Shown: one piece after another, positions 1 through 64,000 of the stretch
Layout: each line of letters opens with the position of its first letter
Numbering within the stretch: position 1 is the first letter of the stretch
Origin: a virus
Taxonomy: Duplodnaviria > Caudoviricetes
Strand: one strand, 5' to 3'
Virus record (IMG/VR): IMGVR_UViG_3300034108_000283
Location: 32,001-96,000 of that record
Length of the DNA: 64,000 nucleotides
Translations under genes and position numbers: made by a program
The notes under the pieces: generated by a model
What the model saw: only the letters and a program-made list of their open reading frames with translations
What the model was told of the DNA's origin: nothing
Databases searched by the model: none

Positions 1-555
1 GTCTAGTTGCAGCAATGCCCGCACATTACTGTTATTCTTTAGTACTTCAACTGAAACTTTACAGCCATCTAAAGTTGGTTGATCTACTGTTGTTTTATCT
101 AGACTAAGTTTAAGAAATTCAAAATACTCTGTGTTCTCTGATGTCAGAATCTTGTCAAGTCTTTGCTGATCTGTTTTGAGTGTCTGGTAGAGATTAGCTG
201 TGAGTAGCTGTGTGAGTATATCTTGTGAGTAGTCTGACAAATTTAATGTATTATTTCCAACTGTCAAGTGATATTTAAAAATATTATCAATAATTTTTCT
301 CTGACTATCAGTAGGAAACTTACCCGGCATAGTTACAAAATGCTCATCATACTTATCTGGCTCAAACAAAAGACAGTGCAGAACGCGCCCTCCTACAAGA
401 TGCGCGTCTGTACCATCCTCCCTTTGATTCAAAACATAATGGTTATAAAACATAACCGGTGAAAACAATAACTTGTTGATGCCACTATAACTGAAGTAAA
501 ACTTCTGCCTATAGAATCTATCTAGTTCCTCAGAACCAATCAAAGTTTGTATCAT
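1..555 (-). CDS. RecE/exonuclease VIII-like PD-(D/E)XK nuclease, N-terminal part (runs off window)
   Basis: Manual translation MIQTLIGSEELDRFYRQKFYFSYSGINKLLFSPVMFYNHY...GRVLHCLLFEPDKYDEHF; the SYS..K and G..LH..L.EP motifs are typical of RecE/DUF3799-like nucleases; not in ORF track because truncated. Confidence 0.65.
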   Translation of the reverse strand, partial: MIQTLIGSEELDRFYRQKFYFSYSGINKLLFSPVMFYNHYVLNQREDGTDAHLVGGRVLHCLLFEPDKYDEHFVTMPGKFPTDSQRKIIDNIFKYHLTVGNNTLNLSDYSQDILTQLLTANLYQTLKTDQQRLDKILTSENTEYFEFLKLSLDKTTVDQPTLDGCKVSVEVLKNNSNVRALLQLD

Positions 556-1846
556 CTTGTTCTTTTTGATTGTTATTTGATTCAGATTCCTCAGCAAGTT
601 TACTTATCATTTCTCCTAAAGCATAATCTTCTGCTTCAGTAAAAACAGGCTCATCTTCTAATGCTATTAACTCTGACTTAAGTTCATTTCTCTCAATTCT
701 AGTAAATGCTTCTTCTATGTCTTCATTAGGTAGTTCAATGTCAGTAGCCACCCCCGCCACCCCTGGAGAGTTATCTTCAGATTGTTCAGGAATAAAGTCA
801 TTAACATGTTGATAGATATAATTAGTATTTAACTGTTTGAGTAAGTCTTCACTAATAGTAACAGTTTTAACTTTAAAGTAATTAGTGTCTCCATTTTTTC
901 CAATTTCATCAGAATACCTTCTCATCAAAATATCTAGTTTATCTGTAGTTAAGACATCTTTAGCAATAAGAGACTTGATAATATCATCTATATCAGTACC
1001 TAAATAGTTTTTGTTCTTCTTAAGAAATCCAATAAGAGACTTAAAATTCACATGGTTCTTAGTATGACAACTAGATATTTGGTAACTATATTCTTTAAAC
1101 AACATCTCTAAAAACAGCAAAGACTCAATGTAATTAGAATTAGCCATAATCTCCATAGCCAAAATATGATTGTCATTATCATTACTCTCAAACATTTGGC
1201 TTATCTGTTCATACATTGCTTCATCTATAATAGTAGCATCATCACCATTTATATGTTTTAGAATTGACATCTCATCATATACAGTAGCACCTGCCATCTT
1301 GTGGCATAAGTCTGCATGATCATCATCAATAGCATTATACCACTTAGAAGAATTCATATTATCACTGTGTGATTTTAGAGCTGCATTATCCCCATGTCTA
1401 ATGTCATTATATACAGAATAATCAAACAATACTCTATCTTCTTGATAGTTTTCTAATGCTTCTCGGATGTTTTCTCTGTACCTATCATCCATATACATAT
1501 TTGGATCATTCATCAACTCATTGAAGTCTGTAAGATCCATGCTGTATCTCCATACACCACTAGTAATTTTATCCTTTGTATTCTTTGCAGCAAATATATG
1601 TGTTGCATCATCTATATTTCTTACAGTTCTTATCCCATGTTGTAAAGCTAGATCTTTAAGCTTTATTCTTGGAACATTAACTCCTGGTAGAAAATAAAGT
1701 TTGTCACCTTTTGTAGGAACATATTCATCAAGATATGTGGGAAACATATCTTCAGTCCTATCTTCCATACAGAATAAAGGTTCTACTTTAATCATTACCT
1801 CACTTGCATTTGATTCTACTTCTGATAATATAATATATCTTCTCAT
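530..1846 (-). CDS. Hypothetical protein with BRCT-like N-terminal region, helical domain and acidic tail
   Basis: KGDKLYFLPGV...KLKDLALQHGIRTVRNIDDATHIF resembles a BRCT fold; lies next to the MoxR/vWA pair. Confidence 0.45.
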   Translation of the reverse strand: MRRYIILSEVESNASEVMIKVEPLFCMEDRTEDMFPTYLDEYVPTKGDKLYFLPGVNVPRIKLKDLALQHGIRTVRNIDDATHIFAAKNTKDKITSGVWRYSMDLTDFNELMNDPNMYMDDRYRENIREALENYQEDRVLFDYSVYNDIRHGDNAALKSHSDNMNSSKWYNAIDDDHADLCHKMAGATVYDEMSILKHINGDDATIIDEAMYEQISQMFESNDNDNHILAMEIMANSNYIESLLFLEMLFKEYSYQISSCHTKNHVNFKSLIGFLKKNKNYLGTDIDDIIKSLIAKDVLTTDKLDILMRRYSDEIGKNGDTNYFKVKTVTISEDLLKQLNTNYIYQHVNDFIPEQSEDNSPGVAGVATDIELPNEDIEEAFTRIERNELKSELIALEDEPVFTEAEDYALGEMISKLAEESESNNNQKEQDDTNFDWF

Positions 1847-1861
1847 AGTTTAAAAATTAAT

Positions 1862-1883
1862 AAGGGGAGTATTACCTCCCCCT
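1862..1883 (-). terminator. Intrinsic terminator-like hairpin
   Basis: AGGGGAG/CTCCCC stem between the ATPase and BRCT-like genes, T-rich on the minus side. Confidence 0.5.
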
Positions 1884-1940
1884 ATGTTTGTTTTTAGTTA
1901 AATAATTTTTCTTTAAAAGGGAAAAAGCTTAATGCTTCAA

Positions 1941-3110
1941 TTACTTGACAGCCATCTTCACCACGTCCTTATTCATCATAAGTTGTGCAAACTTAACCTT
2001 GTTTCCATTGACAATCTCCTTGATAATATAGTATCTAAGGTCATCAGTAAATGCATCACAGTCTGTAGTAAGTTTGATTAACCTTTGAGTCATAGTTGCC
2101 GGAACAGGTTTAGTGTCTGCAAATACCAATGAATAATTTATCAATCTGGTTGCAATCACACTAGAAATATCTGCTCTAAACTCATCATCTTTACCTACAG
2201 CATTTGTTAATGCATTCATTACATATTGCTCATCTTTAGTAAGTGTATCTTCAGGTGAGATAATCTTATCTAACTTGTTGTTAATGAACATAGTAAACAT
2301 AGAACTAAAGTCTACACCAACAGAACCCTCACCAATCATTTGAATTAGAGGCAGGTCTGCTTCAAACTTAGGAATAGAGCTAATAGCATTAAAGAAAGTA
2401 GTAATAGATCTTGGATTAACTCTTTGAGTCACCAGCTCCGGATGCATCAACATAAAGTTAATACATCTACCATCTATTCCTGCAGTCTCAGCCCACTTAG
2501 CCCATACGTTTACATCATACTTCAACTCAACAGATACAAATCTTGTCTTCTGAGCTACATCAAGACTAGTTACATTATAGTCACCATTGTCTGGATTAGT
2601 AGTCAAGATAACATGCCAGTTCTTAGGAAGCTTCCATGATACATATTCCTGTCTATCTAAGATCTCCATAGTAGCTTGCATAAATCTATGGTCAGCCCGG
2701 GTATAATCATCAAGAATCAAGAAACCACCTTCACCTTTACCTTGAATCCATTCAGGAGCAGCATGTGACATACGCTTACCAATAACTTTGTATCCTTTCT
2801 TAATAGCTGCATCTATCTGAGCTTCATTAATCCAAGTAGTTTTACCTTCTGCATTCTGTATTTCAAATTCTTTTACAGGAAAACCAACTAAGTCACCTAA
2901 TTCTTCCAGCTGAGATAAATTCAGCTTAACAACTTGCATATTCATTTCTTTACCCAACTGCATGATAGCTGAAGTCTTACCAAGACCCGCATCACCCTCA
3001 ATATTAATAGCCACAGGAACTTTGCCCTCTGCTTGAATATACTGATTGTTGTTAACCATGTGCTTAATAAAGCTCTTTAACTCTTCTACATTCAATTGTA
3101 CTTGACTCAT
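1941..3110 (-). CDS. MoxR-type AAA+ ATPase
   Basis: Walker A GDAGLGKT, Walker B LILDDYTR, TTNP sensor and arginine-finger TRF; adjacent vWA gene. Confidence 0.85.
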   Translation of the reverse strand: MSQVQLNVEELKSFIKHMVNNNQYIQAEGKVPVAINIEGDAGLGKTSAIMQLGKEMNMQVVKLNLSQLEELGDLVGFPVKEFEIQNAEGKTTWINEAQIDAAIKKGYKVIGKRMSHAAPEWIQGKGEGGFLILDDYTRADHRFMQATMEILDRQEYVSWKLPKNWHVILTTNPDNGDYNVTSLDVAQKTRFVSVELKYDVNVWAKWAETAGIDGRCINFMLMHPELVTQRVNPRSITTFFNAISSIPKFEADLPLIQMIGEGSVGVDFSSMFTMFINNKLDKIISPEDTLTKDEQYVMNALTNAVGKDDEFRADISSVIATRLINYSLVFADTKPVPATMTQRLIKLTTDCDAFTDDLRYYIIKEIVNGNKVKFAQLMMNKDVVKMAVK

Positions 3111-3123
3111 TTTCTTAATTTTT

Positions 3124-4428
3124 TTAAATTTCTAACTTGATTACTTTTCCGGGCAAACTGTCATTCATACTTGATCTTTCTGACAAAACCCATAGAACAT
3201 TTCCTTTTGGTTTTACAGAAGTATTACATTCACCATCAGTAAAATATACTAAGCTTGTATATTTTTTCTGATTCTCATTATAATAATCTAAGACAGGATC
3301 AAATTCTGTTCCTCCTCTACCTTGCACTTCTAGTTCTAATTTACCTGTATAGGGTTTAATAGAACCAATCTTAGTATCACATTGTACAATAGTAATATCA
3401 ACACCGGCCTTATAGATATGATGAATCTCATTCATAAACTCTTTCAACTCAGAATCACTTACAGAACCTGAAGTATCTATAGCTAAAAGCATATGTTGTT
3501 TCATCTTAATCTTGAGACCCGGATTGTCACTAAATCTTCTATTCTCTTTCCGCCTGATCTTCTTGGTAAATACTTTTGTACTGATTCCAGTAAACCTACG
3601 GATATACCCTCTCCAATCAAACTTAGGGGCTTCTATTTGTTCTACAATGATAAGACCATCTATCTCACCTGGCACAGTACCCCGTTTCTTAACAGTTTGT
3701 TCCTTAGCATCACTAAGCACTTTCTGCAACTGCTTTTCAATTAACTTTTGCTCAGCTTCAGTAAGATTATCAAACTCTTCCCAGGTACCATGATCAGGAA
3801 CATTACCCATATCAATATTGTCAAGAAGATTGTCCATTGCTTGATTACCACAAGTACCATTCTTCTCTTTCTCATCTTTAAACTCTTTAAGCTTGTCATA
3901 GTAATATCTACAACCTGCTCTAAGTTCAAGATTCATATCAGCATAGTCTTCTATAAAAATACCTCTACTAGGTGCATTCTTAAGTATCTCAGCTATTTCT
4001 TCAGGACTAGCTCCTGTTTCCATAGCTGCAGACATTTCAAGTTTTAGTTTTTCATTTAATGCTTCATATTCTTCTTTAGAATATTCTCCACCCGGTAACC
4101 AAGACTTTTCAATATACTGATTAATTTCCATATCCATTGCCACATTTGCAAGTCTCTTATCACTAAACTTAAAGTAAGTAGTAAGGTGACCAAATGCAAT
4201 ATGAAGCAATTCATGTTTTAATATACCAAGCTTTTGTTCTTCATTAAGACCTTCCCAAAAATCAGGATTAATAGCAAGCTGATAATTAATACCATTCTTA
4301 CTAACCCCGGCAGTAGGAACTCTCTTAGCATCCCATAGCTTATTCAACATGATGAGAAAGAACCCATAATAGGGCTCCTTCAACATCAGGTCTTTACTGG
4401 CTTTACTTAAACTCTGAACTTTGTCCAT
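3124..4428 (-). CDS. Metallopeptidase-like (HExxH) plus vWA domain protein (DUF2201-like)
   Basis: HELLH motif; MIDAS IDTSGS, GGGTEF and FTDG motifs. Confidence 0.85.
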   Translation of the reverse strand: MDKVQSLSKASKDLMLKEPYYGFFLIMLNKLWDAKRVPTAGVSKNGINYQLAINPDFWEGLNEEQKLGILKHELLHIAFGHLTTYFKFSDKRLANVAMDMEINQYIEKSWLPGGEYSKEEYEALNEKLKLEMSAAMETGASPEEIAEILKNAPSRGIFIEDYADMNLELRAGCRYYYDKLKEFKDEKEKNGTCGNQAMDNLLDNIDMGNVPDHGTWEEFDNLTEAEQKLIEKQLQKVLSDAKEQTVKKRGTVPGEIDGLIIVEQIEAPKFDWRGYIRRFTGISTKVFTKKIRRKENRRFSDNPGLKIKMKQHMLLAIDTSGSVSDSELKEFMNEIHHIYKAGVDITIVQCDTKIGSIKPYTGKLELEVQGRGGTEFDPVLDYYNENQKKYTSLVYFTDGECNTSVKPKGNVLWVLSERSSMNDSLPGKVIKLEI

Positions 4429-4829
4429 TAGTCTTTTAGTTTAATATCTATTTCAAATTTTTCTGTTGGATATCCTAGTTGTCCTAAGAACCCAACCATA
4501 TCTACTACAAAATTCTCTAAGAACAATTCTATTGAATCTTTACTAGATCCATTAGAAGTCATAAGAGATAAACATTTACCGCTGGTAAGCATATTATCCC
4601 CTAGTGCAGCAGCTTTATTTAACACCTTATAAGATTTTGGTGCTTCTTTTTCCCAAGCATCTTTTGGTAACTTAGAAAACTTATACAGCACTAGTAACTC
4701 ACCAATATATTTTTTGTGGTCAGTATTCTCTAATGCTTGAAATGCAATAACATGATTATCCTGATCTTCAGATTTAAGCATGTTTAATAAATTCTTTGTT
4801 TCTTCTTTGTCAAATTTTACTTTTGCCAT
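4428..4829 (-). CDS. Hypothetical helical protein
   Basis: Translationally coupled to the vWA gene; carries the ML.S.D..N motif. Confidence 0.6.
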   Translation of the reverse strand: MAKVKFDKEETKNLLNMLKSEDQDNHVIAFQALENTDHKKYIGELLVLYKFSKLPKDAWEKEAPKSYKVLNKAAALGDNMLTSGKCLSLMTSNGSSKDSIELFLENFVVDMVGFLGQLGYPTEKFEIDIKLKD

Positions 4830-4840
4830 TACTTTTCTGT

Positions 4841-4936
4841 TTAAAATTTTATAATCATATTGTAGTGTTCTAGAGCTTCATCATAAGAAGTTGCCCATAT
4901 TCTGTAACCATCAATTACAAATAGTTGTTTTTCCAT
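4841..4936 (-). CDS. Small hypothetical protein (31 aa)
   Basis: MEKQLFVIDGYRIWATSYDEALEHYNMIIKF fills the gap; start overlaps the upstream stop. Confidence 0.55.
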   Translation of the reverse strand: MEKQLFVIDGYRIWATSYDEALEHYNMIIKF

Positions 4937-5331
4937 TACTTTTCTTTTTTAGATTCAACAATTTCAATTAACTTTTCAAGACATGCAAGTTCTGCTTCTT
5001 CATAGGTTTTATACACTTGGCTTTCACAGCTTTCTAATTGACCTTCATTTAGAACATCTCCAATGTATCTTATTCTAAAATAAAATTCATCATACTCTTT
5101 ATACGGAGCGCACACATAACTTATATAGAAGTACTTCTCTCTAAACCATCTAAATGCTTGTTGGTAGAGTGATGTCATAGTAGCTTTAAGATTAATAAAG
5201 TTTCTATTATGCATTGTACAACCAGGAAAGTTAAATTCCTGTGCCATGTCATAATATGCGAAACAAGGTTCATCAAACCCAAGTTGTTTCATTCTTAAAG
5301 CTAACTCATAAGGCACAAATTCTTTTTCCAT
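4936..5331 (-). CDS. Conserved Bacteroidota-phage hypothetical protein
   Basis: EFVPYELAL..K.LGFDEPC...YQQAFRWFREK...YEEAE pattern. Confidence 0.7.
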   Translation of the reverse strand: MEKEFVPYELALRMKQLGFDEPCFAYYDMAQEFNFPGCTMHNRNFINLKATMTSLYQQAFRWFREKYFYISYVCAPYKEYDEFYFRIRYIGDVLNEGQLESCESQVYKTYEEAELACLEKLIEIVESKKEK

Positions 5332-5702
5332 CAGTCTTCAATTTTTAAAGTTTTTATTGCCCACTCTTGAGGCTTACCACTTGCAATCATATCTACCCAT
5401 TCTTTTGCACTTGGAATATATCCATTACAATCTTCTTTAACATGCTGTTCTGCAACATATCTTGTATACACAGTTTTACCATCTGAATTAATAAAACTTT
5501 TACCAAATACTCTTTCACATTCAAATATACCTTCACTATGGTGCCGGAACATTCTATGCATACTGTGTCCAATCCACCCTTTAGTTTCATCAAGCCACTC
5601 GTGAATAGCTTGATAATCAGAGACTTGACCTTTCCATTTTCTTACTGATGTTTTACAATGCTCTAAAGGATGTGCCATACTATTTATTTTGTAAATGTTC
5701 AA
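5331..5702 (-). CDS. DUF6915-like protein (likely start MAHP)
   Basis: HPLEH..S.VRKW.G...DY..IH.W.DETK...HR.FRHHSEGIFECE...AEQHVKED. Confidence 0.7.
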   Translation of the reverse strand: MNIYKINSMAHPLEHCKTSVRKWKGQVSDYQAIHEWLDETKGWIGHSMHRMFRHHSEGIFECERVFGKSFINSDGKTVYTRYVAEQHVKEDCNGYIPSAKEWVDMIASGKPQEWAIKTLKIED

Positions 5703-5865
5703 TAACTCTTTCCCAATAACTTCTAGCTTTCATTTTACCATCTTGATACGGTGCTAATGCATGAGTTGCTTGTGCAGATTTTAATGAAGCTTCTTTAGCT
5801 TTATCTTCACCATATAACTTTACAGCATAGTTATATAACTCTTCTGCTTTTTCTTTTTCTTTCAT
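5680..5865 (-). CDS. Hypothetical protein
   Basis: ORF coupled to its neighbours. Confidence 0.6.
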   Translation of the reverse strand: MKEKEKAEELYNYAVKLYGEDKAKEASLKSAQATHALAPYQDGKMKARSYWERVIEHLQNK

Positions 5866-6272
5866 TATTCTTCATCTGCTTTACTTAATAAATCTCCATC
5901 ATGAAAATAATCTTCAGTTTCAGTAATTCTGATATGATTATTGATAACATATTTTCCTGAAGGAACACATATACCTACATCACCAAAACCACCTTCATTA
6001 TTCCACCAGTCTTCTATATCATCAAGAAGTTTATCAATAACAAACTCTTCAACTAAGTTATAAAGTTCCCTATCTATATTACTTAATAAAAATTCATTAT
6101 TCCAATCATCTATATTATCAATCACATCTTCTGGAGTTTCACATGGTTCTTTTGTAAAACCAATCCATTCTATGGAACCAGAGTCTCCGGCACCATCATA
6201 TTTTACTTTAACACCAGTAACATTCAAATCAGCCAACTGAAACAGAAGGCTTGTCAATTCTAATTCTGTCAT
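5865..6272 (-). CDS. DUF6878-like acidic protein
   Basis: YDGAGDSGSIE...DWWNNEGGFG motifs. Confidence 0.65.
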   Translation of the reverse strand: MTELELTSLLFQLADLNVTGVKVKYDGAGDSGSIEWIGFTKEPCETPEDVIDNIDDWNNEFLLSNIDRELYNLVEEFVIDKLLDDIEDWWNNEGGFGDVGICVPSGKYVINNHIRITETEDYFHDGDLLSKADEE

Positions 6273-6274
6273 AA

Positions 6275-6700
6275 CTATTTGATTTTATAAAACCTACCTA
6301 AGATATTTCCATTTAGGAATTCTTCTTTTTCAAGAACCTCTCTTGTAAACTGATACTTAGTCTCATAATATGTAAGTTCCATTTTGGAAAAACATATCTT
6401 AACCATAAACCTTTTAATCTTTACACCAGTTTTGTGAGCTTCTTTAAGAACTGCATTACTACTATAATAGTTTTGATAACTGGGCTTAGTAACAGTCTCA
6501 TACTTTTTAGTCCTTTTATCTGTTACTTGAGCCATAGCTTTTTTACCAAACTTTTTCTTTGTAATAGAGTAAAAGTTCTTCTTACCTACATATCTTACAG
6601 ACTTTCCATTAATAACAGCTTCCATCTCATACACAAAACCTACTGCTCCATCTGGAATCATGCTATCATTAAAAGGTCTTCCTTCATATAACCAGCTCAT
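6275..6700 (-). CDS. GIY-YIG-like nuclease family protein
   Basis: GFVY...YVGKK...YYSS...E...N.NI motifs. Confidence 0.6.
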   Translation of the reverse strand: MSWLYEGRPFNDSMIPDGAVGFVYEMEAVINGKSVRYVGKKNFYSITKKKFGKKAMAQVTDKRTKKYETVTKPSYQNYYSSNAVLKEAHKTGVKIKRFMVKICFSKMELTYYETKYQFTREVLEKEEFLNGNILGRFYKIK

Positions 6701-7677
6701 AATGCTTGTTTTAATAGTAAAAATAATACATCTCTAACTTTATCTATACCATGCAGCTTAACAGAATCTGAAAGATCTTTTTCCATAGGTAGAATAATAT
6801 AATTAAACCCATACATATGTTTGTATCTTTCAGCTGCTTTTATCCCCGGCTCATCATTATCAAACAGAACAATAATCTTCTGATAATGTCTTACAAACTC
6901 ACTCATAGCTCTCTCACCTATCATAGTATTCTCACTGTCCGGAGCAATTGCTTCAATATTATTAATACCTAGTCTATTAAAACACATTAGATCTTTAAGA
7001 GAAGAAGTAATCAGTAGATATTTACTTTCATACTTAAGCTGATCCATACCTTGGATATAATTCTCAACCTTTATAAATTTCTTATCTGGTACCTTGGGCA
7101 TGTAAATTTTGTATAAACTCCCATCATTTCTAAAATAACCATAAGTAAAAGGCTTTTTAAATACAAATGAAGTTATAGTACCATCTGTTTCTGTTTTTTC
7201 CATTGTAAAGAAATCTAAAGGAACAACATTATATCTATCAAGCATGTTAGATCCAATCTTAAAACCAATCCAGTAATCTTTATCTAAACTATTCCAGTGC
7301 CTCATCTCATAATCCACAACCTTAAACTTGTCATGTATTACTATTTCTCTCTTCTCAAGTACTGTATTGTTTTTAAGATATGCTTGATAGTCATTCATTA
7401 TCTTCTTAGCTGCGTCACCTGGAGTCAGGTTATACAACTGCTGAATCAAATTCCATGAGCTACCCTGATTACCTGAAGAAAAATCTTTGTGCTTATATCT
7501 ATTAGATACAACATCAAAATAAATAAACATAGAAGGAACTTTATCCTTTGAGTTAAATGCAGAAAGCATTTTTATATCTTGACCTGTAAGTTTTTCTTTT
7601 AGGTTTAAATAATATTCATAAATCCATTCATCCGGTACATCTTTTATATCAGATATCAGTCCTTTGGTTGAAATCAT
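6697..7677 (-). CDS. DNA primase (TOPRIM), crAss-type
   Basis: ITSSLKD and LFDNDEPGIKAA TOPRIM motifs, KDLSD C-terminal motif. Confidence 0.8.
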   Translation of the reverse strand: MISTKGLISDIKDVPDEWIYEYYLNLKEKLTGQDIKMLSAFNSKDKVPSMFIYFDVVSNRYKHKDFSSGNQGSSWNLIQQLYNLTPGDAAKKIMNDYQAYLKNNTVLEKREIVIHDKFKVVDYEMRHWNSLDKDYWIGFKIGSNMLDRYNVVPLDFFTMEKTETDGTITSFVFKKPFTYGYFRNDGSLYKIYMPKVPDKKFIKVENYIQGMDQLKYESKYLLITSSLKDLMCFNRLGINNIEAIAPDSENTMIGERAMSEFVRHYQKIIVLFDNDEPGIKAAERYKHMYGFNYIILPMEKDLSDSVKLHGIDKVRDVLFLLLKQAL

Positions 7678-7692
7678 AACACATAATTAAAT

Positions 7693-7725
7693 AAAAAAGG
7701 GGCCAGAAGTATTAACTGACCCCTC
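7693..7725 (-). terminator. Intrinsic terminator
   Basis: AGGGG/CCCCT stem with minus-strand T-run. Confidence 0.6.
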
Positions 7726-7738
7726 TTGACTAGTTTAA

Positions 7739-8425
7739 TTAGTCTAAGCTGAAATCAGTAGAAGTTTTATTTGGGATAGTTAAATCATCATCATCTCCAA
7801 AATTCTTAACTTCTTGCACTTCTTGTTTCTTTAAGTGAATACTTTCATCAAAAGTTAATACTTTACCATCTTTAGTACTACCATAAGCATACTTACCTTT
7901 GTCTGCTTTTGGAAGATACAAGTTGTAGTTAGTATAACCATTCTTGTCAACATATTCTCTACCTGCAACACAGAAGTTTAAATAGATATCTTTAAACGGT
8001 GCAGATTTATTGAAAGCAATTACAAAGTCATCAATAGTAGCATGTAAATCATCTTGGCTATCAAACCAACTAGAAATACCTAGGTTGTTGCACAGACTTT
8101 TAAGAAATATCATTAATGATCTATCTCTCTCAATCTTAATTCCACCTTTAGTAACACCATCAGCAAAAGCATACATACTTGCTTTTACTTTACCTACTTG
8201 ACCTGCATGTCTTCCTAAACTTTCATTGTCTTTATCAAAAAGAAATCCTTCAAAACCATCAATTGGCTCAGTTTCTACATGTAAAAGCAAATGCTTTGCA
8301 CCTTCAATAAAGCTAAAATCTTCAAGCTCCAGCTTGTTAATTTTAAGTGTAACATTTCCAGGTGAAATTGTTTTAGGAAGCCCTCCGCCTCCACTAGTTA
8401 CTAGGTCTTTTGTACTTAATCCCAT
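7739..8425 (-). CDS. Putative ssDNA-binding protein
   Basis: Beta-rich with acidic tail ending DFSLD; sits between Sak4-like ATPase and primase. Confidence 0.5.
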   Translation of the reverse strand: MGLSTKDLVTSGGGGLPKTISPGNVTLKINKLELEDFSFIEGAKHLLLHVETEPIDGFEGFLFDKDNESLGRHAGQVGKVKASMYAFADGVTKGGIKIERDRSLMIFLKSLCNNLGISSWFDSQDDLHATIDDFVIAFNKSAPFKDIYLNFCVAGREYVDKNGYTNYNLYLPKADKGKYAYGSTKDGKVLTFDESIHLKKQEVQEVKNFGDDDDLTIPNKTSTDFSLD

Positions 8426-8436
8426 TGTTATTTATT

Positions 8437-9162
8437 TTAATTATTAATGAATACTTTGTCCCATGAAGTTGTTAAAACTCCACTCTCTGAATCTGTAATT
8501 ACTATCTCTTGATTTCTCAAATGATCTGGTCTTGCACCGCAAGTTACTTCTTCACTAGTTTTGAAACTTAAAATAGTTTTGTTTCCTTTTCTATACATAT
8601 AACCAATTGCATCAGCATTTGCACAGATTAAAGATTTGATTTTACCTGTCAAATCAATGTTTGCAGACATAACCATCTCACCTTTATCATCAACTACCTT
8701 GTCTTTAATGTGACCAGATAAAATAATGTGGGGTGCTAAGGTATCAATAAAATCTAAAACCTGGAAAAATGCTTCACGGATATATAAATATCCAGCACCA
8801 TTTGGCAATGTAGAAACAGTATCACCACTGAAACTTTTACCCATTGGAGTATTCTTATACAGCTTAATTGCAAGCGGCATAATCATAGTCTCTAATGCAG
8901 TCACAGTATCTATAGTAACATACTTATAGGGTTTACCTGCTTCTTTAATTGCTTTACCGGCATCTAATAGCTCTTGTAGACTATTAACTTTAATCTTAAG
9001 AGCATCTACATAATCAGAACCATTTTCTAAATCTATAATCAGATTGTTTTCTAATCCTGCAAATGCAGTTGTTTTACCAGTCTTTGGCTTTGAATAAATC
9101 AGTAATCTCTTTGGATTAACCTGAGTTGCCTTTACTTTACTTGTTGGAAGTACTATACTCAT
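8437..9162 (-). CDS. Sak4/AAA_24-like P-loop ATPase (recombinase)
   Basis: YSKPKTGKTT, IIDLENGS, VTIDTVT motifs. Confidence 0.8.
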   Translation of the reverse strand: MSIVLPTSKVKATQVNPKRLLIYSKPKTGKTTAFAGLENNLIIDLENGSDYVDALKIKVNSLQELLDAGKAIKEAGKPYKYVTIDTVTALETMIMPLAIKLYKNTPMGKSFSGDTVSTLPNGAGYLYIREAFFQVLDFIDTLAPHIILSGHIKDKVVDDKGEMVMSANIDLTGKIKSLICANADAIGYMYRKGNKTILSFKTSEEVTCGARPDHLRNQEIVITDSESGVLTTSWDKVFINN

Positions 9163-9833
9163 ATTTCACTTTTTGTATGTTTTTTAATCAAATCATTCAG
9201 CCAAGGCTTAGCACTTACCGGTTCCATTAGCATAATTGCTGCTAAATCTCTAATAGTTGCTTCACTTAAAGGTACATCAGCAATTTCTACATTGTCTGTA
9301 TCTGCCTCTACTTTTAAATCAGAACCAACTTCTGCCTCAAAATCAGGAAATAAAGACTGTTGTAATCTTGGCAGTTTGATATTTTCAACTGCAGATTCAG
9401 CAGGAGCAGTACCCGCATCTTTTCTTTTCTGATATACATTATAAGGTATCTCAGTTCCGTCTTTAAGAACAGCACGCAATTCAGTTACAGGAATAGTATA
9501 AAGTTTATAAGGCTCACCTTTATAGTTTACACCTTCTTTCATCTCATACTCTTCTCCATAATAAGGATTGTTTCTGTACTTAAATAATTGTCTATCAGAA
9601 TTAAAAGGCACAATATCAATTACATTGTCTTTTTCATCTTTAACATTGTCATAAAACTCTATGTATATATCAAGCTCCTTAGTTATCTCAGACGCAAAAA
9701 GCTGAAATTGCCTTTCTGCTTTACCTTTTACAAAGTAAGCGGTCTTAATAACAAATGTAGGATCTGCTATTCCATGAGCTCTAAATGTCTCCAAGTGTTC
9801 TGCAAAAAACTCTTTTTCTTTTTCTTTTCTCAT
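9159..9833 (-). CDS. Hypothetical replication-module protein
   Basis: Long ORF between helicase and ATPase. Confidence 0.65.
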   Translation of the reverse strand: MRKEKEKEFFAEHLETFRAHGIADPTFVIKTAYFVKGKAERQFQLFASEITKELDIYIEFYDNVKDEKDNVIDIVPFNSDRQLFKYRNNPYYGEEYEMKEGVNYKGEPYKLYTIPVTELRAVLKDGTEIPYNVYQKRKDAGTAPAESAVENIKLPRLQQSLFPDFEAEVGSDLKVEADTDNVEIADVPLSEATIRDLAAIMLMEPVSAKPWLNDLIKKHTKSEI

Positions 9834-9847
9834 ACTCTATTTACATT

Positions 9848-10849
9848 TTAAATTGATACTTTTTTTGTAGCTTGTGCCGGTGTGTCTATCTCTACAATCC
9901 TCATGATTGTTCTGTCTAGCTTAAAGAAGCTCATCCTTGTGGTACCATTTCTAGATTTCAGAAAATGAAAGACTAATAAGTCTTCATCATTTATAATATA
10001 TCTATCAGGACCATACTGTCTTATTTTTCTTAGAGAGGGTTTATTTATACCTAAGACTACATCCGCATGCTGCAATAAAGCATCTGACCCATATATATCT
10101 GAATCCAATACATAATTTCCATACTCCCCATCCCTCTGTCTCTCTACATTATCTATGTTTCTGTTAAGCTGACTTAACACTACAAAAGCTACCGGATAGT
10201 TTTTTTTCATCATAGTGAGTGCCTTGCCTAATGCTGAGAGCATCTCAAAGTCATCCTTTTGGTTCTTGGCTTTTGCAAATAATGTTGAGTGATCTATACC
10301 TACAAGCATATTCATATATGTTCCATCTGGTTTCTTAAACTTTTCCATTTCATAATGAATAGTTGCACACATTTCATCAACATTACAAGTGTCATATAGA
10401 ACTCTAGTAATATCATTTTCTACAGATTTCTCATAATACTCAACACATTTGTCATAGATTGCTTTATCCACCTTCACTCCATCTTTACTCATTAATGTAT
10501 TGTAATCAGCACCGGTTTCTAAACTAAGTTTTCTTACTCCGCTAGTTTCATCTACCATCTCAAACTGAAACTTAAGTATTCTAAATTCTTGATCAGGATT
10601 TTGGTCTATTATGTCACTAAATAACTGTTCTAAGAATAAGGTTTTACCTGTTCCAGGTCTAGCACCAACTACGGTGATAGTTCTCCATTCTAATCCATCA
10701 CAAAAAGCATCATTAAATTTGGGCCATGCACTTTTAAGAGATTTAATATCTCCATTTCTCCTGCCTTTCATCTTAAGGATTGCTTTTCTTAAAGAGTCTC
10801 TTTCACTTACAGGCAGCAAAGGCCTGGCTCCATTAAATAATTCTGCCAT
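9848..10849 (-). CDS. dnaB: DnaB-like replicative helicase (C-terminal ATPase domain only)
   Basis: GARPGTGKT, FQFEM, LSQLNR, SDALLQHADVV and K.RNG motifs. Confidence 0.9.
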   Translation of the reverse strand: MAELFNGARPLLPVSERDSLRKAILKMKGRRNGDIKSLKSAWPKFNDAFCDGLEWRTITVVGARPGTGKTLFLEQLFSDIIDQNPDQEFRILKFQFEMVDETSGVRKLSLETGADYNTLMSKDGVKVDKAIYDKCVEYYEKSVENDITRVLYDTCNVDEMCATIHYEMEKFKKPDGTYMNMLVGIDHSTLFAKAKNQKDDFEMLSALGKALTMMKKNYPVAFVVLSQLNRNIDNVERQRDGEYGNYVLDSDIYGSDALLQHADVVLGINKPSLRKIRQYGPDRYIINDEDLLVFHFLKSRNGTTRMSFFKLDRTIMRIVEIDTPAQATKKVSI

Positions 10850-10853
10850 ATTG

Positions 10854-11030
10854 TTATTGATTTTCTATTGTACTATTTTTCACTTGGTTATACACCTCAT
10901 GTAATAATGTAATTAGCAATTCAATTAGGAAATACTTCCAAAAAGGCATAGGTACAATAAATAAATCTACTACACCATAACCAATTGCTGTTCCTAATAT
11001 TGCTATAATTATTAAAATTCCTTTTGTCAT
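10854..11030 (-). CDS. Small membrane protein (58 aa)
   Basis: MTKGILIIIAILGTAIGYGVVDLFIVPMPFWKYFLIELLITLL...; fills the gap between genes. Confidence 0.6.
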   Translation of the reverse strand: MTKGILIIIAILGTAIGYGVVDLFIVPMPFWKYFLIELLITLLHEVYNQVKNSTIENQ

Positions 11031-11623
11031 ACTACTCTTTCTTTAAAATAAGAACCACCTTCTCCATCAAGGGTTGTGTTTAATAACTGACAATATGTTG
11101 CTAGATCAGATTCAAAAGTCTTATCTAAATTTTGTCTCCTTATGAAATACTGAGAGTTTCTCATATAATCATAATTTCTGACACTAAATTCATCAACATA
11201 TTTTTCAGTAGCTTTTAGGATTGTTTCCCAGTCATAATCATAATTCTCAAAGAACCATTTAAAAGCACCTTCAAGATTCTTGGGATTAACTCTAGCATAT
11301 TTACCGGAGTTAAGTTTCCTATTAGGAAATATTTCTACATATTCCTGTATCTTCTCTAAGAAGCCATCTCCCATTAAATCTCTAAGTGTTTTCTTTTTAG
11401 TTCTCTTGAAGAACCCGTTAATTTCCTCCATAAAGATAAGACTTTTACTTGTAAGTTGCAAGTTTTCATCTATCCAATGATCTTGTTGCAGCCTTTTGCA
11501 CTCAAGTTCTTTATTGATAAAATTATGAGGTATTATTTTTTCTCTTATACAATGCAAAACATAGTATGTGTTTGGTGTTAGGTTCTCTTTTATCAACCTT
11601 TGAAATATCTCTGTCATTACCAA
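11027..11623 (-). CDS. Putative replication initiator/helicase loader
   Basis: wHTH-like N-terminus, IFP...SGKYAR and YFI motifs; upstream of helicase. Confidence 0.45.
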   Translation of the reverse strand: MVMTEIFQRLIKENLTPNTYYVLHCIREKIIPHNFINKELECKRLQQDHWIDENLQLTSKSLIFMEEINGFFKRTKKKTLRDLMGDGFLEKIQEYVEIFPNRKLNSGKYARVNPKNLEGAFKWFFENYDYDWETILKATEKYVDEFSVRNYDYMRNSQYFIRRQNLDKTFESDLATYCQLLNTTLDGEGGSYFKERVV

Positions 11624-12330
11624 GTAATTTTTGCATTAAACTGTCTTTCTACAACTTCATTAATCTTAACAAACAGGTTATCTGAGTTCCATCTCTCCTG
11701 CTGATTATATGCAGCACTGGCTGGATGGCTTACAAAAAACTTATAGTTGTTATCATTAACGGCTTCAGACCATTCTTGAGCTTGTTTACCCATATATACA
11801 TATATAAGTCCGGCTTCATTCCATGTTAAATAATCAAACAGATAAGCCATAAAAGGTTTCCATATATTGTAATGCTGCCCTATCTTACCTACTGTAGTTG
11901 TAAGAGCTGTATTAACTAATAGTATACCTTGTTCTGCCCATCTTGTTAAATCTGTATCAAGACTACCAGGATGCCCATTGTAAACAGTTCTGTTTACTTC
12001 ATCTAGTAAATATCTAAGACTAGGTTGTAACTCTTTAGTATTGCTACAGCTAAAAGCTATACCATCAGCAACACCAATTTGAGGATACGGATCCTGCCCT
12101 ACTATAACTACCTTAAGTTCATTTACAGGACATTCTTCAAATGCTCTAAACATTTGTTTTAATGGCGGAGTAAATCTTCTGCCATCCATAGATAATCTAG
12201 CTAACTCTGTAATTATTTTATCAAACTCTGCACTATATATAAAACTTCTTAGTTTTGTTGACCATCCGGAGTTTTCTAATCTAGCATACAGTTTATCCTT
12301 AATTTCCTCTAAATCTAGTTTCTGATTCAT
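11617..12330 (-). CDS. ung: Uracil-DNA glycosylase family 1
   Basis: VVIVGQDPYP, GIAFS, PSL, W..QGILL.NTALT and HP motifs. Confidence 0.95.
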   Translation of the reverse strand: MNQKLDLEEIKDKLYARLENSGWSTKLRSFIYSAEFDKIITELARLSMDGRRFTPPLKQMFRAFEECPVNELKVVIVGQDPYPQIGVADGIAFSCSNTKELQPSLRYLLDEVNRTVYNGHPGSLDTDLTRWAEQGILLVNTALTTTVGKIGQHYNIWKPFMAYLFDYLTWNEAGLIYVYMGKQAQEWSEAVNDNNYKFFVSHPASAAYNQQERWNSDNLFVKINEVVERQFNAKITW

Positions 12331-12361
12331 ATTTTATTTATTTTTGTTTAAAACTAACACA

Positions 12362-12673
12362 ATGGCAATAAAAGTTAAAGAACTAAAAGATGATGCTATC
12401 ATTGAAGTAAAAGTCAATAAAAACTATTACTTAATGGTAAAATCAGTTCTTCTTCATCTAGTAAGTTTAATTACAGCTGAAGATAAAGATGCTTACATTA
12501 AAGAAGCAATCAGTAAAGAATATAAAGACTTAGATGAAATTCAAAGATCTTTCTATACTCTTTCTTTATTACTAGCTGAAATAGAACAAGTTGCTAAAAC
12601 CAAAGAACTCTTTGTAGAAAAAGAAGTTCTTGAGCCTGGTGATGAAGGTTATGTAGCTCCTAAGCTAGATTAA
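12362..12673 (+). CDS. Hypothetical protein, lone plus-strand gene in the left arm
   Basis: ATG at 12362 downstream of TATTTTTG (12339-12346), a Bacteroidota -7 element. Confidence 0.7.
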   Translation: MAIKVKELKDDAIIEVKVNKNYYLMVKSVLLHLVSLITAEDKDAYIKEAISKEYKDLDEIQRSFYTLSLLLAEIEQVAKTKELFVEKEVLEPGDEGYVAPKLD

Positions 12674-13034
12674 TATTATAAATCTTTCCTACTTCCACAC
12701 AAGCTTCAATAGCTAAAGCTAATTCATCTTTACTACAGTCTGCAAATGATTTACATATTGTAGCATCTCCTCCGTCATAACATAATCCTGATCTTTCTTT
12801 AATCAACACTTTCATTTCTTCAAAAGTATAGCCAGATTCTTTGGCTAATTCTCTTATACATGCATGCACTTTTGCCAACTGTGCAATACTGTGGTCAGCA
12901 TCTGCTAGACCAATATACATTTCTACTTTCTGTCCTTCTGGAATTTTGTCCAAAAAGATTTGATAAGCTAACTTAGATTTATCATCTGGATAGGTTAGCT
13001 TACCATCTTTCTTAACTAATTTAACTGATAACAT
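12660..13034 (-). CDS. NinB/Orf-like recombination protein
   Basis: S.AQ...H..I..LA...GY..EEMK...S...S..EL pattern. Confidence 0.5.
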   Translation of the reverse strand: MLSVKLVKKDGKLTYPDDKSKLAYQIFLDKIPEGQKVEMYIGLADADHSIAQLAKVHACIRELAKESGYTFEEMKVLIKERSGLCYDGGDATICKSFADCSKDELALAIEACVEVGKIYNINLA

Positions 13035-13035
13035 A

Positions 13036-13287
13036 CTAACAAGTTATATTATTAATAACTTCAAGAAACTGCATATAATGTTCTCTTGAATAAATTCTAA
13101 TTGCTGGCACATCCCAACATTTTATTGTCCAATTATTATCTTTTACATCTATACTATCTGTGCTGTATAAGACTATATTGTCACAGAGTTCTTTATTGTA
13201 ATAATGATAATCATACCCATTCTGACTCTCAACATCTTGAATTAATATTTTTTCAAATCCTAATTCTATTAATTCTTCTTCTGTCAT
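13036..13287 (-). CDS. Hypothetical protein
   Basis: MTEEELIELGF N-terminus common in phage proteins. Confidence 0.6.
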   Translation of the reverse strand: MTEEELIELGFEKILIQDVESQNGYDYHYYNKELCDNIVLYSTDSIDVKDNNWTIKCWDVPAIRIYSREHYMQFLEVINNITC

Positions 13288-13706
13288 TTGTTTACTAATT
13301 TAGTTAAGAAATCTGCTGGATTCAGAACTTCTTGTGAATAATTTTGCCGGGCATAGTCATAGCCTTTATAGTCCATTAAAGCTCCAAACTTAGCATGTCT
13401 TTCTTTCATATAGTGTTTGACTATCTGTACTACAATATAGAAGTTATCCGTATCTTCTGATATCATCATATTAAATACATTTTCTACTTCATCAGCAGTA
13501 ATTAATCCTAAGATTTTATTAAGCTTTAATTCAGCATAAAACATAAACTTTCTATACTGCCCATGATATGGACCGGAAGAATATAAGTTAAAAGTATAAC
13601 TCATATTGGGATCCGCATTTTTTAACAGCTCATAATGATCAGAACAAATAGCTATACAAAGTTTGCTTAGCTCTTTATCTTCTCTTTTACCCATTATTGA
13701 TCCCAA
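13284..13706 (-). CDS. Hypothetical protein
   Basis: ORF; carries the MM.SED.DN motif. Confidence 0.6.
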   Translation of the reverse strand: MGSIMGKREDKELSKLCIAICSDHYELLKNADPNMSYTFNLYSSGPYHGQYRKFMFYAELKLNKILGLITADEVENVFNMMISEDTDNFYIVVQIVKHYMKERHAKFGALMDYKGYDYARQNYSQEVLNPADFLTKLVNK

Positions 13707-13794
13707 TTATTTTCATCATCATCTCTTAAAGAAAATATTATAAGACCTGATGATACTAATACTAACACTATTACTATTACTATTGTACTCATAA

Positions 13795-14082
13795 CTATCT
13801 GTTTATAAATTTAATTGCTGCATTAAAATGATCAACTATATCCAAAAATCTTTGAGGATTAGTTTCCTTATAATCTAAAATACTATCTAGAGCTAAATCA
13901 TAATCATCATCAAGCTCCATCATAACTGCCATAAAATGCATATTAGTCATAGGTTCACTAAAGCTTATAGTTATAGGACATTCATTATGTAATTTTATAT
14001 AATATCCTTTTAAGAGTTTGTGTTGATTAAATCCATACTTTTTTAAGGTTCTCTTAACTTTTTTAACTTCTTCTGCTGTCAT
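13795..14082 (-). CDS. Hypothetical protein
   Basis: ORF track. Confidence 0.55.
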   Translation of the reverse strand: MTAEEVKKVKRTLKKYGFNQHKLLKGYYIKLHNECPITISFSEPMTNMHFMAVMMELDDDYDLALDSILDYKETNPQRFLDIVDHFNAAIKFINR

Positions 14083-14090
14083 GTTCCATT

Positions 14091-14312
14091 TTATTCCATT
14101 GTTAGGTTGTTATCAGATAAAATCTCTCGGATCTTATCTCTTAATTCTTCATAAGTATTATATACTTTAGGAGGTAGTTTTTCATTATACTTAAGTTCAT
14201 TTCTTAAGTGCTGATCTAATTCCCACATAGCGTGTTTCCATTTCCAACCATCTAAGGCTACTCTAGCATCTTCTGCTGCATCTTCATCAGAAAATTCAAT
14301 TGTTACTTTCAT
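14091..14312 (-). CDS. Hypothetical protein (start MKVTIEF)
   Basis: MKVTIEF..ED...A..G.KW...WELDQ.LR pattern common in phages. Confidence 0.65.
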   Translation of the reverse strand: MKVTIEFSDEDAAEDARVALDGWKWKHAMWELDQHLRNELKYNEKLPPKVYNTYEELRDKIREILSDNNLTME

Positions 14313-14313
14313 A

Positions 14314-14508
14314 TTACTTGTTTTTTCTTTGGTCCCAGTAATCAATAAAAAATCCTGCGGCAACTATTAAGTTCATACCGCAGGAAGCTATAATCTCAAT
14401 AGCATCTTCATAGATAGTACTCAACAAATGTATGTGACCTACTGTCCAAAAAGGTATGGCTAAGTTTTGGCTTATCCAAACTATAAGATATTTAATAAAA
14501 TGTTTCAA
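14314..14508 (-). CDS. Small membrane protein
   Basis: Hydrophobic segments; TTG start. Confidence 0.55.
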   Translation of the reverse strand: MKHFIKYLIVWISQNLAIPFWTVGHIHLLSTIYEDAIEIIASCGMNLIVAAGFFIDYWDQRKNK

Positions 14509-14922
14509 TTACTGTAATGCTTCTAGTATCTTATCAAGATTCTTATTTGTAAGAAAAAATGTTGTTCCAGAACTAGACATATAAGCCATATTAGATCCTG
14601 TCTTTAAGAACCAAGTCTTTTCATCTAATTCAAAGGTTAACTCTTTCTTATCTATTATAGCTTGCTTTAAGATATTAAAAAACTCTACTGTACTTTCTTT
14701 AGATCCTAAATGTATATAATCAATGTCAGTAATATACTGGTACTCAAGATTCTTATAATACAATGTATACCAATTTTTTTCAGCATCATAAAAATGTGTT
14801 AGTTTAGGTAAGCCTGTAAGTTTGCTATACCATACTGTGCTATCCTTTGTTGTTTCTTTAACAACAATTTGTGAATGTGCTGTACTTACTGACAACACTA
14901 AAAATAAAAATAACTTTTTCAT
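14509..14922 (-). CDS. Secreted protein with Sec signal peptide
   Basis: MKKLFLFLVLSVSTAHS-Q; Gln after the cleavage site is typical of Bacteroidota. Confidence 0.65.
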   Translation of the reverse strand: MKKLFLFLVLSVSTAHSQIVVKETTKDSTVWYSKLTGLPKLTHFYDAEKNWYTLYYKNLEYQYITDIDYIHLGSKESTVEFFNILKQAIIDKKELTFELDEKTWFLKTGSNMAYMSSSGTTFFLTNKNLDKILEALQ

Positions 14923-15134
14923 CTGTTTCTTCTTTTAATAATTCTATCAATTAATTTAAACATGCTGTCAAGGAATATGTAATTTACAAGTGACATAATC
15001 ATTAGTAAAATCCAATTCCATACTCCAGGATAACATAGCTGCATATATACTGCAGCACCCGTACTACCAATTACAGCAAGTACATGAATGAATACCATAT
15101 ACCATAGTATCCAAGTTCTAGTCCCCTTCTTCAT
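14919..15134 (-). CDS. Two-TM membrane protein
   Basis: Two hydrophobic stretches. Confidence 0.55.
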   Translation of the reverse strand: MKKGTRTWILWYMVFIHVLAVIGSTGAAVYMQLCYPGVWNWILLMIMSLVNYIFLDSMFKLIDRIIKRRNR

Positions 15135-15136
15135 TG

Positions 15137-15388
15137 TTAATAGATTTCTGGTTCTTGTCCTTCTTCTGTGGTTCCACTGACTTTTTTAGCTTTAACCACC
15201 TCTGTAATCTTTCCTGAATTTTCTGATTCAAGATGCTGTATTCTAGCTTTCTCTTGTTGTCTTTCATACTCTTCCCAATTATACATATCTAACTCTTTCA
15301 TTCTAACTGCATCTTCTATAGTCATACCTTCTGGTATACCACCGTTTGCATTAATTAAATCTATACAAAATTCTTTCATTCTTCCCAT
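15137..15388 (-). CDS. Hypothetical protein
   Basis: MGRMKE N-terminus; ORF track. Confidence 0.55.
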   Translation of the reverse strand: MGRMKEFCIDLINANGGIPEGMTIEDAVRMKELDMYNWEEYERQQEKARIQHLESENSGKITEVVKAKKVSGTTEEGQEPEIY

Positions 15389-15825
15389 AGTTTTAAGGCT
15401 TTTAGTGTTAATTCTTTTACTGCCATATCAATTCTTGATATCTCCTTAAATTCCATATACTTTTTGATTTTCTTTCTAGCTTCTTTATCAAAGTGAGTTA
15501 TAACTGCTGTATATTTTTTATCAGCTTGTCCGGCCTTATGATTAGGAAACTCATATGGAAATGCAATCATAAGATCATTTACATTTGCAATAAAACTAAT
15601 GTCACTATATTCAAGTAATTGATACGGGTGAAACTTTGCAGAAGTTACCGTTTCTCTTTTCATATCAAATACTTTTCCTATAGTAACTTCTGTTTTATTA
15701 AACTTGTAATACATAAGTGCAATTAGATAGTTTCTTCTATCCATACTTCTTCTGTTCTTACCCTCCTTAAGAAGATCTTTAACTAACTCACATTGCACCA
15801 ACACATCTTCATAAGTATAATCCAT
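15376..15825 (-). CDS. DnaA C-terminal-like HTH DNA-binding protein
   Basis: R.R....R..LI.L.......T...IGKVF....ETV pattern. Confidence 0.45.
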   Translation of the reverse strand: MDYTYEDVLVQCELVKDLLKEGKNRRSMDRRNYLIALMYYKFNKTEVTIGKVFDMKRETVTSAKFHPYQLLEYSDISFIANVNDLMIAFPYEFPNHKAGQADKKYTAVITHFDKEARKKIKKYMEFKEISRIDMAVKELTLKALKLWEE

Positions 15826-15828
15826 ATG

Positions 15829-16011
15829 CTACATAAAAAATGGGAACAATAATCCTTTTATCTCAGAGATAATAGGTCCAATAATAAGTGTACTTAAAAA
15901 TCCATGTGTTTGAGACCACTGATACCAAAAATACAGCATAAATATATGTGCTGTAAGCATGTATGCACATACTAATACTGTAAAGACAGCTAGTCCATTA
16001 TCCTCTTTCAT
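15829..16011 (-). CDS. Small membrane protein
   Basis: Hydrophobic ORF. Confidence 0.5.
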   Translation of the reverse strand: MKEDNGLAVFTVLVCAYMLTAHIFMLYFWYQWSQTHGFLSTLIIGPIISEIKGLLFPFFM

Positions 16012-16022
16012 ACTAATAAATT

Positions 16023-16319
16023 TTAAATTAATTCTAAATCTGCTTCCTGTGATTCAGGTTCAGATACTTCTTCTGATTCTTTCAGTTTTTCTACTAAATG
16101 CTGAACAGAAATAAATCTATCAGCACTGTAATACTCAAAAGGAAATGATTGTTCTGATAGTTGTACTTCTTTCAATCTATAACCATATCTATTTTGTTGT
16201 AGACTCATTCTGGCTATTTCAACTACAGTGTATATTTTACCTTCCTCTAACCATTCATATGGTGAGATTCTTTTAGGTTTGTTGGCAGCATCAATGCAAA
16301 TCACCTGCATATTCTTCAA
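16023..16319 (-). CDS. Hypothetical protein (SH3-like)
   Basis: V.CID...L.EG.IYTV...Y...RF pattern. Confidence 0.55.
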   Translation of the reverse strand: MKNMQVICIDAANKPKRISPYEWLEEGKIYTVVEIARMSLQQNRYGYRLKEVQLSEQSFPFEYYSADRFISVQHLVEKLKESEEVSEPESQEADLELI

Positions 16320-16545
16320 TTTCTGATTTAATGTCTAGATCATCAAATTTATTCTTTAATTCAAACATTTCCAAGAAATCTCCTGATTTAACTGCACATT
16401 TTCCTTTATTGTGTGCTATGACCGCACATTGCTCAGCTTGAATAGGCTCATGTTTACAGAACCTAATCAAGCTAGCCATGATATACTGATAAGAATTTAC
16501 ATCATCATTGTAAATAACTACTCTGTGTGTTTTTTGCTCTTCCAT
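16291..16545 (-). CDS. clpS: ATP-dependent Clp protease adaptor ClpS
   Basis: VVIYNDDVNSY..I...L...C.H...QAEQCA..AH.KGKC.VK.G, Bacteroidota-type ClpS; likely start MEEQKT at 16545. Confidence 0.85.
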   Translation of the reverse strand: MEEQKTHRVVIYNDDVNSYQYIMASLIRFCKHEPIQAEQCAVIAHNKGKCAVKSGDFLEMFELKNKFDDLDIKSEIEEYAGDLH

Positions 16546-16562
16546 ACCATTAAGATAATAAA

Positions 16563-17660
16563 TTAAACTGTCACATTGAAATTTTTCCACATAATTTTAG
16601 TCTGGTCAAATCCTTCCAATGCATCTTTTACCCATTTCTCATCTACTGTATCCATATAACATAGTATATGGACAATAGCTTTATCATCTGGGTTTAATCT
16701 TAATAACCTACCTATTCTCTGAGCTGCTTTTCTCTCATTACCATATGCATGCATAATAATACCTTGTTTTAAATTAGGTATGTTTACACCCTCATTCAAC
16801 TGTAGAACAGTAGAAAGTTTGGTAATCTCTCCATCTTTGAACTTAAGCAAGTTCTCTTCTGATTTTGGATTGTTGCTATGATAGCTATGATCACATAACT
16901 TATCAGCTTGAGCCTGAGTATTAGCAAATAGAATACACTTACTTTCTATGCTGTCAAATAATAACTTAGCATACTTTTCTTTAGTAGGATATTCCATTAA
17001 AGCTTTCATTCTCATGACTCTAAGCATATGTACACTACCGGAACCTACATCTAGTCTTCTAGACCAATAAACATAGTTAGATTCTTCATCTGTCATATAT
17101 GTTTTATTCTTCATAGTGACTTGATAGTTCTTTTCTTTGCTTAGTCTAAGCTCATGCACAACAATCTTATAATCATTCAGTATTCCATTTTCTATGGCAT
17201 CATCTGCCTTAAATATAAATACTACAGGACAAAACTCTTGCACTAGCTTACCTTTCTCTGAATAGTCTCTCTTTGGTGGAGTACCAGTCAGCCCAAGTAT
17301 CTTGCCTTTGAATAACTGCAAGAATCCCCGGTGACTGTCTAGTAAACTATGCATCTCATCTAAGTATACAACATCATAATCATTAGGATCATGTTTGTTT
17401 AAGCTTAGATAAGTAGTAAATACTATTCTACCTAGAAGATGATGCTTATCAAACTTAACAGCATCATCTTTCCAGGATTGAAATATAGCTTTCTTAGGTG
17501 CAACTACAAGACATTTCATCAGTGGTGTAGTATTTCTATCCATATGAGTCAGGCCAACAAGGGTCTTACCGACCCCTGTACCTAAGACTACGGAAGCCCG
17601 CTGCTTACCATCAGTAGCAGCTAGAGCTTCCATTTGTATGTCTTGTCTGTTTTTTGTCAT
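16563..17660 (-). CDS. Superfamily 2 (DExH) helicase
   Basis: GTGVGKT, LDEMH, GLTGT, EGVNIP and QRIGR motifs. Confidence 0.9.
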   Translation of the reverse strand: MTKNRQDIQMEALAATDGKQRASVVLGTGVGKTLVGLTHMDRNTTPLMKCLVVAPKKAIFQSWKDDAVKFDKHHLLGRIVFTTYLSLNKHDPNDYDVVYLDEMHSLLDSHRGFLQLFKGKILGLTGTPPKRDYSEKGKLVQEFCPVVFIFKADDAIENGILNDYKIVVHELRLSKEKNYQVTMKNKTYMTDEESNYVYWSRRLDVGSGSVHMLRVMRMKALMEYPTKEKYAKLLFDSIESKCILFANTQAQADKLCDHSYHSNNPKSEENLLKFKDGEITKLSTVLQLNEGVNIPNLKQGIIMHAYGNERKAAQRIGRLLRLNPDDKAIVHILCYMDTVDEKWVKDALEGFDQTKIMWKNFNVTV

Positions 17661-18400
17661 TTTGGTAAATTAAATATTTTCTTTCTAATGTAATTACCTG
17701 TCTCATCACCAGTTGACATAAGCTTAACTGTTTTTAGATGTCTATCTAAATTAGCCATTACTTTGGTATGATTGTAATTACCATAAGCTTGCATAAATGC
17801 TGTTAAAAATTGAAACTTAACTGCTCTATCTGACATACCAATCTTTAGGAAGATGTCATTAAATGCTTTACACATTGCTTCAGCATTTGGATTAGTAATA
17901 GTAAAATTACCTGTTTTGATAACTGAAGTACCATGCTTAAGTCCTGGGCTATTTACTCCAAGCATAGCAAGCATAGTAACTTCTATATCATACATATTCT
18001 TCCACTTGAACAGTTTCATATAATCTGGACGGATCATTTTCCATGCATTAACATAGTTCATTAAATCCCAAGACTTAGATGAGTTGTTTAAGTATGCCAT
18101 CTTTTCAATTAAATCTTCTTCAGATTCAATTTCAATTTCTACATAAGGAATCATTCTATCTTCTCTTTCCAATGCTGTAGCAAGATGCTGACCATCAATT
18201 ATATAGGTTTTATCTTCACCTTCTATAATATTAGTAGTACAGGCTATAACACATCTTAATACACCCATTTTCCGGATACTGGTAATCATCTTTTGAACAT
18301 GTTTGCTATCAATACCTCTGTTCATAGGTAAAACAGAGAATGTTGAATAGTTCATTGTGTGTTTAATTTTAAGTTCTTTTCCAATCATTTTCATAATCAT
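17657..18400 (-). CDS. ParB/Sulfiredoxin-like N-terminal domain protein
   Basis: NR.I...HV.K...SI and IIDGQH motifs. Confidence 0.65.
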   Translation of the reverse strand: MIMKMIGKELKIKHTMNYSTFSVLPMNRGIDSKHVQKMITSIRKMGVLRCVIACTTNIIEGEDKTYIIDGQHLATALEREDRMIPYVEIEIESEEDLIEKMAYLNNSSKSWDLMNYVNAWKMIRPDYMKLFKWKNMYDIEVTMLAMLGVNSPGLKHGTSVIKTGNFTITNPNAEAMCKAFNDIFLKIGMSDRAVKFQFLTAFMQAYGNYNHTKVMANLDRHLKTVKLMSTGDETGNYIRKKIFNLPK

Positions 18401-18426
18401 AAGTTTTAAATCATTAATAAATAATA

Positions 18427-18606
18427 CTAAATTTTCTCATTTTTAATCAGTAGACTATTTGCATAAAGAGTGTTTCTAAATGCTGCTATAGCTACTTTTG
18501 CAGTTTCAAGTTTTTTACTTTTTTGAAACTCATCATACAATTCATTACCAACAGTCTCAGACTTATCAGCAATGCTTTTAATTTGTTTTGTGTTTGGTTT
18601 ACTCAT
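18427..18606 (-). CDS. Hypothetical protein (59 aa)
   Basis: MSKPNTKQIKSIADKSETVGNELYDEFQK...; fills the gap. Confidence 0.55.
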   Translation of the reverse strand: MSKPNTKQIKSIADKSETVGNELYDEFQKSKKLETAKVAIAAFRNTLYANSLLIKNEKI

Positions 18607-18896
18607 GCTATCATTCTTTTAAGTTCTCTTTTCTTCCTAGCTATTTCTACCAATTCAGGATACTTTTTAAGTTCTTTATACTTAACTTTAAGTGACTGCA
18701 TTAAGTCATACTTAGGAAGTGTATAATCTCTGCTTAAAATAGTATTCAGCTCCTCCAACCTTAATTTTATTTTTCTTCTGGTTGGAAAGCAACAGCAAGT
18801 TTTTAGTTTTTCTGTAAGTAATCTAAATTCTCTCTGTCTATCTTGATAATATTCCAATATTGTTTTTAAAATAACTTCATTTGATCCCATAATCAA
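18603..18896 (-). CDS. Hypothetical basic protein
   Basis: ORF track. Confidence 0.5.
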   Translation of the reverse strand: MIMGSNEVILKTILEYYQDRQREFRLLTEKLKTCCCFPTRRKIKLRLEELNTILSRDYTLPKYDLMQSLKVKYKELKKYPELVEIARKKRELKRMIA

Positions 18897-19304
18897 TCAT
18901 TTAAGCCAGCCCATTGTACGGGCTTCTTCTGGATGATTATGCACCCAGTCATGACAGTTTCTACAAACCGCTTTCCATGTACTTTGTATTAAATAAAATG
19001 CATCTCTGTTAGCTCCTGCGTATGTATGGTGAACATCAGTAGCCCCATGACCACATCCGTTCACCTTCACCATACACAAAGGGTTCTCAGTAAGATATCT
19101 TTCTCTTAGTTTGCTATACTCCGCATCTTTCTTTGCTCTTTTAGCAGAAACACGGGGGATGGCAGAATTTGTTGGTTTCTGTACAGTATCTCCGCTTTTG
19201 TGGCAACTCCAGCAGTTTTTACATAGCTTTAATCCCCCGGTTCCACTACTCTTCCATATGGGTCTTTCTAACCCACATCCATCACATACCTTAGTCTTCA
19301 TCAA
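18897..19304 (-). CDS. HNH endonuclease with N-terminal zinc finger
   Basis: CxxC pairs; ATDVHH...VCRNCHDWVH. Confidence 0.8.
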   Translation of the reverse strand: MMKTKVCDGCGLERPIWKSSGTGGLKLCKNCWSCHKSGDTVQKPTNSAIPRVSAKRAKKDAEYSKLRERYLTENPLCMVKVNGCGHGATDVHHTYAGANRDAFYLIQSTWKAVCRNCHDWVHNHPEEARTMGWLK

Positions 19305-19515
19305 AATAATTAATTATTGCTCTATTTCTAATATATTCCATAGCATCATGTATAGTTTCAAATTGCTTCATACTTGAAACTTTATAAAACTTACCTTCTA
19401 TAGAAAAAATAGTATCATCACAAAAAGTTGATTCCCATACATCATATATTCCACCTCTGCTGTTTGGCATAGCTCTCCATTTAAATCCAGGATAATCTCT
19501 AATACTCATCATCAA
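19291..19515 (-). CDS. Hypothetical protein, paralog 3
   Basis: C-terminus AMEYIRNRAIINYFDED. Confidence 0.55.
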   Translation of the reverse strand: MMMSIRDYPGFKWRAMPNSRGGIYDVWESTFCDDTIFSIEGKFYKVSSMKQFETIHDAMEYIRNRAIINYFDED

Positions 19516-19744
19516 AAAATTCAGTTATTGCTTGGTATCTAACATGATATACAGCTTCTTCTAAAGTATCATAATATTCCCCTCTAAAAGGATGGTTTAC
19601 ATCATACTTAACTCTATAACCATCACCACTAGTTTCTATTTCAAGATCTGAAAATCTAGATCTCCACCAACCAACATATCCTCTATGTGTAAGTAAATGA
19701 TCAGATATGAATCCTGGTATGTCTGGTAAATCCGTAGTGCTCAT
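19499..19744 (-). CDS. Hypothetical protein, paralog 2
   Basis: C-terminus AVYHVRYQAITEFFDDEY. Confidence 0.55.
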   Translation of the reverse strand: MSTTDLPDIPGFISDHLLTHRGYVGWWRSRFSDLEIETSGDGYRVKYDVNHPFRGEYYDTLEEAVYHVRYQAITEFFDDEY

Positions 19745-20006
19745 AATCAAAAAATTCAGTGAATAACTCTGCTACTACATATTGCATAGCTTTCTTCTTA
19801 GACCGGAATGTAACTATGTCCTCATGAAGATAACTATACAAAGGTTCTACTGTGTAATGAAAACCAGAACCCCCATTATTTCTAATAGGGGTTATGATAT
19901 ATTTTCCATAAACATCAGTTAAGTATACATTAAATCCATGGCTGATATTACCAGTTCCATCTGTATACATGTACTGTTCTTCAAAGATTCCGTTACTTAC
20001 TGGCAT
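19701..20006 (-). CDS. Hypothetical protein, paralog 1
   Basis: AMQYVVAELFTEFFDYE near the C-terminus. Confidence 0.55.
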   Translation of the reverse strand: MPVSNGIFEEQYMYTDGTGNISHGFNVYLTDVYGKYIITPIRNNGGSGFHYTVEPLYSYLHEDIVTFRSKKKAMQYVVAELFTEFFDYEHYGFTRHTRIHI

Positions 20007-20484
20007 TTTTAAGTCTTGGTAGTTGATTTGGATCCTTATCTAAACTTAAAAAGTTTTTAGGAAGGATGCCTTCAGCCATAAAGATAGTAATAATTTGTTC
20101 TTTATTTATACCTAAATCTTTAAAAGTTAAAGTATTCTTGAACTTGTCATCAGTCTCAGTATCAGCTATTAATAACTCTGTGAGTGGACTTTTAGGAAAC
20201 AAAGTCTTGAATATAAAATTGCTATATTGTATAGTAACTTGTTGTTTAAACTTATTAAGTACAACCTGAGCTCTCTTATAAACATTAACTATTCTTTGTT
20301 TCTTTTTGCTACACATAGTAGCCAATTCTTGTTGTGTCAGAGCATCTAGACCATATAGTGCTCTTTTGTATAAATAATTCTGGTATTGTGAATACCCATC
20401 AGTTTCATATTGCATGTACATTCTACCTGCAGATAACTGATAATTTTTTACATCTTGTTTTAGCTTTTCCATTTTGTTATACAT
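19993..20484 (-). CDS. Hypothetical protein
   Basis: ORF track. Confidence 0.65.
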   Translation of the reverse strand: MYNKMEKLKQDVKNYQLSAGRMYMQYETDGYSQYQNYLYKRALYGLDALTQQELATMCSKKKQRIVNVYKRAQVVLNKFKQQVTIQYSNFIFKTLFPKSPLTELLIADTETDDKFKNTLTFKDLGINKEQIITIFMAEGILPKNFLSLDKDPNQLPRLKNASK

Positions 20485-20494
20485 TTAAATTCAT

Positions 20495-20527
20495 AAAAAA
20501 AGAAAGGGGACAGTTACCCATCCCCTT
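20495..20527 (-). terminator. Intrinsic terminator
   Basis: AAGGGGA/TCCCCTT stem plus minus-strand T-run. Confidence 0.65.
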
Positions 20528-20547
20528 ATTCATATACACTCTATTAA

Positions 20548-21012
20548 TTAGATACCGAATTCTTCATTTGGTTTAATAGCACTAGACTTAGTAGTCTCAT
20601 AAGCTGCTTTGATTTCTTCCACATTTGTGTGAGCAATAAAGCTATCTGTAAGATTTTGCTTCTCAGTATACAAAGTGCGTCTGTAAACTGGAGCACCCTC
20701 AACACGGCAAACAATACCTGTGGAACCTGCTACTTTAAGGTCACGCTCAGGATTCTTACCATTAAATGGCTCCATTGCCTCTTGCACAATGATTTTACCA
20801 TCAAGCAATTGACCTTCATAGTAACCTGCATCTTGCAAATCACTAATTGGACCAGAGATTATTGCAGACAACTTCTTTCTTCTTAGGAAACCATTGTCAT
20901 CATACTGATTAACTGATTGTTCAACCCGGATAAATCCAAATTCTGGGTTACTAGATAAATTGATTACTGATTTAGTAGTAGCATCTGCTAATACAACAAC
21001 TTTTGAACTCAT
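20548..21012 (-). CDS. Hypothetical, possible OB-fold protein (start MSSKVV)
   Basis: Beta-rich; ends EEFGI. Confidence 0.55.
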   Translation of the reverse strand: MSSKVVVLADATTKSVINLSSNPEFGFIRVEQSVNQYDDNGFLRRKKLSAIISGPISDLQDAGYYEGQLLDGKIIVQEAMEPFNGKNPERDLKVAGSTGIVCRVEGAPVYRRTLYTEKQNLTDSFIAHTNVEEIKAAYETTKSSAIKPNEEFGI

Positions 21013-21132
21013 AACTTTAAGTTTTAAATAGATAAATAAATAATAATTGAATTGATCTTTTGAGTTGATTACTATAATACTAGTCACTCATACTAGTAAT
21101 AAGTTGATAATACCTTTATTGCAATTCCGGTA

Positions 21133-21402
21133 TTATGTATCCAATGGGCCCGTAAGGTCTATTATATCATCAAATGGAATATCATCTGATACAATGTCAT
21201 CACAACTTTCATCATCTGGTAGATAATCAAAGTCATAGTATTTTTCTTTTGTGTTCTGAAGAACAGCTGACTCTAGGAAGGGATTTAATGCATACTCTCC
21301 TGCATCTAAGGACATAAGGTATTGCTCATCTTCATCAGTAAGATCTAAGTATTGTTCTATGGTTAGAAATATTACCTTGCCATTAGGCAGTTGATAGAGC
21401 AT
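21133..21402 (-). CDS. Acidic hypothetical protein
   Basis: MLYQLPNGKVI...; very acidic C-terminus. Confidence 0.65.
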   Translation of the reverse strand: MLYQLPNGKVIFLTIEQYLDLTDEDEQYLMSLDAGEYALNPFLESAVLQNTKEKYYDFDYLPDDESCDDIVSDDIPFDDIIDLTGPLDT

Positions 21403-21471
21403 TTTAAATTCATAAAGTTTAGTAAATGTAAACCATTCTTAAGAATAGTGATTATACCAACCTACAAATTA

Positions 21472-21488
21472 TTGCACTATATAGCTAA
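21472..21488 (-). promoter_or_regulatory. 17-bp site TTAGCTATATAGTGCAA, copy 1
   Basis: Exact match to 49746-49762 on the opposite strand. Confidence 0.6.
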
Positions 21489-21495
21489 ACAATGA

Positions 21496-21516
21496 AAAGG
21501 GGGCATTGCTACCCCC
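21496..21516 (-). terminator. Intrinsic terminator
   Basis: GGGGG/CCCCC stem plus minus-strand TTTT. Confidence 0.65.
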
Positions 21517-21558
21517 GTATCATTTGGTCAGGAAAAGCATATCCACAGATATACTATC

Positions 21559-21987
21559 TTAAAATTCTTCCATGATCTCTAATGTATCAGCCATTAGGTA
21601 ACTACTAAATGTCTGTTGTGTGCTTTGTGAATCAATACCAAGAGACTCAACTTCATAATGTTTCCAATCATGAAAGCCTCTAAATTCCTTGATAGTGCAA
21701 GCAATCATACCATTATTGTCAGATAAATCAGACTCTATTGTTTTAGGTTTGTTTATCTCATAGCTTAAATTGTTGACATGAGTAAGACATATAGTACCTA
21801 CAGGAATTATATCCGGTAACTTTCTACCTAGTATTAGTTTAAACAACCATTTAGTACAATCTGAACTACTACCAATAAATGGAGTCAATAACTTAGTTAT
21901 CTCTTCTGCATTTGGATGATTAATCATTGATTTGAGAGTATTATACAAATCTGTTTCATCAAACTCTAGGTGTATTTTTGTGCTCAT
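21559..21987 (-). CDS. Hypothetical protein
   Basis: ORF track. Confidence 0.6.
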   Translation of the reverse strand: MSTKIHLEFDETDLYNTLKSMINHPNAEEITKLLTPFIGSSSDCTKWLFKLILGRKLPDIIPVGTICLTHVNNLSYEINKPKTIESDLSDNNGMIACTIKEFRGFHDWKHYEVESLGIDSQSTQQTFSSYLMADTLEIMEEF

Positions 21988-21989
21988 AA

Positions 21990-22208
21990 CTAGTCATTTA
22001 TTCTTCTGAAGTCTCTTATTTTAGCTATAAGAGCTTCATTGTAGTGAGTAAAGAAACTTTTGTCTACAATCCGGTAGTTTATTCTTTCCATCATAGTTAC
22101 CGGATAAATAGTTTTCTTAATTCCAATAGGTATTAACTGATCTGATTCATCTTTAATATCAGCCTTAAGATTAAATCCAAGTACTGAAGTAATTAGTTCT
22201 CTATCCAT
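21990..22208 (-). CDS. Hypothetical protein
   Basis: ORF track. Confidence 0.55.
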   Translation of the reverse strand: MDRELITSVLGFNLKADIKDESDQLIPIGIKKTIYPVTMMERINYRIVDKSFFTHYNEALIAKIRDFRRIND

Positions 22209-22530
22209 TGTTAAACATGTTTTTCATTAAGTCATCTAATCTGTTCGTAGCATTAAACCGGTCAATTACCTTATGCATTACCATAGTTGCAAACACAATC
22301 TCATTAGTATGTACACAACCTTTGACCAAATCATCAAGACACTTGTATAACAACTCATTTTTTTGATATGAATCAATGCATAGTTTTGTTAACTCCTTTG
22401 CTCTATCTTCTGTAATACCTAGATTCTGATGTAACTGTTCACCTTCTTCATCAATAATACAGAGGTAAAACTCATTATCCTGTGGATAAGACTTCTTCTT
22501 TTTCTTAAATAATTTCCTGAACCACTTCAT
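22201..22530 (-). CDS. Hypothetical protein
   Basis: ORF track. Confidence 0.6.
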   Translation of the reverse strand: MKWFRKLFKKKKKSYPQDNEFYLCIIDEEGEQLHQNLGITEDRAKELTKLCIDSYQKNELLYKCLDDLVKGCVHTNEIVFATMVMHKVIDRFNATNRLDDLMKNMFNNG

Positions 22531-22532
22531 AA

Positions 22533-22754
22533 TTATCTTTTTAGTTTAAACTCTTGTTTTCTTTGCTCATCATACCATATTTGTACACTTATACAAACTG
22601 TGATTGACACTAACAAACCTTGAAATACATAACCAACTGGTGTGTAATTCTCAAAATTGAAGGCTTCACCAAATGATATCATACCTTCTAGGATACATAA
22701 TACTACTAATCCTATACTTACATTCAAAATAAAATTTACTAATTTCATAATCAT
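22533..22754 (-). CDS. Two-TM membrane protein
   Basis: Hydrophobic segments. Confidence 0.55.
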   Translation of the reverse strand: MIMKLVNFILNVSIGLVVLCILEGMISFGEAFNFENYTPVGYVFQGLLVSITVCISVQIWYDEQRKQEFKLKR

Positions 22755-22775
22755 ACATTTTTTAGTTAATAAATA

Positions 22776-22826
22776 AGACAGACTATTACACCTTTTGTCT
22801 GTCTACTGCGGTTGGAGGTGTACGCA
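22776..22826 (-). ncRNA. Putative two-hairpin kissing-loop/pseudoknot RNA element
   Basis: AGACAGAC/GTCTGTCT and TGCG/CGCA stems whose loops contain the complementary TACACCT and AGGTGTA. Confidence 0.4.
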
Positions 22827-22827
22827 A

Positions 22828-23082
22828 TTATAATAAATACTTAACTGTCATAGCATAGCCAAATAGACCGGTAGCTGCACCACAAAATGCTATTAATGTT
22901 ACTGTCATAGCATTAATTGTATTGTTCTGCATTAACTTGTCTAATTGTTCTTCTATAACTACTATCTGATACTCTGCTTCTGATAGCATTTGATACTTTA
23001 AATCTGTCGGAACATCACTTAGTTGAACTTCATCTCTAAGGTTGTTCCAAAAATCTAGCTTTTCCTGTAGCTCTTTAATCAT
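22828..23082 (-). CDS. Coiled-coil protein with C-terminal TM
   Basis: ORF track; hydrophobic C-terminus. Confidence 0.55.
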   Translation of the reverse strand: MIKELQEKLDFWNNLRDEVQLSDVPTDLKYQMLSEAEYQIVVIEEQLDKLMQNNTINAMTVTLIAFCGAATGLFGYAMTVKYLL

Positions 23083-23174
23083 AACTTTTAGTTTTTAGTG
23101 TTTAAATAATACTGTGAATAAAATAGTGCTATAAGTAGCACAGTAATCATAATTTCTTTCATAATCATTCAATA

Positions 23175-23348
23175 TTAGTTTCTATATGCATATGACCTTG
23201 ACTGTGCTTTACGTACAGATCTGTCTACATGGTATTTTCTACCATTACCGTGACAAGACTTATTTACCGCACAGCTGGTTAACCATAGTGCAAACATCAT
23301 ACACAGTCCAACTAACATTCCTTTGATTACAATACTTACATTTTTCAT
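23175..23348 (-). CDS. Small putative lipoprotein (57 aa)
   Basis: MKNVSIVIKGMLVGLCMMFALWLTSC-AVNK, lipobox LTSC. Confidence 0.55.
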   Translation of the reverse strand: MKNVSIVIKGMLVGLCMMFALWLTSCAVNKSCHGNGRKYHVDRSVRKAQSRSYAYRN

Positions 23349-23375
23349 ATTAAGGGTTTAAAGTTTACTAAATAA

Positions 23376-23436
23376 AAGTACACAGTGAGAGTTTTAACCA
23401 CACCCACTCACAAGTTGACCGCGTTACTGTGTACTT
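23376..23436 (-). ncRNA. Putative structured intergenic RNA
   Basis: Perfect 11-bp closing stem AAGTACACAGT/ACTGTGTACTT around a GC-richer interior. Confidence 0.35.
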
Positions 23437-23443
23437 AAGCTAA

Positions 23444-23701
23444 TTATCTATCTTCATAACATTGCTGACACATATGTACTTCATCACAAGTACAGGTCAG
23501 TTCAGGATTAATTGCATAGAGTCTTGCCATATCAGCAAACTCACTAGCAATCTCACCGTGCACCTGAAACTTAGGCTTAGGTGTAGTTAAAGCTCTCTTA
23601 GCTCTAATAAGCATTTTGAGAGTATTCCGGAGATGATTAATGTCCATAATATCAACATCAATCTTTTGACCATTCTTCATAGTCCAGTAAATAGTTTCCA
23701 T
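23444..23701 (-). CDS. Hypothetical protein with C-terminal Cys cluster (start METIYW)
   Basis: W....G..I....M...HL.N motif; CTCDEVHMCQQC. Confidence 0.6.
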   Translation of the reverse strand: METIYWTMKNGQKIDVDIMDINHLRNTLKMLIRAKRALTTPKPKFQVHGEIASEFADMARLYAINPELTCTCDEVHMCQQCYEDR

Positions 23702-23734
23702 AAGTATAAGTTTAAGGGTTAATAATTTAATTAG

Positions 23735-24270
23735 TACTCTCACAAGGTTGCAACCCTTGAAGTATGTGACACATTTGGAATGTACCTCAATCGAAAAAGG
23801 TATTCACATTACCTGCTTGGATGAGAGTATAAAACCACAAGTCAACCCCTGCTTTACAGAATGAGGGGTTATGCCTGAAACCTTGTGGTGTATCTATATA
23901 TGACCGGAAATTATTGCTTTCCCGGAAGCCTTTACTGTCTTACTCTAACAAACCTACTATATAACAGTAGTACTAATATAGTTATGACTGATTCTGTGTA
24001 ATACTCACTTTAGATTAGCCATATACTTAGTATTGTATAAGCTGTGGCTATGATTCTGTGACCGTGTCTGTTGGTGTAATAATGCTGAGAGTTTGTCACT
24101 CAACCCCAAACTAACCTACATTCATTCACAGTTTGTTATTAATTACTGCACATATATTACACTATGGGTATCTTCATTCCCGGGGGTAGTATGCAATAAC
24201 TGTGCACTTTAGTCTTGACCATTCAATCAGCGGTTGTTGACCGGTAGTTGACCGCTGAAACAGTCTAACT
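23735..24270 (-). ncRNA. Multi-hairpin non-coding region, candidate ncRNA(s)
   Basis: No credible ORF; stems at 23735-23829, 23834-23889, 23904-23925, 24016-24050 and 24227-24258; early-promoter motif at 24281-24292 points into it. Confidence 0.45.
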
Positions 24271-24392
24271 ATTTTTTTTAAAATTAAAGTTGCTTAAAGC
24301 TATTGTCTGAAAGACAATTAAACACATAGTATATACTATGGCTTCACTAAAAATAATAAGGGTGTATTTCTACACCCCTATTATCCTTGAGA

Positions 24393-24797
24393 TTATATCC
24401 CAATTTCCTCAGATACCTCAACCTCCTCAAAGTCATCATCAGAATTCTCAGAAGCAACAACAAGGCTTGATAATGTGTACCAAGGTTTACGCGCAGTTCC
24501 ATCAGCATTCTTGCTTCTAGAAACTTTACCTAAGTAGGTTTCCCCTACCTCCATACCTTGCTCATAGCTAGTACTATACACTACTATATCAGCTTTGGTG
24601 TGGCTGTTACCATTATCATCAGTAAACCTGATAGTTGCTAACTTGTAGGTTAGGGTATCCCCGTTACCATTAGTGTAAGTGAACTCTTTATCACTTAATC
24701 TAACCAAGGTAGCCTTAATGTTGGCAACCTTTTGCACATTACCACTAGGTGTTGTTTCTTCCTTAAACACCAACGCAATCTTTTTCTTTTCAATCAT
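24393..24797 (-). CDS. Early protein, possible OB-fold with acidic tail
   Basis: Beta-rich; ends DDDFEEVEVSEEIGI. Confidence 0.6.
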   Translation of the reverse strand: MIEKKKIALVFKEETTPSGNVQKVANIKATLVRLSDKEFTYTNGNGDTLTYKLATIRFTDDNGNSHTKADIVVYSTSYEQGMEVGETYLGKVSRSKNADGTARKPWYTLSSLVVASENSDDDFEEVEVSEEIGI

Positions 24798-24915
24798 AAC
24801 TTTTTGATTTTTGGGTTAATAATAATTTTCTTACAATAAAAGTTGCAAAAGGCTAAGCCGAAGGCTTCCAACACTATCCTTTACTTACTCTCTCTCAGCT
24901 TAAATAAAAAGGGGA

Positions 24916-25098
24916 TTACTCCCCTAATTTATTCTGTACTTGTAGATCATCTCTAAATGCTTTTAGAGTATCTATTGCTATGCTAAGTTCATATTTATCA
25001 TAGGAAATTAAATCACTATCTGTTTTTATGACTCTTTCATAAAGACTAATCTTTGCATCAAGCATTGCAATAATTCTAAATACCGGTTCTGTGTCCAT
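24916..25098 (-). CDS. Early cassette ORF
   Basis: Promoter motif upstream; stop codon inside terminator hairpin. Confidence 0.7.
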   Translation of the reverse strand: MDTEPVFRIIAMLDAKISLYERVIKTDSDLISYDKYELSIAIDTLKAFRDDLQVQNKLGE

Positions 25099-25166
25099 AT
25101 TATATAGTTTAAGATTAAATAAAAGTTGTCTTTAAAAATAGAAAGGGGAACAATGTCCCCCTATAT

Positions 25167-25553
25167 CTATGGCTTAACAGGTGCTTCCAACAACTGAAAC
25201 AAATCATCTTTGTCTAACAGGTTGTGCAACTCACGCTTGTAGGTACCTAGCTCATGCAGATAACTTTGCCAAGCAGTGTAATCATTCCTTACAAGTCTAA
25301 GCTTCAGAACTGTGGCTTTAGATTCTTCATAATCTTTGGAATCCATACCTAGTTCTTTACTAGCATTAATCTGGCTATTCAACACGCCTATTGCAAAGAC
25401 ATATTGTTTATCAGAACTATGCATATTAATGGAAATGCTGTTGTTAACATTAATCTCAGGAATAGATGTTAATGACTCCATTAATTGAGAACACATTTCT
25501 TTAGCAAATTCTAAATCTGCTGTTGCTTGTTTGTAAGCTTCTAACTTTTTCAT
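25167..25553 (-). CDS. Early cassette ORF
   Basis: Promoter motif at 25578; terminator at 25144-25162. Confidence 0.7.
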   Translation of the reverse strand: MKKLEAYKQATADLEFAKEMCSQLMESLTSIPEINVNNSISINMHSSDKQYVFAIGVLNSQINASKELGMDSKDYEESKATVLKLRLVRNDYTAWQSYLHELGTYKRELHNLLDKDDLFQLLEAPVKP

Positions 25554-25608
25554 AGTGTATATTTTAATATTTTATTTCAATAAAAGTTGTAAAAAAATAA
25601 AGAGAGTA

Positions 25609-25755
25609 TTACACCCTCTCTATCTTTCTTTTAACATAAAGCTTTATATAAAGCTCATCAAGTTTCTGACTATCAACCATTTGCTTCATAGCTTCTATTG
25701 CTGACATCATAGTCTTGTACTCTTCCCAAGTTAATTCTAAGTTTACTTTGTCCAT
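25609..25755 (-). CDS. Early cassette ORF (48 aa)
   Basis: MDKVNLELTWEEYKTMMSAIEAMKQMVDSQKLDELYIKLYVKRKIERV; motif at 25773. Confidence 0.7.
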   Translation of the reverse strand: MDKVNLELTWEEYKTMMSAIEAMKQMVDSQKLDELYIKLYVKRKIERV

Positions 25756-25798
25756 AGTATATAATTTAGATTATATTAAAGTTGTTAAAAAGGGGATG

Positions 25799-26062
25799 TT
25801 ACTCCCCTTTAAGATTCTTATACACATATACAGGTATGAGTGTCTTTACAATTAACCTGTGCTCTGAATTACCACTAAAAATTGCTCCATCCATTCCCGG
25901 TGGATAGAATGTGAATTTTACAGCAACATCATTAATGATACAAATACCATTAACACGTGATGTGTTTGTAAGAGCCTTGGCAATAAAAGGTTCTGCATAA
26001 AAACAAATGCTATCAGAGCACTGTTCATTAATGCTTTCTGTAATAATAATTTCTATTTTCAT
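25799..26062 (-). CDS. Early cassette ORF
   Basis: Motif at 26081; stop codon in terminator. Confidence 0.7.
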   Translation of the reverse strand: MKIEIIITESINEQCSDSICFYAEPFIAKALTNTSRVNGICIINDVAVKFTFYPPGMDGAIFSGNSEHRLIVKTLIPVYVYKNLKGE

Positions 26063-26132
26063 ATTATATAGTTTTTAATAAAATAAAAGTTGTTATCTAT
26101 AAATAAAAAGGGGGAATTTCTTCCCCCATAAA

Positions 26133-26315
26133 CTATACAACTAACAATGTATGTTCAGGGTGTATTATATGGTATTCTTCTACCAAACTATCCCTGTAAG
26201 CCTTTACCTCTTCTTCCGGTAATTGCTCAAATGCTTTTAACATAGCTTTGTCAGCTTTTTTTCCTAATAAGATTAATATCCCATCAATCTCATCAATCAT
26301 AAATTTTGTTACCAT
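26133..26315 (-). CDS. Early cassette ORF
   Basis: Motif at 26335; terminator at 26110-26127. Confidence 0.7.
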   Translation of the reverse strand: MVTKFMIDEIDGILILLGKKADKAMLKAFEQLPEEEVKAYRDSLVEEYHIIHPEHTLLVV

Positions 26316-26363
26316 AGTGTATATATTTTTATTACAATAAAAGTTGAAATAAAAACTTAGGGA

Positions 26364-26552
26364 TTATCTCCCTAAGTCTTCTTCATACTCAAATGTTCCG
26401 GTCTCTATGTATTCATAGATCTCTGCCTTAGTAGCATAGTCTACAACTTTGCCGTCTTCAAAGAACAGTGCATACTGTTTCCGGCCATCCATAGTCTGTT
26501 GATACTTAACTTGTCCTGTAAGTAACAACCAAATAAAAATAACTTTTGTCAT
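26364..26552 (-). CDS. Early cassette ORF
   Basis: Motif at 26570; terminator at 26355-26377. Confidence 0.7.
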   Translation of the reverse strand: MTKVIFIWLLLTGQVKYQQTMDGRKQYALFFEDGKVVDYATKAEIYEYIETGTFEYEEDLGR

Positions 26553-26597
26553 AATATATATTTCTAATGCAATAAAAGCTGTTTAAAAGAAGAAGGT

Positions 26598-26738
26598 TTA
26601 TAAGCCTTCTTCTTCTTTATACTGTAGATATGATTCATATGCTGTTAAGCAATATGCATCATACTCTGCTTGTAATTCAGCACAAGAATTACAATGGTTT
26701 TCATCACCTAGTAAACAGGCACAAGTTGTATTTTCCAT
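26598..26738 (-). CDS. Early cassette ORF (46 aa, Cys-rich)
   Basis: MENTTCACLLGDENHCNSCAELQAEYDAYCLTAYESYLQYKEEEGL; motif at 26757. Confidence 0.7.
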   Translation of the reverse strand: MENTTCACLLGDENHCNSCAELQAEYDAYCLTAYESYLQYKEEEGL

Positions 26739-26793
26739 AATATATAATTTCTGCTACAATAGAAGTTGTTGCATCATATACAAAATAAAGGAG

Positions 26794-26994
26794 CTATTGC
26801 TCCTCTATTTGTGTATCCCATTGTATGTCCCAAAAGTTTGCTCCAAAGTCTCCTTCTTGAAGAGAGTAAAGTAAAGAGTGAAGTTCTTTTGAAGTAAGAT
26901 CAGGTCTTGTGGTTTTAATTGTTTGTTCAGGTTCTCCGGTGTCCCCTCCGCCAATGGTGATCTTGTAGCTTAAAATATAAAGTGTATTTTCCAT
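26794..26994 (-). CDS. Early cassette ORF
   Basis: Motif at 27012; stop codon in hairpin. Confidence 0.7.
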   Translation of the reverse strand: MENTLYILSYKITIGGGDTGEPEQTIKTTRPDLTSKELHSLLYSLQEGDFGANFWDIQWDTQIEEQ

Positions 26995-27045
26995 AATATA
27001 AGTTTAGCACACAATAGAAGTTGTCTAAATAAAAAAGAGCAAGGA

Positions 27046-27222
27046 TTATTCTCCCTGCTCTTTTACTCTACAAACATTAAACACAATGTATTCTCCCGCA
27101 GTATGTATCTCATATTTCTTGAGAATACCTTTGGTCATCCATTGATTCAATCTAGTTTGCATTTTAGTTAGTTCTCCTGCATCTGATGCAAGAAAACTAT
27201 AAAGGTCAACACGTAGTTTCAT
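27046..27222 (-). CDS. Early cassette ORF (58 aa)
   Basis: MKLRVDLYSFLASDAGELTKMQTRLNQWMTKGILKKYEIHTAGEYIVFNVCRVKEQGE; motif at 27240. Confidence 0.7.
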   Translation of the reverse strand: MKLRVDLYSFLASDAGELTKMQTRLNQWMTKGILKKYEIHTAGEYIVFNVCRVKEQGE

Positions 27223-27287
27223 ATGTATAGTTTCTGTGGCAATAAAAGCTGAAAAATAAAAAGAGAGACATTGTCTCTCTCTTAATG

Positions 27288-27488
27288 CTATGCACCTTGT
27301 AGCTTTTCTTCTATGTGCATTATTAGGTTAAGCATTCCCATAATGGAGCAACCTGCTAATATAATACCCATAGTAATTAAACCTACCATTGGTGCAGTTG
27401 GTTCTACAGATAATACTCCGAAGAAGTATAAACAGAATGTGCCAAGGCCTGAAGCATATAGCACAATAAACTTAAGTAATTGTTTCAT
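27288..27488 (-). CDS. Early cassette ORF, two-TM membrane protein (start MKQLLK)
   Basis: Motif at 27507; terminator at 27261-27282. Confidence 0.7.
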   Translation of the reverse strand: MKQLLKFIVLYASGLGTFCLYFFGVLSVEPTAPMVGLITMGIILAGCSIMGMLNLIMHIEEKLQGA

Positions 27489-27619
27489 AGTATATAATTT
27501 CTCATACAATAAAAGCTGTCTAACACAGAAAAAAAAGGGGATATCATCCCCTGTAGTGTTTAACTTTTCATAGCTTTTAGTTTTCATACAATAAAAGCTG
27601 AATTAAAAAGTAATACAGG

Positions 27620-27802
27620 TTATTCCCCTGTATTACTTTCCATTGCTGATACAGCAGCTTCAATACCTTCTTGAACATAAGCTCTATATGCTTTTAAATC
27701 AGATAGCTCATATAGTTCTTTAAATGTCTTACCTTCTGTTTCTAAGGTAGCAATTGCTTTATCTAGCGTTTCAGCTAAATCAAATAGTTGGTTTGCAGTC
27801 AT
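27620..27802 (-). CDS. First early cassette ORF (start MTANQL)
   Basis: Motif at 27821; terminator at 27607-27639. Confidence 0.7.
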   Translation of the reverse strand: MTANQLFDLAETLDKAIATLETEGKTFKELYELSDLKAYRAYVQEGIEAAVSAMESNTGE

Positions 27803-27839
27803 AGTTATTAGTTTCTCATACAATAGAAGTTGTGCTATA

Positions 27840-28120
27840 TACTGTCTTCTCTGTGTGTGTGGTTGTGCTGTTGGCTCGGTTGTCTCAGCACCCTCCCCCC
27901 TCTGTGTCATAGTCTTCTGCTCAGCTTTTGCATCTGTTGTCTCTGCTCTGTTCTGTCTCTGCTAGCATCCACACACTTTTCCTGTGTCAGAGTTTTTTAG
28001 ATTTTTTCCTAGATTCAGGCTTGCTCCCTCAGCTTCATAGGGGGTATGCCACTTTTTCTCAGAGCCCCGGGGGTTTTTGCTATATGCCCCATCTCACACT
28101 CTTATATAGTACAACTTAAT
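27840..28120. other. Non-coding divergence region, possible genome terminus, pac site or origin
   Basis: GC-richer, pyrimidine-skewed, many TCTG repeats, CCCCGGGG palindrome. Confidence 0.4.
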
Positions 28121-28133
28121 TATCTTAAAAAAA

Positions 28134-28164
28134 TTTGGTATGTTTAGAATTATGTATATATTTG
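28134..28164 (+). promoter_or_regulatory. Bacteroidota sigma-A promoter
   Basis: TTTG-N19-TATATTTG. Confidence 0.75.
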
Positions 28165-28167
28165 TTG

Positions 28168-28232
28168 AGCTAATAACTTTCATTTTAGGATTAATACTAA
28201 GAGCCCCGGAACTACAGTCTGGGGTTTTTTTA
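28168..28232 (+). ncRNA. Candidate small RNA 1
   Basis: Promoter followed by about 35 nt and a terminator GCCCCGGA/TCTGGGGT plus T-run; no ORF. Confidence 0.5.
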
Positions 28233-28261
28233 TTATATTATATATTATATATATTTGTATT

Positions 28262-28705
28262 ATGAAAAAGTATGACATGGGTAAGTATGTGCTCCTTGCC
28301 GGAGAAGATGCTACCAAGATATTTGACTACTATGATGTAGATGAGATGCACGGGTTGAACCGTAAAGATGCTCAGGCAGAAGAAGTAGATAAGACTGTAG
28401 GCAACGGGGTGTATATGTATGGGTGGACTAACTATGACCCTAATGATAAGAAGCTTACAACAAAAGCTCCACACAAACCATTCTTGTTTATTAACCTAGG
28501 TACATTTAAGAAGTACTCTATTACAGAGAAAGCTACCGCAGTTATGCATGAGACTATGCACATGAGTATCTTACTTAATAACTGGAACATCAAGGATAAA
28601 GAAGAAGAGGTTATTGGTTTTGCTGAAGAACAAGCTAACAAGATTATTGATATACTAGGGTTTGATAAGAAGGAGCAGCCTAAGAAAGGGTTCTTCAAAA
28701 AATAA
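28262..28705 (+). CDS. Putative Zn metallopeptidase (HExxH)
   Basis: VMHETMH...EE; TATATTTG at 28250 suggests a near-leaderless mRNA. Confidence 0.6.
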   Translation: MKKYDMGKYVLLAGEDATKIFDYYDVDEMHGLNRKDAQAEEVDKTVGNGVYMYGWTNYDPNDKKLTTKAPHKPFLFINLGTFKKYSITEKATAVMHETMHMSILLNNWNIKDKEEEVIGFAEEQANKIIDILGFDKKEQPKKGFFKK

Positions 28706-28708
28706 CAT

Positions 28709-29341
28709 ATGGCATATATAGAACATAACTTCTTTCCTCTCAAGGTATTTGTTAGGAATGAGTACATGTACCAACACCAAAAAGGTTTAGGAGAATTTAC
28801 CCCGGGGGTAATAGTATCAGTTAGATGTATGCCGGGACAAGCTGCATTGTTCCAGGTACTACTTGAGAATGGTGTACTTAGAGATAAGTTACCTAGTCAT
28901 GCTTTACTTACTGAACCAAAACTTCCAGATCCAGATCTACCATTTCATTATCTACAGATATGGAATTGCTTCTCATATAGATTTACTTTACTACATCTAT
29001 CATATGTATATGATACTAAAGTAGAAGTGTATATGAAGGACCATAAGTTTCACCCGGGTAGTTACTATGCTACTATTAACTGGGGAGCTAATGATTTTAA
29101 TACAGACCTGTCTCTAGCTGAAGATGCACTAGAGCATAAGAGTCACCATATCATATTATTAGATAATGGACAGATAGCATTGCAACCAAACAACAGAATC
29201 AAATGGTCAGAACCTAGCTTTGTTACTAAGCCTTTTCCAGAGAGACCGGATTATTTAGTTAATAAAGATTACTATAATTGTGAGGGATTTGACAAGTGGC
29301 ATACAGAAGATTCTGAAAGAATGTTTTATGATAATGAATAA
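28709..29341 (+). CDS. Conserved aquatic-phage hypothetical protein
   Basis: LP.HA...LQIWNCFSY...EHKS.H...LDNGQIA.QPNNR motifs. Confidence 0.7.
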   Translation: MAYIEHNFFPLKVFVRNEYMYQHQKGLGEFTPGVIVSVRCMPGQAALFQVLLENGVLRDKLPSHALLTEPKLPDPDLPFHYLQIWNCFSYRFTLLHLSYVYDTKVEVYMKDHKFHPGSYYATINWGANDFNTDLSLAEDALEHKSHHIILLDNGQIALQPNNRIKWSEPSFVTKPFPERPDYLVNKDYYNCEGFDKWHTEDSERMFYDNE

Positions 29342-29357
29342 TGTTGTATATTTGTAC

Positions 29358-29421
29358 AGTTCATAACATAACTTTTAATTGATTTAGCTGAAAGCCCTGG
29401 AAATTTTTTTCTGGGGTTTTT
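29358..29421 (+). ncRNA. Candidate small RNA 2
   Basis: TATATTTG at 29347, about 35 nt body, hairpin plus T-run at 29394-29421. Confidence 0.5.
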
Positions 29422-29493
29422 AGTTTAAATTAAAATAGTTTATATATTTGTGTCACCAACAAACCATGAGAGCAATAACTCCTAATTATTTAT

Positions 29494-29808
29494 TTGACTA
29501 TGACTGCCCAGCAAAAGCTGTTGTGGGAAAAGCTAACTAAAGAAGTTAGAGATGCCGGCATGGACAATCTCCGTGCCCGGGAGCTCTATGATGAACTAAG
29601 TAAATTATTAAATATGTCAGATAAAACATTGATATCTATTACAGAAAAAGAATCAGGACTAGAAGTTAGGATTCATGAAGAAGCATATGGTAATCTAGCT
29701 CTTATAGGTTTATTAGAAAAGATCAAGTTGAATATTTTAGATTCTCTTCCTGATGATAAAGAACTAGAAGAATCTAAAGCAACAACCAAGCAGAAATATG
29801 ATGCATAA
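29494..29808 (+). CDS. Hypothetical protein
   Basis: ORF track; TATATTTG at 29443. Confidence 0.55.
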   Translation: MTMTAQQKLLWEKLTKEVRDAGMDNLRARELYDELSKLLNMSDKTLISITEKESGLEVRIHEEAYGNLALIGLLEKIKLNILDSLPDDKELEESKATTKQKYDA

Positions 29809-29825
29809 TTTTTAAAACCAACAAT

Positions 29826-30110
29826 ATGTCAGAAGAAACAGTTTACCCAACACCTGGTAATATACAGGCTAATGAAACTAAGATAACTCCATTTGGATAT
29901 AAAATCTTAGGTATCAAAGAAGATGCGGAAGATACATCAGATGTTTATAAAGTAAAAGTATTAGCAGCAGAGATTGCTGAGATTATGAAGAAGAACTATG
30001 AAGCAGAAAGGGTACCCTTAAAGAGTCTCCTGTTTGATCACGCAGTAGGAGAAATTCTTAATGCATCTATGTCAGTAGTAAAAGTATTAACATTTAAAAA
30101 TGAGGAATGA
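29826..30110 (+). CDS. Acb2/Tad1-like helical-hairpin protein (possible nucleotide-signal sponge)
   Basis: FG...G......V.KVK...AE......LF..A..EI..A.M.VVK.LT pattern. Confidence 0.4.
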   Translation: MSEETVYPTPGNIQANETKITPFGYKILGIKEDAEDTSDVYKVKVLAAEIAEIMKKNYEAERVPLKSLLFDHAVGEILNASMSVVKVLTFKNEE

Positions 30111-30400
30111 GTAATTTTAAAAAACTAAGAGGCCGAGCTATATTGCTTAATGTGCCACAGAGAAAGAAGTCAGTTATTGAACTGTCTGCAAAAGATGAAG
30201 AAGCTATGATGCAAGAAGCAGCTAAACTTTGGAGCAAACTTGCTGTATATGCTATAGGAGATAAAGTAGAAGAAGTAGCTGTAGGTGATGAAGTGTATGT
30301 AAGAACAGGATCTCTAAACATGGAGACTGTTGAGAGAATAGAAATTGATGGTGAGATTAAACTTCTCCTTACTGAAGGTGATGTTGTTATAATCTGGTAG
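30107..30400 (+). CDS. GroES-like co-chaperonin
   Basis: L.G..ILL...V.AIGD.V..V.VGD.V...LL.E.DV. Confidence 0.65.
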   Translation: MSNFKKLRGRAILLNVPQRKKSVIELSAKDEEAMMQEAAKLWSKLAVYAIGDKVEEVAVGDEVYVRTGSLNMETVERIEIDGEIKLLLTEGDVVIIW

Positions 30401-30402
30401 TC

Positions 30403-30747
30403 ATGGATAAAAAGAAAACTCCGGTATCTCCTTATCCCGGCATGGCAGATGGAGTTATTGGTAGAAATACTAGCACTGTTACTTCCACTTTTGGACCTGG
30501 AAAAGATCTTACTGATAGAATAGTAAAACTATCTCCGGGACCAAGACCTGTATACTATGGTGGACAATCTAATCCTTATGAAGTATTTCAAGTACTTGAA
30601 GCTTGGGGTCTGGATAGAGACTTCTATTTAGGCAATGTCATTAAATATGTAGTAAGAGCTGGTAAAAAGAATCCGGGAGCATACAAAGAGGATCTGGAAA
30701 AAGCTATAGTATATCTCCAAAAGAGAATAGAAAGTTTGGATAAATAA
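30403..30747 (+). CDS. DUF3310 (SaV-like) protein
   Basis: P.YY...FYLGNVIKYVVRAGKK....EDLEKAIVYL. Confidence 0.85.
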   Translation: MDKKKTPVSPYPGMADGVIGRNTSTVTSTFGPGKDLTDRIVKLSPGPRPVYYGGQSNPYEVFQVLEAWGLDRDFYLGNVIKYVVRAGKKNPGAYKEDLEKAIVYLQKRIESLDK

Positions 30748-30765
30748 ATATTCTTTCTATATTTG
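30735..30765 (+). promoter_or_regulatory. Bacteroidota sigma-A promoter
   Basis: TTTG-N19-TATATTTG. Confidence 0.7.
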
Positions 30766-30770
30766 TCTAC

Positions 30771-30965
30771 ATGAAAGCTATTTTAGTAATATTGCTGATA
30801 GGTGTAATTGGAGTATGTTGGATAGTTGCCAATGCTTTTAATAAACCTGTACTTAATAAAATGAAAAACTATTATGAAGATGATATAGAAGGTAGACAGA
30901 TTGCTAATGCTTTAATAGGTGTTATGATTCTGCTGTCTTTTCTTATCGGATATATTGTTGCTTAA
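30771..30965 (+). CDS. Two-TM membrane protein
   Basis: Hydrophobic at both ends. Confidence 0.6.
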   Translation: MKAILVILLIGVIGVCWIVANAFNKPVLNKMKNYYEDDIEGRQIANALIGVMILLSFLIGYIVA

Positions 30966-31016
30966 CAACCTGTTATCTCCTTTTGCGCTAATCTTGTTAA
31001 CCTGTTAAGCAACTTA

Positions 31017-31047
31017 ATCCTCAGTTTTTTAACTGGGGATTTTTTTA
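31017..31047 (+). terminator. Intrinsic terminator
   Basis: ATCCTCAGTT/AACTGGGGAT plus T7. Confidence 0.75.
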
Positions 31048-31060
31048 TATCAAATATTTT

Positions 31061-31076
31061 TTGTATATTATAGTGT
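31061..31076 (+). promoter_or_regulatory. Putative late promoter TWGTATATTAWAG
   Basis: Same motif at 37971, 49801 and 60086, each ahead of a structural or lysis operon. Confidence 0.6.
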
Positions 31077-31097
31077 ATATTTATAAAAACAATAATC

Positions 31098-32072
31098 ATG
31101 GATATTTTAAATTTCATTTCTTGGATAAGAGGACGCAGACAAGTAACATCTGTTGATCCGGCTAAATCTCTATTACCAGTTGGTCTTAAGGACGGTAGAA
31201 GAGATGATGAATACTTAGCAGGTGCTATATCAGTAGAAGACTTTACAGCTCAAGTAGCTTCTGTAATTCCATCAGGTGCCCAAGGACCAATAGGCCCACA
31301 GGGTGTACCAGGACCAGTAGGTCCAGCAGGATTAAACTGGCAAGGTGCATGGTCTGCAGCAGGTACATATGTAGTTGATGATGCTGTAGGATATGGTGGA
31401 GCATCTTGGTTTTGTATTGCTAACGTAGGACCTTCAGCAACTACACCTAACTTAGATCCAACTAAATGGGCACTATTAGCATCACAAGGAGCTACAGGAC
31501 CCCAAGGACCTCAAGGTATTCAAGGAATACAAGGACCATCAGGATCAGGATTGCCAGGAACAGTAATAAGTCAAACACAGTGGTGGACAGGTGCTTCATG
31601 GGCACCATCTACAGGATTAAGCCATAATGGATTGGGTAATGTTGGTATTAATAACACACCAGCATTAACTTATAAATTATTCATTAATGCTAATACAGGA
31701 TTTGGTCAAACCATAAGAAATACAACAGTTAATGGAGGTATAACAAATCAATTACAAACAGCTACTGCAACTGTCAACTGGGGTTTAAATAATTCTACTC
31801 ATCCCTTTCCTAATTCATTTTTTTTGGCAAGAGCAGATGCATCAGTAATGAAGTTTATGACAAGTAATGTTGATAGACTTATTATTCAAGGTAACGGTCA
31901 AGTAACAATAGGACAATCATTAGCAACAAACACTGATGCAAATTTTGTAGTTAAAAACAATGACATAGAAGTTGAAGAAATAGGTAAAGGTGTTATATTA
32001 TCTTCTCCTAATGGCACAAGATATAGAATAACTGTATCAGATCTTGGTGTATTAAGTACAACTGCTGTATAA
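31098..32072 (+). CDS. Fibre protein with collagen-like repeats (MDILN family 1)
   Basis: GxY repeats flanking a W.G.W....Y...D.V module. Confidence 0.75.
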   Translation: MDILNFISWIRGRRQVTSVDPAKSLLPVGLKDGRRDDEYLAGAISVEDFTAQVASVIPSGAQGPIGPQGVPGPVGPAGLNWQGAWSAAGTYVVDDAVGYGGASWFCIANVGPSATTPNLDPTKWALLASQGATGPQGPQGIQGIQGPSGSGLPGTVISQTQWWTGASWAPSTGLSHNGLGNVGINNTPALTYKLFINANTGFGQTIRNTTVNGGITNQLQTATATVNWGLNNSTHPFPNSFFLARADASVMKFMTSNVDRLIIQGNGQVTIGQSLATNTDANFVVKNNDIEVEEIGKGVILSSPNGTRYRITVSDLGVLSTTAV

Positions 32073-32088
32073 TTAAAAATAAATTATC

Positions 32089-32718
32089 ATGGATATACTT
32101 AATTTTATATCTTGGGTTAGAGGTGGTAGAAAAGTTACTACAGTAGACCCTGCAAAAACATTACTTCCTGTAGGTCTTAAAGATGGCCGCAGAGATGATG
32201 ATTATCTTGCAGGAGCAATAACTGTGGAAGACTTTGCTAACTTAGTAGGAGATCCTTCTGTAACTTTTGTTGAAGGTTCCCTTGAACCAGCTGTTCAAGC
32301 TACTATGACTGCAATAGGAGGAACTATTACAACATCTAATAGTGGTGCATATAAAAAATATAGAATACAAGGAAAAGCAAGAGTTACTGGTTCTGCAACT
32401 TATGCATTATTAATTGGTGTGGTATCTGGTTCTGATGAGCTATTAAGAGTTAGAGAAGACTCTGTTATTCTTGCTGATGATACAAATGTATATGATACTG
32501 TTGCTTCTGCCATGGCAAGAACTGTTTTAGTAGCAGATACTAGTGGTAATTTAATTTCAACAACATCTACTTTTATAGCAGATGATAATACAATTAGTGC
32601 CCCAGAAGATCATTGGTTTACATTAGTAATGACAGCAGGTGCAACTTTTGATGCAACAGTAATAATTGATTTTACAATAGCTGTACCTATATCATTAACA
32701 GTAGAATTTTTTAATTAA
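32089..32718 (+). CDS. Putative virion fibre/decoration protein (MDILN family 2)
   Basis: Shared N-terminal domain of about 50 aa. Confidence 0.7.
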   Translation: MDILNFISWVRGGRKVTTVDPAKTLLPVGLKDGRRDDDYLAGAITVEDFANLVGDPSVTFVEGSLEPAVQATMTAIGGTITTSNSGAYKKYRIQGKARVTGSATYALLIGVVSGSDELLRVREDSVILADDTNVYDTVASAMARTVLVADTSGNLISTTSTFIADDNTISAPEDHWFTLVMTAGATFDATVIIDFTIAVPISLTVEFFN

Positions 32719-32848
32719 AATATATATTATGAAAAATAATAGTTTAACAGCATATCTAGAAAAAAAATATGGTAGAGATTCTGGAAAAATTATAAGTAAT
32801 TATAATAGTCAGAAACAAAAATATGTTCAACAAGGTAAAAAATAAATC

Positions 32849-33400
32849 ATGGATATTTTAAATTGGCTGTATACTAAAGCAGCAGGTCTAGTAAAGACCA
32901 AAGCAAATGATCCTAACACAGATCTAATAGCATTAGGTGCTAATGTAGGATTTAACAGAAGAGATGATCAGTATCAGACTTATGGAATGACTCTTAAAAA
33001 CTGTGTGCAATCAGGTTGCACGGGTAACACTAAGCATTATGAGTTAAATATTACAGCTACTAATGTAGTAACAGTAGATACTCCCCGTGGTATTATTGAT
33101 ATTACTGGTATGGGTTCATCTGTTCCTTTAACCCCTGCGTTAGCTTATGGTAGTTCAGTAGGTTTCTTAATTAATAACCCAGATCTAGATCTTAGTATAG
33201 CAAACAGAGATAATATATATTTACAGTATTCTGTATATTACAAAAACACTATAACTGATAATGCTATTCCATATTTAATATCTACAGGAGTTGCAAATGG
33301 ATTAGAGTTTAATCTTTATAATGCTAACCCTACATTAGCTGGTGCTAATAACTGGGATGGTGATTTGTATGTTTACTATGAACTATACACACTTAAATAG
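32849..33400 (+). CDS. Putative virion protein (MDILN family 3)
   Basis: Diverged shared N-terminus MDILNW...RRDDQY. Confidence 0.65.
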   Translation: MDILNWLYTKAAGLVKTKANDPNTDLIALGANVGFNRRDDQYQTYGMTLKNCVQSGCTGNTKHYELNITATNVVTVDTPRGIIDITGMGSSVPLTPALAYGSSVGFLINNPDLDLSIANRDNIYLQYSVYYKNTITDNAIPYLISTGVANGLEFNLYNANPTLAGANNWDGDLYVYYELYTLK

Positions 33401-33452
33401 TACCTGTATTTTCAGATGGTGCAAATTGGGTATTAGGATAAAATAAATAATC

Positions 33453-34370
33453 ATGGATATTCTAAACTTTATTTCTTGGATTAAAGGCAGGAGACAAGTT
33501 ACTACTGTTGATGCCGCTAAGACTCTTATACCCGTAGGTTTAAAAGATGGACGTAGAGATGATGAGTATATTGCTGGTGCCATTACAGTAGAAGACTTTG
33601 TAGCACAATATGGTACTGGTCCGCAAGGACCTCCAGGGATTCCAGGAGCCAATGGTGCTCCAGGTATACAAGGTCCTATTGGACCTCAAGGCGTTCCTGG
33701 ACCGGTGGGACCCGCAGGTCTTACATGGCAAGGTCTATGGTCAGCAGCTACAATATATGCAGATAATGATTCAGTATCTTTTGGAGGAGCTAGTTATTTC
33801 TGTTATAATCCTGCAGGTGTAGGACCATCAGCTCTAAATCCAACTGTAGATACAGCTAACTGGGCTTTATTAGCAGCAGAAGGCGCAACAGGTCCCCAAG
33901 GCCCACAGGGTATAGCTGGATCAGGATCACCAAGTTTTGCATCATCAGGTTTGTTTACTACTAATAGTCTTACAAATGATCAGTTGACATCAATACTAAT
34001 TCCAGCAAATACTTTTTCTGGAAATGAAGGTTTATCTTTTTCTGCACAATTTATTAAAGATCAACCGACTATAGCTACAACAACATATTATATAAACACT
34101 AGTAATACATTATCAGGAGCTACATTATTAGCTACATTTACTTCACTAAGTACATCAAGGTATATGGGTATAGTTAGAACAATGTATATTGATGGTTCAT
34201 CTACATATGTTTTTAATGTATCTGCCAGTAGCAATTCTGATAATGCTGTAAGCAATGTGGCACCATCAACAGTAACAATAGATTGGACACAAAATCAATA
34301 CTTAATTGTTGCAGGAAGAGTAGATAATGCATTATATGCTTTAACATGCAGAGGAGTAAGAATTTATTAA
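33453..34370 (+). CDS. Collagen-like fibre protein (MDILN family 4)
   Basis: Shared N-terminus and GxY repeats. Confidence 0.75.
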   Translation: MDILNFISWIKGRRQVTTVDAAKTLIPVGLKDGRRDDEYIAGAITVEDFVAQYGTGPQGPPGIPGANGAPGIQGPIGPQGVPGPVGPAGLTWQGLWSAATIYADNDSVSFGGASYFCYNPAGVGPSALNPTVDTANWALLAAEGATGPQGPQGIAGSGSPSFASSGLFTTNSLTNDQLTSILIPANTFSGNEGLSFSAQFIKDQPTIATTTYYINTSNTLSGATLLATFTSLSTSRYMGIVRTMYIDGSSTYVFNVSASSNSDNAVSNVAPSTVTIDWTQNQYLIVAGRVDNALYALTCRGVRIY

Positions 34371-34380
34371 AACTAAAATT

Positions 34381-34992
34381 ATGTCAATAGGAAATTTAAA
34401 AGATTACGGTAATAAAGGTAATAACCTACCATATCAGTGGAGAGTATTACAAGGTTTACAAGAGATAGCTAATCAAACAGCACAACCATTAACTTGTGTA
34501 GAAGATTCAATAGCTATTTGCGCAGGTGGTAATTTATTAACAAGTACCACAATTGGTGCTGATATAGGCTTAGATGTAAATATCATAGGAGGTGTAACAT
34601 TAGAAGTAAATTTAGATGCAGCTAATGATCAAGTAGGTATTTATGGTTATGTAAATGGTGCATCTGGTTCTCCAGTTCCTTTAAATGTAAATGCTACAGG
34701 TCAAGTTGCTATTCAAGATGGAGGTAATTCTATTACGGTTGATGGTGGTACTGGTGTTCAAAGAACTCCTAATTTTCTTAGACCTACTGGAACATCTGGA
34801 ACTGTAACTGCTGGTGCATATTCAGTATCTTTTGCAAGTGTTGGAACTGCTAATGCTATTGTTGGTGGTATTACTTTAAAGACAGGAGAAACATTGAACT
34901 TTGATGCCGGAGCCATTAATAATACATTAGCTGCTATTACTTATGATACAACAACTGCCGGAGCTGAGTTAATAATTATAACTCTTACATAA
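34381..34992 (+). CDS. Putative structural protein
   Basis: MSIGNLKDYGNKGNN.P.Q N-terminus; Gly/Thr-rich. Confidence 0.6.
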   Translation: MSIGNLKDYGNKGNNLPYQWRVLQGLQEIANQTAQPLTCVEDSIAICAGGNLLTSTTIGADIGLDVNIIGGVTLEVNLDAANDQVGIYGYVNGASGSPVPLNVNATGQVAIQDGGNSITVDGGTGVQRTPNFLRPTGTSGTVTAGAYSVSFASVGTANAIVGGITLKTGETLNFDAGAINNTLAAITYDTTTAGAELIIITLT

Positions 34993-36242
34993 TGGCTACT
35001 ATAGTATCTACTTCCAGCATATCTAATCAATCAATATTGGCTAATGACCCAATGTTGGGGGATGCATTTGGTAGATTAAGAGTATCAAATCCATTAACAC
35101 TATTTGATTCTTCACATAGATACCGAGATAATGGTTTATGGGCTACATCTACAGCAAGTGGAGGAGCAGCTGTGTTTAGTGCAAATGAAGGTTTAGTAAA
35201 CCTAAATGTAAATACAACAAGTGGTTCACAAGTTCTTAGGGAAACATTTAAAGTGATGTCATATCAACCAGGTAAGTCTTTACTTGTAATGAACACATTT
35301 GTAATGGCTCCTGCTCAAACTAATCTTAGACAAAGAGTAGGTTACTTTGGTACAAATAATGGGCTTTACTTACAGCTTAATAATTCTACTTTAAGTTTTG
35401 TAGAAAGAAGTTTAGTTACAGGTGTAGTTACAGAATCAGTAGTTAATCAAGCTTCTTGGAATGCTGATCCATTAGATGGTAATGGTCCATCAGGAATAAC
35501 TTTAGATATTACTAAGGCTCAGATTTTATTCATGGATATTGAGTGGTTAGGAGAAGGTACTGTAAGATTAGGTTTTGTTATTGATGGTAACTTCATTGTA
35601 TGCCATAGATTTAATCATGCTAACTTAATTACATCTACTTATATTACTACAGCTTCATTACCACTTAGATATGAGATAACTAATACAGGAGTAACAGCTA
35701 GTCCAAGTACATTAAAACAAGTTTGTTCTACTGCAATATCTGAAGGTGGTTATGAACTTAGAGGGGCGCAACAAGCTATTGGTACTCCAATACTCACTCC
35801 AAGAACTTTTGCAGTAGCAGGGACATTTTATCCTATTGTAGGAATAAGACTTAAAGCTACTACATTAGATGCTGTTGTTATTCTTACTGCTGTATCTTTG
35901 TTAGGATTAGGTAATGGTAAAAACTATGCATGGAGAGTTTTAAATGGGACTGCAATAACGGGAGGGGCTTGGACTCCTGCTTCAGCTGATTCCTCAGTAG
36001 AATATAATCTTACAGGTACATCAACTACAGGTGGTAGAGTATTAGCACAAGGATATATAAATTCATCCAATCAAGGTTCTCCAAGTATGGATATACTAAA
36101 AGAAGCTTTATTTGCAGCTCAACTAGAAAGAAATACTTTTACAGGAGTAGCATTTGAAATAGTAATTGAAATGGCTATTGATGCTACAGGAGGAACTTTA
36201 GGAGCTTATGCTTCAGTAGATTGGGAAGAAATAAGTAGATAA
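34992..36242 (+). CDS. Putative virion structural/tail protein
   Basis: DAFGRLRVS.P.TLFDS...YQPGKS...EWLG.G.VR.GF family seen in aquatic phages. Confidence 0.65.
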   Translation: MATIVSTSSISNQSILANDPMLGDAFGRLRVSNPLTLFDSSHRYRDNGLWATSTASGGAAVFSANEGLVNLNVNTTSGSQVLRETFKVMSYQPGKSLLVMNTFVMAPAQTNLRQRVGYFGTNNGLYLQLNNSTLSFVERSLVTGVVTESVVNQASWNADPLDGNGPSGITLDITKAQILFMDIEWLGEGTVRLGFVIDGNFIVCHRFNHANLITSTYITTASLPLRYEITNTGVTASPSTLKQVCSTAISEGGYELRGAQQAIGTPILTPRTFAVAGTFYPIVGIRLKATTLDAVVILTAVSLLGLGNGKNYAWRVLNGTAITGGAWTPASADSSVEYNLTGTSTTGGRVLAQGYINSSNQGSPSMDILKEALFAAQLERNTFTGVAFEIVIEMAIDATGGTLGAYASVDWEEISR

Positions 36243-36258
36243 ATAAAACATATTAATA

Positions 36259-37611
36259 ATGAGTACAGGAATTAATATAGGAAAATCAATTAAAGTACTG
36301 GATGAAGGTTCTACACTTACATCTGATGTAGCACAAATTGACTTTACAGGAACAGGTGTAACAGCTACAACTTCTGGTAATAATGTTACTGTAAATGTAA
36401 CAGGATCTTCTGGTGTTTGGGGTATATCAAATGCTAGTGGAGTTTATACTTACTATGCTACATTAACATTAGCTATGGCTGCTGCAACAGCAGGTCAAAC
36501 AATTGAAATGTTTGCAGATGTAACAGCAACAAGTGTTGTCACTATTAAACCTGATGTTATAATTCAAGGTAACGGTCATACATACACATACTCTGGAAAT
36601 ACAGGAGATGTATTTGCAACCTCAGCTGGGGCAGGAACTTTTACATATTACTTTAACAATTTAACAATAAAAAGAGCAAATACAGCAACTTCAACAGGAG
36701 TAATATTTTCAGGAGATGGAACTGCATTTACTACATCTATAAATTTCAAATTTAATTCAGTATATATAATTTATACTACAACAACAGGCACTGCTTCAAT
36801 AACAACAACAACAGGGTTTGGAGTTTACGGGTGGTCATTTGATGGAGTAGATGTAATTGGTAATTCATCAGGACCTTTATTTGGCACTGCTTTTGCAGTT
36901 AGCAACATAAAAAATAGTAGAATAGAAAACACAGGAACGGGTGGATGTATAGCAACACCTAATATTACAGGCGGTTGTTCTTATGAAAATTGTTATATAA
37001 AAACTAATTCTGGAATAGGAATATTTTGCAATTATCCTTCAGATGTTATAAGAAATTGTACAGGTATATCATCAACAGGAACAGCATTTGCAGGACAATC
37101 AGGTGCATCTGCTTATGATTGTTTTGCTTTTTCAAATACATCCATAGCATTTAATGGATTAGTTTGTTATAATTGCACAGGACAAACAACAACTGGAAAT
37201 GCCTTTTATCAAGCAACTGGTTATAATTGTACTGGTAGGTCAACAACTGGATATACAGTAAGAGCATTTTCAAGTATGTCTAAATTTTACAATAGTTCAT
37301 TTTATTCTTCAGGCTCAATAACTGTTTATGATAATAATTACGGAGCATCATTTTATAACTGTTCAATAATTACAGATTATAATAATGCTGCTGGTCATGC
37401 TATTTCAATTGGTCCATCTTCAGGTAATCCTACTTTTGTAAATAACTATATTCAAGTATTTAATACATCTGCTAACTGTATAATAGGTTCAGCAGCTTTT
37501 ACTGGTGTAATTACAAACACAGTATTTAAAGGAGCAACAACTCCAATAAATGCTAATGTTACTTTATCAGCAGTTACTATTAATACAACTTATAATAATA
37601 TCACAATATAA
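36259..37611 (+). CDS. Tail spike with right-handed beta-helix (pectin lyase-like)
   Basis: Repeating NC/NS rungs, Ser/Thr/Gly-rich. Confidence 0.6.
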   Translation: MSTGINIGKSIKVLDEGSTLTSDVAQIDFTGTGVTATTSGNNVTVNVTGSSGVWGISNASGVYTYYATLTLAMAAATAGQTIEMFADVTATSVVTIKPDVIIQGNGHTYTYSGNTGDVFATSAGAGTFTYYFNNLTIKRANTATSTGVIFSGDGTAFTTSINFKFNSVYIIYTTTTGTASITTTTGFGVYGWSFDGVDVIGNSSGPLFGTAFAVSNIKNSRIENTGTGGCIATPNITGGCSYENCYIKTNSGIGIFCNYPSDVIRNCTGISSTGTAFAGQSGASAYDCFAFSNTSIAFNGLVCYNCTGQTTTGNAFYQATGYNCTGRSTTGYTVRAFSSMSKFYNSSFYSSGSITVYDNNYGASFYNCSIITDYNNAAGHAISIGPSSGNPTFVNNYIQVFNTSANCIIGSAAFTGVITNTVFKGATTPINANVTLSAVTINTTYNNITI

Positions 37612-37934
37612 TGGACACTTATAAAATAGACATATTAAAGCTTTCTGATACTTTGGTATCTCAAAATTTAAAAACTCAAGAGCAAAAATATTTTACAATT
37701 TCTGAATTAACAGGTGAGTATTTAGTGGTATATAATGATTTCATGTCTTTAGTAAATAGTAAAATAACTATTGAATATAATCAAGTATTTGTTGGTGAGG
37801 AAGTTGTAAAAAGATTTGTAGGTATAAATGTTGATGGAATTAATGTAGGAGACTTTCAAGAAGTACTCTATGATAATTTAACTGTAGAAGAAAAATCTAC
37901 ATTTGATGTATTCTATACTGTATTTACTAAGTAA
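37611..37934 (+). CDS. Hypothetical protein (possible spike chaperone)
   Basis: Coupled to the spike gene. Confidence 0.55.
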   Translation: MDTYKIDILKLSDTLVSQNLKTQEQKYFTISELTGEYLVVYNDFMSLVNSKITIEYNQVFVGEEVVKRFVGINVDGINVGDFQEVLYDNLTVEEKSTFDVFYTVFTK

Positions 37935-38007
37935 AAATACCTAGTAACCTATTGTAGTTTCAATTATTTTTAGTATATTATAAGTATATATTTATAACAT
38001 AATAACA

Positions 38008-38274
38008 ATGGCCACAGAATCACTACCAATAGCAATTTTTATAGCAAGTACCATTTTTGCTATATTTGGATACTTTTTAAAAATGATCCATGGAGATGTC
38101 AGAAAAAATACAGAAGAACTTGGAAAGTTAAAAGGTAAAATAGAACTAGTACAACAAGAAACACAGATAAAATATCAAGCATTGCAAGAGCTTACTCAGC
38201 TTGAGATAAAAAACTTAGCAAAGAATGTAGGTGAATTATCAGATGCTGTTAAGTTGTTTATATCTAACAAATAA
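38008..38274 (+). CDS. TM plus coiled-coil protein (lysis cluster)
   Basis: N-terminal TM helix then heptad-rich region. Confidence 0.6.
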   Translation: MATESLPIAIFIASTIFAIFGYFLKMIHGDVRKNTEELGKLKGKIELVQQETQIKYQALQELTQLEIKNLAKNVGELSDAVKLFISNK

Positions 38275-38276
38275 AT

Positions 38277-38528
38277 ATGAAAGAATTGAAAGGAAGATGG
38301 AAAGCCAAAACACCTAAGTTTTGGAAAAGAGTACAACAGATTGCAATAGTAGCCGGAACAATAGCAGGTGTTATTATTGCAGCTCCAGTGGCTTTACCAG
38401 CAGCCATTATAACAGTAGCTGGATATGTAGCAACAGCAGGAACAGTAGCTGCTACATTATCACAATTAACAGTAGAAGATGCTAAAGAACTAGAAGATGT
38501 TGACAATTCAACAGACAGTTTGAAATAG
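38277..38528 (+). CDS. Putative holin
   Basis: RW.AKTPKFWK.VQ N-terminus, two TM helices, charged tail. Confidence 0.6.
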   Translation: MKELKGRWKAKTPKFWKRVQQIAIVAGTIAGVIIAAPVALPAAIITVAGYVATAGTVAATLSQLTVEDAKELEDVDNSTDSLK

Positions 38529-38562
38529 ATTACTAAATTTTAATAACTAAAAACAAATAAAA

Positions 38563-38865
38563 ATGGCAAAGAAAAAAGAAGTTAATGTTGAGTTAGAAGT
38601 AACAACAAAAACTAAAAGAGCTTATGTTAAGAAAGATAACAAAAACTTAGATGTAGTTATTGATACACCTAAAGTTGATGTAGAAGTACACGCTACAGAA
38701 ACAGAACAACATGTTAAAATTGATACTAAGAAATTAGATATTGAAATTACTAAAACTGCAGAAGGTTCTAAAGTTACAATAGATGCTGATAACAAAATAC
38801 TAGAAAAAGTAGGAACTACATTTAGCTCTTGGATACTTAAACGTCTAGCTAAAAAAAATAGTTAG
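38563..38865 (+). CDS. Hypothetical protein with internal beta repeats
   Basis: Repeated V.IDT.K.DV.V units. Confidence 0.6.
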   Translation: MAKKKEVNVELEVTTKTKRAYVKKDNKNLDVVIDTPKVDVEVHATETEQHVKIDTKKLDIEITKTAEGSKVTIDADNKILEKVGTTFSSWILKRLAKKNS

Positions 38866-38890
38866 TAATAAGGTTTAGTAATAACCTGCA

Positions 38891-40006
38891 ATGAAAAATT
38901 TACCAAAAGAAGAGTTATTAAGCAGGCTTGAAGCAATTAATAGAAGTAACGCTATTATTTACTTTGACCTTGGTGGCACCATCACAGGTGTTAATGACAT
39001 TTTTTTGGAAGCAATGGGTTACGGTAAAGGTAATCATGAAGACATTATAGGTAAGCACCATAGCATTTTTGTATGTGATGATTACTCAAGATCACTTGAG
39101 TATGAAAAGTTTTGGGATATCTTAAGAAGTGGTAAGCATTACACTGGAGAGTTTGAAAGAAGAAAAAAAGATGGAAGTCTTATAAATCTTCAAGCAACTT
39201 ATAATCCTATTTTAAATGAAGATGGTAAGATTACCAAGATAATGAAAATTGCTACTGACGTTAGTGTAATTGTCAATAGTAAGAAACAGATAGATGCAAT
39301 CAATAGAAGCACTGCTCTGATTAATTTTAACATAGATGGTTTTATAACAGATGTAAATTCTATATTCTTAGAAACCATGGGTTATAAGGGCAATGAAAAA
39401 GCCAAAGTCATTGGAAAACATCACAGTGTTTTTGTAAGCTATGAGTATTCTAAGTCTGATGAATATGCTAAGTTCTGGGAAAGCTTGAGAAAAGGTAAGT
39501 ACTTTGATGGAATCTTTGAAAGAAAAAAAGTAGATGGTTCTACTGTTTATTTGCAAGCATCTTACAACCCTGTATTTGACAGCAAAGGAAATATTACAGA
39601 TGTAGTTAAAATTGCAACTGATGTTACTGAAGCTGTAACTAACAAGGCAAAAATAGATGATCTTACAAAAAACTTACAAATAGAACTTGAGAATTCTCAA
39701 AAACTGAAAAACTCAATAGAGATAGAAAAGGATGCAGCTTTAAATGACTTAGATGTAATGATGAAAAAAAGTCAAAGTGAGCTGATAAAAATTATTGTCA
39801 AAGTTGCATTGTCTGTTATAGTTGGGGTTGGAGTTGTGACAACAGTATTATACTGGATGGCTATTATAACAAATCAAGACACACAGATTATTGGTTCAAC
39901 ATGGAGTAACATGTTTAGTGTATTATTAACAAATGCCTTCTCTATAGTTGGTACAATCATGGGTATCAAGTATGCTACTCAGGAAGGCGGTAAAGAAAAA
40001 AAATAA
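38891..40006 (+). CDS. Tandem PAS/PAC sensor, coiled coil and two TM helices
   Basis: Two copies of AINRS.A.I.F...G.I..VN..FL..MGY.....IGKHHS.FV......EY.KFW..LR.G....G.FER.K.DG....LQA.YNP.....G.I....KIATDV, the PAS type of BdlA-like chemoreceptors; no MCP or kinase domain. Confidence 0.9.
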   Translation: MKNLPKEELLSRLEAINRSNAIIYFDLGGTITGVNDIFLEAMGYGKGNHEDIIGKHHSIFVCDDYSRSLEYEKFWDILRSGKHYTGEFERRKKDGSLINLQATYNPILNEDGKITKIMKIATDVSVIVNSKKQIDAINRSTALINFNIDGFITDVNSIFLETMGYKGNEKAKVIGKHHSVFVSYEYSKSDEYAKFWESLRKGKYFDGIFERKKVDGSTVYLQASYNPVFDSKGNITDVVKIATDVTEAVTNKAKIDDLTKNLQIELENSQKLKNSIEIEKDAALNDLDVMMKKSQSELIKIIVKVALSVIVGVGVVTTVLYWMAIITNQDTQIIGSTWSNMFSVLLTNAFSIVGTIMGIKYATQEGGKEKK

Positions 40007-40010
40007 AATT

Positions 40011-40286
40011 ATGAAAAAGATTTTTAAAGAATTAGTATCAGATGCTAATGAGATAAATGAGCAAAGCTTTGTTGGAGTAGTAGCATTTTTTGCTATGGTA
40101 TTTATTTTAATAGTTGATGTAGTTACAGGTATTTGGGGTAAAGAACTGGTCATAAAAGAATTTATCTTTGATGGCTTTATGATCATTACTCTTGGAGCCT
40201 TTGGAATTACTACAGCAGGTAAAATTATGTCAAACAAAAAAAACAATCAAAATGAAAATAACCAAGACGGGGAAAGCGGGAATTGA
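40011..40286 (+). CDS. Two-TM holin-like protein (start MKKIFK)
   Basis: Two TM helices, polar tail, overlaps the lysozyme start. Confidence 0.6.
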   Translation: MKKIFKELVSDANEINEQSFVGVVAFFAMVFILIVDVVTGIWGKELVIKEFIFDGFMIITLGAFGITTAGKIMSNKKNNQNENNQDGESGN

Positions 40287-40710
40287 GATGATTAAAGCTT
40301 TTGAAGGGTTTAGAGGAACTCCTTACAAATGTTCTGCAGGTGTCCCTACAATAGGATACGGAGCTACTTTTTATCCAGGTGGTAAAAAGGTAACAATGAC
40401 AGATGCAGCTATAACAGAAGAACAAGCTGTTGAACTGTTAGCAAACATGCTTGTAAGTTTTGAAAAATATGTAGATAGCTATTGTGTAGATACTATCACA
40501 CAAAATCAGTTTGATGCATTAGTTTCATTTGCTTACAACTTAGGACCAGCAAATTTAAAATCTTCTACATTACTTAAAAAAGTAAATGCAAATCCTAATG
40601 ATGAGTCAATCAAATTAGAATTCCTAAAGTGGGTTAAAGCTGGAGGTAAAACATTAAAAGGTCTTGTAAGAAGAAGAGAGGCTGAAGCAGAATTATACTT
40701 TAAAAAATAG
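40252..40710 (+). CDS. Endolysin, GH24 lysozyme
   Basis: FEG....Y....GVPTIGYG.T, QNQFDALVSFAYNLG, GLVRRR.AE. Confidence 0.95.
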   Translation: MKITKTGKAGIEMIKAFEGFRGTPYKCSAGVPTIGYGATFYPGGKKVTMTDAAITEEQAVELLANMLVSFEKYVDSYCVDTITQNQFDALVSFAYNLGPANLKSSTLLKKVNANPNDESIKLEFLKWVKAGGKTLKGLVRRREAEAELYFKK

Positions 40711-40714
40711 AACC

Positions 40715-41176
40715 ATGCAATTAAGTAAAAATTTATCATTAGCAGAAGTAACAAGAAGTGAAACTGCAAAGAGAAAAGGAATTAGCAATATGCCAACTCC
40801 TGAGCACATTGAGAACTTTAAAAAGTTAGCTGAGAATGTCTTTCAGCCAATCCGTGAGCACTTTGGTGTTCCTATTCATATTTCATCTGGGTACAGAAGC
40901 AAAGCTTTGAATACTGCTGTTGGAGGAAGTTTGTCCTCACAACATTGTCAAGGTGAAGCAATTGATATTGATATGGATGGTACATCAATAACCAATGCTC
41001 AAATCTTTAACTTTATCAAAGACAATTTGAATTTTGATCAAATGATTTGGGAATTTGGTACAGACACTAATCCTGACTGGGTTCATGTATCTTATGAATC
41101 TACAGGTAAACAACGTAAACAAATTTTAAAAGCTATTAAACAGGGTGGGAAAACAATTTATACACCTTATAAATAA
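40715..41176 (+). CDS. Peptidase M15 family endolysin
   Basis: SSGYRS..LN..VGG...SQH..GEAID...WVHVS. Confidence 0.9.
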   Translation: MQLSKNLSLAEVTRSETAKRKGISNMPTPEHIENFKKLAENVFQPIREHFGVPIHISSGYRSKALNTAVGGSLSSQHCQGEAIDIDMDGTSITNAQIFNFIKDNLNFDQMIWEFGTDTNPDWVHVSYESTGKQRKQILKAIKQGGKTIYTPYK

Positions 41177-41182
41177 AAAGTA

Positions 41183-41341
41183 ATGAAGTTTAGAAACAAC
41201 TGGAAAGGCTCAAGAAGACAGTGGGATAAAATAATGCTAAGACTGAGAATCTCAGCATTAGATATCTTTACATTAGAACTAGATTATTCCAGAGACTTCT
41301 ATCTTCTAACAGTTTTAAACTTTACTATTAAAAACAGATAA
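41183..41341 (+). CDS. Small hypothetical protein (52 aa)
   Basis: MKFRNNWKGSRRQWDKIMLRLRIS...; fills the gap. Confidence 0.55.
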   Translation: MKFRNNWKGSRRQWDKIMLRLRISALDIFTLELDYSRDFYLLTVLNFTIKNR

Positions 41342-41343
41342 CT

Positions 41344-41637
41344 ATGAAAAATGGATTAAAAGGAGTTACAGATGCTACAGTATTCTGTAAGTCAATGCAA
41401 AAAAATAGCCCTAAACCAATGATTAGATCAATGAAAAGCTATGAAGTAGGGGGTGCTACTGAACAATGCGGACCTGGTGATAGAGGAAAAGGTTGCAGAA
41501 AAAAAACAAAGTATAAAAGCAGTGGTAGATCAAGCAGTGGTGGTGATGCTACTTTAGTGGGAAAAATAGCTGGAGGATTAGCTGGTGTAGGTGCTGCACT
41601 TGGTCTTGGTAAATATGTAAAGAATAACAAAGATTAA
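41344..41637 (+). CDS. Basic protein with YEVGG motif and C-terminal hydrophobic helix
   Basis: ORF track. Confidence 0.55.
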   Translation: MKNGLKGVTDATVFCKSMQKNSPKPMIRSMKSYEVGGATEQCGPGDRGKGCRKKTKYKSSGRSSSGGDATLVGKIAGGLAGVGAALGLGKYVKNNKD

Positions 41638-41660
41638 GTTAACTACTTAAAGTATACAGA

Positions 41661-41690
41661 TCCAGGTATGTACTATGCCTGGATTTTTGT
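41661..41690 (+). terminator. Intrinsic terminator
   Basis: ATCCAGG/CCTGGAT plus T-run; TATATTTG promoter follows at 41722. Confidence 0.7.
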
Positions 41691-41752
41691 TTTTAAATAT
41701 ATCTAGTTTAAACTTTTATTGTATATTTGTCTAAACTTAAAATTAAAAACCA

Positions 41753-42058
41753 ATGGAAAACCAACAAGAACAAATGGAGAATCTATCTCCAGAACAGCTA
41801 GCAGCAAGAAAAGAAGAGATGAAACAATTCTTTGAAGAGGCCTTACCTTACTTAAAAGCACAAGCTGAATATGAAAAGTTATTAGCTGATATCTCTGAAC
41901 TTAAGTTAAGAAGACTTCAATCAGATCATCAGTATGCAATGGCTATGTATCAGATAAACAATCCAGAACCATTAGAAGAAGATCTTGATGAAGAAGGTGT
42001 GGAATTAGAAGGTAGAGTTAATTCTGAAACAGCTAAAAGAAAGCTTAAAAAGAATTAA
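41753..42058 (+). CDS. Coiled-coil hypothetical protein
   Basis: ORF track. Confidence 0.65.
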   Translation: MENQQEQMENLSPEQLAARKEEMKQFFEEALPYLKAQAEYEKLLADISELKLRRLQSDHQYAMAMYQINNPEPLEEDLDEEGVELEGRVNSETAKRKLKKN

Positions 42059-42060
42059 TA

Positions 42061-42441
42061 ATGGCACTTGTTAATCAGGTACAGAAGCGTGTCAAGATGC
42101 CTAAATGGGATGTTGTAAAATTTCAGATACTCACACATTGTTATATTAACCGTATAACCATGAGTGAATCTGATTTGAACTGTCTTACCTTGTTAAGTTT
42201 TAATGAACCTATAGAACTTACAAACTTTTGTTTGGATGCTTCTGCAGAAGAAGATTGGATATTTAAGTCACCACAGACTGTTAGAAACTGTATTAATAAA
42301 GCAGAGAAAAACAATCTTGTGATAAAAGATACAGATAATAAGAAATTGATTATGCTGAATCCAAACTTAATGATTCAGACTAAAGGTTCAATTTTACTTG
42401 ACTATAAATTCTTAGGCAATGATACCGAAGAAGGCCAATAA
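42061..42441 (+). CDS. Putative wHTH DNA-binding protein
   Basis: S.QTVRN.I.K..K..L HTH-like pattern. Confidence 0.5.
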   Translation: MALVNQVQKRVKMPKWDVVKFQILTHCYINRITMSESDLNCLTLLSFNEPIELTNFCLDASAEEDWIFKSPQTVRNCINKAEKNNLVIKDTDNKKLIMLNPNLMIQTKGSILLDYKFLGNDTEEGQ

Positions 42442-42808
42442 GTTATATAAACAGTTGTCAGAAGATTTAAATGTTGAAGAGGATTTGATAGATAAATTTA
42501 TTGAACACTACTACAAAGATATAAGGTCAGCATTGGTAAACTTAAAATATCCAAGAATCAATGTTGATGGTTTAGGTCACTTTGTAGTAAAACCCACTTT
42601 AGTAAGATCTCATATACCAAAATTTACTAAAGATTTATCTGAACATGATACTTCAACATTTACAGCTTACCATACTAAAAAAGGCTTAGAGTTAAAGTTA
42701 GATCAGCTTATAGAACTAGAACATAAAATAAGTTTAGAGGAAATAAGAAAAGAAGAATTTAAAAAAAACAAAAATGAAAGCAGTACTAAAAACAATCTGG
42801 GAGAATAG
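42419..42808 (+). CDS. HU/IHF-like DNA-binding protein
   Basis: I.V.GLG.F.VK motif. Confidence 0.55.
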   Translation: MIPKKANKLYKQLSEDLNVEEDLIDKFIEHYYKDIRSALVNLKYPRINVDGLGHFVVKPTLVRSHIPKFTKDLSEHDTSTFTAYHTKKGLELKLDQLIELEHKISLEEIRKEEFKKNKNESSTKNNLGE

Positions 42809-43082
42809 AAAAGGTATCCTAGAAGGTATTAAGAACTCAATCATTAGAGATGAGTTTGTAGAAGACATAGCACGGATGAGACATGACATCTGTGATGGCT
42901 GTGAGCACTTAGATACTAAAGGTAAAGAATGTGCTGTAAAGAAAACACAACCCTGTTGTGCTGAGTGTGGATGTTCATTAGCATTTAAGACCCGGTCATT
43001 ATCATCAGAGTGCCCATTAGGTAAATGGGATGCTATAGCTACAGAAGAACAAGAAGAAGAATTAGATAACCTTAAAGATTAA
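42774..43082 (+). CDS. Cys-rich zinc-binding protein
   Basis: R..IC..C...C..CGC.L..K.R.....CP.GKW. Confidence 0.65.
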   Translation: MKAVLKTIWENRKGILEGIKNSIIRDEFVEDIARMRHDICDGCEHLDTKGKECAVKKTQPCCAECGCSLAFKTRSLSSECPLGKWDAIATEEQEEELDNLKD

Positions 43083-43086
43083 TATT

Positions 43087-43428
43087 ATGTATATGGATCC
43101 AAATAAATATCCTATTGGAATGTTAGTTAATGACCCTACTCAAATAGTTAATACTAATCCTATTCCTGGACAAACTATAACTACTACCACAGCAGATGGA
43201 ATATTTAGTAGAATGAACACAGTTCTGGAAGACCCATGGGTACATCCTTTGAAAGCTATAGAAGATAAAATTACTAAGCTAGAAACAGAGAACAAGTTTC
43301 TAAGACTAAAGATACTTTCTATAGAGGGTAAGTTTACACAGGAAGAGGTAACTAATATCAGAAAGATGTTGATATCTGAAGATGAAGCATCTAGAACATT
43401 AGCTAATACTATTATAGAAAATGCTTAA
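43087..43428 (+). CDS. Hypothetical protein
   Basis: Ends with the ML.SED motif. Confidence 0.6.
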   Translation: MYMDPNKYPIGMLVNDPTQIVNTNPIPGQTITTTTADGIFSRMNTVLEDPWVHPLKAIEDKITKLETENKFLRLKILSIEGKFTQEEVTNIRKMLISEDEASRTLANTIIENA

Positions 43429-43431
43429 AAG

Positions 43432-44262
43432 ATGATAAAGTTTAATGCAGATAATCATAGTTACACCAGTATAGATGGAGAAGCTATTGACTGGATAAGT
43501 GTAACAACACTTGTTTCCCATTTTAAGAAACCTTTTGATGCTAAAGCAGTAGCAGAGAAAGTAAGTAAAAGCAAAAGATCTAAATGGGCTGGAGTAGATC
43601 CTAAGATTATCCAAGAGATCTGGTATAATGAATCTACTAGATCCACTACTCTTGGTACATGGTATCATAACCAAAGAGAAGATGACTTGTGTGCATTAGC
43701 ATCATTAAGTGTAGAAGGAACTACTATACCTGTATTTAGACCTGCAGAGGTTAAAGAAGGTGTCAAGATAGCTCCATCACAAAAATTAGAACCAGGCGTG
43801 TATCCAGAACATATGGTCTATTTAAGATCAGCAGGTATCTGTGGACAATCAGATTTAGTGGAAGTAGTCAATGGTAAAGTAAACATCATTGACTACAAAA
43901 CTAATAAAGAGATAAAGAAAGAGTCATATGTAAATTGGGAAGGAATATCTGATAAGATGTCTCATCCTGTAAATAACTTAGATGACTGTAACTTTTATCA
44001 TTATGCTTTACAGCTCAGCATTTATATGTATATTATATTGAAGCATAATCCTAAACTAAGACCCGGAAATATATTTATACACCACATAACATTTGAAGTA
44101 GAGAAAGAAGATCAGTGGGGATATCCTATTGCCAAACTAGATGACAATGGAGAACCTATAGTAAAAGAAGTAATACCAATGGAAGTACCTTATTTAGTAG
44201 ATGAAGTGCATGCTATTATTCACTATCTTCATGACAACAAAGCCAAAATTAAAAAGAAATAA
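43432..44262 (+). CDS. PD-(D/E)XK exonuclease
   Basis: H.Y, SVTT, GT..H, G..DL, IIDYKT and Y.LQLS.Y motifs. Confidence 0.85.
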   Translation: MIKFNADNHSYTSIDGEAIDWISVTTLVSHFKKPFDAKAVAEKVSKSKRSKWAGVDPKIIQEIWYNESTRSTTLGTWYHNQREDDLCALASLSVEGTTIPVFRPAEVKEGVKIAPSQKLEPGVYPEHMVYLRSAGICGQSDLVEVVNGKVNIIDYKTNKEIKKESYVNWEGISDKMSHPVNNLDDCNFYHYALQLSIYMYIILKHNPKLRPGNIFIHHITFEVEKEDQWGYPIAKLDDNGEPIVKEVIPMEVPYLVDEVHAIIHYLHDNKAKIKKK

Positions 44263-44264
44263 CA

Positions 44265-44780
44265 ATGCTGATTAAACTATTTGATGTACAGAATAAAACA
44301 GTTGTTCCTACTGAACACTGTTATACACTGAAGTCTCTTAAAGATATAATGGATGATTATCCAGATGACTATCTTAAAATATATCAGTATTTATTTTATA
44401 TGACATGCCCGGATCCAGATATGAATCCTTTCTTCCATACACCCCATATAGAGAAAGAATCATTAATCATGCGGGAGATAGAAGCAGAATTCTCTACAGA
44501 AGACACTGAGATATATAATGCATTAAGATTCTGTGAGAAACTATATGAAACTCCAACCTCACGCGCGTACGGAGGTATGCAGAAAGCACTAGATAGAATA
44601 TCTAATTACCTAGCTACTGCACAGATTACTGATGGTAAAGATGGTAATATAGCTCAGATAAGAGCATTAGCAAAAGACTTTGATGGTATTAGACAATCCT
44701 TTAAAGGAGTCTACAAAGATCTACAGGATGAACAACAAAGCAAAGTCCGTGGTGGTCAGGGTCTTGCATATGATAGTTAG
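44265..44780 (+). CDS. Putative terminase small subunit
   Basis: Directly upstream of terL; C-terminal RGG. Confidence 0.45.
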   Translation: MLIKLFDVQNKTVVPTEHCYTLKSLKDIMDDYPDDYLKIYQYLFYMTCPDPDMNPFFHTPHIEKESLIMREIEAEFSTEDTEIYNALRFCEKLYETPTSRAYGGMQKALDRISNYLATAQITDGKDGNIAQIRALAKDFDGIRQSFKGVYKDLQDEQQSKVRGGQGLAYDS

Positions 44781-44782
44781 TC

Positions 44783-46987
44783 ATGAGTCAAATCTTTGAA
44801 GACATACCAACTTGGGATAATGGTAATTGGACTACCACATCTTTTGATAGCAGAGAAGAGTTTGCTACATATCTGCGCTCAATATTTAAGGAACCCGGTC
44901 AGTATGAGTTTGATGATGTTAGTACAGAGTTATTTGTATCAGAATCAAATAAGTTTAGAAAGCTTGGTATATATACTACAGCTCCTTTTAAGTCTAAAGA
45001 CTTTATTAACTACTGGGATGACCAGAAAGCTAAATGCAGAAAAGGTGTGCTGATTAAACACGGGACTAAAGCTTGGTTCTTAGCAAGAGAGTACTACATG
45101 TGGCTTAACTTCCTACCTATCTTTAACAAAGAGATACAACAATTTGGATTTGCTGATATCCGGGATGCTCAGTATCATATGGCTTTATATGAACTATTAG
45201 CAGAACTAAACTATAAACATGTAGCTATCTTAAAGAAACGTCAGATAGCATCTTCCTACTACCATATGGGTAAGCTTATAAACCAGCAATGGTTTGAAGC
45301 CGGTGTTACTCTTAAAGTTGGAGCAAGTCTCAAGGATTATATAAATGAGAAAGGATCCTGGAAATTCCTACAGGAATATGCAGCATTCTTAAATGAGCAT
45401 ACTGCATGGTACCGTCCTATGTCACCAGACAAAGTAATGATGTGGCAACAAAAGATTGAGGTCAGAAAAGGTAATAGAAAAGCTGAGGTAGGTCTTAAAG
45501 GTACTATACAAGGTATGTCATTTGAGAAAGATCCTACAAATGGTGTAGGGGGTCCAGTTAAGTACTTCTTTCATGAGGAAGCAGGGATTGCTCCTAAGAT
45601 GGATCAGACATATGAGTACATGCGTCCTGCCATGAGATCTGGTTTAATTACAACAGGGATGTTTATAGCTGCAGGATCTGTGGGTGACTTGTCTCAATGT
45701 GAGCCATTAAGAAAAATGATTGTAAAACCTTTAGATAATGATGTGTATTCAGTAGAATCAAATCTTGTTGACTCTAAAGGTACTATTGGTTTATCCGGAC
45801 TGTTCATACCTGAACAATGGTCAATGCCTCCATATATTGATAAATATGGTAACTCACTTGTTACTGAAGCCTTAGAAGCTTTAGACAAACAGTTTGAAGT
45901 TTGGAAAAAAGAATTAGACCCAGAGACATACCAGTTGAGGATTTCTCAGCATCCAAGAAATGTAGAAGAAGCATTTGCACATAGAACAGTATCTGTATTC
46001 CCAACACATCTTGTTACAGCACAGGAAAGAAGAATAGAAGATAAAGAATATGCATATGAGTTCTTAGATATCTCAACAGATGAGAATGGGAAGCCTAGTG
46101 TTAAAGCATCTAATAAAAGACCTATAATGGAATTCCCTGTAACTAAGAATACAGAGGATAAAACAGGTGTACTTGTTGTATGGGAAAGACCAATAAAAGA
46201 TCCTGCATTTGGACAGTATTATGCATCTATTGACCCCGTGTCTGAAGGTAAGACAACTACCTCAGAATCATTATGTTCTATATATGTAATGAAAGCACCG
46301 GTAGAAGTAACTAAAGTAACAGGTACAGAGACAGAGACTTATATAGAACCAGATAAGATTGTAGCCGCATGGTGCGGAAGGTTTGATGATATTAATAAAA
46401 CACACCAGAGACTAGAGCTAATTATAGAGTGGTATAATGCATGGACAGTAATAGAGAATAACATCTCATTATTCATCCAGTATATGATATCTAGAAAAAA
46501 ACAAAGATACTTAGTACCTAAGAGTCAGATTATGTTCTTAAAAGATTTAGGAGCTAATGCTAATGTATTCCAGGAATATGGCTGGAAAAACACCGGTACT
46601 TTATTCAAAGCTCACCTTCTTAGTTATGCTATAGAATATACTAAAGAAGAATTAGATATAGAAACAAAGACAGACGGTACTATAGTTAGAACTAAATATG
46701 GTATAGAAAGGATTCCTGACCCTATGTTACTTAAAGAAATGAGAGCATATGCAGATGGAGTCAACGTGGATAGGCTAGTTTCATTCTGTGCACTTGTTGC
46801 ATTTATGAAAATACAGCAGTCTAATAGAGGTTATACAAGAAGAACAATCATGGATGATGCAGCTAAAAACTTGCAAAAGTCAGAAAATTTGTTTAAATTA
46901 AAGAGTAGTCCGTTCCGGCATATGGGTAAATCTTTTTATTCTGGAGGACAGGGATTTAAAAGATCCCCATTTAAGAATCTTAAATAA
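44783..46987 (+). CDS. terL: Terminase large subunit
   Basis: LKKRQIASSY Walker A variant, FFHEEAG Walker B, SIDP and D.LVSF nuclease motifs. Confidence 0.9.
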   Translation: MSQIFEDIPTWDNGNWTTTSFDSREEFATYLRSIFKEPGQYEFDDVSTELFVSESNKFRKLGIYTTAPFKSKDFINYWDDQKAKCRKGVLIKHGTKAWFLAREYYMWLNFLPIFNKEIQQFGFADIRDAQYHMALYELLAELNYKHVAILKKRQIASSYYHMGKLINQQWFEAGVTLKVGASLKDYINEKGSWKFLQEYAAFLNEHTAWYRPMSPDKVMMWQQKIEVRKGNRKAEVGLKGTIQGMSFEKDPTNGVGGPVKYFFHEEAGIAPKMDQTYEYMRPAMRSGLITTGMFIAAGSVGDLSQCEPLRKMIVKPLDNDVYSVESNLVDSKGTIGLSGLFIPEQWSMPPYIDKYGNSLVTEALEALDKQFEVWKKELDPETYQLRISQHPRNVEEAFAHRTVSVFPTHLVTAQERRIEDKEYAYEFLDISTDENGKPSVKASNKRPIMEFPVTKNTEDKTGVLVVWERPIKDPAFGQYYASIDPVSEGKTTTSESLCSIYVMKAPVEVTKVTGTETETYIEPDKIVAAWCGRFDDINKTHQRLELIIEWYNAWTVIENNISLFIQYMISRKKQRYLVPKSQIMFLKDLGANANVFQEYGWKNTGTLFKAHLLSYAIEYTKEELDIETKTDGTIVRTKYGIERIPDPMLLKEMRAYADGVNVDRLVSFCALVAFMKIQQSNRGYTRRTIMDDAAKNLQKSENLFKLKSSPFRHMGKSFYSGGQGFKRSPFKNLK

Positions 46988-46992
46988 GTGAT

Positions 46993-49743
46993 ATGCAAAT
47001 AATAAACGCATTACAAGCTAAGAAAGGTGTCAAAGCTTCCCATAACAGAATGGGTAGTATTACTCAGCCTTTACAGTTTTTATTAAAAAAAGATAAAGAT
47101 GATGAGTGGGCAGCATGGAACCTTGACTGGTTGGAGTGGAATGGTTTGAAACAAATCCGCAGAAATGCCCGCAGATTAATGAAGAACTACAAACTTGCAA
47201 AAGGTGTAATAGATAGATCAGATTATATAGTTGAAGAAGATAATGATTATAGAGATATAGTAGAAGTACTAACAAAAGAAGATGTATCTGCATTAGAGTT
47301 AAAGTTCTATCCTATCATCCCAAATGTTATTAATGTTCTAGTAGCTGAATTTGCAAAGAGATCAACTAAGCTTGTTTATAGAGCAGTAGATGAATACTCT
47401 TATAATGAAATGCTAGAGCAAAAAAGAGTAGCTGTTGAAGAAGTTCTTTTAGCTGATGCTCAACTTAAAATTACTGCAGCTTTATTAGAACAAGGATTAG
47501 ATCCTGATTCTGAAGAAGCACAAGCAGAATTGAGTCCGGACAAACTTAAATCTCTTCCTGAAATAGAATCATTCTTTAAGAAAGACTACAGATCTATGGC
47601 AGAACAATGGGCATCTCATCAACATAAAGTAGATGTTGAAAGATTTAAGATGGATGAGCTTGAAGAAAGAGGTTTCCGTGACATGCTTATTACAGATAGA
47701 GAGTTCTGGCATTTCCGCATGATGGAAGATGATTATGAAGTAGAGTTGTGGAACCCGCCTATTACATTTTATCACAAGTCACCGGATGCTAGATATATAT
47801 CACAAGGTAACTGGGTAGGTAAGATAGATATGATGACTGTAGCTGATGTAATTGACAGATATGGTTATGCTATGACTAAAGATCAATTAGAGGCTTTAGA
47901 AGCAATCTATCCTATTAGATCTGGTGGTTATATAGTTGGTGGTTATCAAAATGATGGTACATACTATGATGGAACCAAAAGTCATGAGTGGAATGTTAAC
48001 ATGCCTTCATTAGCATACAGACAGTATACCACAATGCGTGCAGGATCAGTGCTAGATGGAGGAGATATTATAGCTCAAATAATGTCTGAGGGAGAAGATT
48101 ACTTTGATCAAGGTACTGCATATTTATTAAGAGTAACTACAGGTTACTGGAAGTCTCAGCGGAAGATTGGACATCTTACTAAAATAGCTGAGAATGGTGA
48201 AGTTATAAATGAGATAATAACTGAAGACTATAAAGTAGAAGACAAACCTGTCTATGATACTAGATTGTTTAAAAACAAAACAAAAGATAATCTAGTATAT
48301 GGAGAACATATTGATTGGATCTGGATTAATGAAACTTGGGGTGGTATAAAGATTGGCCCAAACATACCTTCATTCTGGGGTATGAATAATCCAGGAGGAT
48401 TTTCACCTGTCTATATTGGTGTAGACAAGAATCATATTGGACCATTAAAGTTTCAGTTTAAAGGAGACAGTACTTTATATGGTTGTAAGTTACCGGTGGA
48501 AGGTGCTGTGTTCTCAGATAGGAATACTAAGTCAACTGCATTACTTGACTTAATGAAGCCATATCAGATTGGTTACAATATAGTTAACAATCAGATTGCA
48601 GACATCTTAGTTGATGAGCTTGGTACTATCATTATGTTAGATCAGAACACTCTTCCACGACATTCACTAGGAGAAGATTGGGGTAAAGGAAACTTGGCAA
48701 AAGCATATGTAGCTATGAAAAATTTCCAGATGCTTCCTCTAGATACATCTATTACAAATACAGAGAATGCATTAAACTTCCAGCATTTCCAAAAACTTGA
48801 TCTATCTCAGACAGAAAGATTAATGTCTAGGATTCAGTTGGCTAATCACTTTAAGCAACAGGCTTATGAAGTTATAGGGGTAAACCCTCAAAGGATGGGA
48901 CAGCAGTTATCTCAAATGACAGCTACCGGAGTAGAACAAGCTGCTGCAGCATCATATGCTCAAACAGAAGTATTCTTTATTCAACACTGTGATTACTTAA
49001 TGCCTAGGGTGCATCAAATGCGTACTGACCTTGCTCAATATTATCATTCTACAAAACCATCTACTAGATTAAGTTATATCACAGGAGCTGATGATAAAGT
49101 TAATTTTCAAGTAAATGGAACTGATTTACTTTTGAGAGACCTAAATATATTCTGCACAACTACGGCAAACCATAGAGCTGTGTTAGAACAATTAAAAAGC
49201 ATGGCAATGCAGAATAATACTACAGGAGCCTCTATATATGATCTTGGTAAAGTTATTCAGTCTGATTCTATTTCTGAACTTAATAATGCACTTAAGTCAT
49301 CTGAAGAAAAACAATCACAACAAAAACAACAAGAGCAACAGTCTGCACAACAAATGCAGCAAGAACAACTTGCTTCAGCTGAAAAACAAAAACAGATGGA
49401 AATCCAAGCTGCTGCTGAAAGAGATGATAAGATGATTCAGAAAGATATTACAGTAGCTGAAATTAGAGCTTCTGGATATGGTGCTATGGCAGATGTAAAT
49501 CAAAATCAAGTATCTGACTTCCAAGATGCTATGAAGGATATAAGACAAACTGAACAGTATGAATCACAAATGAACCTTCAGAGAGAAAAGCAAACTAATG
49601 AGAATTACAGAGAAACTCAAAAGATAGATATTGAAAGACAAAAACTTAATGTGCAAAGAGAAATAGCAGATAAGCAGTTACAAATAGCTAGAGAGAACAA
49701 AAATAAGTTTGACAAGCCAAATAAAAATGATAAGAAAAAATAG
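46993..49743 (+). CDS. Portal protein
   Basis: Position after terL, size, YPIIP..IN.L..E motif and Gln-rich C-terminal coiled coil typical of crAss-like portals. Confidence 0.85.
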   Translation: MQIINALQAKKGVKASHNRMGSITQPLQFLLKKDKDDEWAAWNLDWLEWNGLKQIRRNARRLMKNYKLAKGVIDRSDYIVEEDNDYRDIVEVLTKEDVSALELKFYPIIPNVINVLVAEFAKRSTKLVYRAVDEYSYNEMLEQKRVAVEEVLLADAQLKITAALLEQGLDPDSEEAQAELSPDKLKSLPEIESFFKKDYRSMAEQWASHQHKVDVERFKMDELEERGFRDMLITDREFWHFRMMEDDYEVELWNPPITFYHKSPDARYISQGNWVGKIDMMTVADVIDRYGYAMTKDQLEALEAIYPIRSGGYIVGGYQNDGTYYDGTKSHEWNVNMPSLAYRQYTTMRAGSVLDGGDIIAQIMSEGEDYFDQGTAYLLRVTTGYWKSQRKIGHLTKIAENGEVINEIITEDYKVEDKPVYDTRLFKNKTKDNLVYGEHIDWIWINETWGGIKIGPNIPSFWGMNNPGGFSPVYIGVDKNHIGPLKFQFKGDSTLYGCKLPVEGAVFSDRNTKSTALLDLMKPYQIGYNIVNNQIADILVDELGTIIMLDQNTLPRHSLGEDWGKGNLAKAYVAMKNFQMLPLDTSITNTENALNFQHFQKLDLSQTERLMSRIQLANHFKQQAYEVIGVNPQRMGQQLSQMTATGVEQAAAASYAQTEVFFIQHCDYLMPRVHQMRTDLAQYYHSTKPSTRLSYITGADDKVNFQVNGTDLLLRDLNIFCTTTANHRAVLEQLKSMAMQNNTTGASIYDLGKVIQSDSISELNNALKSSEEKQSQQKQQEQQSAQQMQQEQLASAEKQKQMEIQAAAERDDKMIQKDITVAEIRASGYGAMADVNQNQVSDFQDAMKDIRQTEQYESQMNLQREKQTNENYRETQKIDIERQKLNVQREIADKQLQIARENKNKFDKPNKNDKKK

Positions 49744-49745
49744 AC

Positions 49746-49762
49746 TTAGCTATATAGTGCAA
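49746..49762 (+). promoter_or_regulatory. 17-bp site TTAGCTATATAGTGCAA, copy 2
   Basis: Exact match to 21472-21488 (minus strand). Confidence 0.6.
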
Positions 49763-49833
49763 AAAAATATCTGAAGTCTTTTAAATTTATCAAGTTTATT
49801 TTGTATATTAAAGTATAATTAAAAACCAACAAC

Positions 49834-51099
49834 ATGGAAACAACCAACAATCCAACTGGGGAAACCCAGGTTCTTGATACTACAAAGGTAGATCAAGTAG
49901 ATGTAAACATTGATGAGATCTTTGGTATGCCGGGTGCAGAAAGTGTAATGCTTCCTGAAGATGGTAAAGCTGAAGAGAAACCTAAAAATCTATTTTCTAA
50001 AGAAGAAGTAGATACTACGTTCCTTGACAACCCCAAGGCTACTCCTGAAGAAAGACAGGAAGCTAAGGAAAAGAAAGCAGAAGTTGAAGAAACAATAGCT
50101 GAACTTGATGGCTTAATTTCTCAAGAAGAAGATGCTGGTAACAAAGGTAGACCTAAAGTAGATAAGTCAGGTCTTGCTGAGCTAGCAATTAAAATGATTG
50201 AGGAAGGTACATTAATTCCTTTTGATGATGATAAACCATTAGAGGATTATACTACTAAAGATTTCAGAGAGTTATTTGAAGCAAACTTCCAAGAAAGAGA
50301 AAATAAAGTTAGAGAAGACACACCAAAAGAATTCTTTAACTCTCTTCCAGAAGAACTTCAAATTGCAGCCAAGTATGTTGCTGACGGAGGTACAGATCTT
50401 AAAGGTCTGTTTAGAACATTAGCTTATGTAGAAGAAATAGTACAACTAGATCCTACAAGTGAGAATGATCAAGCAGAAATTGCAAGACAGTATTTATACG
50501 CAACACAATTTGGTACTCCAGAAGAAATTGAATCTGAGATAGATGATTGGGCTGATATGGGTAAACTTGAGCAAAAAGCTAAACAGTTTAAACCTAAGTT
50601 AGATCGTATGCAAGATGAGATTGTAGCAAATCAACTTGCAGAACAAGAAGCTAGAAAAGAACAACAGGCTAAACAAGCTAAACAATATACAGATAATGTA
50701 TATAATACTTTAGCAACTGGTGAGATAAACGGTGTTAAGCTTGACAAAAAAATTCAGAGTATGTTATACTCAGGATTAGTTCAGCCTAACTACCCTTCAA
50801 TTTCTGGTAAACAAACAAACATGCTTGGACATTTACTTGAGAAATATCAGTTTATTGAACCAAGACATGATCTTATTGCTGAGGCACTTTGGTTACTTGC
50901 AGATCCAGATGGATATAAAAGTAAACTAAAAGACCAAGGTGGTAAAGCAGCTGTAGAAAAAACAGTAAGACAATTAAAGACAGAGGAGTCTAGGAAAATC
51001 TCTTCATCTTCTAGTACTGATGAGTATGAAGAACAAAAGAGAGGAACCGCAAAACCTCAAAGAACCATCTCAAGATCTAATATGTTCAAGAGATTTTAA
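49834..51099 (+). CDS. Putative scaffolding protein
   Basis: Acidic and helical; between portal and capsid genes. Confidence 0.6.
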   Translation: METTNNPTGETQVLDTTKVDQVDVNIDEIFGMPGAESVMLPEDGKAEEKPKNLFSKEEVDTTFLDNPKATPEERQEAKEKKAEVEETIAELDGLISQEEDAGNKGRPKVDKSGLAELAIKMIEEGTLIPFDDDKPLEDYTTKDFRELFEANFQERENKVREDTPKEFFNSLPEELQIAAKYVADGGTDLKGLFRTLAYVEEIVQLDPTSENDQAEIARQYLYATQFGTPEEIESEIDDWADMGKLEQKAKQFKPKLDRMQDEIVANQLAEQEARKEQQAKQAKQYTDNVYNTLATGEINGVKLDKKIQSMLYSGLVQPNYPSISGKQTNMLGHLLEKYQFIEPRHDLIAEALWLLADPDGYKSKLKDQGGKAAVEKTVRQLKTEESRKISSSSSTDEYEEQKRGTAKPQRTISRSNMFKRF

Positions 51100-51127
51100 T
51101 TAGTAACAATTTAAATAACAAATAAAA

Positions 51128-52747
51128 ATGGCAACTCCAGTTTTAAACAATGGTATATTTCTACGGGATACCAACTACAATGCTAGTTCACACGTAGACT
51201 CTTACCACTTGGTTAACATGTTGAAGGATGCAGAACCAATGGATCTAGGTCCAGTGGACCTTTGGGCTATGGCTCAAAAGGTAGAAATGCCTCTTTACCA
51301 AATGTCTAGCTTTGGTGGTAAAAATGTAATTATGGTTGATAACGCTCGTGGTGAGTATAAGTGGCAGACTCCAGTGTCTGTAGACTTAGCTTACATCATT
51401 GAGGATATTGAACCAGATAACACTTTCAAAGGTGTGGATGGAACAACTTTCCGCCTTAAGTTAAGCCGCAGAGAATTTGGACATGGTGACATCATCACAT
51501 ATGACAAATACAATGGAGCTGAGATGTATGTTGTACCTACAGAAGATATCCTTCCTATTGGAGATGGATACATCTATACAGTACAATTAGTAGACAATGA
51601 CAACTACAAATACTTAGACAACAAGTATTTGGCTAATGGTACTAAAGTTTTCCGTAAAGGTTCTGCCCGCGGAGAGTATGGTGAAAGATTTTCTGACATC
51701 CAAACAAGAGCAGGATTCCGTGAATTCTACAACTTTGTTGGTGGTGCTGAAGCTCACGTTCACTATTCAATCTCTAGCCGTGCTGACTTGATGATCAAAG
51801 GTGGAATGAATGCAGATGGTACAGTTCCTGTAACTGAGATCTGGAGAACATTTGACAAAAACATTGATCCTTCAATTACATCATTAGATGATATGGTTAA
51901 GGTAATGGGTAAAGATAAAGTTAAAAAAGCATTTGACAATGGTGATTTGTCACGTACATTCTTAACTACAATGGAATCTGCTCACTTAGCTAAAGTTGCT
52001 ACTGACATTGAAACTTACTTAATGTGGGGACAAGGAGGTAGAGTACGTCAAGATGGTCCAGATGATATCAGATTGTCTGTAGGTCTTTGGAAACAGTTGG
52101 ATAACTCTTTCAAAAGAGTATACAACAAAAATAACTTTACACTTGATTTGTTCCGTGGAGAGATCTACAACTTCTTCAATGGTAAGGTTGAGTTCCAAGG
52201 TCCAGATCCAAAACGCTCACTAGTTGTACAAACTGGTATGGGTGGTATGCGTATGGTAAATGAAGCTATCAAAAGAGAAGCAGTATCTTCAGGTCTATTG
52301 ATTCAGGCTGCTGATATCGGTGCAATCACTGGTAAAGGTATGGACTTGAACTTTGGATTTGCATACACTTCTTATGTGATTCCTTTCTTGGCAAATGTTA
52401 AGTTTGTATTGAACCCAGCATTTGACAATGTTCATACAAATGATATTGAGAACCCGATCATTGATGGTTTCCCATTATCTTCTTACTCATTCATTATCTT
52501 TGATATCACTGACAATACTAATGACAACATTTTCTTGTTGAAATTGTCTTGGGATAATCAATTGAAATGGTGGTATCAAAATGGTACTATGGACTACATG
52601 GGACGTACACAAGGATTCCAGTCTTCTGGACAATTCAATGGGTACCGTGTTATGATGTCTCAAACAATGCCAGCTATCTGGGTTAAGGATCCAACTAAAG
52701 TCCTTAAGATTGTTATGAGAAACCCAATCACTGGTGGATCATTCTAA
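51128..52747 (+). CDS. Major capsid protein
   Basis: Position and size, strong codon bias, E..LMWG and GL..QL motifs, strong terminator downstream. Confidence 0.85.
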   Translation: MATPVLNNGIFLRDTNYNASSHVDSYHLVNMLKDAEPMDLGPVDLWAMAQKVEMPLYQMSSFGGKNVIMVDNARGEYKWQTPVSVDLAYIIEDIEPDNTFKGVDGTTFRLKLSRREFGHGDIITYDKYNGAEMYVVPTEDILPIGDGYIYTVQLVDNDNYKYLDNKYLANGTKVFRKGSARGEYGERFSDIQTRAGFREFYNFVGGAEAHVHYSISSRADLMIKGGMNADGTVPVTEIWRTFDKNIDPSITSLDDMVKVMGKDKVKKAFDNGDLSRTFLTTMESAHLAKVATDIETYLMWGQGGRVRQDGPDDIRLSVGLWKQLDNSFKRVYNKNNFTLDLFRGEIYNFFNGKVEFQGPDPKRSLVVQTGMGGMRMVNEAIKREAVSSGLLIQAADIGAITGKGMDLNFGFAYTSYVIPFLANVKFVLNPAFDNVHTNDIENPIIDGFPLSSYSFIIFDITDNTNDNIFLLKLSWDNQLKWWYQNGTMDYMGRTQGFQSSGQFNGYRVMMSQTMPAIWVKDPTKVLKIVMRNPITGGSF

Positions 52748-52765
52748 CCAGGACACTATAAAAAC

Positions 52766-52794
52766 AGGGAGGGGGAAACTCCTCCCTTTTTTTT
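52766..52794 (+). terminator. Intrinsic terminator
   Basis: AGGGAGG/CCTCCCT plus T-run. Confidence 0.8.
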
Positions 52795-52842
52795 AATTAA
52801 AAAAAGTATTAAATTTAACCAACAAAATAAAAACCAACAACA

Positions 52843-53859
52843 ATGGAAAATTTCACAATGGTTGAGACCGGTAAGGGCTCAGTAAGAAAAACGGCTATTG
52901 CAGTCCGTCCGTTCTTTGACAGTAGATCTTCTAACATGGGATTAGAAGAATATGGTATGACTCTATTTGATGGAGTTACCCATACAGAGCAACTTGCTTG
53001 CTTAGAAAACAATGGTGTGACTAGGTATATCACTGGTCTTAATGAATATGCACCAGAGATAAAACTATTAGATTCTGATACAAGAGAATCTAAAGTAAAA
53101 GCAATCAGAGAAGCTGTAGCTGAACTTGAAAAAGAATTAGCTGCAAATATGCTTAATCCTGAAGACATAGATTTTTGGAATAAAGTAAAATTACTTTCTC
53201 CAAGTAACTCTGACTTCTGGAATAAAATTACATTAGCTTGTGGTAATGAACCAGTATACTTGGATCCAAAAGATCCATTTGATAGAATCAAGCTTTATGC
53301 TATTGAAGCCGGTGGCTTTTCAATTGTAGCAAAAAGTTTTGATGATGCTAGATCAAAACCAGTACCACCAAAGTTTTATCTTGATAAAGAAGAAGAAACT
53401 GTAATGGTAAGAACTGAATACAAGAAGTTGCGTAACAAAGCACTTTCTGAACTTCAGAAATTATTTGACAAAAACAGTACTAAGTTATTCTACATTGCTA
53501 AAGTTGTAGATATCAGTAGTACACAATATAGAAAGTCTACACCAAATGATGTTATATATGAGAACATGGACTTATACATCAATGGTGAAGGTGGAGAAAC
53601 CAACAAAGAAAGAGCTGCTAAATCATTTATGGAAGCAGCAAATATGGACATGGAAGCACTAAAAATTAAATCAATTGTACGTGATTCCAGTTTTTTTAAG
53701 TATATTATAAGTAAGCCAGATGGTTATTTATATCATAGTAAGTCTAGTAGCTTACTTGGTAGAAATGTATCAGATGTTATTGAGTACTTGAAGAACCCTC
53801 TAAATGAGGATATTTTAAAAGATCTCAATGCTGCTTGTGAGAAGTATTGGAACTCTTAA
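52843..53859 (+). CDS. Conserved crAss-like protein following the capsid gene
   Basis: FW....L......LDP..P.D...G......I.YL..P.N pattern. Confidence 0.6.
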   Translation: MENFTMVETGKGSVRKTAIAVRPFFDSRSSNMGLEEYGMTLFDGVTHTEQLACLENNGVTRYITGLNEYAPEIKLLDSDTRESKVKAIREAVAELEKELAANMLNPEDIDFWNKVKLLSPSNSDFWNKITLACGNEPVYLDPKDPFDRIKLYAIEAGGFSIVAKSFDDARSKPVPPKFYLDKEEETVMVRTEYKKLRNKALSELQKLFDKNSTKLFYIAKVVDISSTQYRKSTPNDVIYENMDLYINGEGGETNKERAAKSFMEAANMDMEALKIKSIVRDSSFFKYIISKPDGYLYHSKSSSLLGRNVSDVIEYLKNPLNEDILKDLNAACEKYWNS

Positions 53860-53871
53860 ATTTAAAATAAA

Positions 53872-55284
53872 ATGGCAAATAAAAAAACTACTACTAAGTC
53901 TAATACAAAGTCTGGTAGTAACTCTAATTCTACTATCAAACCAGCTAGTGGTAAGATAGTTCCTGTTAGTGGTAAGATACAACCTGTTAGTTATAAACCG
54001 GCAGGATCATCTGTAAAGAAATCTACTAGCAGTAAACCTTCTAGCAGTAAGCCTTCTACATCTAATACAGCAAAATCTAAAGTAACAGATAAAAAAGTTG
54101 TTAAAAAAGATGGGCAAACAACTGTAACTTATAAAACTCCTTATAAAGGAGTTATTGGTACATATCCTTCTAAAGTTAGGAAGATATATGATAGTAAAGG
54201 TAATCTTATAAAAGGTAATCAGCGGGTTGAAGGTAGTTATGGATCTTATAAAGATATTGGTATCAAAGGTAGCAAAAAAGCTGCACCTATTAAGAAGACA
54301 ACTCCTAAGCCAAGTGCTCCTGCTAAAACAGCTCCTAAAAAAACTAGTACTCCTAAATATGTAGAGCCAGGTACTAAAGAGTATTGGGCAATGACTCCAG
54401 ACCAAAGGAATGCTAATACAATGATTAATGTAAAAGAAAGCATTAGTGGAGGTCCTAAGAAAACAACAACAACTAAGAAGTCTACTACTCCAAGCAAACC
54501 TACACCTAGAATAGCTAAAGCTCCAGAAAAGAAACCTATAGTTAGTGGTAAAAATGTTACTTCAAAACAAGGAGCAGCAAAAATCAAAGGTATTGTAGAA
54601 GGTTTGGAAAGACCAACTGCAAAGAAGACAACTACTAAAGCAAAACCAGTAGCACCTAAAATGGCTACAACTATTGGTTCTGCAAAAGTTTCTGTACCTT
54701 CTAAAGGTAAAGTTAAAATAGAACCAAACTTAGGTAAACCAAAATCATTTACACCACCTAAGACTGAGACTAAACCTAAAGTACAAACTGCGCCAAAACC
54801 AGAACCAAAACCTGAACCAATCAGAATGGAAATGATTCCATTGGCAACAGTAGCTAAACAACTTTCAGATTCTCAGCGTGAAAAACTTCCTTCAACTATT
54901 GAAATTCCTAAGTCTGTAGCAACAACTGCTAAAACTCCTGCACCAGCAGAAGAGAAAAAAGGTTTGTTTGCAAGAATGAAAGAGAGAAGAGAAGAAAGAA
55001 GAGCTGAGAGAAAAGCTGAGAAAGAAGCTGAAAAAACTGCAACAGCAAAAATGAAAAAAGGAGGAATTATGAAAAAGTATAAAACAGGTGGGATGGTAAA
55101 TCCTAATGCTAATTTACAAGCTGCTAAAAAAGCTGGTAGCAAAGGTGTTATGCATAGTTTAAGTGCTAAAGCAATAGTACAAAAAATAGCTAAAGGTAGA
55201 TCAGGTGGAACTAGTGCAGCTCCTAAAACTGCAACACCTAAAGCTAAGTATGGTATGTCAATGACAAAAATGAAAAAGAAGTAA
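53872..55284 (+). CDS. Lys/Pro/Thr-rich low-complexity basic protein
   Basis: Histone-H1-like composition; MKKGG and YKTGG motifs. Confidence 0.65.
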   Translation: MANKKTTTKSNTKSGSNSNSTIKPASGKIVPVSGKIQPVSYKPAGSSVKKSTSSKPSSSKPSTSNTAKSKVTDKKVVKKDGQTTVTYKTPYKGVIGTYPSKVRKIYDSKGNLIKGNQRVEGSYGSYKDIGIKGSKKAAPIKKTTPKPSAPAKTAPKKTSTPKYVEPGTKEYWAMTPDQRNANTMINVKESISGGPKKTTTTKKSTTPSKPTPRIAKAPEKKPIVSGKNVTSKQGAAKIKGIVEGLERPTAKKTTTKAKPVAPKMATTIGSAKVSVPSKGKVKIEPNLGKPKSFTPPKTETKPKVQTAPKPEPKPEPIRMEMIPLATVAKQLSDSQREKLPSTIEIPKSVATTAKTPAPAEEKKGLFARMKERREERRAERKAEKEAEKTATAKMKKGGIMKKYKTGGMVNPNANLQAAKKAGSKGVMHSLSAKAIVQKIAKGRSGGTSAAPKTATPKAKYGMSMTKMKKK

Positions 55285-55622
55285 TGCCAAAAGATTCTTG
55301 CTATCATAGTGTAAAAGCACGGTATGCCGTGTTCCCTTCAGCTAGGGCTTCTCAAGCTATTGCCAAATGCCGTAAAGGTAAAGGTCAAGTAAGAAAGACT
55401 ACTAAGGGCACTGAACTAAAAAGATGGCAAGCAGAAAAATGGCAAGATACAAAATCTGGAAAACCTTGTGGTGCCGGTGGTAAAAATGAATACTGCCGGC
55501 CTACAAGAAAAGTATCTAAGGATACACCAAAGACTAAGTATGAACTGACTCCTTCTAAACTAGCTGCTAAGAAAGCTGAGAAGTCTAGAGTAGGTATGGG
55601 AAGAAGAGTTAAAAAAGTATAA
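55284..55622 (+). CDS. Basic conserved phage protein
   Basis: PSA.AS......R...L.RW..EKW.D...G.PCG...YCRP. Confidence 0.65.
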   Translation: MPKDSCYHSVKARYAVFPSARASQAIAKCRKGKGQVRKTTKGTELKRWQAEKWQDTKSGKPCGAGGKNEYCRPTRKVSKDTPKTKYELTPSKLAAKKAEKSRVGMGRRVKKV

Positions 55623-55640
55623 CTTTTAAAATTAAATATT

Positions 55641-56309
55641 ATGAAATCTTGTGTACCAAAAAACTGTATAGTTGGGGAAACATGGAATCGACAAACCTGT
55701 AAATGTGAAGAAAAACCATTACAAAGATCTGGGGTTGCAGTAAAAGCATCTCCAAAATCTGTTACAAAAAAACCTAAATTATTTAATAAAGGTGGAATGG
55801 TAAAGTATGATGCAGGTGGTTCAACATCTGCTGTTAAACCTGAAGGTAAACGTTATACATCTGTTAAACCTGAAGGTAAACGTTATACATCTTTGTCTAA
55901 AGGTAATCCTAATTTAAAGCCTATGCCTAAACCTATGCCTAAACCAGGAGAAAAACCAATACCTGCAAAAGCAGGTGCTAAAGGAACTGGTACATATTAT
56001 GGACCAGGACCAAAACCTTTAGCAGGTGGTAATAAAAAGATTGTGACTAAAGTTGAGAGTTCAAATAAAACCCGTCCAACTACTGTTACTAAAAAAACAA
56101 CTAGTGCTGTTAAAAAACCAGCAAAACCTAAATTGCAATCTGATGAAAAAATAATGGATACAGCTAGATATATTTCACAAGGAATTAAAGATGTATATAA
56201 TTCACAAGTTGAAGGTATAAAAAAGTCTCCAGGATATAAAGCATATAAATATGTTAAAAATGCAATGGGTTATAAAAAAGGTGGTATGACTAAAACTAAG
56301 AAAAAATAA
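55641..56309 (+). CDS. Basic protein with xxGG motifs
   Basis: FNKGG, YDAGG and YKKGG. Confidence 0.6.
   Translation: MKSCVPKNCIVGETWNRQTCKCEEKPLQRSGVAVKASPKSVTKKPKLFNKGGMVKYDAGGSTSAVKPEGKRYTSVKPEGKRYTSLSKGNPNLKPMPKPMPKPGEKPIPAKAGAKGTGTYYGPGPKPLAGGNKKIVTKVESSNKTRPTTVTKKTTSAVKKPAKPKLQSDEKIMDTARYISQGIKDVYNSQVEGIKKSPGYKAYKYVKNAMGYKKGGMTKTKKK
55831..55892 (+). repeat. Perfect 30-bp tandem duplication
   Basis: CTGTTAAACCTGAAGGTAAACGTTATACAT twice (VKPEGKRYTS twice). Confidence 0.95.
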
Positions 56310-56311
56310 TC

Positions 56312-56578
56312 ATGGCACAGGCAAAAACTAAGAAAGTAAAAGTTACTGCCGGTGGTGAAAAGCATGTAGTATACAAAAAGACTACTAAGAAAGGAGAAGG
56401 AAAGGTTGGCAATATAATGGTCAACCATCCTACCAAAGATAAAGGTCAGTGGGATACAATAGATCTTACTGCAAAAGGTAGAGCTAAGACTGTTAAACAA
56501 GGAGTAGCAGCTACAAAGAAATGGCATAAGGATAACCCGGATTATAAATATAAAGGTAAAGGTAATGGCAAAAAGTAG
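56312..56578 (+). CDS. Basic hypothetical protein
   Basis: ORF track. Confidence 0.6.
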   Translation: MAQAKTKKVKVTAGGEKHVVYKKTTKKGEGKVGNIMVNHPTKDKGQWDTIDLTAKGRAKTVKQGVAATKKWHKDNPDYKYKGKGNGKK

Positions 56579-56912
56579 AGCACAACAAGCAGCAATAGCT
56601 ATCTCAATGAAGAAAGCTGGTAAAAAACCTAAGAGTTTACCAAAAGCTCAGAATGGTAAAATTGTAAAACCGACTGCAGATAGCACTGGTTATTACAAGA
56701 AAGAAATAAAAGGTTATGACCAACTTATTAAAAGTGAACCAAATACACCAATAGGAAAATCTAATAAGTTAGGCTATATGGATGCTAAAAGTAAAGCTTA
56801 TAGTAATCTAAATAGACAATCATTAAAAGGTAAACCAGGTTATGATAAAAATGGTTTTCCTATTAAAAAATCAACTACTAAAAAGAAAACAACTACTAAA
56901 AAGAAAGGATAA
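56565..56912 (+). CDS. Basic hypothetical protein
   Basis: S.AQQAAIAISMK; KAQNG motif. Confidence 0.6.
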   Translation: MAKSRAQQAAIAISMKKAGKKPKSLPKAQNGKIVKPTADSTGYYKKEIKGYDQLIKSEPNTPIGKSNKLGYMDAKSKAYSNLNRQSLKGKPGYDKNGFPIKKSTTKKKTTTKKKG

Positions 56913-57184
56913 TGGCAAAGTCACCTGCTTGGACAAGATCTGAAGGTAAAAATAAGACAGGAGGTCTTAATGCTAAAGGAGTAGCTAGTTATAGAAAAGC
57001 TAATCCTGGTAGTAAACTTAAGACAGCTGTAACTACTAAACCTTCTAAGCTTAAAGCTGGAAGTAAAGATGCTAAGAGACGTAAGAGTTTCTGTGCTAGA
57101 ATGTCTGGGATGCCTGGACCTATGAAAGATGAAAAAGGAAGACCTACAAGAAAAGCTCTTTCTTTAAGAAAATGGAACTGTTAA
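56912..57184 (+). CDS. DUF6321-like basic protein
   Basis: AW.R.EGKN..GGLNAKG.ASY...RRKSFCARM.G...LRKWNC. Confidence 0.65.
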   Translation: MAKSPAWTRSEGKNKTGGLNAKGVASYRKANPGSKLKTAVTTKPSKLKAGSKDAKRRKSFCARMSGMPGPMKDEKGRPTRKALSLRKWNC

Positions 57185-57196
57185 AATATATATAAA

Positions 57197-57874
57197 ATGA
57201 AAACTTGTAAAACTGGATGTGGTGGCAAAATGAAAGCCGGAGGATCTGTAAAGAAAGTAAAGAAAATGGCTACTGGTGGTCAAGCTCTAAATAAAGCTAA
57301 AGGATTTGCTCCTGCACAAAAAGGTGGTGACAATGTATCTAAACAAATTTATGGTATACCAAATGCTGGTACTACTGGACCAAACAGAACTGCTGGATAT
57401 GACTACAAAAAAGGTGGTTCTATTAAAAAAATGAAAGCTGGCGGTCGTTCAAACCCATGTCCAAAAGGATACCATTTGGAGGGAGGAATATGTAGAGAAA
57501 ATATTCTTCATAGTTTAGGTTCTAAACTTGGTGTAGGTACTGTAGTTACCGGTGCACTTGGTATTGCTGGTAAATACATCGGTGATAAAATAAAAGAAAA
57601 AAAGGCTGCAAAGAAAGAAGCTGAAGAAAAAAAGAAAAAAGCTGCAGAAACTCCAAAAGCTAAATTTGGTGCATCTGTTGGTGTAAAAGCTTCTTGTAAG
57701 CAAGGCATGGTTAGAGGTGCCGATGGTAACTGTGTAATGTCTAGACCTAAGTTTAAATCAGGTGGTTCATTAAAACCGGTTAATAAATCTGCTAACCCCG
57801 GACTTGCTAAACTTCCTACAGCTGTAAGAAACAACATGGGCTACATGAAAAAAGGTGGTGTTAAGAAAAAATAG
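57197..57874 (+). CDS. Basic protein with repeated MxxGG motifs
   Basis: MKAGG twice, MATGG, YKKGG, FKSGG and MKKGG. Confidence 0.6.
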   Translation: MKTCKTGCGGKMKAGGSVKKVKKMATGGQALNKAKGFAPAQKGGDNVSKQIYGIPNAGTTGPNRTAGYDYKKGGSIKKMKAGGRSNPCPKGYHLEGGICRENILHSLGSKLGVGTVVTGALGIAGKYIGDKIKEKKAAKKEAEEKKKKAAETPKAKFGASVGVKASCKQGMVRGADGNCVMSRPKFKSGGSLKPVNKSANPGLAKLPTAVRNNMGYMKKGGVKKK

Positions 57875-57876
57875 TC

Positions 57877-58041
57877 ATGGCAACTAAAAAGAAGTCAGAT
57901 AAAAATTGGATACAGAAAGCTACAGCTTCTATAAAAAGAAGAGGTACTGCCGGTAAGTGTACTCCAATAACTAAACCTGGTTGTACAGGGAAAGCTAAAG
58001 CTTTAGCTAAGACTTTTAAAAAAATAAGTAAGAATAAATAA
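57877..58041 (+). CDS. Small basic protein (54 aa), apparent endonuclease insertion target
   Basis: MATKKKSDKNWIQKATASIKRRGTAGKCTPITKPGCTGKAKALAKTFKKISKNK. Confidence 0.7.
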   Translation: MATKKKSDKNWIQKATASIKRRGTAGKCTPITKPGCTGKAKALAKTFKKISKNK

Positions 58042-58553
58042 TGAAAACTAACGGTGTCAGATACGGTATTAAATCATCTAAGCCTTATGAAATAAACAGA
58101 AGAGCTAAAAGAAAAAATATTACTGTAGAAGAATTAATAGTTTTAGAAAAAGAAGAACAAGAAAAAATTGATAATGGTTATACATTTTGTAATAGATGTA
58201 AAGAATGGAAAATATTTGGAAAAGCTAAAACATACTGTAAAGAGTGTTGCTCAAATAATACAAGAAATAGTTATAACTATGAAAAACAAAGAGCATATAT
58301 TCTTAAAAAGAAGTATGGTATTACTTGTGAAAAATATGATGAAATGTTACATGAACAAAATTACAAATGTTACATTTGTCAAAAACATGAAGATAAGTTA
58401 GACAGATCTTTAGCTGTAGATCATTGTCACACAACTGGTAAAGTAAGAGGTTTATTATGTGGAAACTGTAATAGATTTCTTGGACAAATAAATGATGATA
58501 TAATTGTAGCAAATAGGTTGGTTAATTATCTTATTAAATATAAAAACATTTAA
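58041..58553 (+). mobile_element. Endonuclease VII-family free-standing homing endonuclease
   Basis: YGIT...Y..M...Q...C.IC...LAVDHCH.TGKVRGLLC..CN..LG; flanked by a duplicated gene end. Confidence 0.8.
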
Positions 58554-58577
58554 GAAAATGGCTAAAAATAGATAATC

Positions 58578-58856
58578 ATGAAAAAGACTAATAAAGAAAA
58601 CCCAGTTACATTCTTTAGAAAAGCTAATGAAGCTAGACAAGCTGTAGTTAAAAAATCTATTAAGAAAGCTCAAGATGGAATGCAAGTGGGTCCAATGACA
58701 CAAGAGGATGCAGCTGATGCAGCATTTAGATCTGCACAAAATGATCCTGCTAATAATCCTAACAATGAAATGTTTAGACCTACTCCATATGCTCCTGCTA
58801 AAAATACAGGACCAATGAGTTATAAAAAAGGGGGTTCTACAAAAAGAAAGAAATAA
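58578..58856 (+). CDS. Basic protein with KAQDG and YKKGG motifs
   Basis: ORF track. Confidence 0.6.
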   Translation: MKKTNKENPVTFFRKANEARQAVVKKSIKKAQDGMQVGPMTQEDAADAAFRSAQNDPANNPNNEMFRPTPYAPAKNTGPMSYKKGGSTKRKK

Positions 58857-58859
58857 GAC

Positions 58860-59558
58860 ATGCTTAATAGTACTATTACCATAAAAGTTAAAGAAAGGAT
58901 CAACAAGCTTGACAGTAATGACTATGATAACATAGAATGCTGGCAGATTGTTGAGGCTTTCAATAAGGCTCAGGTTGAATGGGCTAGAAGACAGCTGCAT
59001 GGTATTAACCAAGTAAGAGAAGGTGATGAGCAATCTACCCGTAGAAAAGATGACTTACAAATCTTGTTAGTTACAGAGACTTTACCTACAGTAGATAAGC
59101 AGTATTACTTTAAGGGTGCTATTCCAGAGGATTACTTACAATGGAAAAGAGTAGATGTATTTGCTCAGAAAGACTGTTGTAATAAAAGAAGAATGACTGT
59201 ATACTTAGCAGAGGAAGGAAACCTTAATCAACTTCTCAGAGATAAAGCTAAACAACCTAACTTTGAATGGGCAGAAACATTTGCTACTCTTAAGGGCGGT
59301 GATGTAAATGTATATACAGATGGAGTGTTTAATATACAAACCATGGATCTTATATATTACAGACAACCTATTAAGATACAAGTGCAGGGATGTGTTGATC
59401 CTTATACAGGTGTTGCATCTGCAGCAAATGTAGAATGTGAGTTTAAAGATGATATAATAGAATTAATAATTGATGAGGCTGTAAGTATTATAGCTGGAGA
59501 TATTGAGTCTGGAAACCAATTCTCTAGAGGCACTGATACAGCTGAACGTAACAACTAA
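58860..59558 (+). CDS. Putative tail ring/head-tail adaptor protein
   Basis: NK.DS......FN.AQ...Y.R.P...CE.......II..AV pattern of crAss-like ring proteins. Confidence 0.6.
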   Translation: MLNSTITIKVKERINKLDSNDYDNIECWQIVEAFNKAQVEWARRQLHGINQVREGDEQSTRRKDDLQILLVTETLPTVDKQYYFKGAIPEDYLQWKRVDVFAQKDCCNKRRMTVYLAEEGNLNQLLRDKAKQPNFEWAETFATLKGGDVNVYTDGVFNIQTMDLIYYRQPIKIQVQGCVDPYTGVASAANVECEFKDDIIELIIDEAVSIIAGDIESGNQFSRGTDTAERNN

Positions 59559-59563
59559 TAACA

Positions 59564-60064
59564 ATGGCAACAAGAATGTTAAAAAGACCAGATACTTCAA
59601 GCAGACCACAAGTAACAGTAACTCAACCTAAGAGTGAATCTCCTAAAGCAGAACCAACTCCGGATACAGGAGTAGGTGGTAGCTCATTAGATACAATGGT
59701 AGCAGCTTGTGCTTCGGAACTTATGAGTGCTAGAAATGTCTTTCATAAGCTACATCTAAAAGTTACAGGACCGGGATCTTATGCAGCACATGTTGCTATT
59801 GGAGATTTCTATGATGGTTTACCTGGACATGCTGATACATTAGTAGAGGGATATCAAGGAGCTGCAGAAAAAATATTAACTCTAAAAGATGTTGCACCAA
59901 GAACATTAGATGATGTAGCTGATGGTGTTGCATACCTTAGAGAAATCTCTGGAATGATTACAAAACTTCAAGGAATGTTACCTTATTCTGAGATAGTAAA
60001 CAACTTAGATTTAGTTAAAGATTCTATTAATTCTACTAAGTATAAATTACTTTTCTTAAAATAA
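59564..60064 (+). CDS. Ferritin/Dps-like four-helix protein (DUF5856-like)
   Basis: H.LH......SYA.H.A...FYD......D.LVE.YQG...N..KY.L. Confidence 0.75.
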   Translation: MATRMLKRPDTSSRPQVTVTQPKSESPKAEPTPDTGVGGSSLDTMVAACASELMSARNVFHKLHLKVTGPGSYAAHVAIGDFYDGLPGHADTLVEGYQGAAEKILTLKDVAPRTLDDVADGVAYLREISGMITKLQGMLPYSEIVNNLDLVKDSINSTKYKLLFLK

Positions 60065-60129
60065 TTTGGTTATTTAAAAAAAGTTTAGTATATTATAGTA
60101 TATTTATTTATTAATTAAAACAAAAAACA

Positions 60130-61680
60130 ATGGCTTATTTTAATCATGCTTTTCAAAAAGTGTTTGTAGGAACTACCCTCAATGGAGGTGGTGGTTTTGT
60201 AAACACACTTAGCGGCAAATTAGGAACTCCAGGTAATATTCTTACAGGTGGTCAGTTTGCATTTGTAGATGCAAAAACTTGGACTCTACAAACAGCTGCT
60301 CCTTCAGGATGTTGTCCTTTAGTACTTGCTGCAGGTTCAATCTATCAAAGAGATAAGATTGGTCCTTTCCATGGTGGATACTTAGAGACTAACAAATCTA
60401 AAGTAATCAATCCTAAATATGTTAGCAAATTCTACCGTGTAGATCCATGTTTACCACAAAATGAAGTAGTTCATTTAGGTAACACTGCTTATACAGATGA
60501 TGTTGCTTTAACATTGGCTATTGATACTGCTGGAGCAAATCTTGTTGATGGTGTTTACACTGATGTTGAATTATGTCCTGCAGGAGCTGGGTCAGGTGGT
60601 CAAAATGCTTATGCTAATATTACTGTAGTAGATGGTGAAGTTACATTTGTTGAATTAACAAATGGTGGTTCAGGATTTACAACAGGTGATCTTATTGCTC
60701 CATGTGTTGATTTACCAAATACAGGTGAAGATACACAACCTGAGTTTGAAGTAACTGCTGGTGTTGGTGCTAACTGTTGTAAAAAATTCTATTGTGGTGA
60801 AACATATACATTACGTGTTGATGTTAAAGGTTCTCCTGCATTAAGATTACTTAATCACAACTCTTATATCATTGCTTCTGCATATGGTGGATGTTGTCCA
60901 GAAGGATCTATTGCTCCAGTAGAAATTGATTCAACTTTAATCTTTATCCAATGGGCTGATGCAATCCGTAGATACCCTGTTATCTCTCCATTCTTATTAC
61001 CAATAGTTATTGACCAAGCTGGTACTCCATGGTATGCACCAGGAACTGATGCTCAATTCTTAGCTGATGAGGGTGTTGATACTTGGGATCATTATGTATC
61101 TCCAGGATATGGTGAAGGTGACTGTGCTGGTTTAGTATTAGTAGGTGCTTATGTAGATACTAAGTTTGAAAACTGTACATTCCAATTGACTGACTTCTAT
61201 GAAGTTGAGCCAGTTAGAATCTATGCTTCTGAAGTAGATCTTAATGGTGATCCATGTTTGTTTGACGGAGTATGTGTTATCAAAGAATGTGAAGGAAGAC
61301 AAGCAATGGGTCTTGGTGAATCAGTTGCACGTGATGTAATCTTATCTGAGCAATACAGACAAAACTTCTTCCACAGTGATTTCAGGATTCGTGAGATTAC
61401 ACAAGGATACAGTGTGTTTGATTACATTAACCGTAACAACTTGTATACAAGATACTATTTGTTACATAATGTTCCACGCTTCAATAACCCAACTAGTACA
61501 TTTGATAATGATCAATACTTATTAGAGATCATTACTGATGGTGTAGAAGCTGCTTTTCAAACATTTGTTAACACTTGGTTGACTAACTGTGGATCAACTT
61601 GTGAAACTTTGGAAATTGAAGACTGTGTGCAAGCTGCATGTATTCCAATCTATCCTTACCCAGGACAGATTATAGACTAA
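60130..61680 (+). CDS. Abundant structural protein (possible auxiliary capsid or tail protein)
   Basis: Own late promoter and terminator; Cys-rich; inserted beta-domain ending TNGGSGFTTGD. Confidence 0.55.
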   Translation: MAYFNHAFQKVFVGTTLNGGGGFVNTLSGKLGTPGNILTGGQFAFVDAKTWTLQTAAPSGCCPLVLAAGSIYQRDKIGPFHGGYLETNKSKVINPKYVSKFYRVDPCLPQNEVVHLGNTAYTDDVALTLAIDTAGANLVDGVYTDVELCPAGAGSGGQNAYANITVVDGEVTFVELTNGGSGFTTGDLIAPCVDLPNTGEDTQPEFEVTAGVGANCCKKFYCGETYTLRVDVKGSPALRLLNHNSYIIASAYGGCCPEGSIAPVEIDSTLIFIQWADAIRRYPVISPFLLPIVIDQAGTPWYAPGTDAQFLADEGVDTWDHYVSPGYGEGDCAGLVLVGAYVDTKFENCTFQLTDFYEVEPVRIYASEVDLNGDPCLFDGVCVIKECEGRQAMGLGESVARDVILSEQYRQNFFHSDFRIREITQGYSVFDYINRNNLYTRYYLLHNVPRFNNPTSTFDNDQYLLEIITDGVEAAFQTFVNTWLTNCGSTCETLEIEDCVQAACIPIYPYPGQIID

Positions 61681-61701
61681 TCTTATAGACTAAAAACAAC
61701 T

Positions 61702-61737
61702 AAGGGGAGCTGAGTTTCATACTCCTCCCCTTTTTTA
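61702..61737 (+). terminator. Intrinsic terminator
   Basis: AAGGGGAG/CTCCCCTT plus T-run. Confidence 0.75.
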
Positions 61738-61747
61738 TTATTTCACT

Positions 61748-62290
61748 ATGGCTAATCATATACTAAGTTTAGAGGTACCAACTGTAATGAATCCTTGTAT
61801 CTTAAAGATATTTGATACAAGTGTTTATACACCATTGCTTCCGGTAACTTGCCCCACATTAAATATTACAGTACCAGGATTTGGATATTCTGTACAACTA
61901 GATACTACACAAGATTTTGTAGAAACAATTACTGCATGTGATCTAGGACTGCAAACAACAGATTGTGGAACAGTTACTGTAGATATACCTGATGGTATAT
62001 ACATTATTAAATACAGTGTATCTCCTAATGAAACTGTATATGTAGAGTATAACCATATGAGAATCACTCAAGCATTAAACAAATACTATAATGTATTATG
62101 TGATGTAGATGCTAATGCATGTGATCCTCCATTCAAAATAAAACAAAGACTTGAGGAACTTAGATTAATTTTTATGTATCTTCAAGCTGCTAAAGGTAAA
62201 GTAGAATTTTGTCATGAGCCACAGAAAGGAATGAGCTTATACAATTATGCTTTAAAACTTTTAAATAAATTAACTTGTACTAATTGTTAA
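61748..62290 (+). CDS. Putative structural protein
   Basis: IPDGIY.I.YSV motif. Confidence 0.6.
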   Translation: MANHILSLEVPTVMNPCILKIFDTSVYTPLLPVTCPTLNITVPGFGYSVQLDTTQDFVETITACDLGLQTTDCGTVTVDIPDGIYIIKYSVSPNETVYVEYNHMRITQALNKYYNVLCDVDANACDPPFKIKQRLEELRLIFMYLQAAKGKVEFCHEPQKGMSLYNYALKLLNKLTCTNC

Positions 62291-62311
62291 CTAATTAAAA
62301 ACCAACAACTT

Positions 62312-62509
62312 ATGGCAACTTGTGCAAATTGTGGAGCTACCCTATCATGCGGATGTCAGAAAAGAACATTAGCAAATGGTAAAAGTGGATGTGCTAACTG
62401 TGCTAGTAAAGTAACTAAACAAGAAGTAAAACCAACTACAGTAAAACCAACTAAAACAGTTTGGGGACCTGATAGATATAAACACTTACAAAAGTTTACT
62501 AAGAAATAA
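62312..62509 (+). CDS. Small Cys-rich protein
   Basis: CANCG...SCGCQ...GCANC. Confidence 0.6.
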   Translation: MATCANCGATLSCGCQKRTLANGKSGCANCASKVTKQEVKPTTVKPTKTVWGPDRYKHLQKFTKK

Positions 62510-64000
62510 TGGCTGGAATTCCTAAGTATAATATAATACCTTGCTGTCCTGATTCAGGTAGACAGATTGAGCAATTTCATATTCCTGATGGACCAGGTGG
62601 ACTTGTTCCAGATGGTGTATATGTTTATACTGAACCAAATACTGTTATTAATGGAATATCATTTATAACAGATCAATGTTATACAATACAAGGAGCTGGT
62701 AGTAATTTTGCAACATTGCCAGATGCCCCAAGTTATAATGACTTTTCATTAGTAGAAGGTTGTCTGGATGAATTATGTATTGCTTGTGAACCAGCTTTAC
62801 CAAATACATTTGAAGTATATGCATGTTGTGATTCAGCAAATGTAATAACATTAAATATAGATGATGCTACTAATACAACAAACGGTGTCTATTCATATAA
62901 TGGTGTTTTACCACTTACTGTAGGAGGATTTACATTTGAACCAGAGCAGTGTTATAAAATAGAATATGTTGGAAATGCTATTGCAACAGGAGGTCCTTTC
63001 TTATCTACTTTTTTATTTCAAGGTAGTACTTGTGAGCTTACAGAAAATTGCCCGGCATGTCCTACTACACCTCAGTATTTAAGATATGCATCTTGCTGTG
63101 GTAATTCAGTATTATATTTTAGACCTTATTCAACTGGTATATACACTGAAGGAGTATATGAGTATTTAGGAACACCTGTAAATGGTTTAGAAAATATTTG
63201 CTATAGTCTTACTATTGAAGATGTAGGTGTAGCACCAATAGATGATATTATAGAATATGGTGCATTACCTGAAGCTCCGGACTTTATTGAAAATGTTACA
63301 TTTGATACTTTTTCAAATATCACTACTAACTGTGCTGCTTTTACATTAGAATGCCCATCTTGTAAAAAGACATGTTATACTTTATACAACTGTGATGGAC
63401 TATTTTTTAATACTACATCTGATGTGTCAGCTTATGTTGGAGAGTTTATTACAATATCAAATAATGATGGACCAGTTGCAGGTACATGGTTTGTATTATT
63501 AAATACAGGTAAATGTGATGCTACAGAAGATATTACAGTAACAGGTCTAGCTCCAGAACCATGTGACTGCAGATGTTTTGAAGTTACAGGAAATCCTACT
63601 AAAATTATATATATTGACTGTAATGGAAATTTAATTAATACAGCAGGTGCTGATAAATTTTGTTCTTTAGTATATCCATTTGTAACTGGTACTCCAGGAC
63701 AATATCAAATATCAGAAGGAGATAACTGTGTTGATGGGGAATGTCCAGTTTTATGTTACAAACTAACAAACTGTGATACAGGTGAAGTTATCTATTCTAC
63801 ACTACAAAACTTATCTCAGTATGTAATTACATCTTCTATAGTTACATTATCAGGCTATGAAGGTTGTTGGCAAGTAAATAATTTAGAAGAAGGTGATATA
63901 TGTGACTGCCCAGTAAATGTTGTAGTTCTACAAGTATTTAGTTCATGTCAAGCGTGTCTACCTATAGTAGCCTACAAACTTACAAATTGTGAAAATCCGG
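62509..64000 (+). CDS. Large Cys-rich repeat protein, runs off window
   Basis: Starts MAGIPKYNIIPCCPDSG; repeated CC, CY.L.NC and C..C units; frame appears open to the window end. Confidence 0.7.
   Translation, partial: MAGIPKYNIIPCCPDSGRQIEQFHIPDGPGGLVPDGVYVYTEPNTVINGISFITDQCYTIQGAGSNFATLPDAPSYNDFSLVEGCLDELCIACEPALPNTFEVYACCDSANVITLNIDDATNTTNGVYSYNGVLPLTVGGFTFEPEQCYKIEYVGNAIATGGPFLSTFLFQGSTCELTENCPACPTTPQYLRYASCCGNSVLYFRPYSTGIYTEGVYEYLGTPVNGLENICYSLTIEDVGVAPIDDIIEYGALPEAPDFIENVTFDTFSNITTNCAAFTLECPSCKKTCYTLYNCDGLFFNTTSDVSAYVGEFITISNNDGPVAGTWFVLLNTGKCDATEDITVTGLAPEPCDCRCFEVTGNPTKIIYIDCNGNLINTAGADKFCSLVYPFVTGTPGQYQISEGDNCVDGECPVLCYKLTNCDTGEVIYSTLQNLSQYVITSSIVTLSGYEGCWQVNNLEEGDICDCPVNVVVLQVFSSCQACLPIVAYKLTNCENP

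What the first reader, a model, noticed from the sequence alone, without database searches (positions are those of the whole stretch)
38891..40006. Tandem-PAS sensor with a two-TM tail embedded in the lysis cassette: possible signal-controlled lysis timing
Seen: two complete PAS/PAC repeats, then a roughly 45-aa coiled coil, two TM helices and a short basic tail (EGGKEKK). The gene lies between a holin-like gene (38277) and a second two-TM gene plus two endolysins (40011-41176), downstream of the late-promoter motif at 37971. Known: this PAS type occurs in soluble chemoreceptors such as Pseudomonas BdlA, where an MCP signalling domain follows; PAS domains often bind heme or flavin and sense O2 or redox. 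Inference: the enzymatic output has been replaced by a holin-sized membrane module, so it may be a holin or antiholin whose oligomerisation is gated by host redox or energy state. I know of no characterised example.
Basis: partly seen in the sequence, partly recalled or inferred. Interest (0 to 1): 0.85.

Follow-up and report, generated by a model that had tools for sequence, protein, structure and literature searches.

The report
Phage sensor fused to lysis-cassette membrane hairpin
This phage gene joins two PAS sensor domains through one long rigid helix to a virus-only membrane hairpin that sits among the cell-bursting genes, so the phage probably ties the moment of lysis to a signal it senses inside the host, though nothing has been tested at the bench.

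Summary
ORF 38891-40006 (371 aa) has two PAS domains, a roughly 50-residue helix, two TM helices and a basic tail. It lies 4 nt upstream of a 2-TM holin-like gene and two endolysins.

The C-terminal coiled-coil plus hairpin is a virus-only family with interchangeable inputs. In most members a small N-domain replaces PAS. That gene then follows a PAS histidine kinase and a lone receiver: 49 of 50 dereplicated clusters. Sensor-fused forms (PAS x2, PAS x1, GAF; 21 clusters) never have a kinase or receiver nearby.

The kinase PAS is 40% identical to both window PAS domains. Endolysins of three families lie within 1 kb of 17 of 21 fused clusters. TM2 is invariant (dN/dS 0.004). Linker lengths are fixed or vary in heptad steps.

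Best reading (0.55): a one-component sensor whose output is a lysis-associated membrane hairpin. Function, ligand and direction of control are untested.

This scan had already noted the unfused kinase-receiver-hairpin trio on other phage genomes. I found no description in print.

The parts
38891..40006 (+). Whole gene: PAS-PAS, signalling helix, 2-TM hairpin, basic tail (371 aa plus stop)
   Evidence: ORF list; Pfam; AF2 model at pLDDT 83.8; dN/dS 0.090
38948..39265 (+). PAS domain 1 (about residues 20-125)
   Evidence: Pfam PAS_3/PAS_9/PAS best stretches at 20-125; AF2 strands and helices 21-123; 40% identity to the PAS of phage histidine kinase L157:3281-4561, E 4e-24
39314..39628 (+). PAS domain 2 (about residues 142-246)
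   Evidence: Pfam PAS_4 at 142-249; AF2 142-244; 40% identity to the same kinase PAS, E 3e-24
39626..39781 (+). Cytoplasmic part of the long helix (coiled-coil or signalling helix, residues 246-297)
   Evidence: AF2 gives one helix 246-326; fixed 100-residue spacing from PAS end to TM2 in 71 of 74 unique PAS x2 proteins; heptad-stepped length in short forms
39782..39868 (+). TM helix 1 (residues 298-326)
   Evidence: Hydropathy peak 2.49; continuous with the cytoplasmic helix; dN/dS 0.108
39869..39910 (+). Short external loop (residues 327-340; 0 Lys/Arg)
   Evidence: Charge count; AF2 turn 327-331
39911..39967 (+). TM helix 2 (residues 341-359), the invariant core of the family
   Evidence: Hydropathy; dN/dS 0.004 and amino-acid identity 1.000 at dS 0.97, measured over residues 340-360; conserved across 36 diverse representatives
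39968..40003 (+). Basic cytoplasmic tail (residues 360-371; 4 Lys, 2 Glu)
   Evidence: Charge count
40011..40286 (+). 91-aa 2-TM protein with acidic C-tail. Candidate holin of a conserved small family; overlaps the lysozyme start
   Evidence: ORF and hydropathy; family alignment A5; unrelated to the hairpin, hhalign probability 1.2%; within 300 nt of fused PAS forms in 10 of 19 clusters
40252..40710 (+). GH24 phage lysozyme (endolysin 1). The start may be the TTG at 40192
   Evidence: PF00959 4.4e-43; phrog_7 endolysin 5.9e-57
40715..41176 (+). M15 peptidase (endolysin 2)
   Evidence: PF08291 2.5e-21; phrog_894 endolysin 5e-39
38008..38274 (+). 88-aa protein with an N-terminal TM and a coiled coil. 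First gene of the unit; role unknown
   Evidence: ORF and hydropathy; no family above threshold
38277..38528 (+).
   Evidence: ORF and hydropathy; no family
41658..41686 (+). Only plus-strand terminator-like hairpin in 37500-42200. Probable end of the 38008-41637 transcription unit
   Evidence: Terminator scan

Best explanation
The gene encodes a one-component signalling protein whose output is a membrane hairpin, not an enzyme or a DNA-binding domain. Shown: two cytoplasmic PAS domains are joined by a single rigid helix of about 80 residues to a two-helix membrane hairpin, with N and C termini inside and a short loop outside. Shown: the hairpin plus helix belongs to a phage-only family. Shown: the family is found beside endolysin genes of three different types. 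Shown: in most phages the hairpin gene sits directly after a PAS histidine kinase and a lone receiver, while in this phage and its like the sensor is fused to the hairpin and the kinase and receiver are absent. Inferred: a change in the PAS domains is passed down the helix and alters how the hairpin packs or assembles in the inner membrane. The signal is most likely redox or a flavin-type ligand, judged from the nearest solved relatives. Inferred: that change alters membrane permeability or proton-motive force, which advances or delays triggering of the cassette's holin. The holin here is probably the 40011-type gene. The endolysins at 40252 and 40715 would then be released. I favour an autonomous membrane action of the hairpin over specific binding to the holin. 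The reason is that TM2 is invariant across phages that carry different holin types.
For: Architecture. Family of the C-terminal 120 aa alone: 102 cluster representatives at E <= 1e-3 and 72 at <= 1e-10 among 1.84 billion. Their N-termini are a small unnamed domain (most), GAF (P0130, PF01590 2.5e-17), one PAS (P0132, P0124), a weak C2H2 finger (P0122) or PAS-PAS. Viral origin: at least 558 and at least 494 relatives in viral contigs, against 3 loci, all MAG contigs, in one genome each of 185,579 species. Relay or fusion, in clusters at 90% identity with at least 3 kb on both flanks: short forms have a kinase within 2 kb in 49 of 50 and a receiver in 49 of 50; fused forms have 0 of 21 for both. 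Whole genomes: the window's phage (98% complete) has no HATPase_c and no Response_reg. Three T4-like genomes with fused forms have neither, and two with short forms have both. Same sensor type: the kinase PAS is 40% identical to each window PAS, E 3e-24 and 4e-24. Lysis link: an endolysin (GH24, M15 or GH19, found by BLAST) lies within 1 kb in 17 of 21 fused clusters and within 3 kb in 31 of 50 short-form clusters. GH19 endolysins replace GH24/M15 next to the gene in L140, L102, L125, L132 and L139. In the T4-like locus L054 the gene lies 37 nt from GH19, 54 nt from a 40011-type gene and 855 nt from a Phage_holin_4_1 gene. Mechanical coupling: the PAS end to TM2 spacing is exactly 100 residues in 71 of 74 unique PAS x2 and 13 of 18 PAS x1 proteins; the rest are regex misses. 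The coiled-coil motif to TM2 spacing is 62 residues in 74/74, 18/18 and 103/105. Short-form helix lengths fall in residue classes 6, 0 or 1 mod 7 in 71 of 74 clusters, with period-7 vector strength 0.805 reached by 0 of 10,000 random sets. Selection: dN/dS 0.090 overall and 0.004 in TM2. Operon: 4-nt gap to 40011 and a single plus-strand terminator at 41658.
Against: No functional datum exists for any family member. A recognisable endolysin is missing within 5 kb in 17 of 50 short-form clusters and within 1 kb in 4 of 21 fused clusters. Examples are L100 with a DNA ligase upstream and L126 with a 5'-3' exonuclease downstream. Detection used BLAST with three endolysin types only, so these are lower bounds. 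Clusters are not phylogenetically independent, and lysis regions are also hot spots for accessory genes. The hairpin matches no holin or antiholin family; the only hit is weak, to phrog_1544 of unknown function. The ligand is unknown. Similarity to flavin PAS domains is modest: MmoS 6.3e-8, NifL 3.1e-7, Aer 2.8e-6. Dimerisation is assumed by analogy, not shown.
Confidence: 0.55

Rival explanations
1. Classical antiholin: the hairpin binds the cassette's holin (the 40011-type protein or a Phage_holin_4_1 holin) in the membrane and blocks it until the PAS signal releases it.
For: The gene is directly adjacent to a 40011-family gene: 6 of 12 PAS x2 and 4 of 7 PAS x1 clusters lie within 300 nt, and the gap is 4 nt in the window. 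Regulated antiholins are an established principle in T4 (abstract of PMC8385771).
Against: TM2 is invariant (dN/dS 0.004), yet 40011-type neighbours range from 37 to 98% identity. A 40011-family gene lies within 5 kb of only 10 of 50 short-form clusters. The same hairpin occurs with different holin types.
Confidence: 0.15
2. A membrane-anchored sensor with a role unrelated to lysis, such as superinfection exclusion, control of host respiration or transport, or tethering of a soluble factor. On this view it sits in the lysis region only because that region accepts accessory genes.
For: 17 of 50 short-form clusters show no recognised endolysin within 5 kb. Neighbours are highly mosaic. The gene moves between unrelated phage lineages like a moron: PAS x2 genes 83-93% identical to the window's lie in Gp23-positive T4-like records that lack the window's terminase.
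Against: Adjacency persists through replacement of the endolysin family (GH24, M15, GH19) and in both orientations. In layouts such as L243 the kinase, receiver and hairpin sit between two endolysin genes.
Confidence: 0.2
3. It is itself the phage's hole-forming holin, with a sensor attached.
For: It has two TM helices, N-in/C-in topology, a charged C-tail and a position upstream of the endolysins.
Against: A better-placed small 2-TM gene (40011) overlaps the lysozyme start. T4-like carriers also have a Phage_holin_4_1 gene. At 371 aa the protein is far larger than the roughly 60-150 aa I recall for holins. Holin helices usually vary, whereas this TM2 is invariant.
Confidence: 0.07
4. A truncated chemoreceptor or Aer-like decoy that interferes with host taxis, as the public name 'methyl-accepting chemotaxis protein' implies.
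For: JGI names many homologues that way. The PAS pair is 42% identical to that of a bacterial PAS-PAS protein with an MCP-like C-terminus, the latter judged by eye.
Against: Pfam lists no MCP signalling or HAMP domain at E <= 0.1. The C-terminus belongs to a virus-only hairpin family. The likely hosts are Bacteroidota, which from recall mostly lack flagellar chemotaxis.
Confidence: 0.02

Closest known systems
Phage T4 lysis inhibition: holin T with antiholins RI (periplasmic) and RIII (cytoplasmic)
   Same: Lysis timing is set by a phage-encoded regulator that responds to a signal and acts on the membrane step (abstract of PMC8385771, read).
   Different: RI senses superinfection from the periplasm and binds the holin's soluble domain. 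Here the sensors are cytoplasmic PAS or GAF domains, or a kinase-receiver relay, and the output is a conserved TM hairpin with no similarity to RI, RIII or T. No holin binding is shown.
Class II holins and pinholins, for example phage 21 S68 (recalled, not tested here)
   Same: Two TM helices, both termini in the cytoplasm, a charged C-tail, and a gene beside the endolysin.
   Different: There is a 296-residue cytoplasmic sensor plus helix in front. No family match. TM2 is invariant rather than fast-evolving.
Aer aerotaxis receptor (FAD-PAS, membrane hairpin, HAMP, MCP). PAS structures 8dik and 31cj were hit by sequence
   Same: A cytoplasmic PAS is followed by a membrane hairpin. Aer PAS matches PAS2 at E 2.8e-6.
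   Different: No HAMP or MCP signalling domain follows the hairpin. The hairpin is the end of the protein and belongs to a viral family.
Soluble PAS-PAS chemoreceptors of the BdlA type
   Same: Same tandem PAS type: 42% identity over residues 13-246 to the bacterial protein in MT836939.1.
   Different: That protein carries an MCP-like C-terminus (seen by eye; I did not scan it with Pfam) and has no TM hairpin. BdlA itself was not compared.
Bacterial LytSR two-component control of the holin-like and antiholin-like lrgAB/cidAB genes (recalled; only the search listing and abstract of PMC6997555 were seen)
   Same: A two-component system is linked to holin-like membrane proteins.
   Different: There the regulator acts on transcription through a DNA-binding domain and is cellular. 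Here the receiver has no output domain (145 aa, receiver only) and the link is by gene order and fusion, in phages.
Tandem-PAS redox and oxygen sensors MmoS, NifL, DosP, FixL and LOV-HK
   Same: Fold and sequence of the sensor part: Foldseek finds 3ewk at E 5.6e-16, then DosP, NifL and FixL; phmmer finds MmoS at 6.3e-8 and NifL at 3.1e-7. As in those proteins, a helix leaves the last PAS.
   Different: Their outputs are kinases, phosphodiesterases or partner binding. None ends in a membrane hairpin.

Membership tests
PAS domain superfamily | Sequence match above the curated cut-off, and the PAS fold | tested here: met
   PAS_3 87.3 bits against cut-off 25.6, two stretches; TIGR00229 93.7 bits against 22.9; AF2 gives two PAS folds and Foldseek matches tandem PAS sensors at E 5.6e-16
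Methyl-accepting chemotaxis protein (the public annotation) | MCP signalling domain, with or without HAMP | tested here: not met
   Neither is among the Pfam families listed at E <= 0.1. The C-terminal 120 aa have no Pfam, NCBIfam or PADLOC family
Phage coiled-coil plus 2-TM hairpin family (unnamed; weak link to phrog_1544) | Homology of the C-terminal helix and hairpin, with the conserved TM2 motif | tested here: met
   102 representatives at E <= 1e-3, best 2.1e-44; TM2 columns nearly invariant in alignments A1, A3 and A4; 62-residue spacing conserved
Phage coiled-coil plus 2-TM hairpin family | Sensory input supplied either by an adjacent kinase and receiver or by a fused sensor domain | tested here: met
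   Fused PAS-PAS here; no kinase or receiver in the 98%-complete genome; census 49/50 against 0/21
Holin (functional class) | Small membrane protein with at least one TM helix and a charged C-terminus, encoded next to the endolysin | tested here: inconclusive
   TM helices, tail and position are met. The size of 371 aa is atypical. No holin family match
Holin (functional class) | Forms lethal membrane lesions that release or activate the endolysin at a set time | not testable with these tools
   Needs expression and lysis assays
Antiholin (functional class) | Binds and inhibits the cognate holin | not testable with these tools
   No binding data. TM2 invariance against variable 40011 neighbours argues against a TM2 interface
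Flavin-binding PAS (MmoS, NifL, Aer, LOV group) | Bound FAD or FMN and its pocket residues | tested here: inconclusive
   The nearest solved sequences are all flavin PAS domains, E 6.3e-8 to 5e-3.
One-component signal transduction system | Input (sensor) and output domains in one polypeptide, without phosphotransfer | tested here: met
   PAS-PAS plus hairpin in one ORF; no HATPase_c or receiver in the genome

The most novel reading that the evidence does not exclude
Aquatic phages of at least two unrelated lineages, crAss-related and T4-like, carry a horizontally mobile sensory device. It is built either as one component (PAS or GAF fused) or as a kinase-receiver relay. It reads a cytoplasmic cue of host state, probably redox or energy, and sets the time of lysis through a universal invariant membrane hairpin. 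That would be a new class of output for bacterial-type signal transduction and a new principle of lysis control. The window's gene would be its minimal, single-polypeptide version.
Probability: 0.45. Interest if true: 0.9.

Novelty: categorically new. Interest (0 to 1): 0.8.

Why it matters
Lysis timing is a central life-history trait of phages. Apart from T4-type lysis inhibition, it is thought to be set by a holin clock that the phage does not adjust to host condition.

A phage-encoded sensor wired to a lysis-cassette membrane protein would mean phages actively measure the host's internal state before bursting it. The fused form in this window is the simplest test object. It is one gene of 371 codons with no phosphorelay, a sensor that can be purified for cofactor spectroscopy, and a hairpin that can be expressed alone.

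It also corrects a widespread annotation ('methyl-accepting chemotaxis protein'). It defines a new membrane output for PAS, GAF and two-component signalling. It could also provide a compact signal-gated membrane switch for synthetic biology.

Tried and rejected
Searches of annotated phages. tblastn of the protein found 3 records, none covering 80% or more. The best, MT836939.1, is high-GC bacterial-type DNA and not a phage homologue. The short form P0141 found nothing in 50,697 phage records. megablast of window 30000-50000 found nothing.

Family libraries. PHROGs gave no family for the protein and only weak phrog_1544 and phrog_2990 matches, both of unknown function, for short forms. NCBIfam and PADLOC gave nothing for the hairpin. 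The ESM Atlas gave no usable hit.

Structure and binding. Foldseek confirmed the tandem-PAS fold but cannot tell the cofactor. I did not fold-search the hairpin or the short-form model, because long helices give unspecific matches. Complex prediction on two copies of the C-terminal 120 residues returned no verdict (score 0.00, controls not run). That is neither for nor against self-association.

Expression. The look-up of sequencing runs (kind rna) listed no RNA holder.

Other ideas. That the hairpin is a diverged copy of the neighbouring 40011 gene is rejected: hhalign probability 1.2%. The late-promoter motif is not significantly enriched. There are no tRNAs in the window.

Literature. Five searches found no PAS-, GAF- or two-component-controlled phage lysis protein. 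For PMC7824862 I read the passages around the terms. For PMC8385771 I read the abstract and outline. Other papers were seen only as search listings with the start of the abstract. Supplementary files were not opened.
Full report
**1. What is there**

The window is part of a 115,896-bp virus record judged 98% complete. It carries a terminase, portal and major head gene at 44783-52747 and tail-fibre genes upstream. Its terminase is only 23-25% identical to those of crAss-like phages and Flavobacterium psychrophilum phages. The phage is therefore an uncultured, distant crAss-related phage, and the host is probably in Bacteroidota.

ORF 38891-40006 encodes 371 residues.
- Pfam finds two PAS stretches: PAS_3 8.6e-25 and PAS_4 at 142-249. 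NCBIfam agrees.
- Hydropathy gives two TM segments.
- Charge distribution gives an N-in/C-in hairpin. There are 4 Lys on the N-side of TM1, 0 Lys/Arg in the 14-residue loop and 4 Lys in the tail.
- An AlphaFold2 model on a 68-row alignment (pLDDT 83.8) shows the two PAS folds, one unbroken helix 246-326 that runs from PAS2 into the membrane, a 5-residue turn and a return helix 332-365.

The gene lies 4 nt upstream of a 91-aa 2-TM gene (40011). That gene overlaps a GH24 lysozyme, which is followed by an M15 peptidase. The only plus-strand terminator-like hairpin between 37500 and 42200 is at 41658. Genes 38008-41637 therefore read as one unit. The 'late promoter' at 37971 is not.

**2. The tail is a family of its own**

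I searched the last 120 residues alone against 1.84 billion cluster representatives. This gave 102 hits at E <= 1e-3 and 72 at <= 1e-10. Most are proteins of 130-230 aa in which the module is C-terminal. Their N-termini differ:
- a small unnamed domain in most;
- a GAF domain in P0130;
- one PAS in P0132 and P0124;
- a weak zinc finger in P0122;
- PAS-PAS in P0123 and the window.

No Pfam, NCBIfam or PADLOC family covers the module. PHROGs gives only weak hits to phrog_1544, of unknown function.

The family is viral. For the short form there are 3 loci, all MAG contigs, in one genome each of 185,579 prokaryote species. That scan's patterns would not have matched the window's own TM2 variant. 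Bacterial copies of the PAS x2 form are therefore not excluded.

**3. Relay or fusion**

In 79 short-form loci, the gene two places upstream (about 410 aa) and the gene one place upstream (about 145 aa) each recur in 71 loci. They are a PAS histidine kinase (HATPase_c 5.9e-13, PAS_4 3.8e-10) and a receiver-only protein (Response_reg 31.1 bits against cut-off 30.2). By eye, the kinase has an H-box and two N-terminal TM helices, and the receiver has the acidic pocket, acceptor Asp, Ser and Lys.

I pooled 378 module genes into 119 clusters at 90% identity and kept those with at least 3 kb on both sides.

| Form | Clusters | Kinase within 2 kb | Receiver within 2 kb |
|---|---|---|---|
| Short | 50 | 49 | 49 |
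| PAS x2 | 12 | 0 | 0 |
| PAS x1 | 7 | 0 | 0 |
| GAF | 2 | 0 | 0 |

At genome level the same split holds. The window's phage has neither domain. Three T4-like genomes with fused forms (95-100% complete) have neither. Two genomes with short forms have both.

The kinase's PAS is 40% identical to each of the window's PAS domains (E 3e-24 and 4e-24). The same kind of sensor therefore feeds the hairpin either through a phosphorelay or directly. This is a Rosetta-stone argument that the hairpin is the output of the sensor.

**4. Link to lysis**

Endolysins were detected only by BLAST with GH24, M15 and GH19 queries, so the counts are lower bounds.

| Form | Endolysin nearby |
|---|---|
| Fused (21 clusters) | within 1 kb in 17 |
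| Short (50 clusters) | within 3 kb in 31 and within 5 kb in 33 |

In the short form the kinase and receiver fill about 1.7 kb on one side.

Where BLAST saw no GH24 or M15, Pfam found a PG_binding_1 plus GH19 endolysin beside the gene. It lies directly upstream in L140, directly downstream in L102, L125, L132 and L139, and two genes downstream in L148. All 8 single-PAS loci of the second batch have GH19 or M15 as the next gene. In L243 the order is GH19, kinase, receiver, hairpin, M15. A Phage_holin_4_1 holin recurs in 37 of 79 loci.

Against this reading:
- 17 of 50 short-form clusters and 4 of 21 fused clusters lack a recognised endolysin at those distances.
- L100 and L126 have DNA-metabolism neighbours.
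- The clusters are not phylogenetically independent.

A random gene in a genome of 116 kb or more would lie within 1 kb of an endolysin gene only a few per cent of the time. That figure is my estimate, not a computed control.

**5. Signs of mechanical coupling and constraint**

Among 35 PAS x2 homologues (595 pairs), dN/dS by region is as follows.

| Region | dN/dS |
|---|---|
| Whole gene | 0.090 |
| PAS1 | 0.090 |
| PAS2 | 0.110 |
| Cytoplasmic helix | 0.091 |
| TM1 | 0.108 |
| TM2 (residues 340-360) | 0.004 |

TM2 has no amino-acid change although dS is 0.97.

The spacing from the end of the last PAS to the TM2 motif is exactly 100 residues in 71 of 74 unique PAS x2 proteins and 13 of 18 unique PAS x1 proteins. 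The remainder are motif-regex misses. From the coiled-coil motif to TM2 it is 62 residues in 74/74, 18/18 and 103/105.

In short forms the distance from the N-domain motif to TM2 takes the values 148, 155, 162, 169 and 176, or 140, 154, 175 and 182. In 71 of 74 clusters it falls in residue classes 6, 0 or 1 mod 7. The period-7 vector strength is 0.805, and 0 of 10,000 uniform-random sets reach it. The helix is thus lengthened only by whole heptads, which keeps the register between input and hairpin. From recall, the same is seen in sensor kinases with coiled-coil linkers.

The short form is modelled with the same geometry: a roughly 37-residue N-domain, one helix 38-158, a turn, and a helix 163-196 (pLDDT 84.7).

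**6. What the sensor may sense**

Foldseek finds tandem-PAS sensors: MmoS, DosP, NifL, LOV-HK and FixL. By sequence the nearest solved domains are all flavin-binding: MmoS 6.3e-8, NifL 3.1e-7, Aer 2.8e-6 and phototropin LOV 5e-3. A redox or flavin cue is the best guess and no more than that.

**7. Mobility**

PAS x2 genes 83-93% identical to the window's lie in roughly 160-kb records that encode a T4-type Gp23 capsid protein and have no relative of the window's terminase. These are L054 and L125. In L054 the gene sits 37 nt from GH19, 54 nt from a 40011-type gene and 855 nt from a Phage_holin_4_1 gene.

The window's own genome has no Gp23. L121, a single-PAS form, shares the window's terminase at 72% identity. 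Short-form carriers of 252-430 kb are Gp23-positive in 4 of 4 records that are at least 90% complete. The gene therefore moves between unrelated phage lineages and lands in lysis cassettes.

**8. Mechanism and rivals**

Most likely (0.55), the protein is a membrane-anchored one-component sensor. A PAS signal travels down the rigid helix and changes the packing or assembly of the hairpin. That change alters membrane permeability or proton-motive force, and so the triggering of the cassette's holin.

I favour an autonomous membrane action over holin binding. TM2 is invariant, while 40011-type neighbours vary from 37 to 98% identity. The 40011 family also accompanies only 10 of 50 short-form clusters. 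Whether the signal advances or delays lysis is open.

Rivals: antiholin by direct binding (0.15); a non-lysis membrane role (0.2); the main holin (0.07); a chemoreceptor decoy (0.02).

**9. Novelty**

Public records call the protein 'methyl-accepting chemotaxis protein' or hypothetical. Five literature searches and the passages read found no sensor-controlled phage lysis protein of this kind.

Earlier notes of this scan describe the unfused kinase-receiver-hairpin trio on other phage genomes, and one mentions fusions in relatives. These are unchecked AI notes. My census reached the same picture independently from this window. This window adds five things:
- the fused PAS-PAS form as the minimal version;
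- the genome-level complementarity;
- the invariant TM2;
- the fixed or heptad-stepped linker;
- the transfer between crAss-related and T4-like phages.

Noticed in passing
window 40011-40286, and alignment A5 from loci such as L150:1658-1912 and L293:8191-8436: The 91-aa 2-TM gene belongs to a conserved small family with an invariant N-terminal N..NE...G..F motif. The family occurs in both crAss-related and T4-like lysis cassettes and has no family in Pfam, PHROGs or NCBIfam. It is a candidate new holin family.
   Followed up: partly
L002 (GenBank MT836939.1, 'Bacteriophage sp.', 8,227 bp): This record in the phage collection reads as high-GC bacterial DNA. By eye it holds a serine-recombinase-like fragment, a 675-aa PAS-PAS chemoreceptor and two large GGDEF/EAL-like proteins. 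It is probably mislabelled or a transposon fragment.
   Followed up: no
L054 and L125 (T4-like records G009, G008) against the window: PAS x2-hairpin genes 83-93% identical at the protein level are shared by phages with unrelated capsid and terminase genes. This implies recent horizontal transfer, presumably within a shared host range.
   Followed up: partly
L157:5566-6813 and relatives (cluster 'u415a', 22 loci), just downstream of the hairpin gene in T4-like phages: A protein of about 415 aa with 7-9 hydrophobic segments, a long coiled coil and an acidic tail recurs directly after the hairpin gene. A 62-aa hydrophobic protein recurs just upstream of the kinase in 39 loci. Neither has a Pfam family.
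   Followed up: no
window 40252-41176: Two endolysins of different chemistry, a GH24 muramidase and an M15 peptidase, lie in tandem. Relatives carry one, the other, both, or a PG_binding_1-GH19 enzyme at the same place. The lysis cassette is highly modular.
   Followed up: partly
window 28230, 31060, 37970, 60085 (+ strand): Variants of the 15-mer at 37970 start 32-45 nt upstream of ORF starts, and a 1-mismatch copy lies at 53697. The motif is not enriched overall (19 against 12.4 +/- 3.5), so a late-promoter role is possible but unproven.
   Followed up: partly
G001:C1:48927-49232 and G003:C1:423859-424158: the genome search flags one stop codon (TGA, TAA) inside the HATPase_c matches of two short-form carriers. 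This is most likely the alignment running over the kinase stop into the overlapping receiver gene. I did not check it.
   Followed up: no
window 41344-41637: A 97-aa basic protein ends in a Gly/Ala-rich hydrophobic stretch. It is the last gene before the terminator of the lysis unit and has no family match. It could be a spanin-like or other envelope-disruption component.
   Followed up: no
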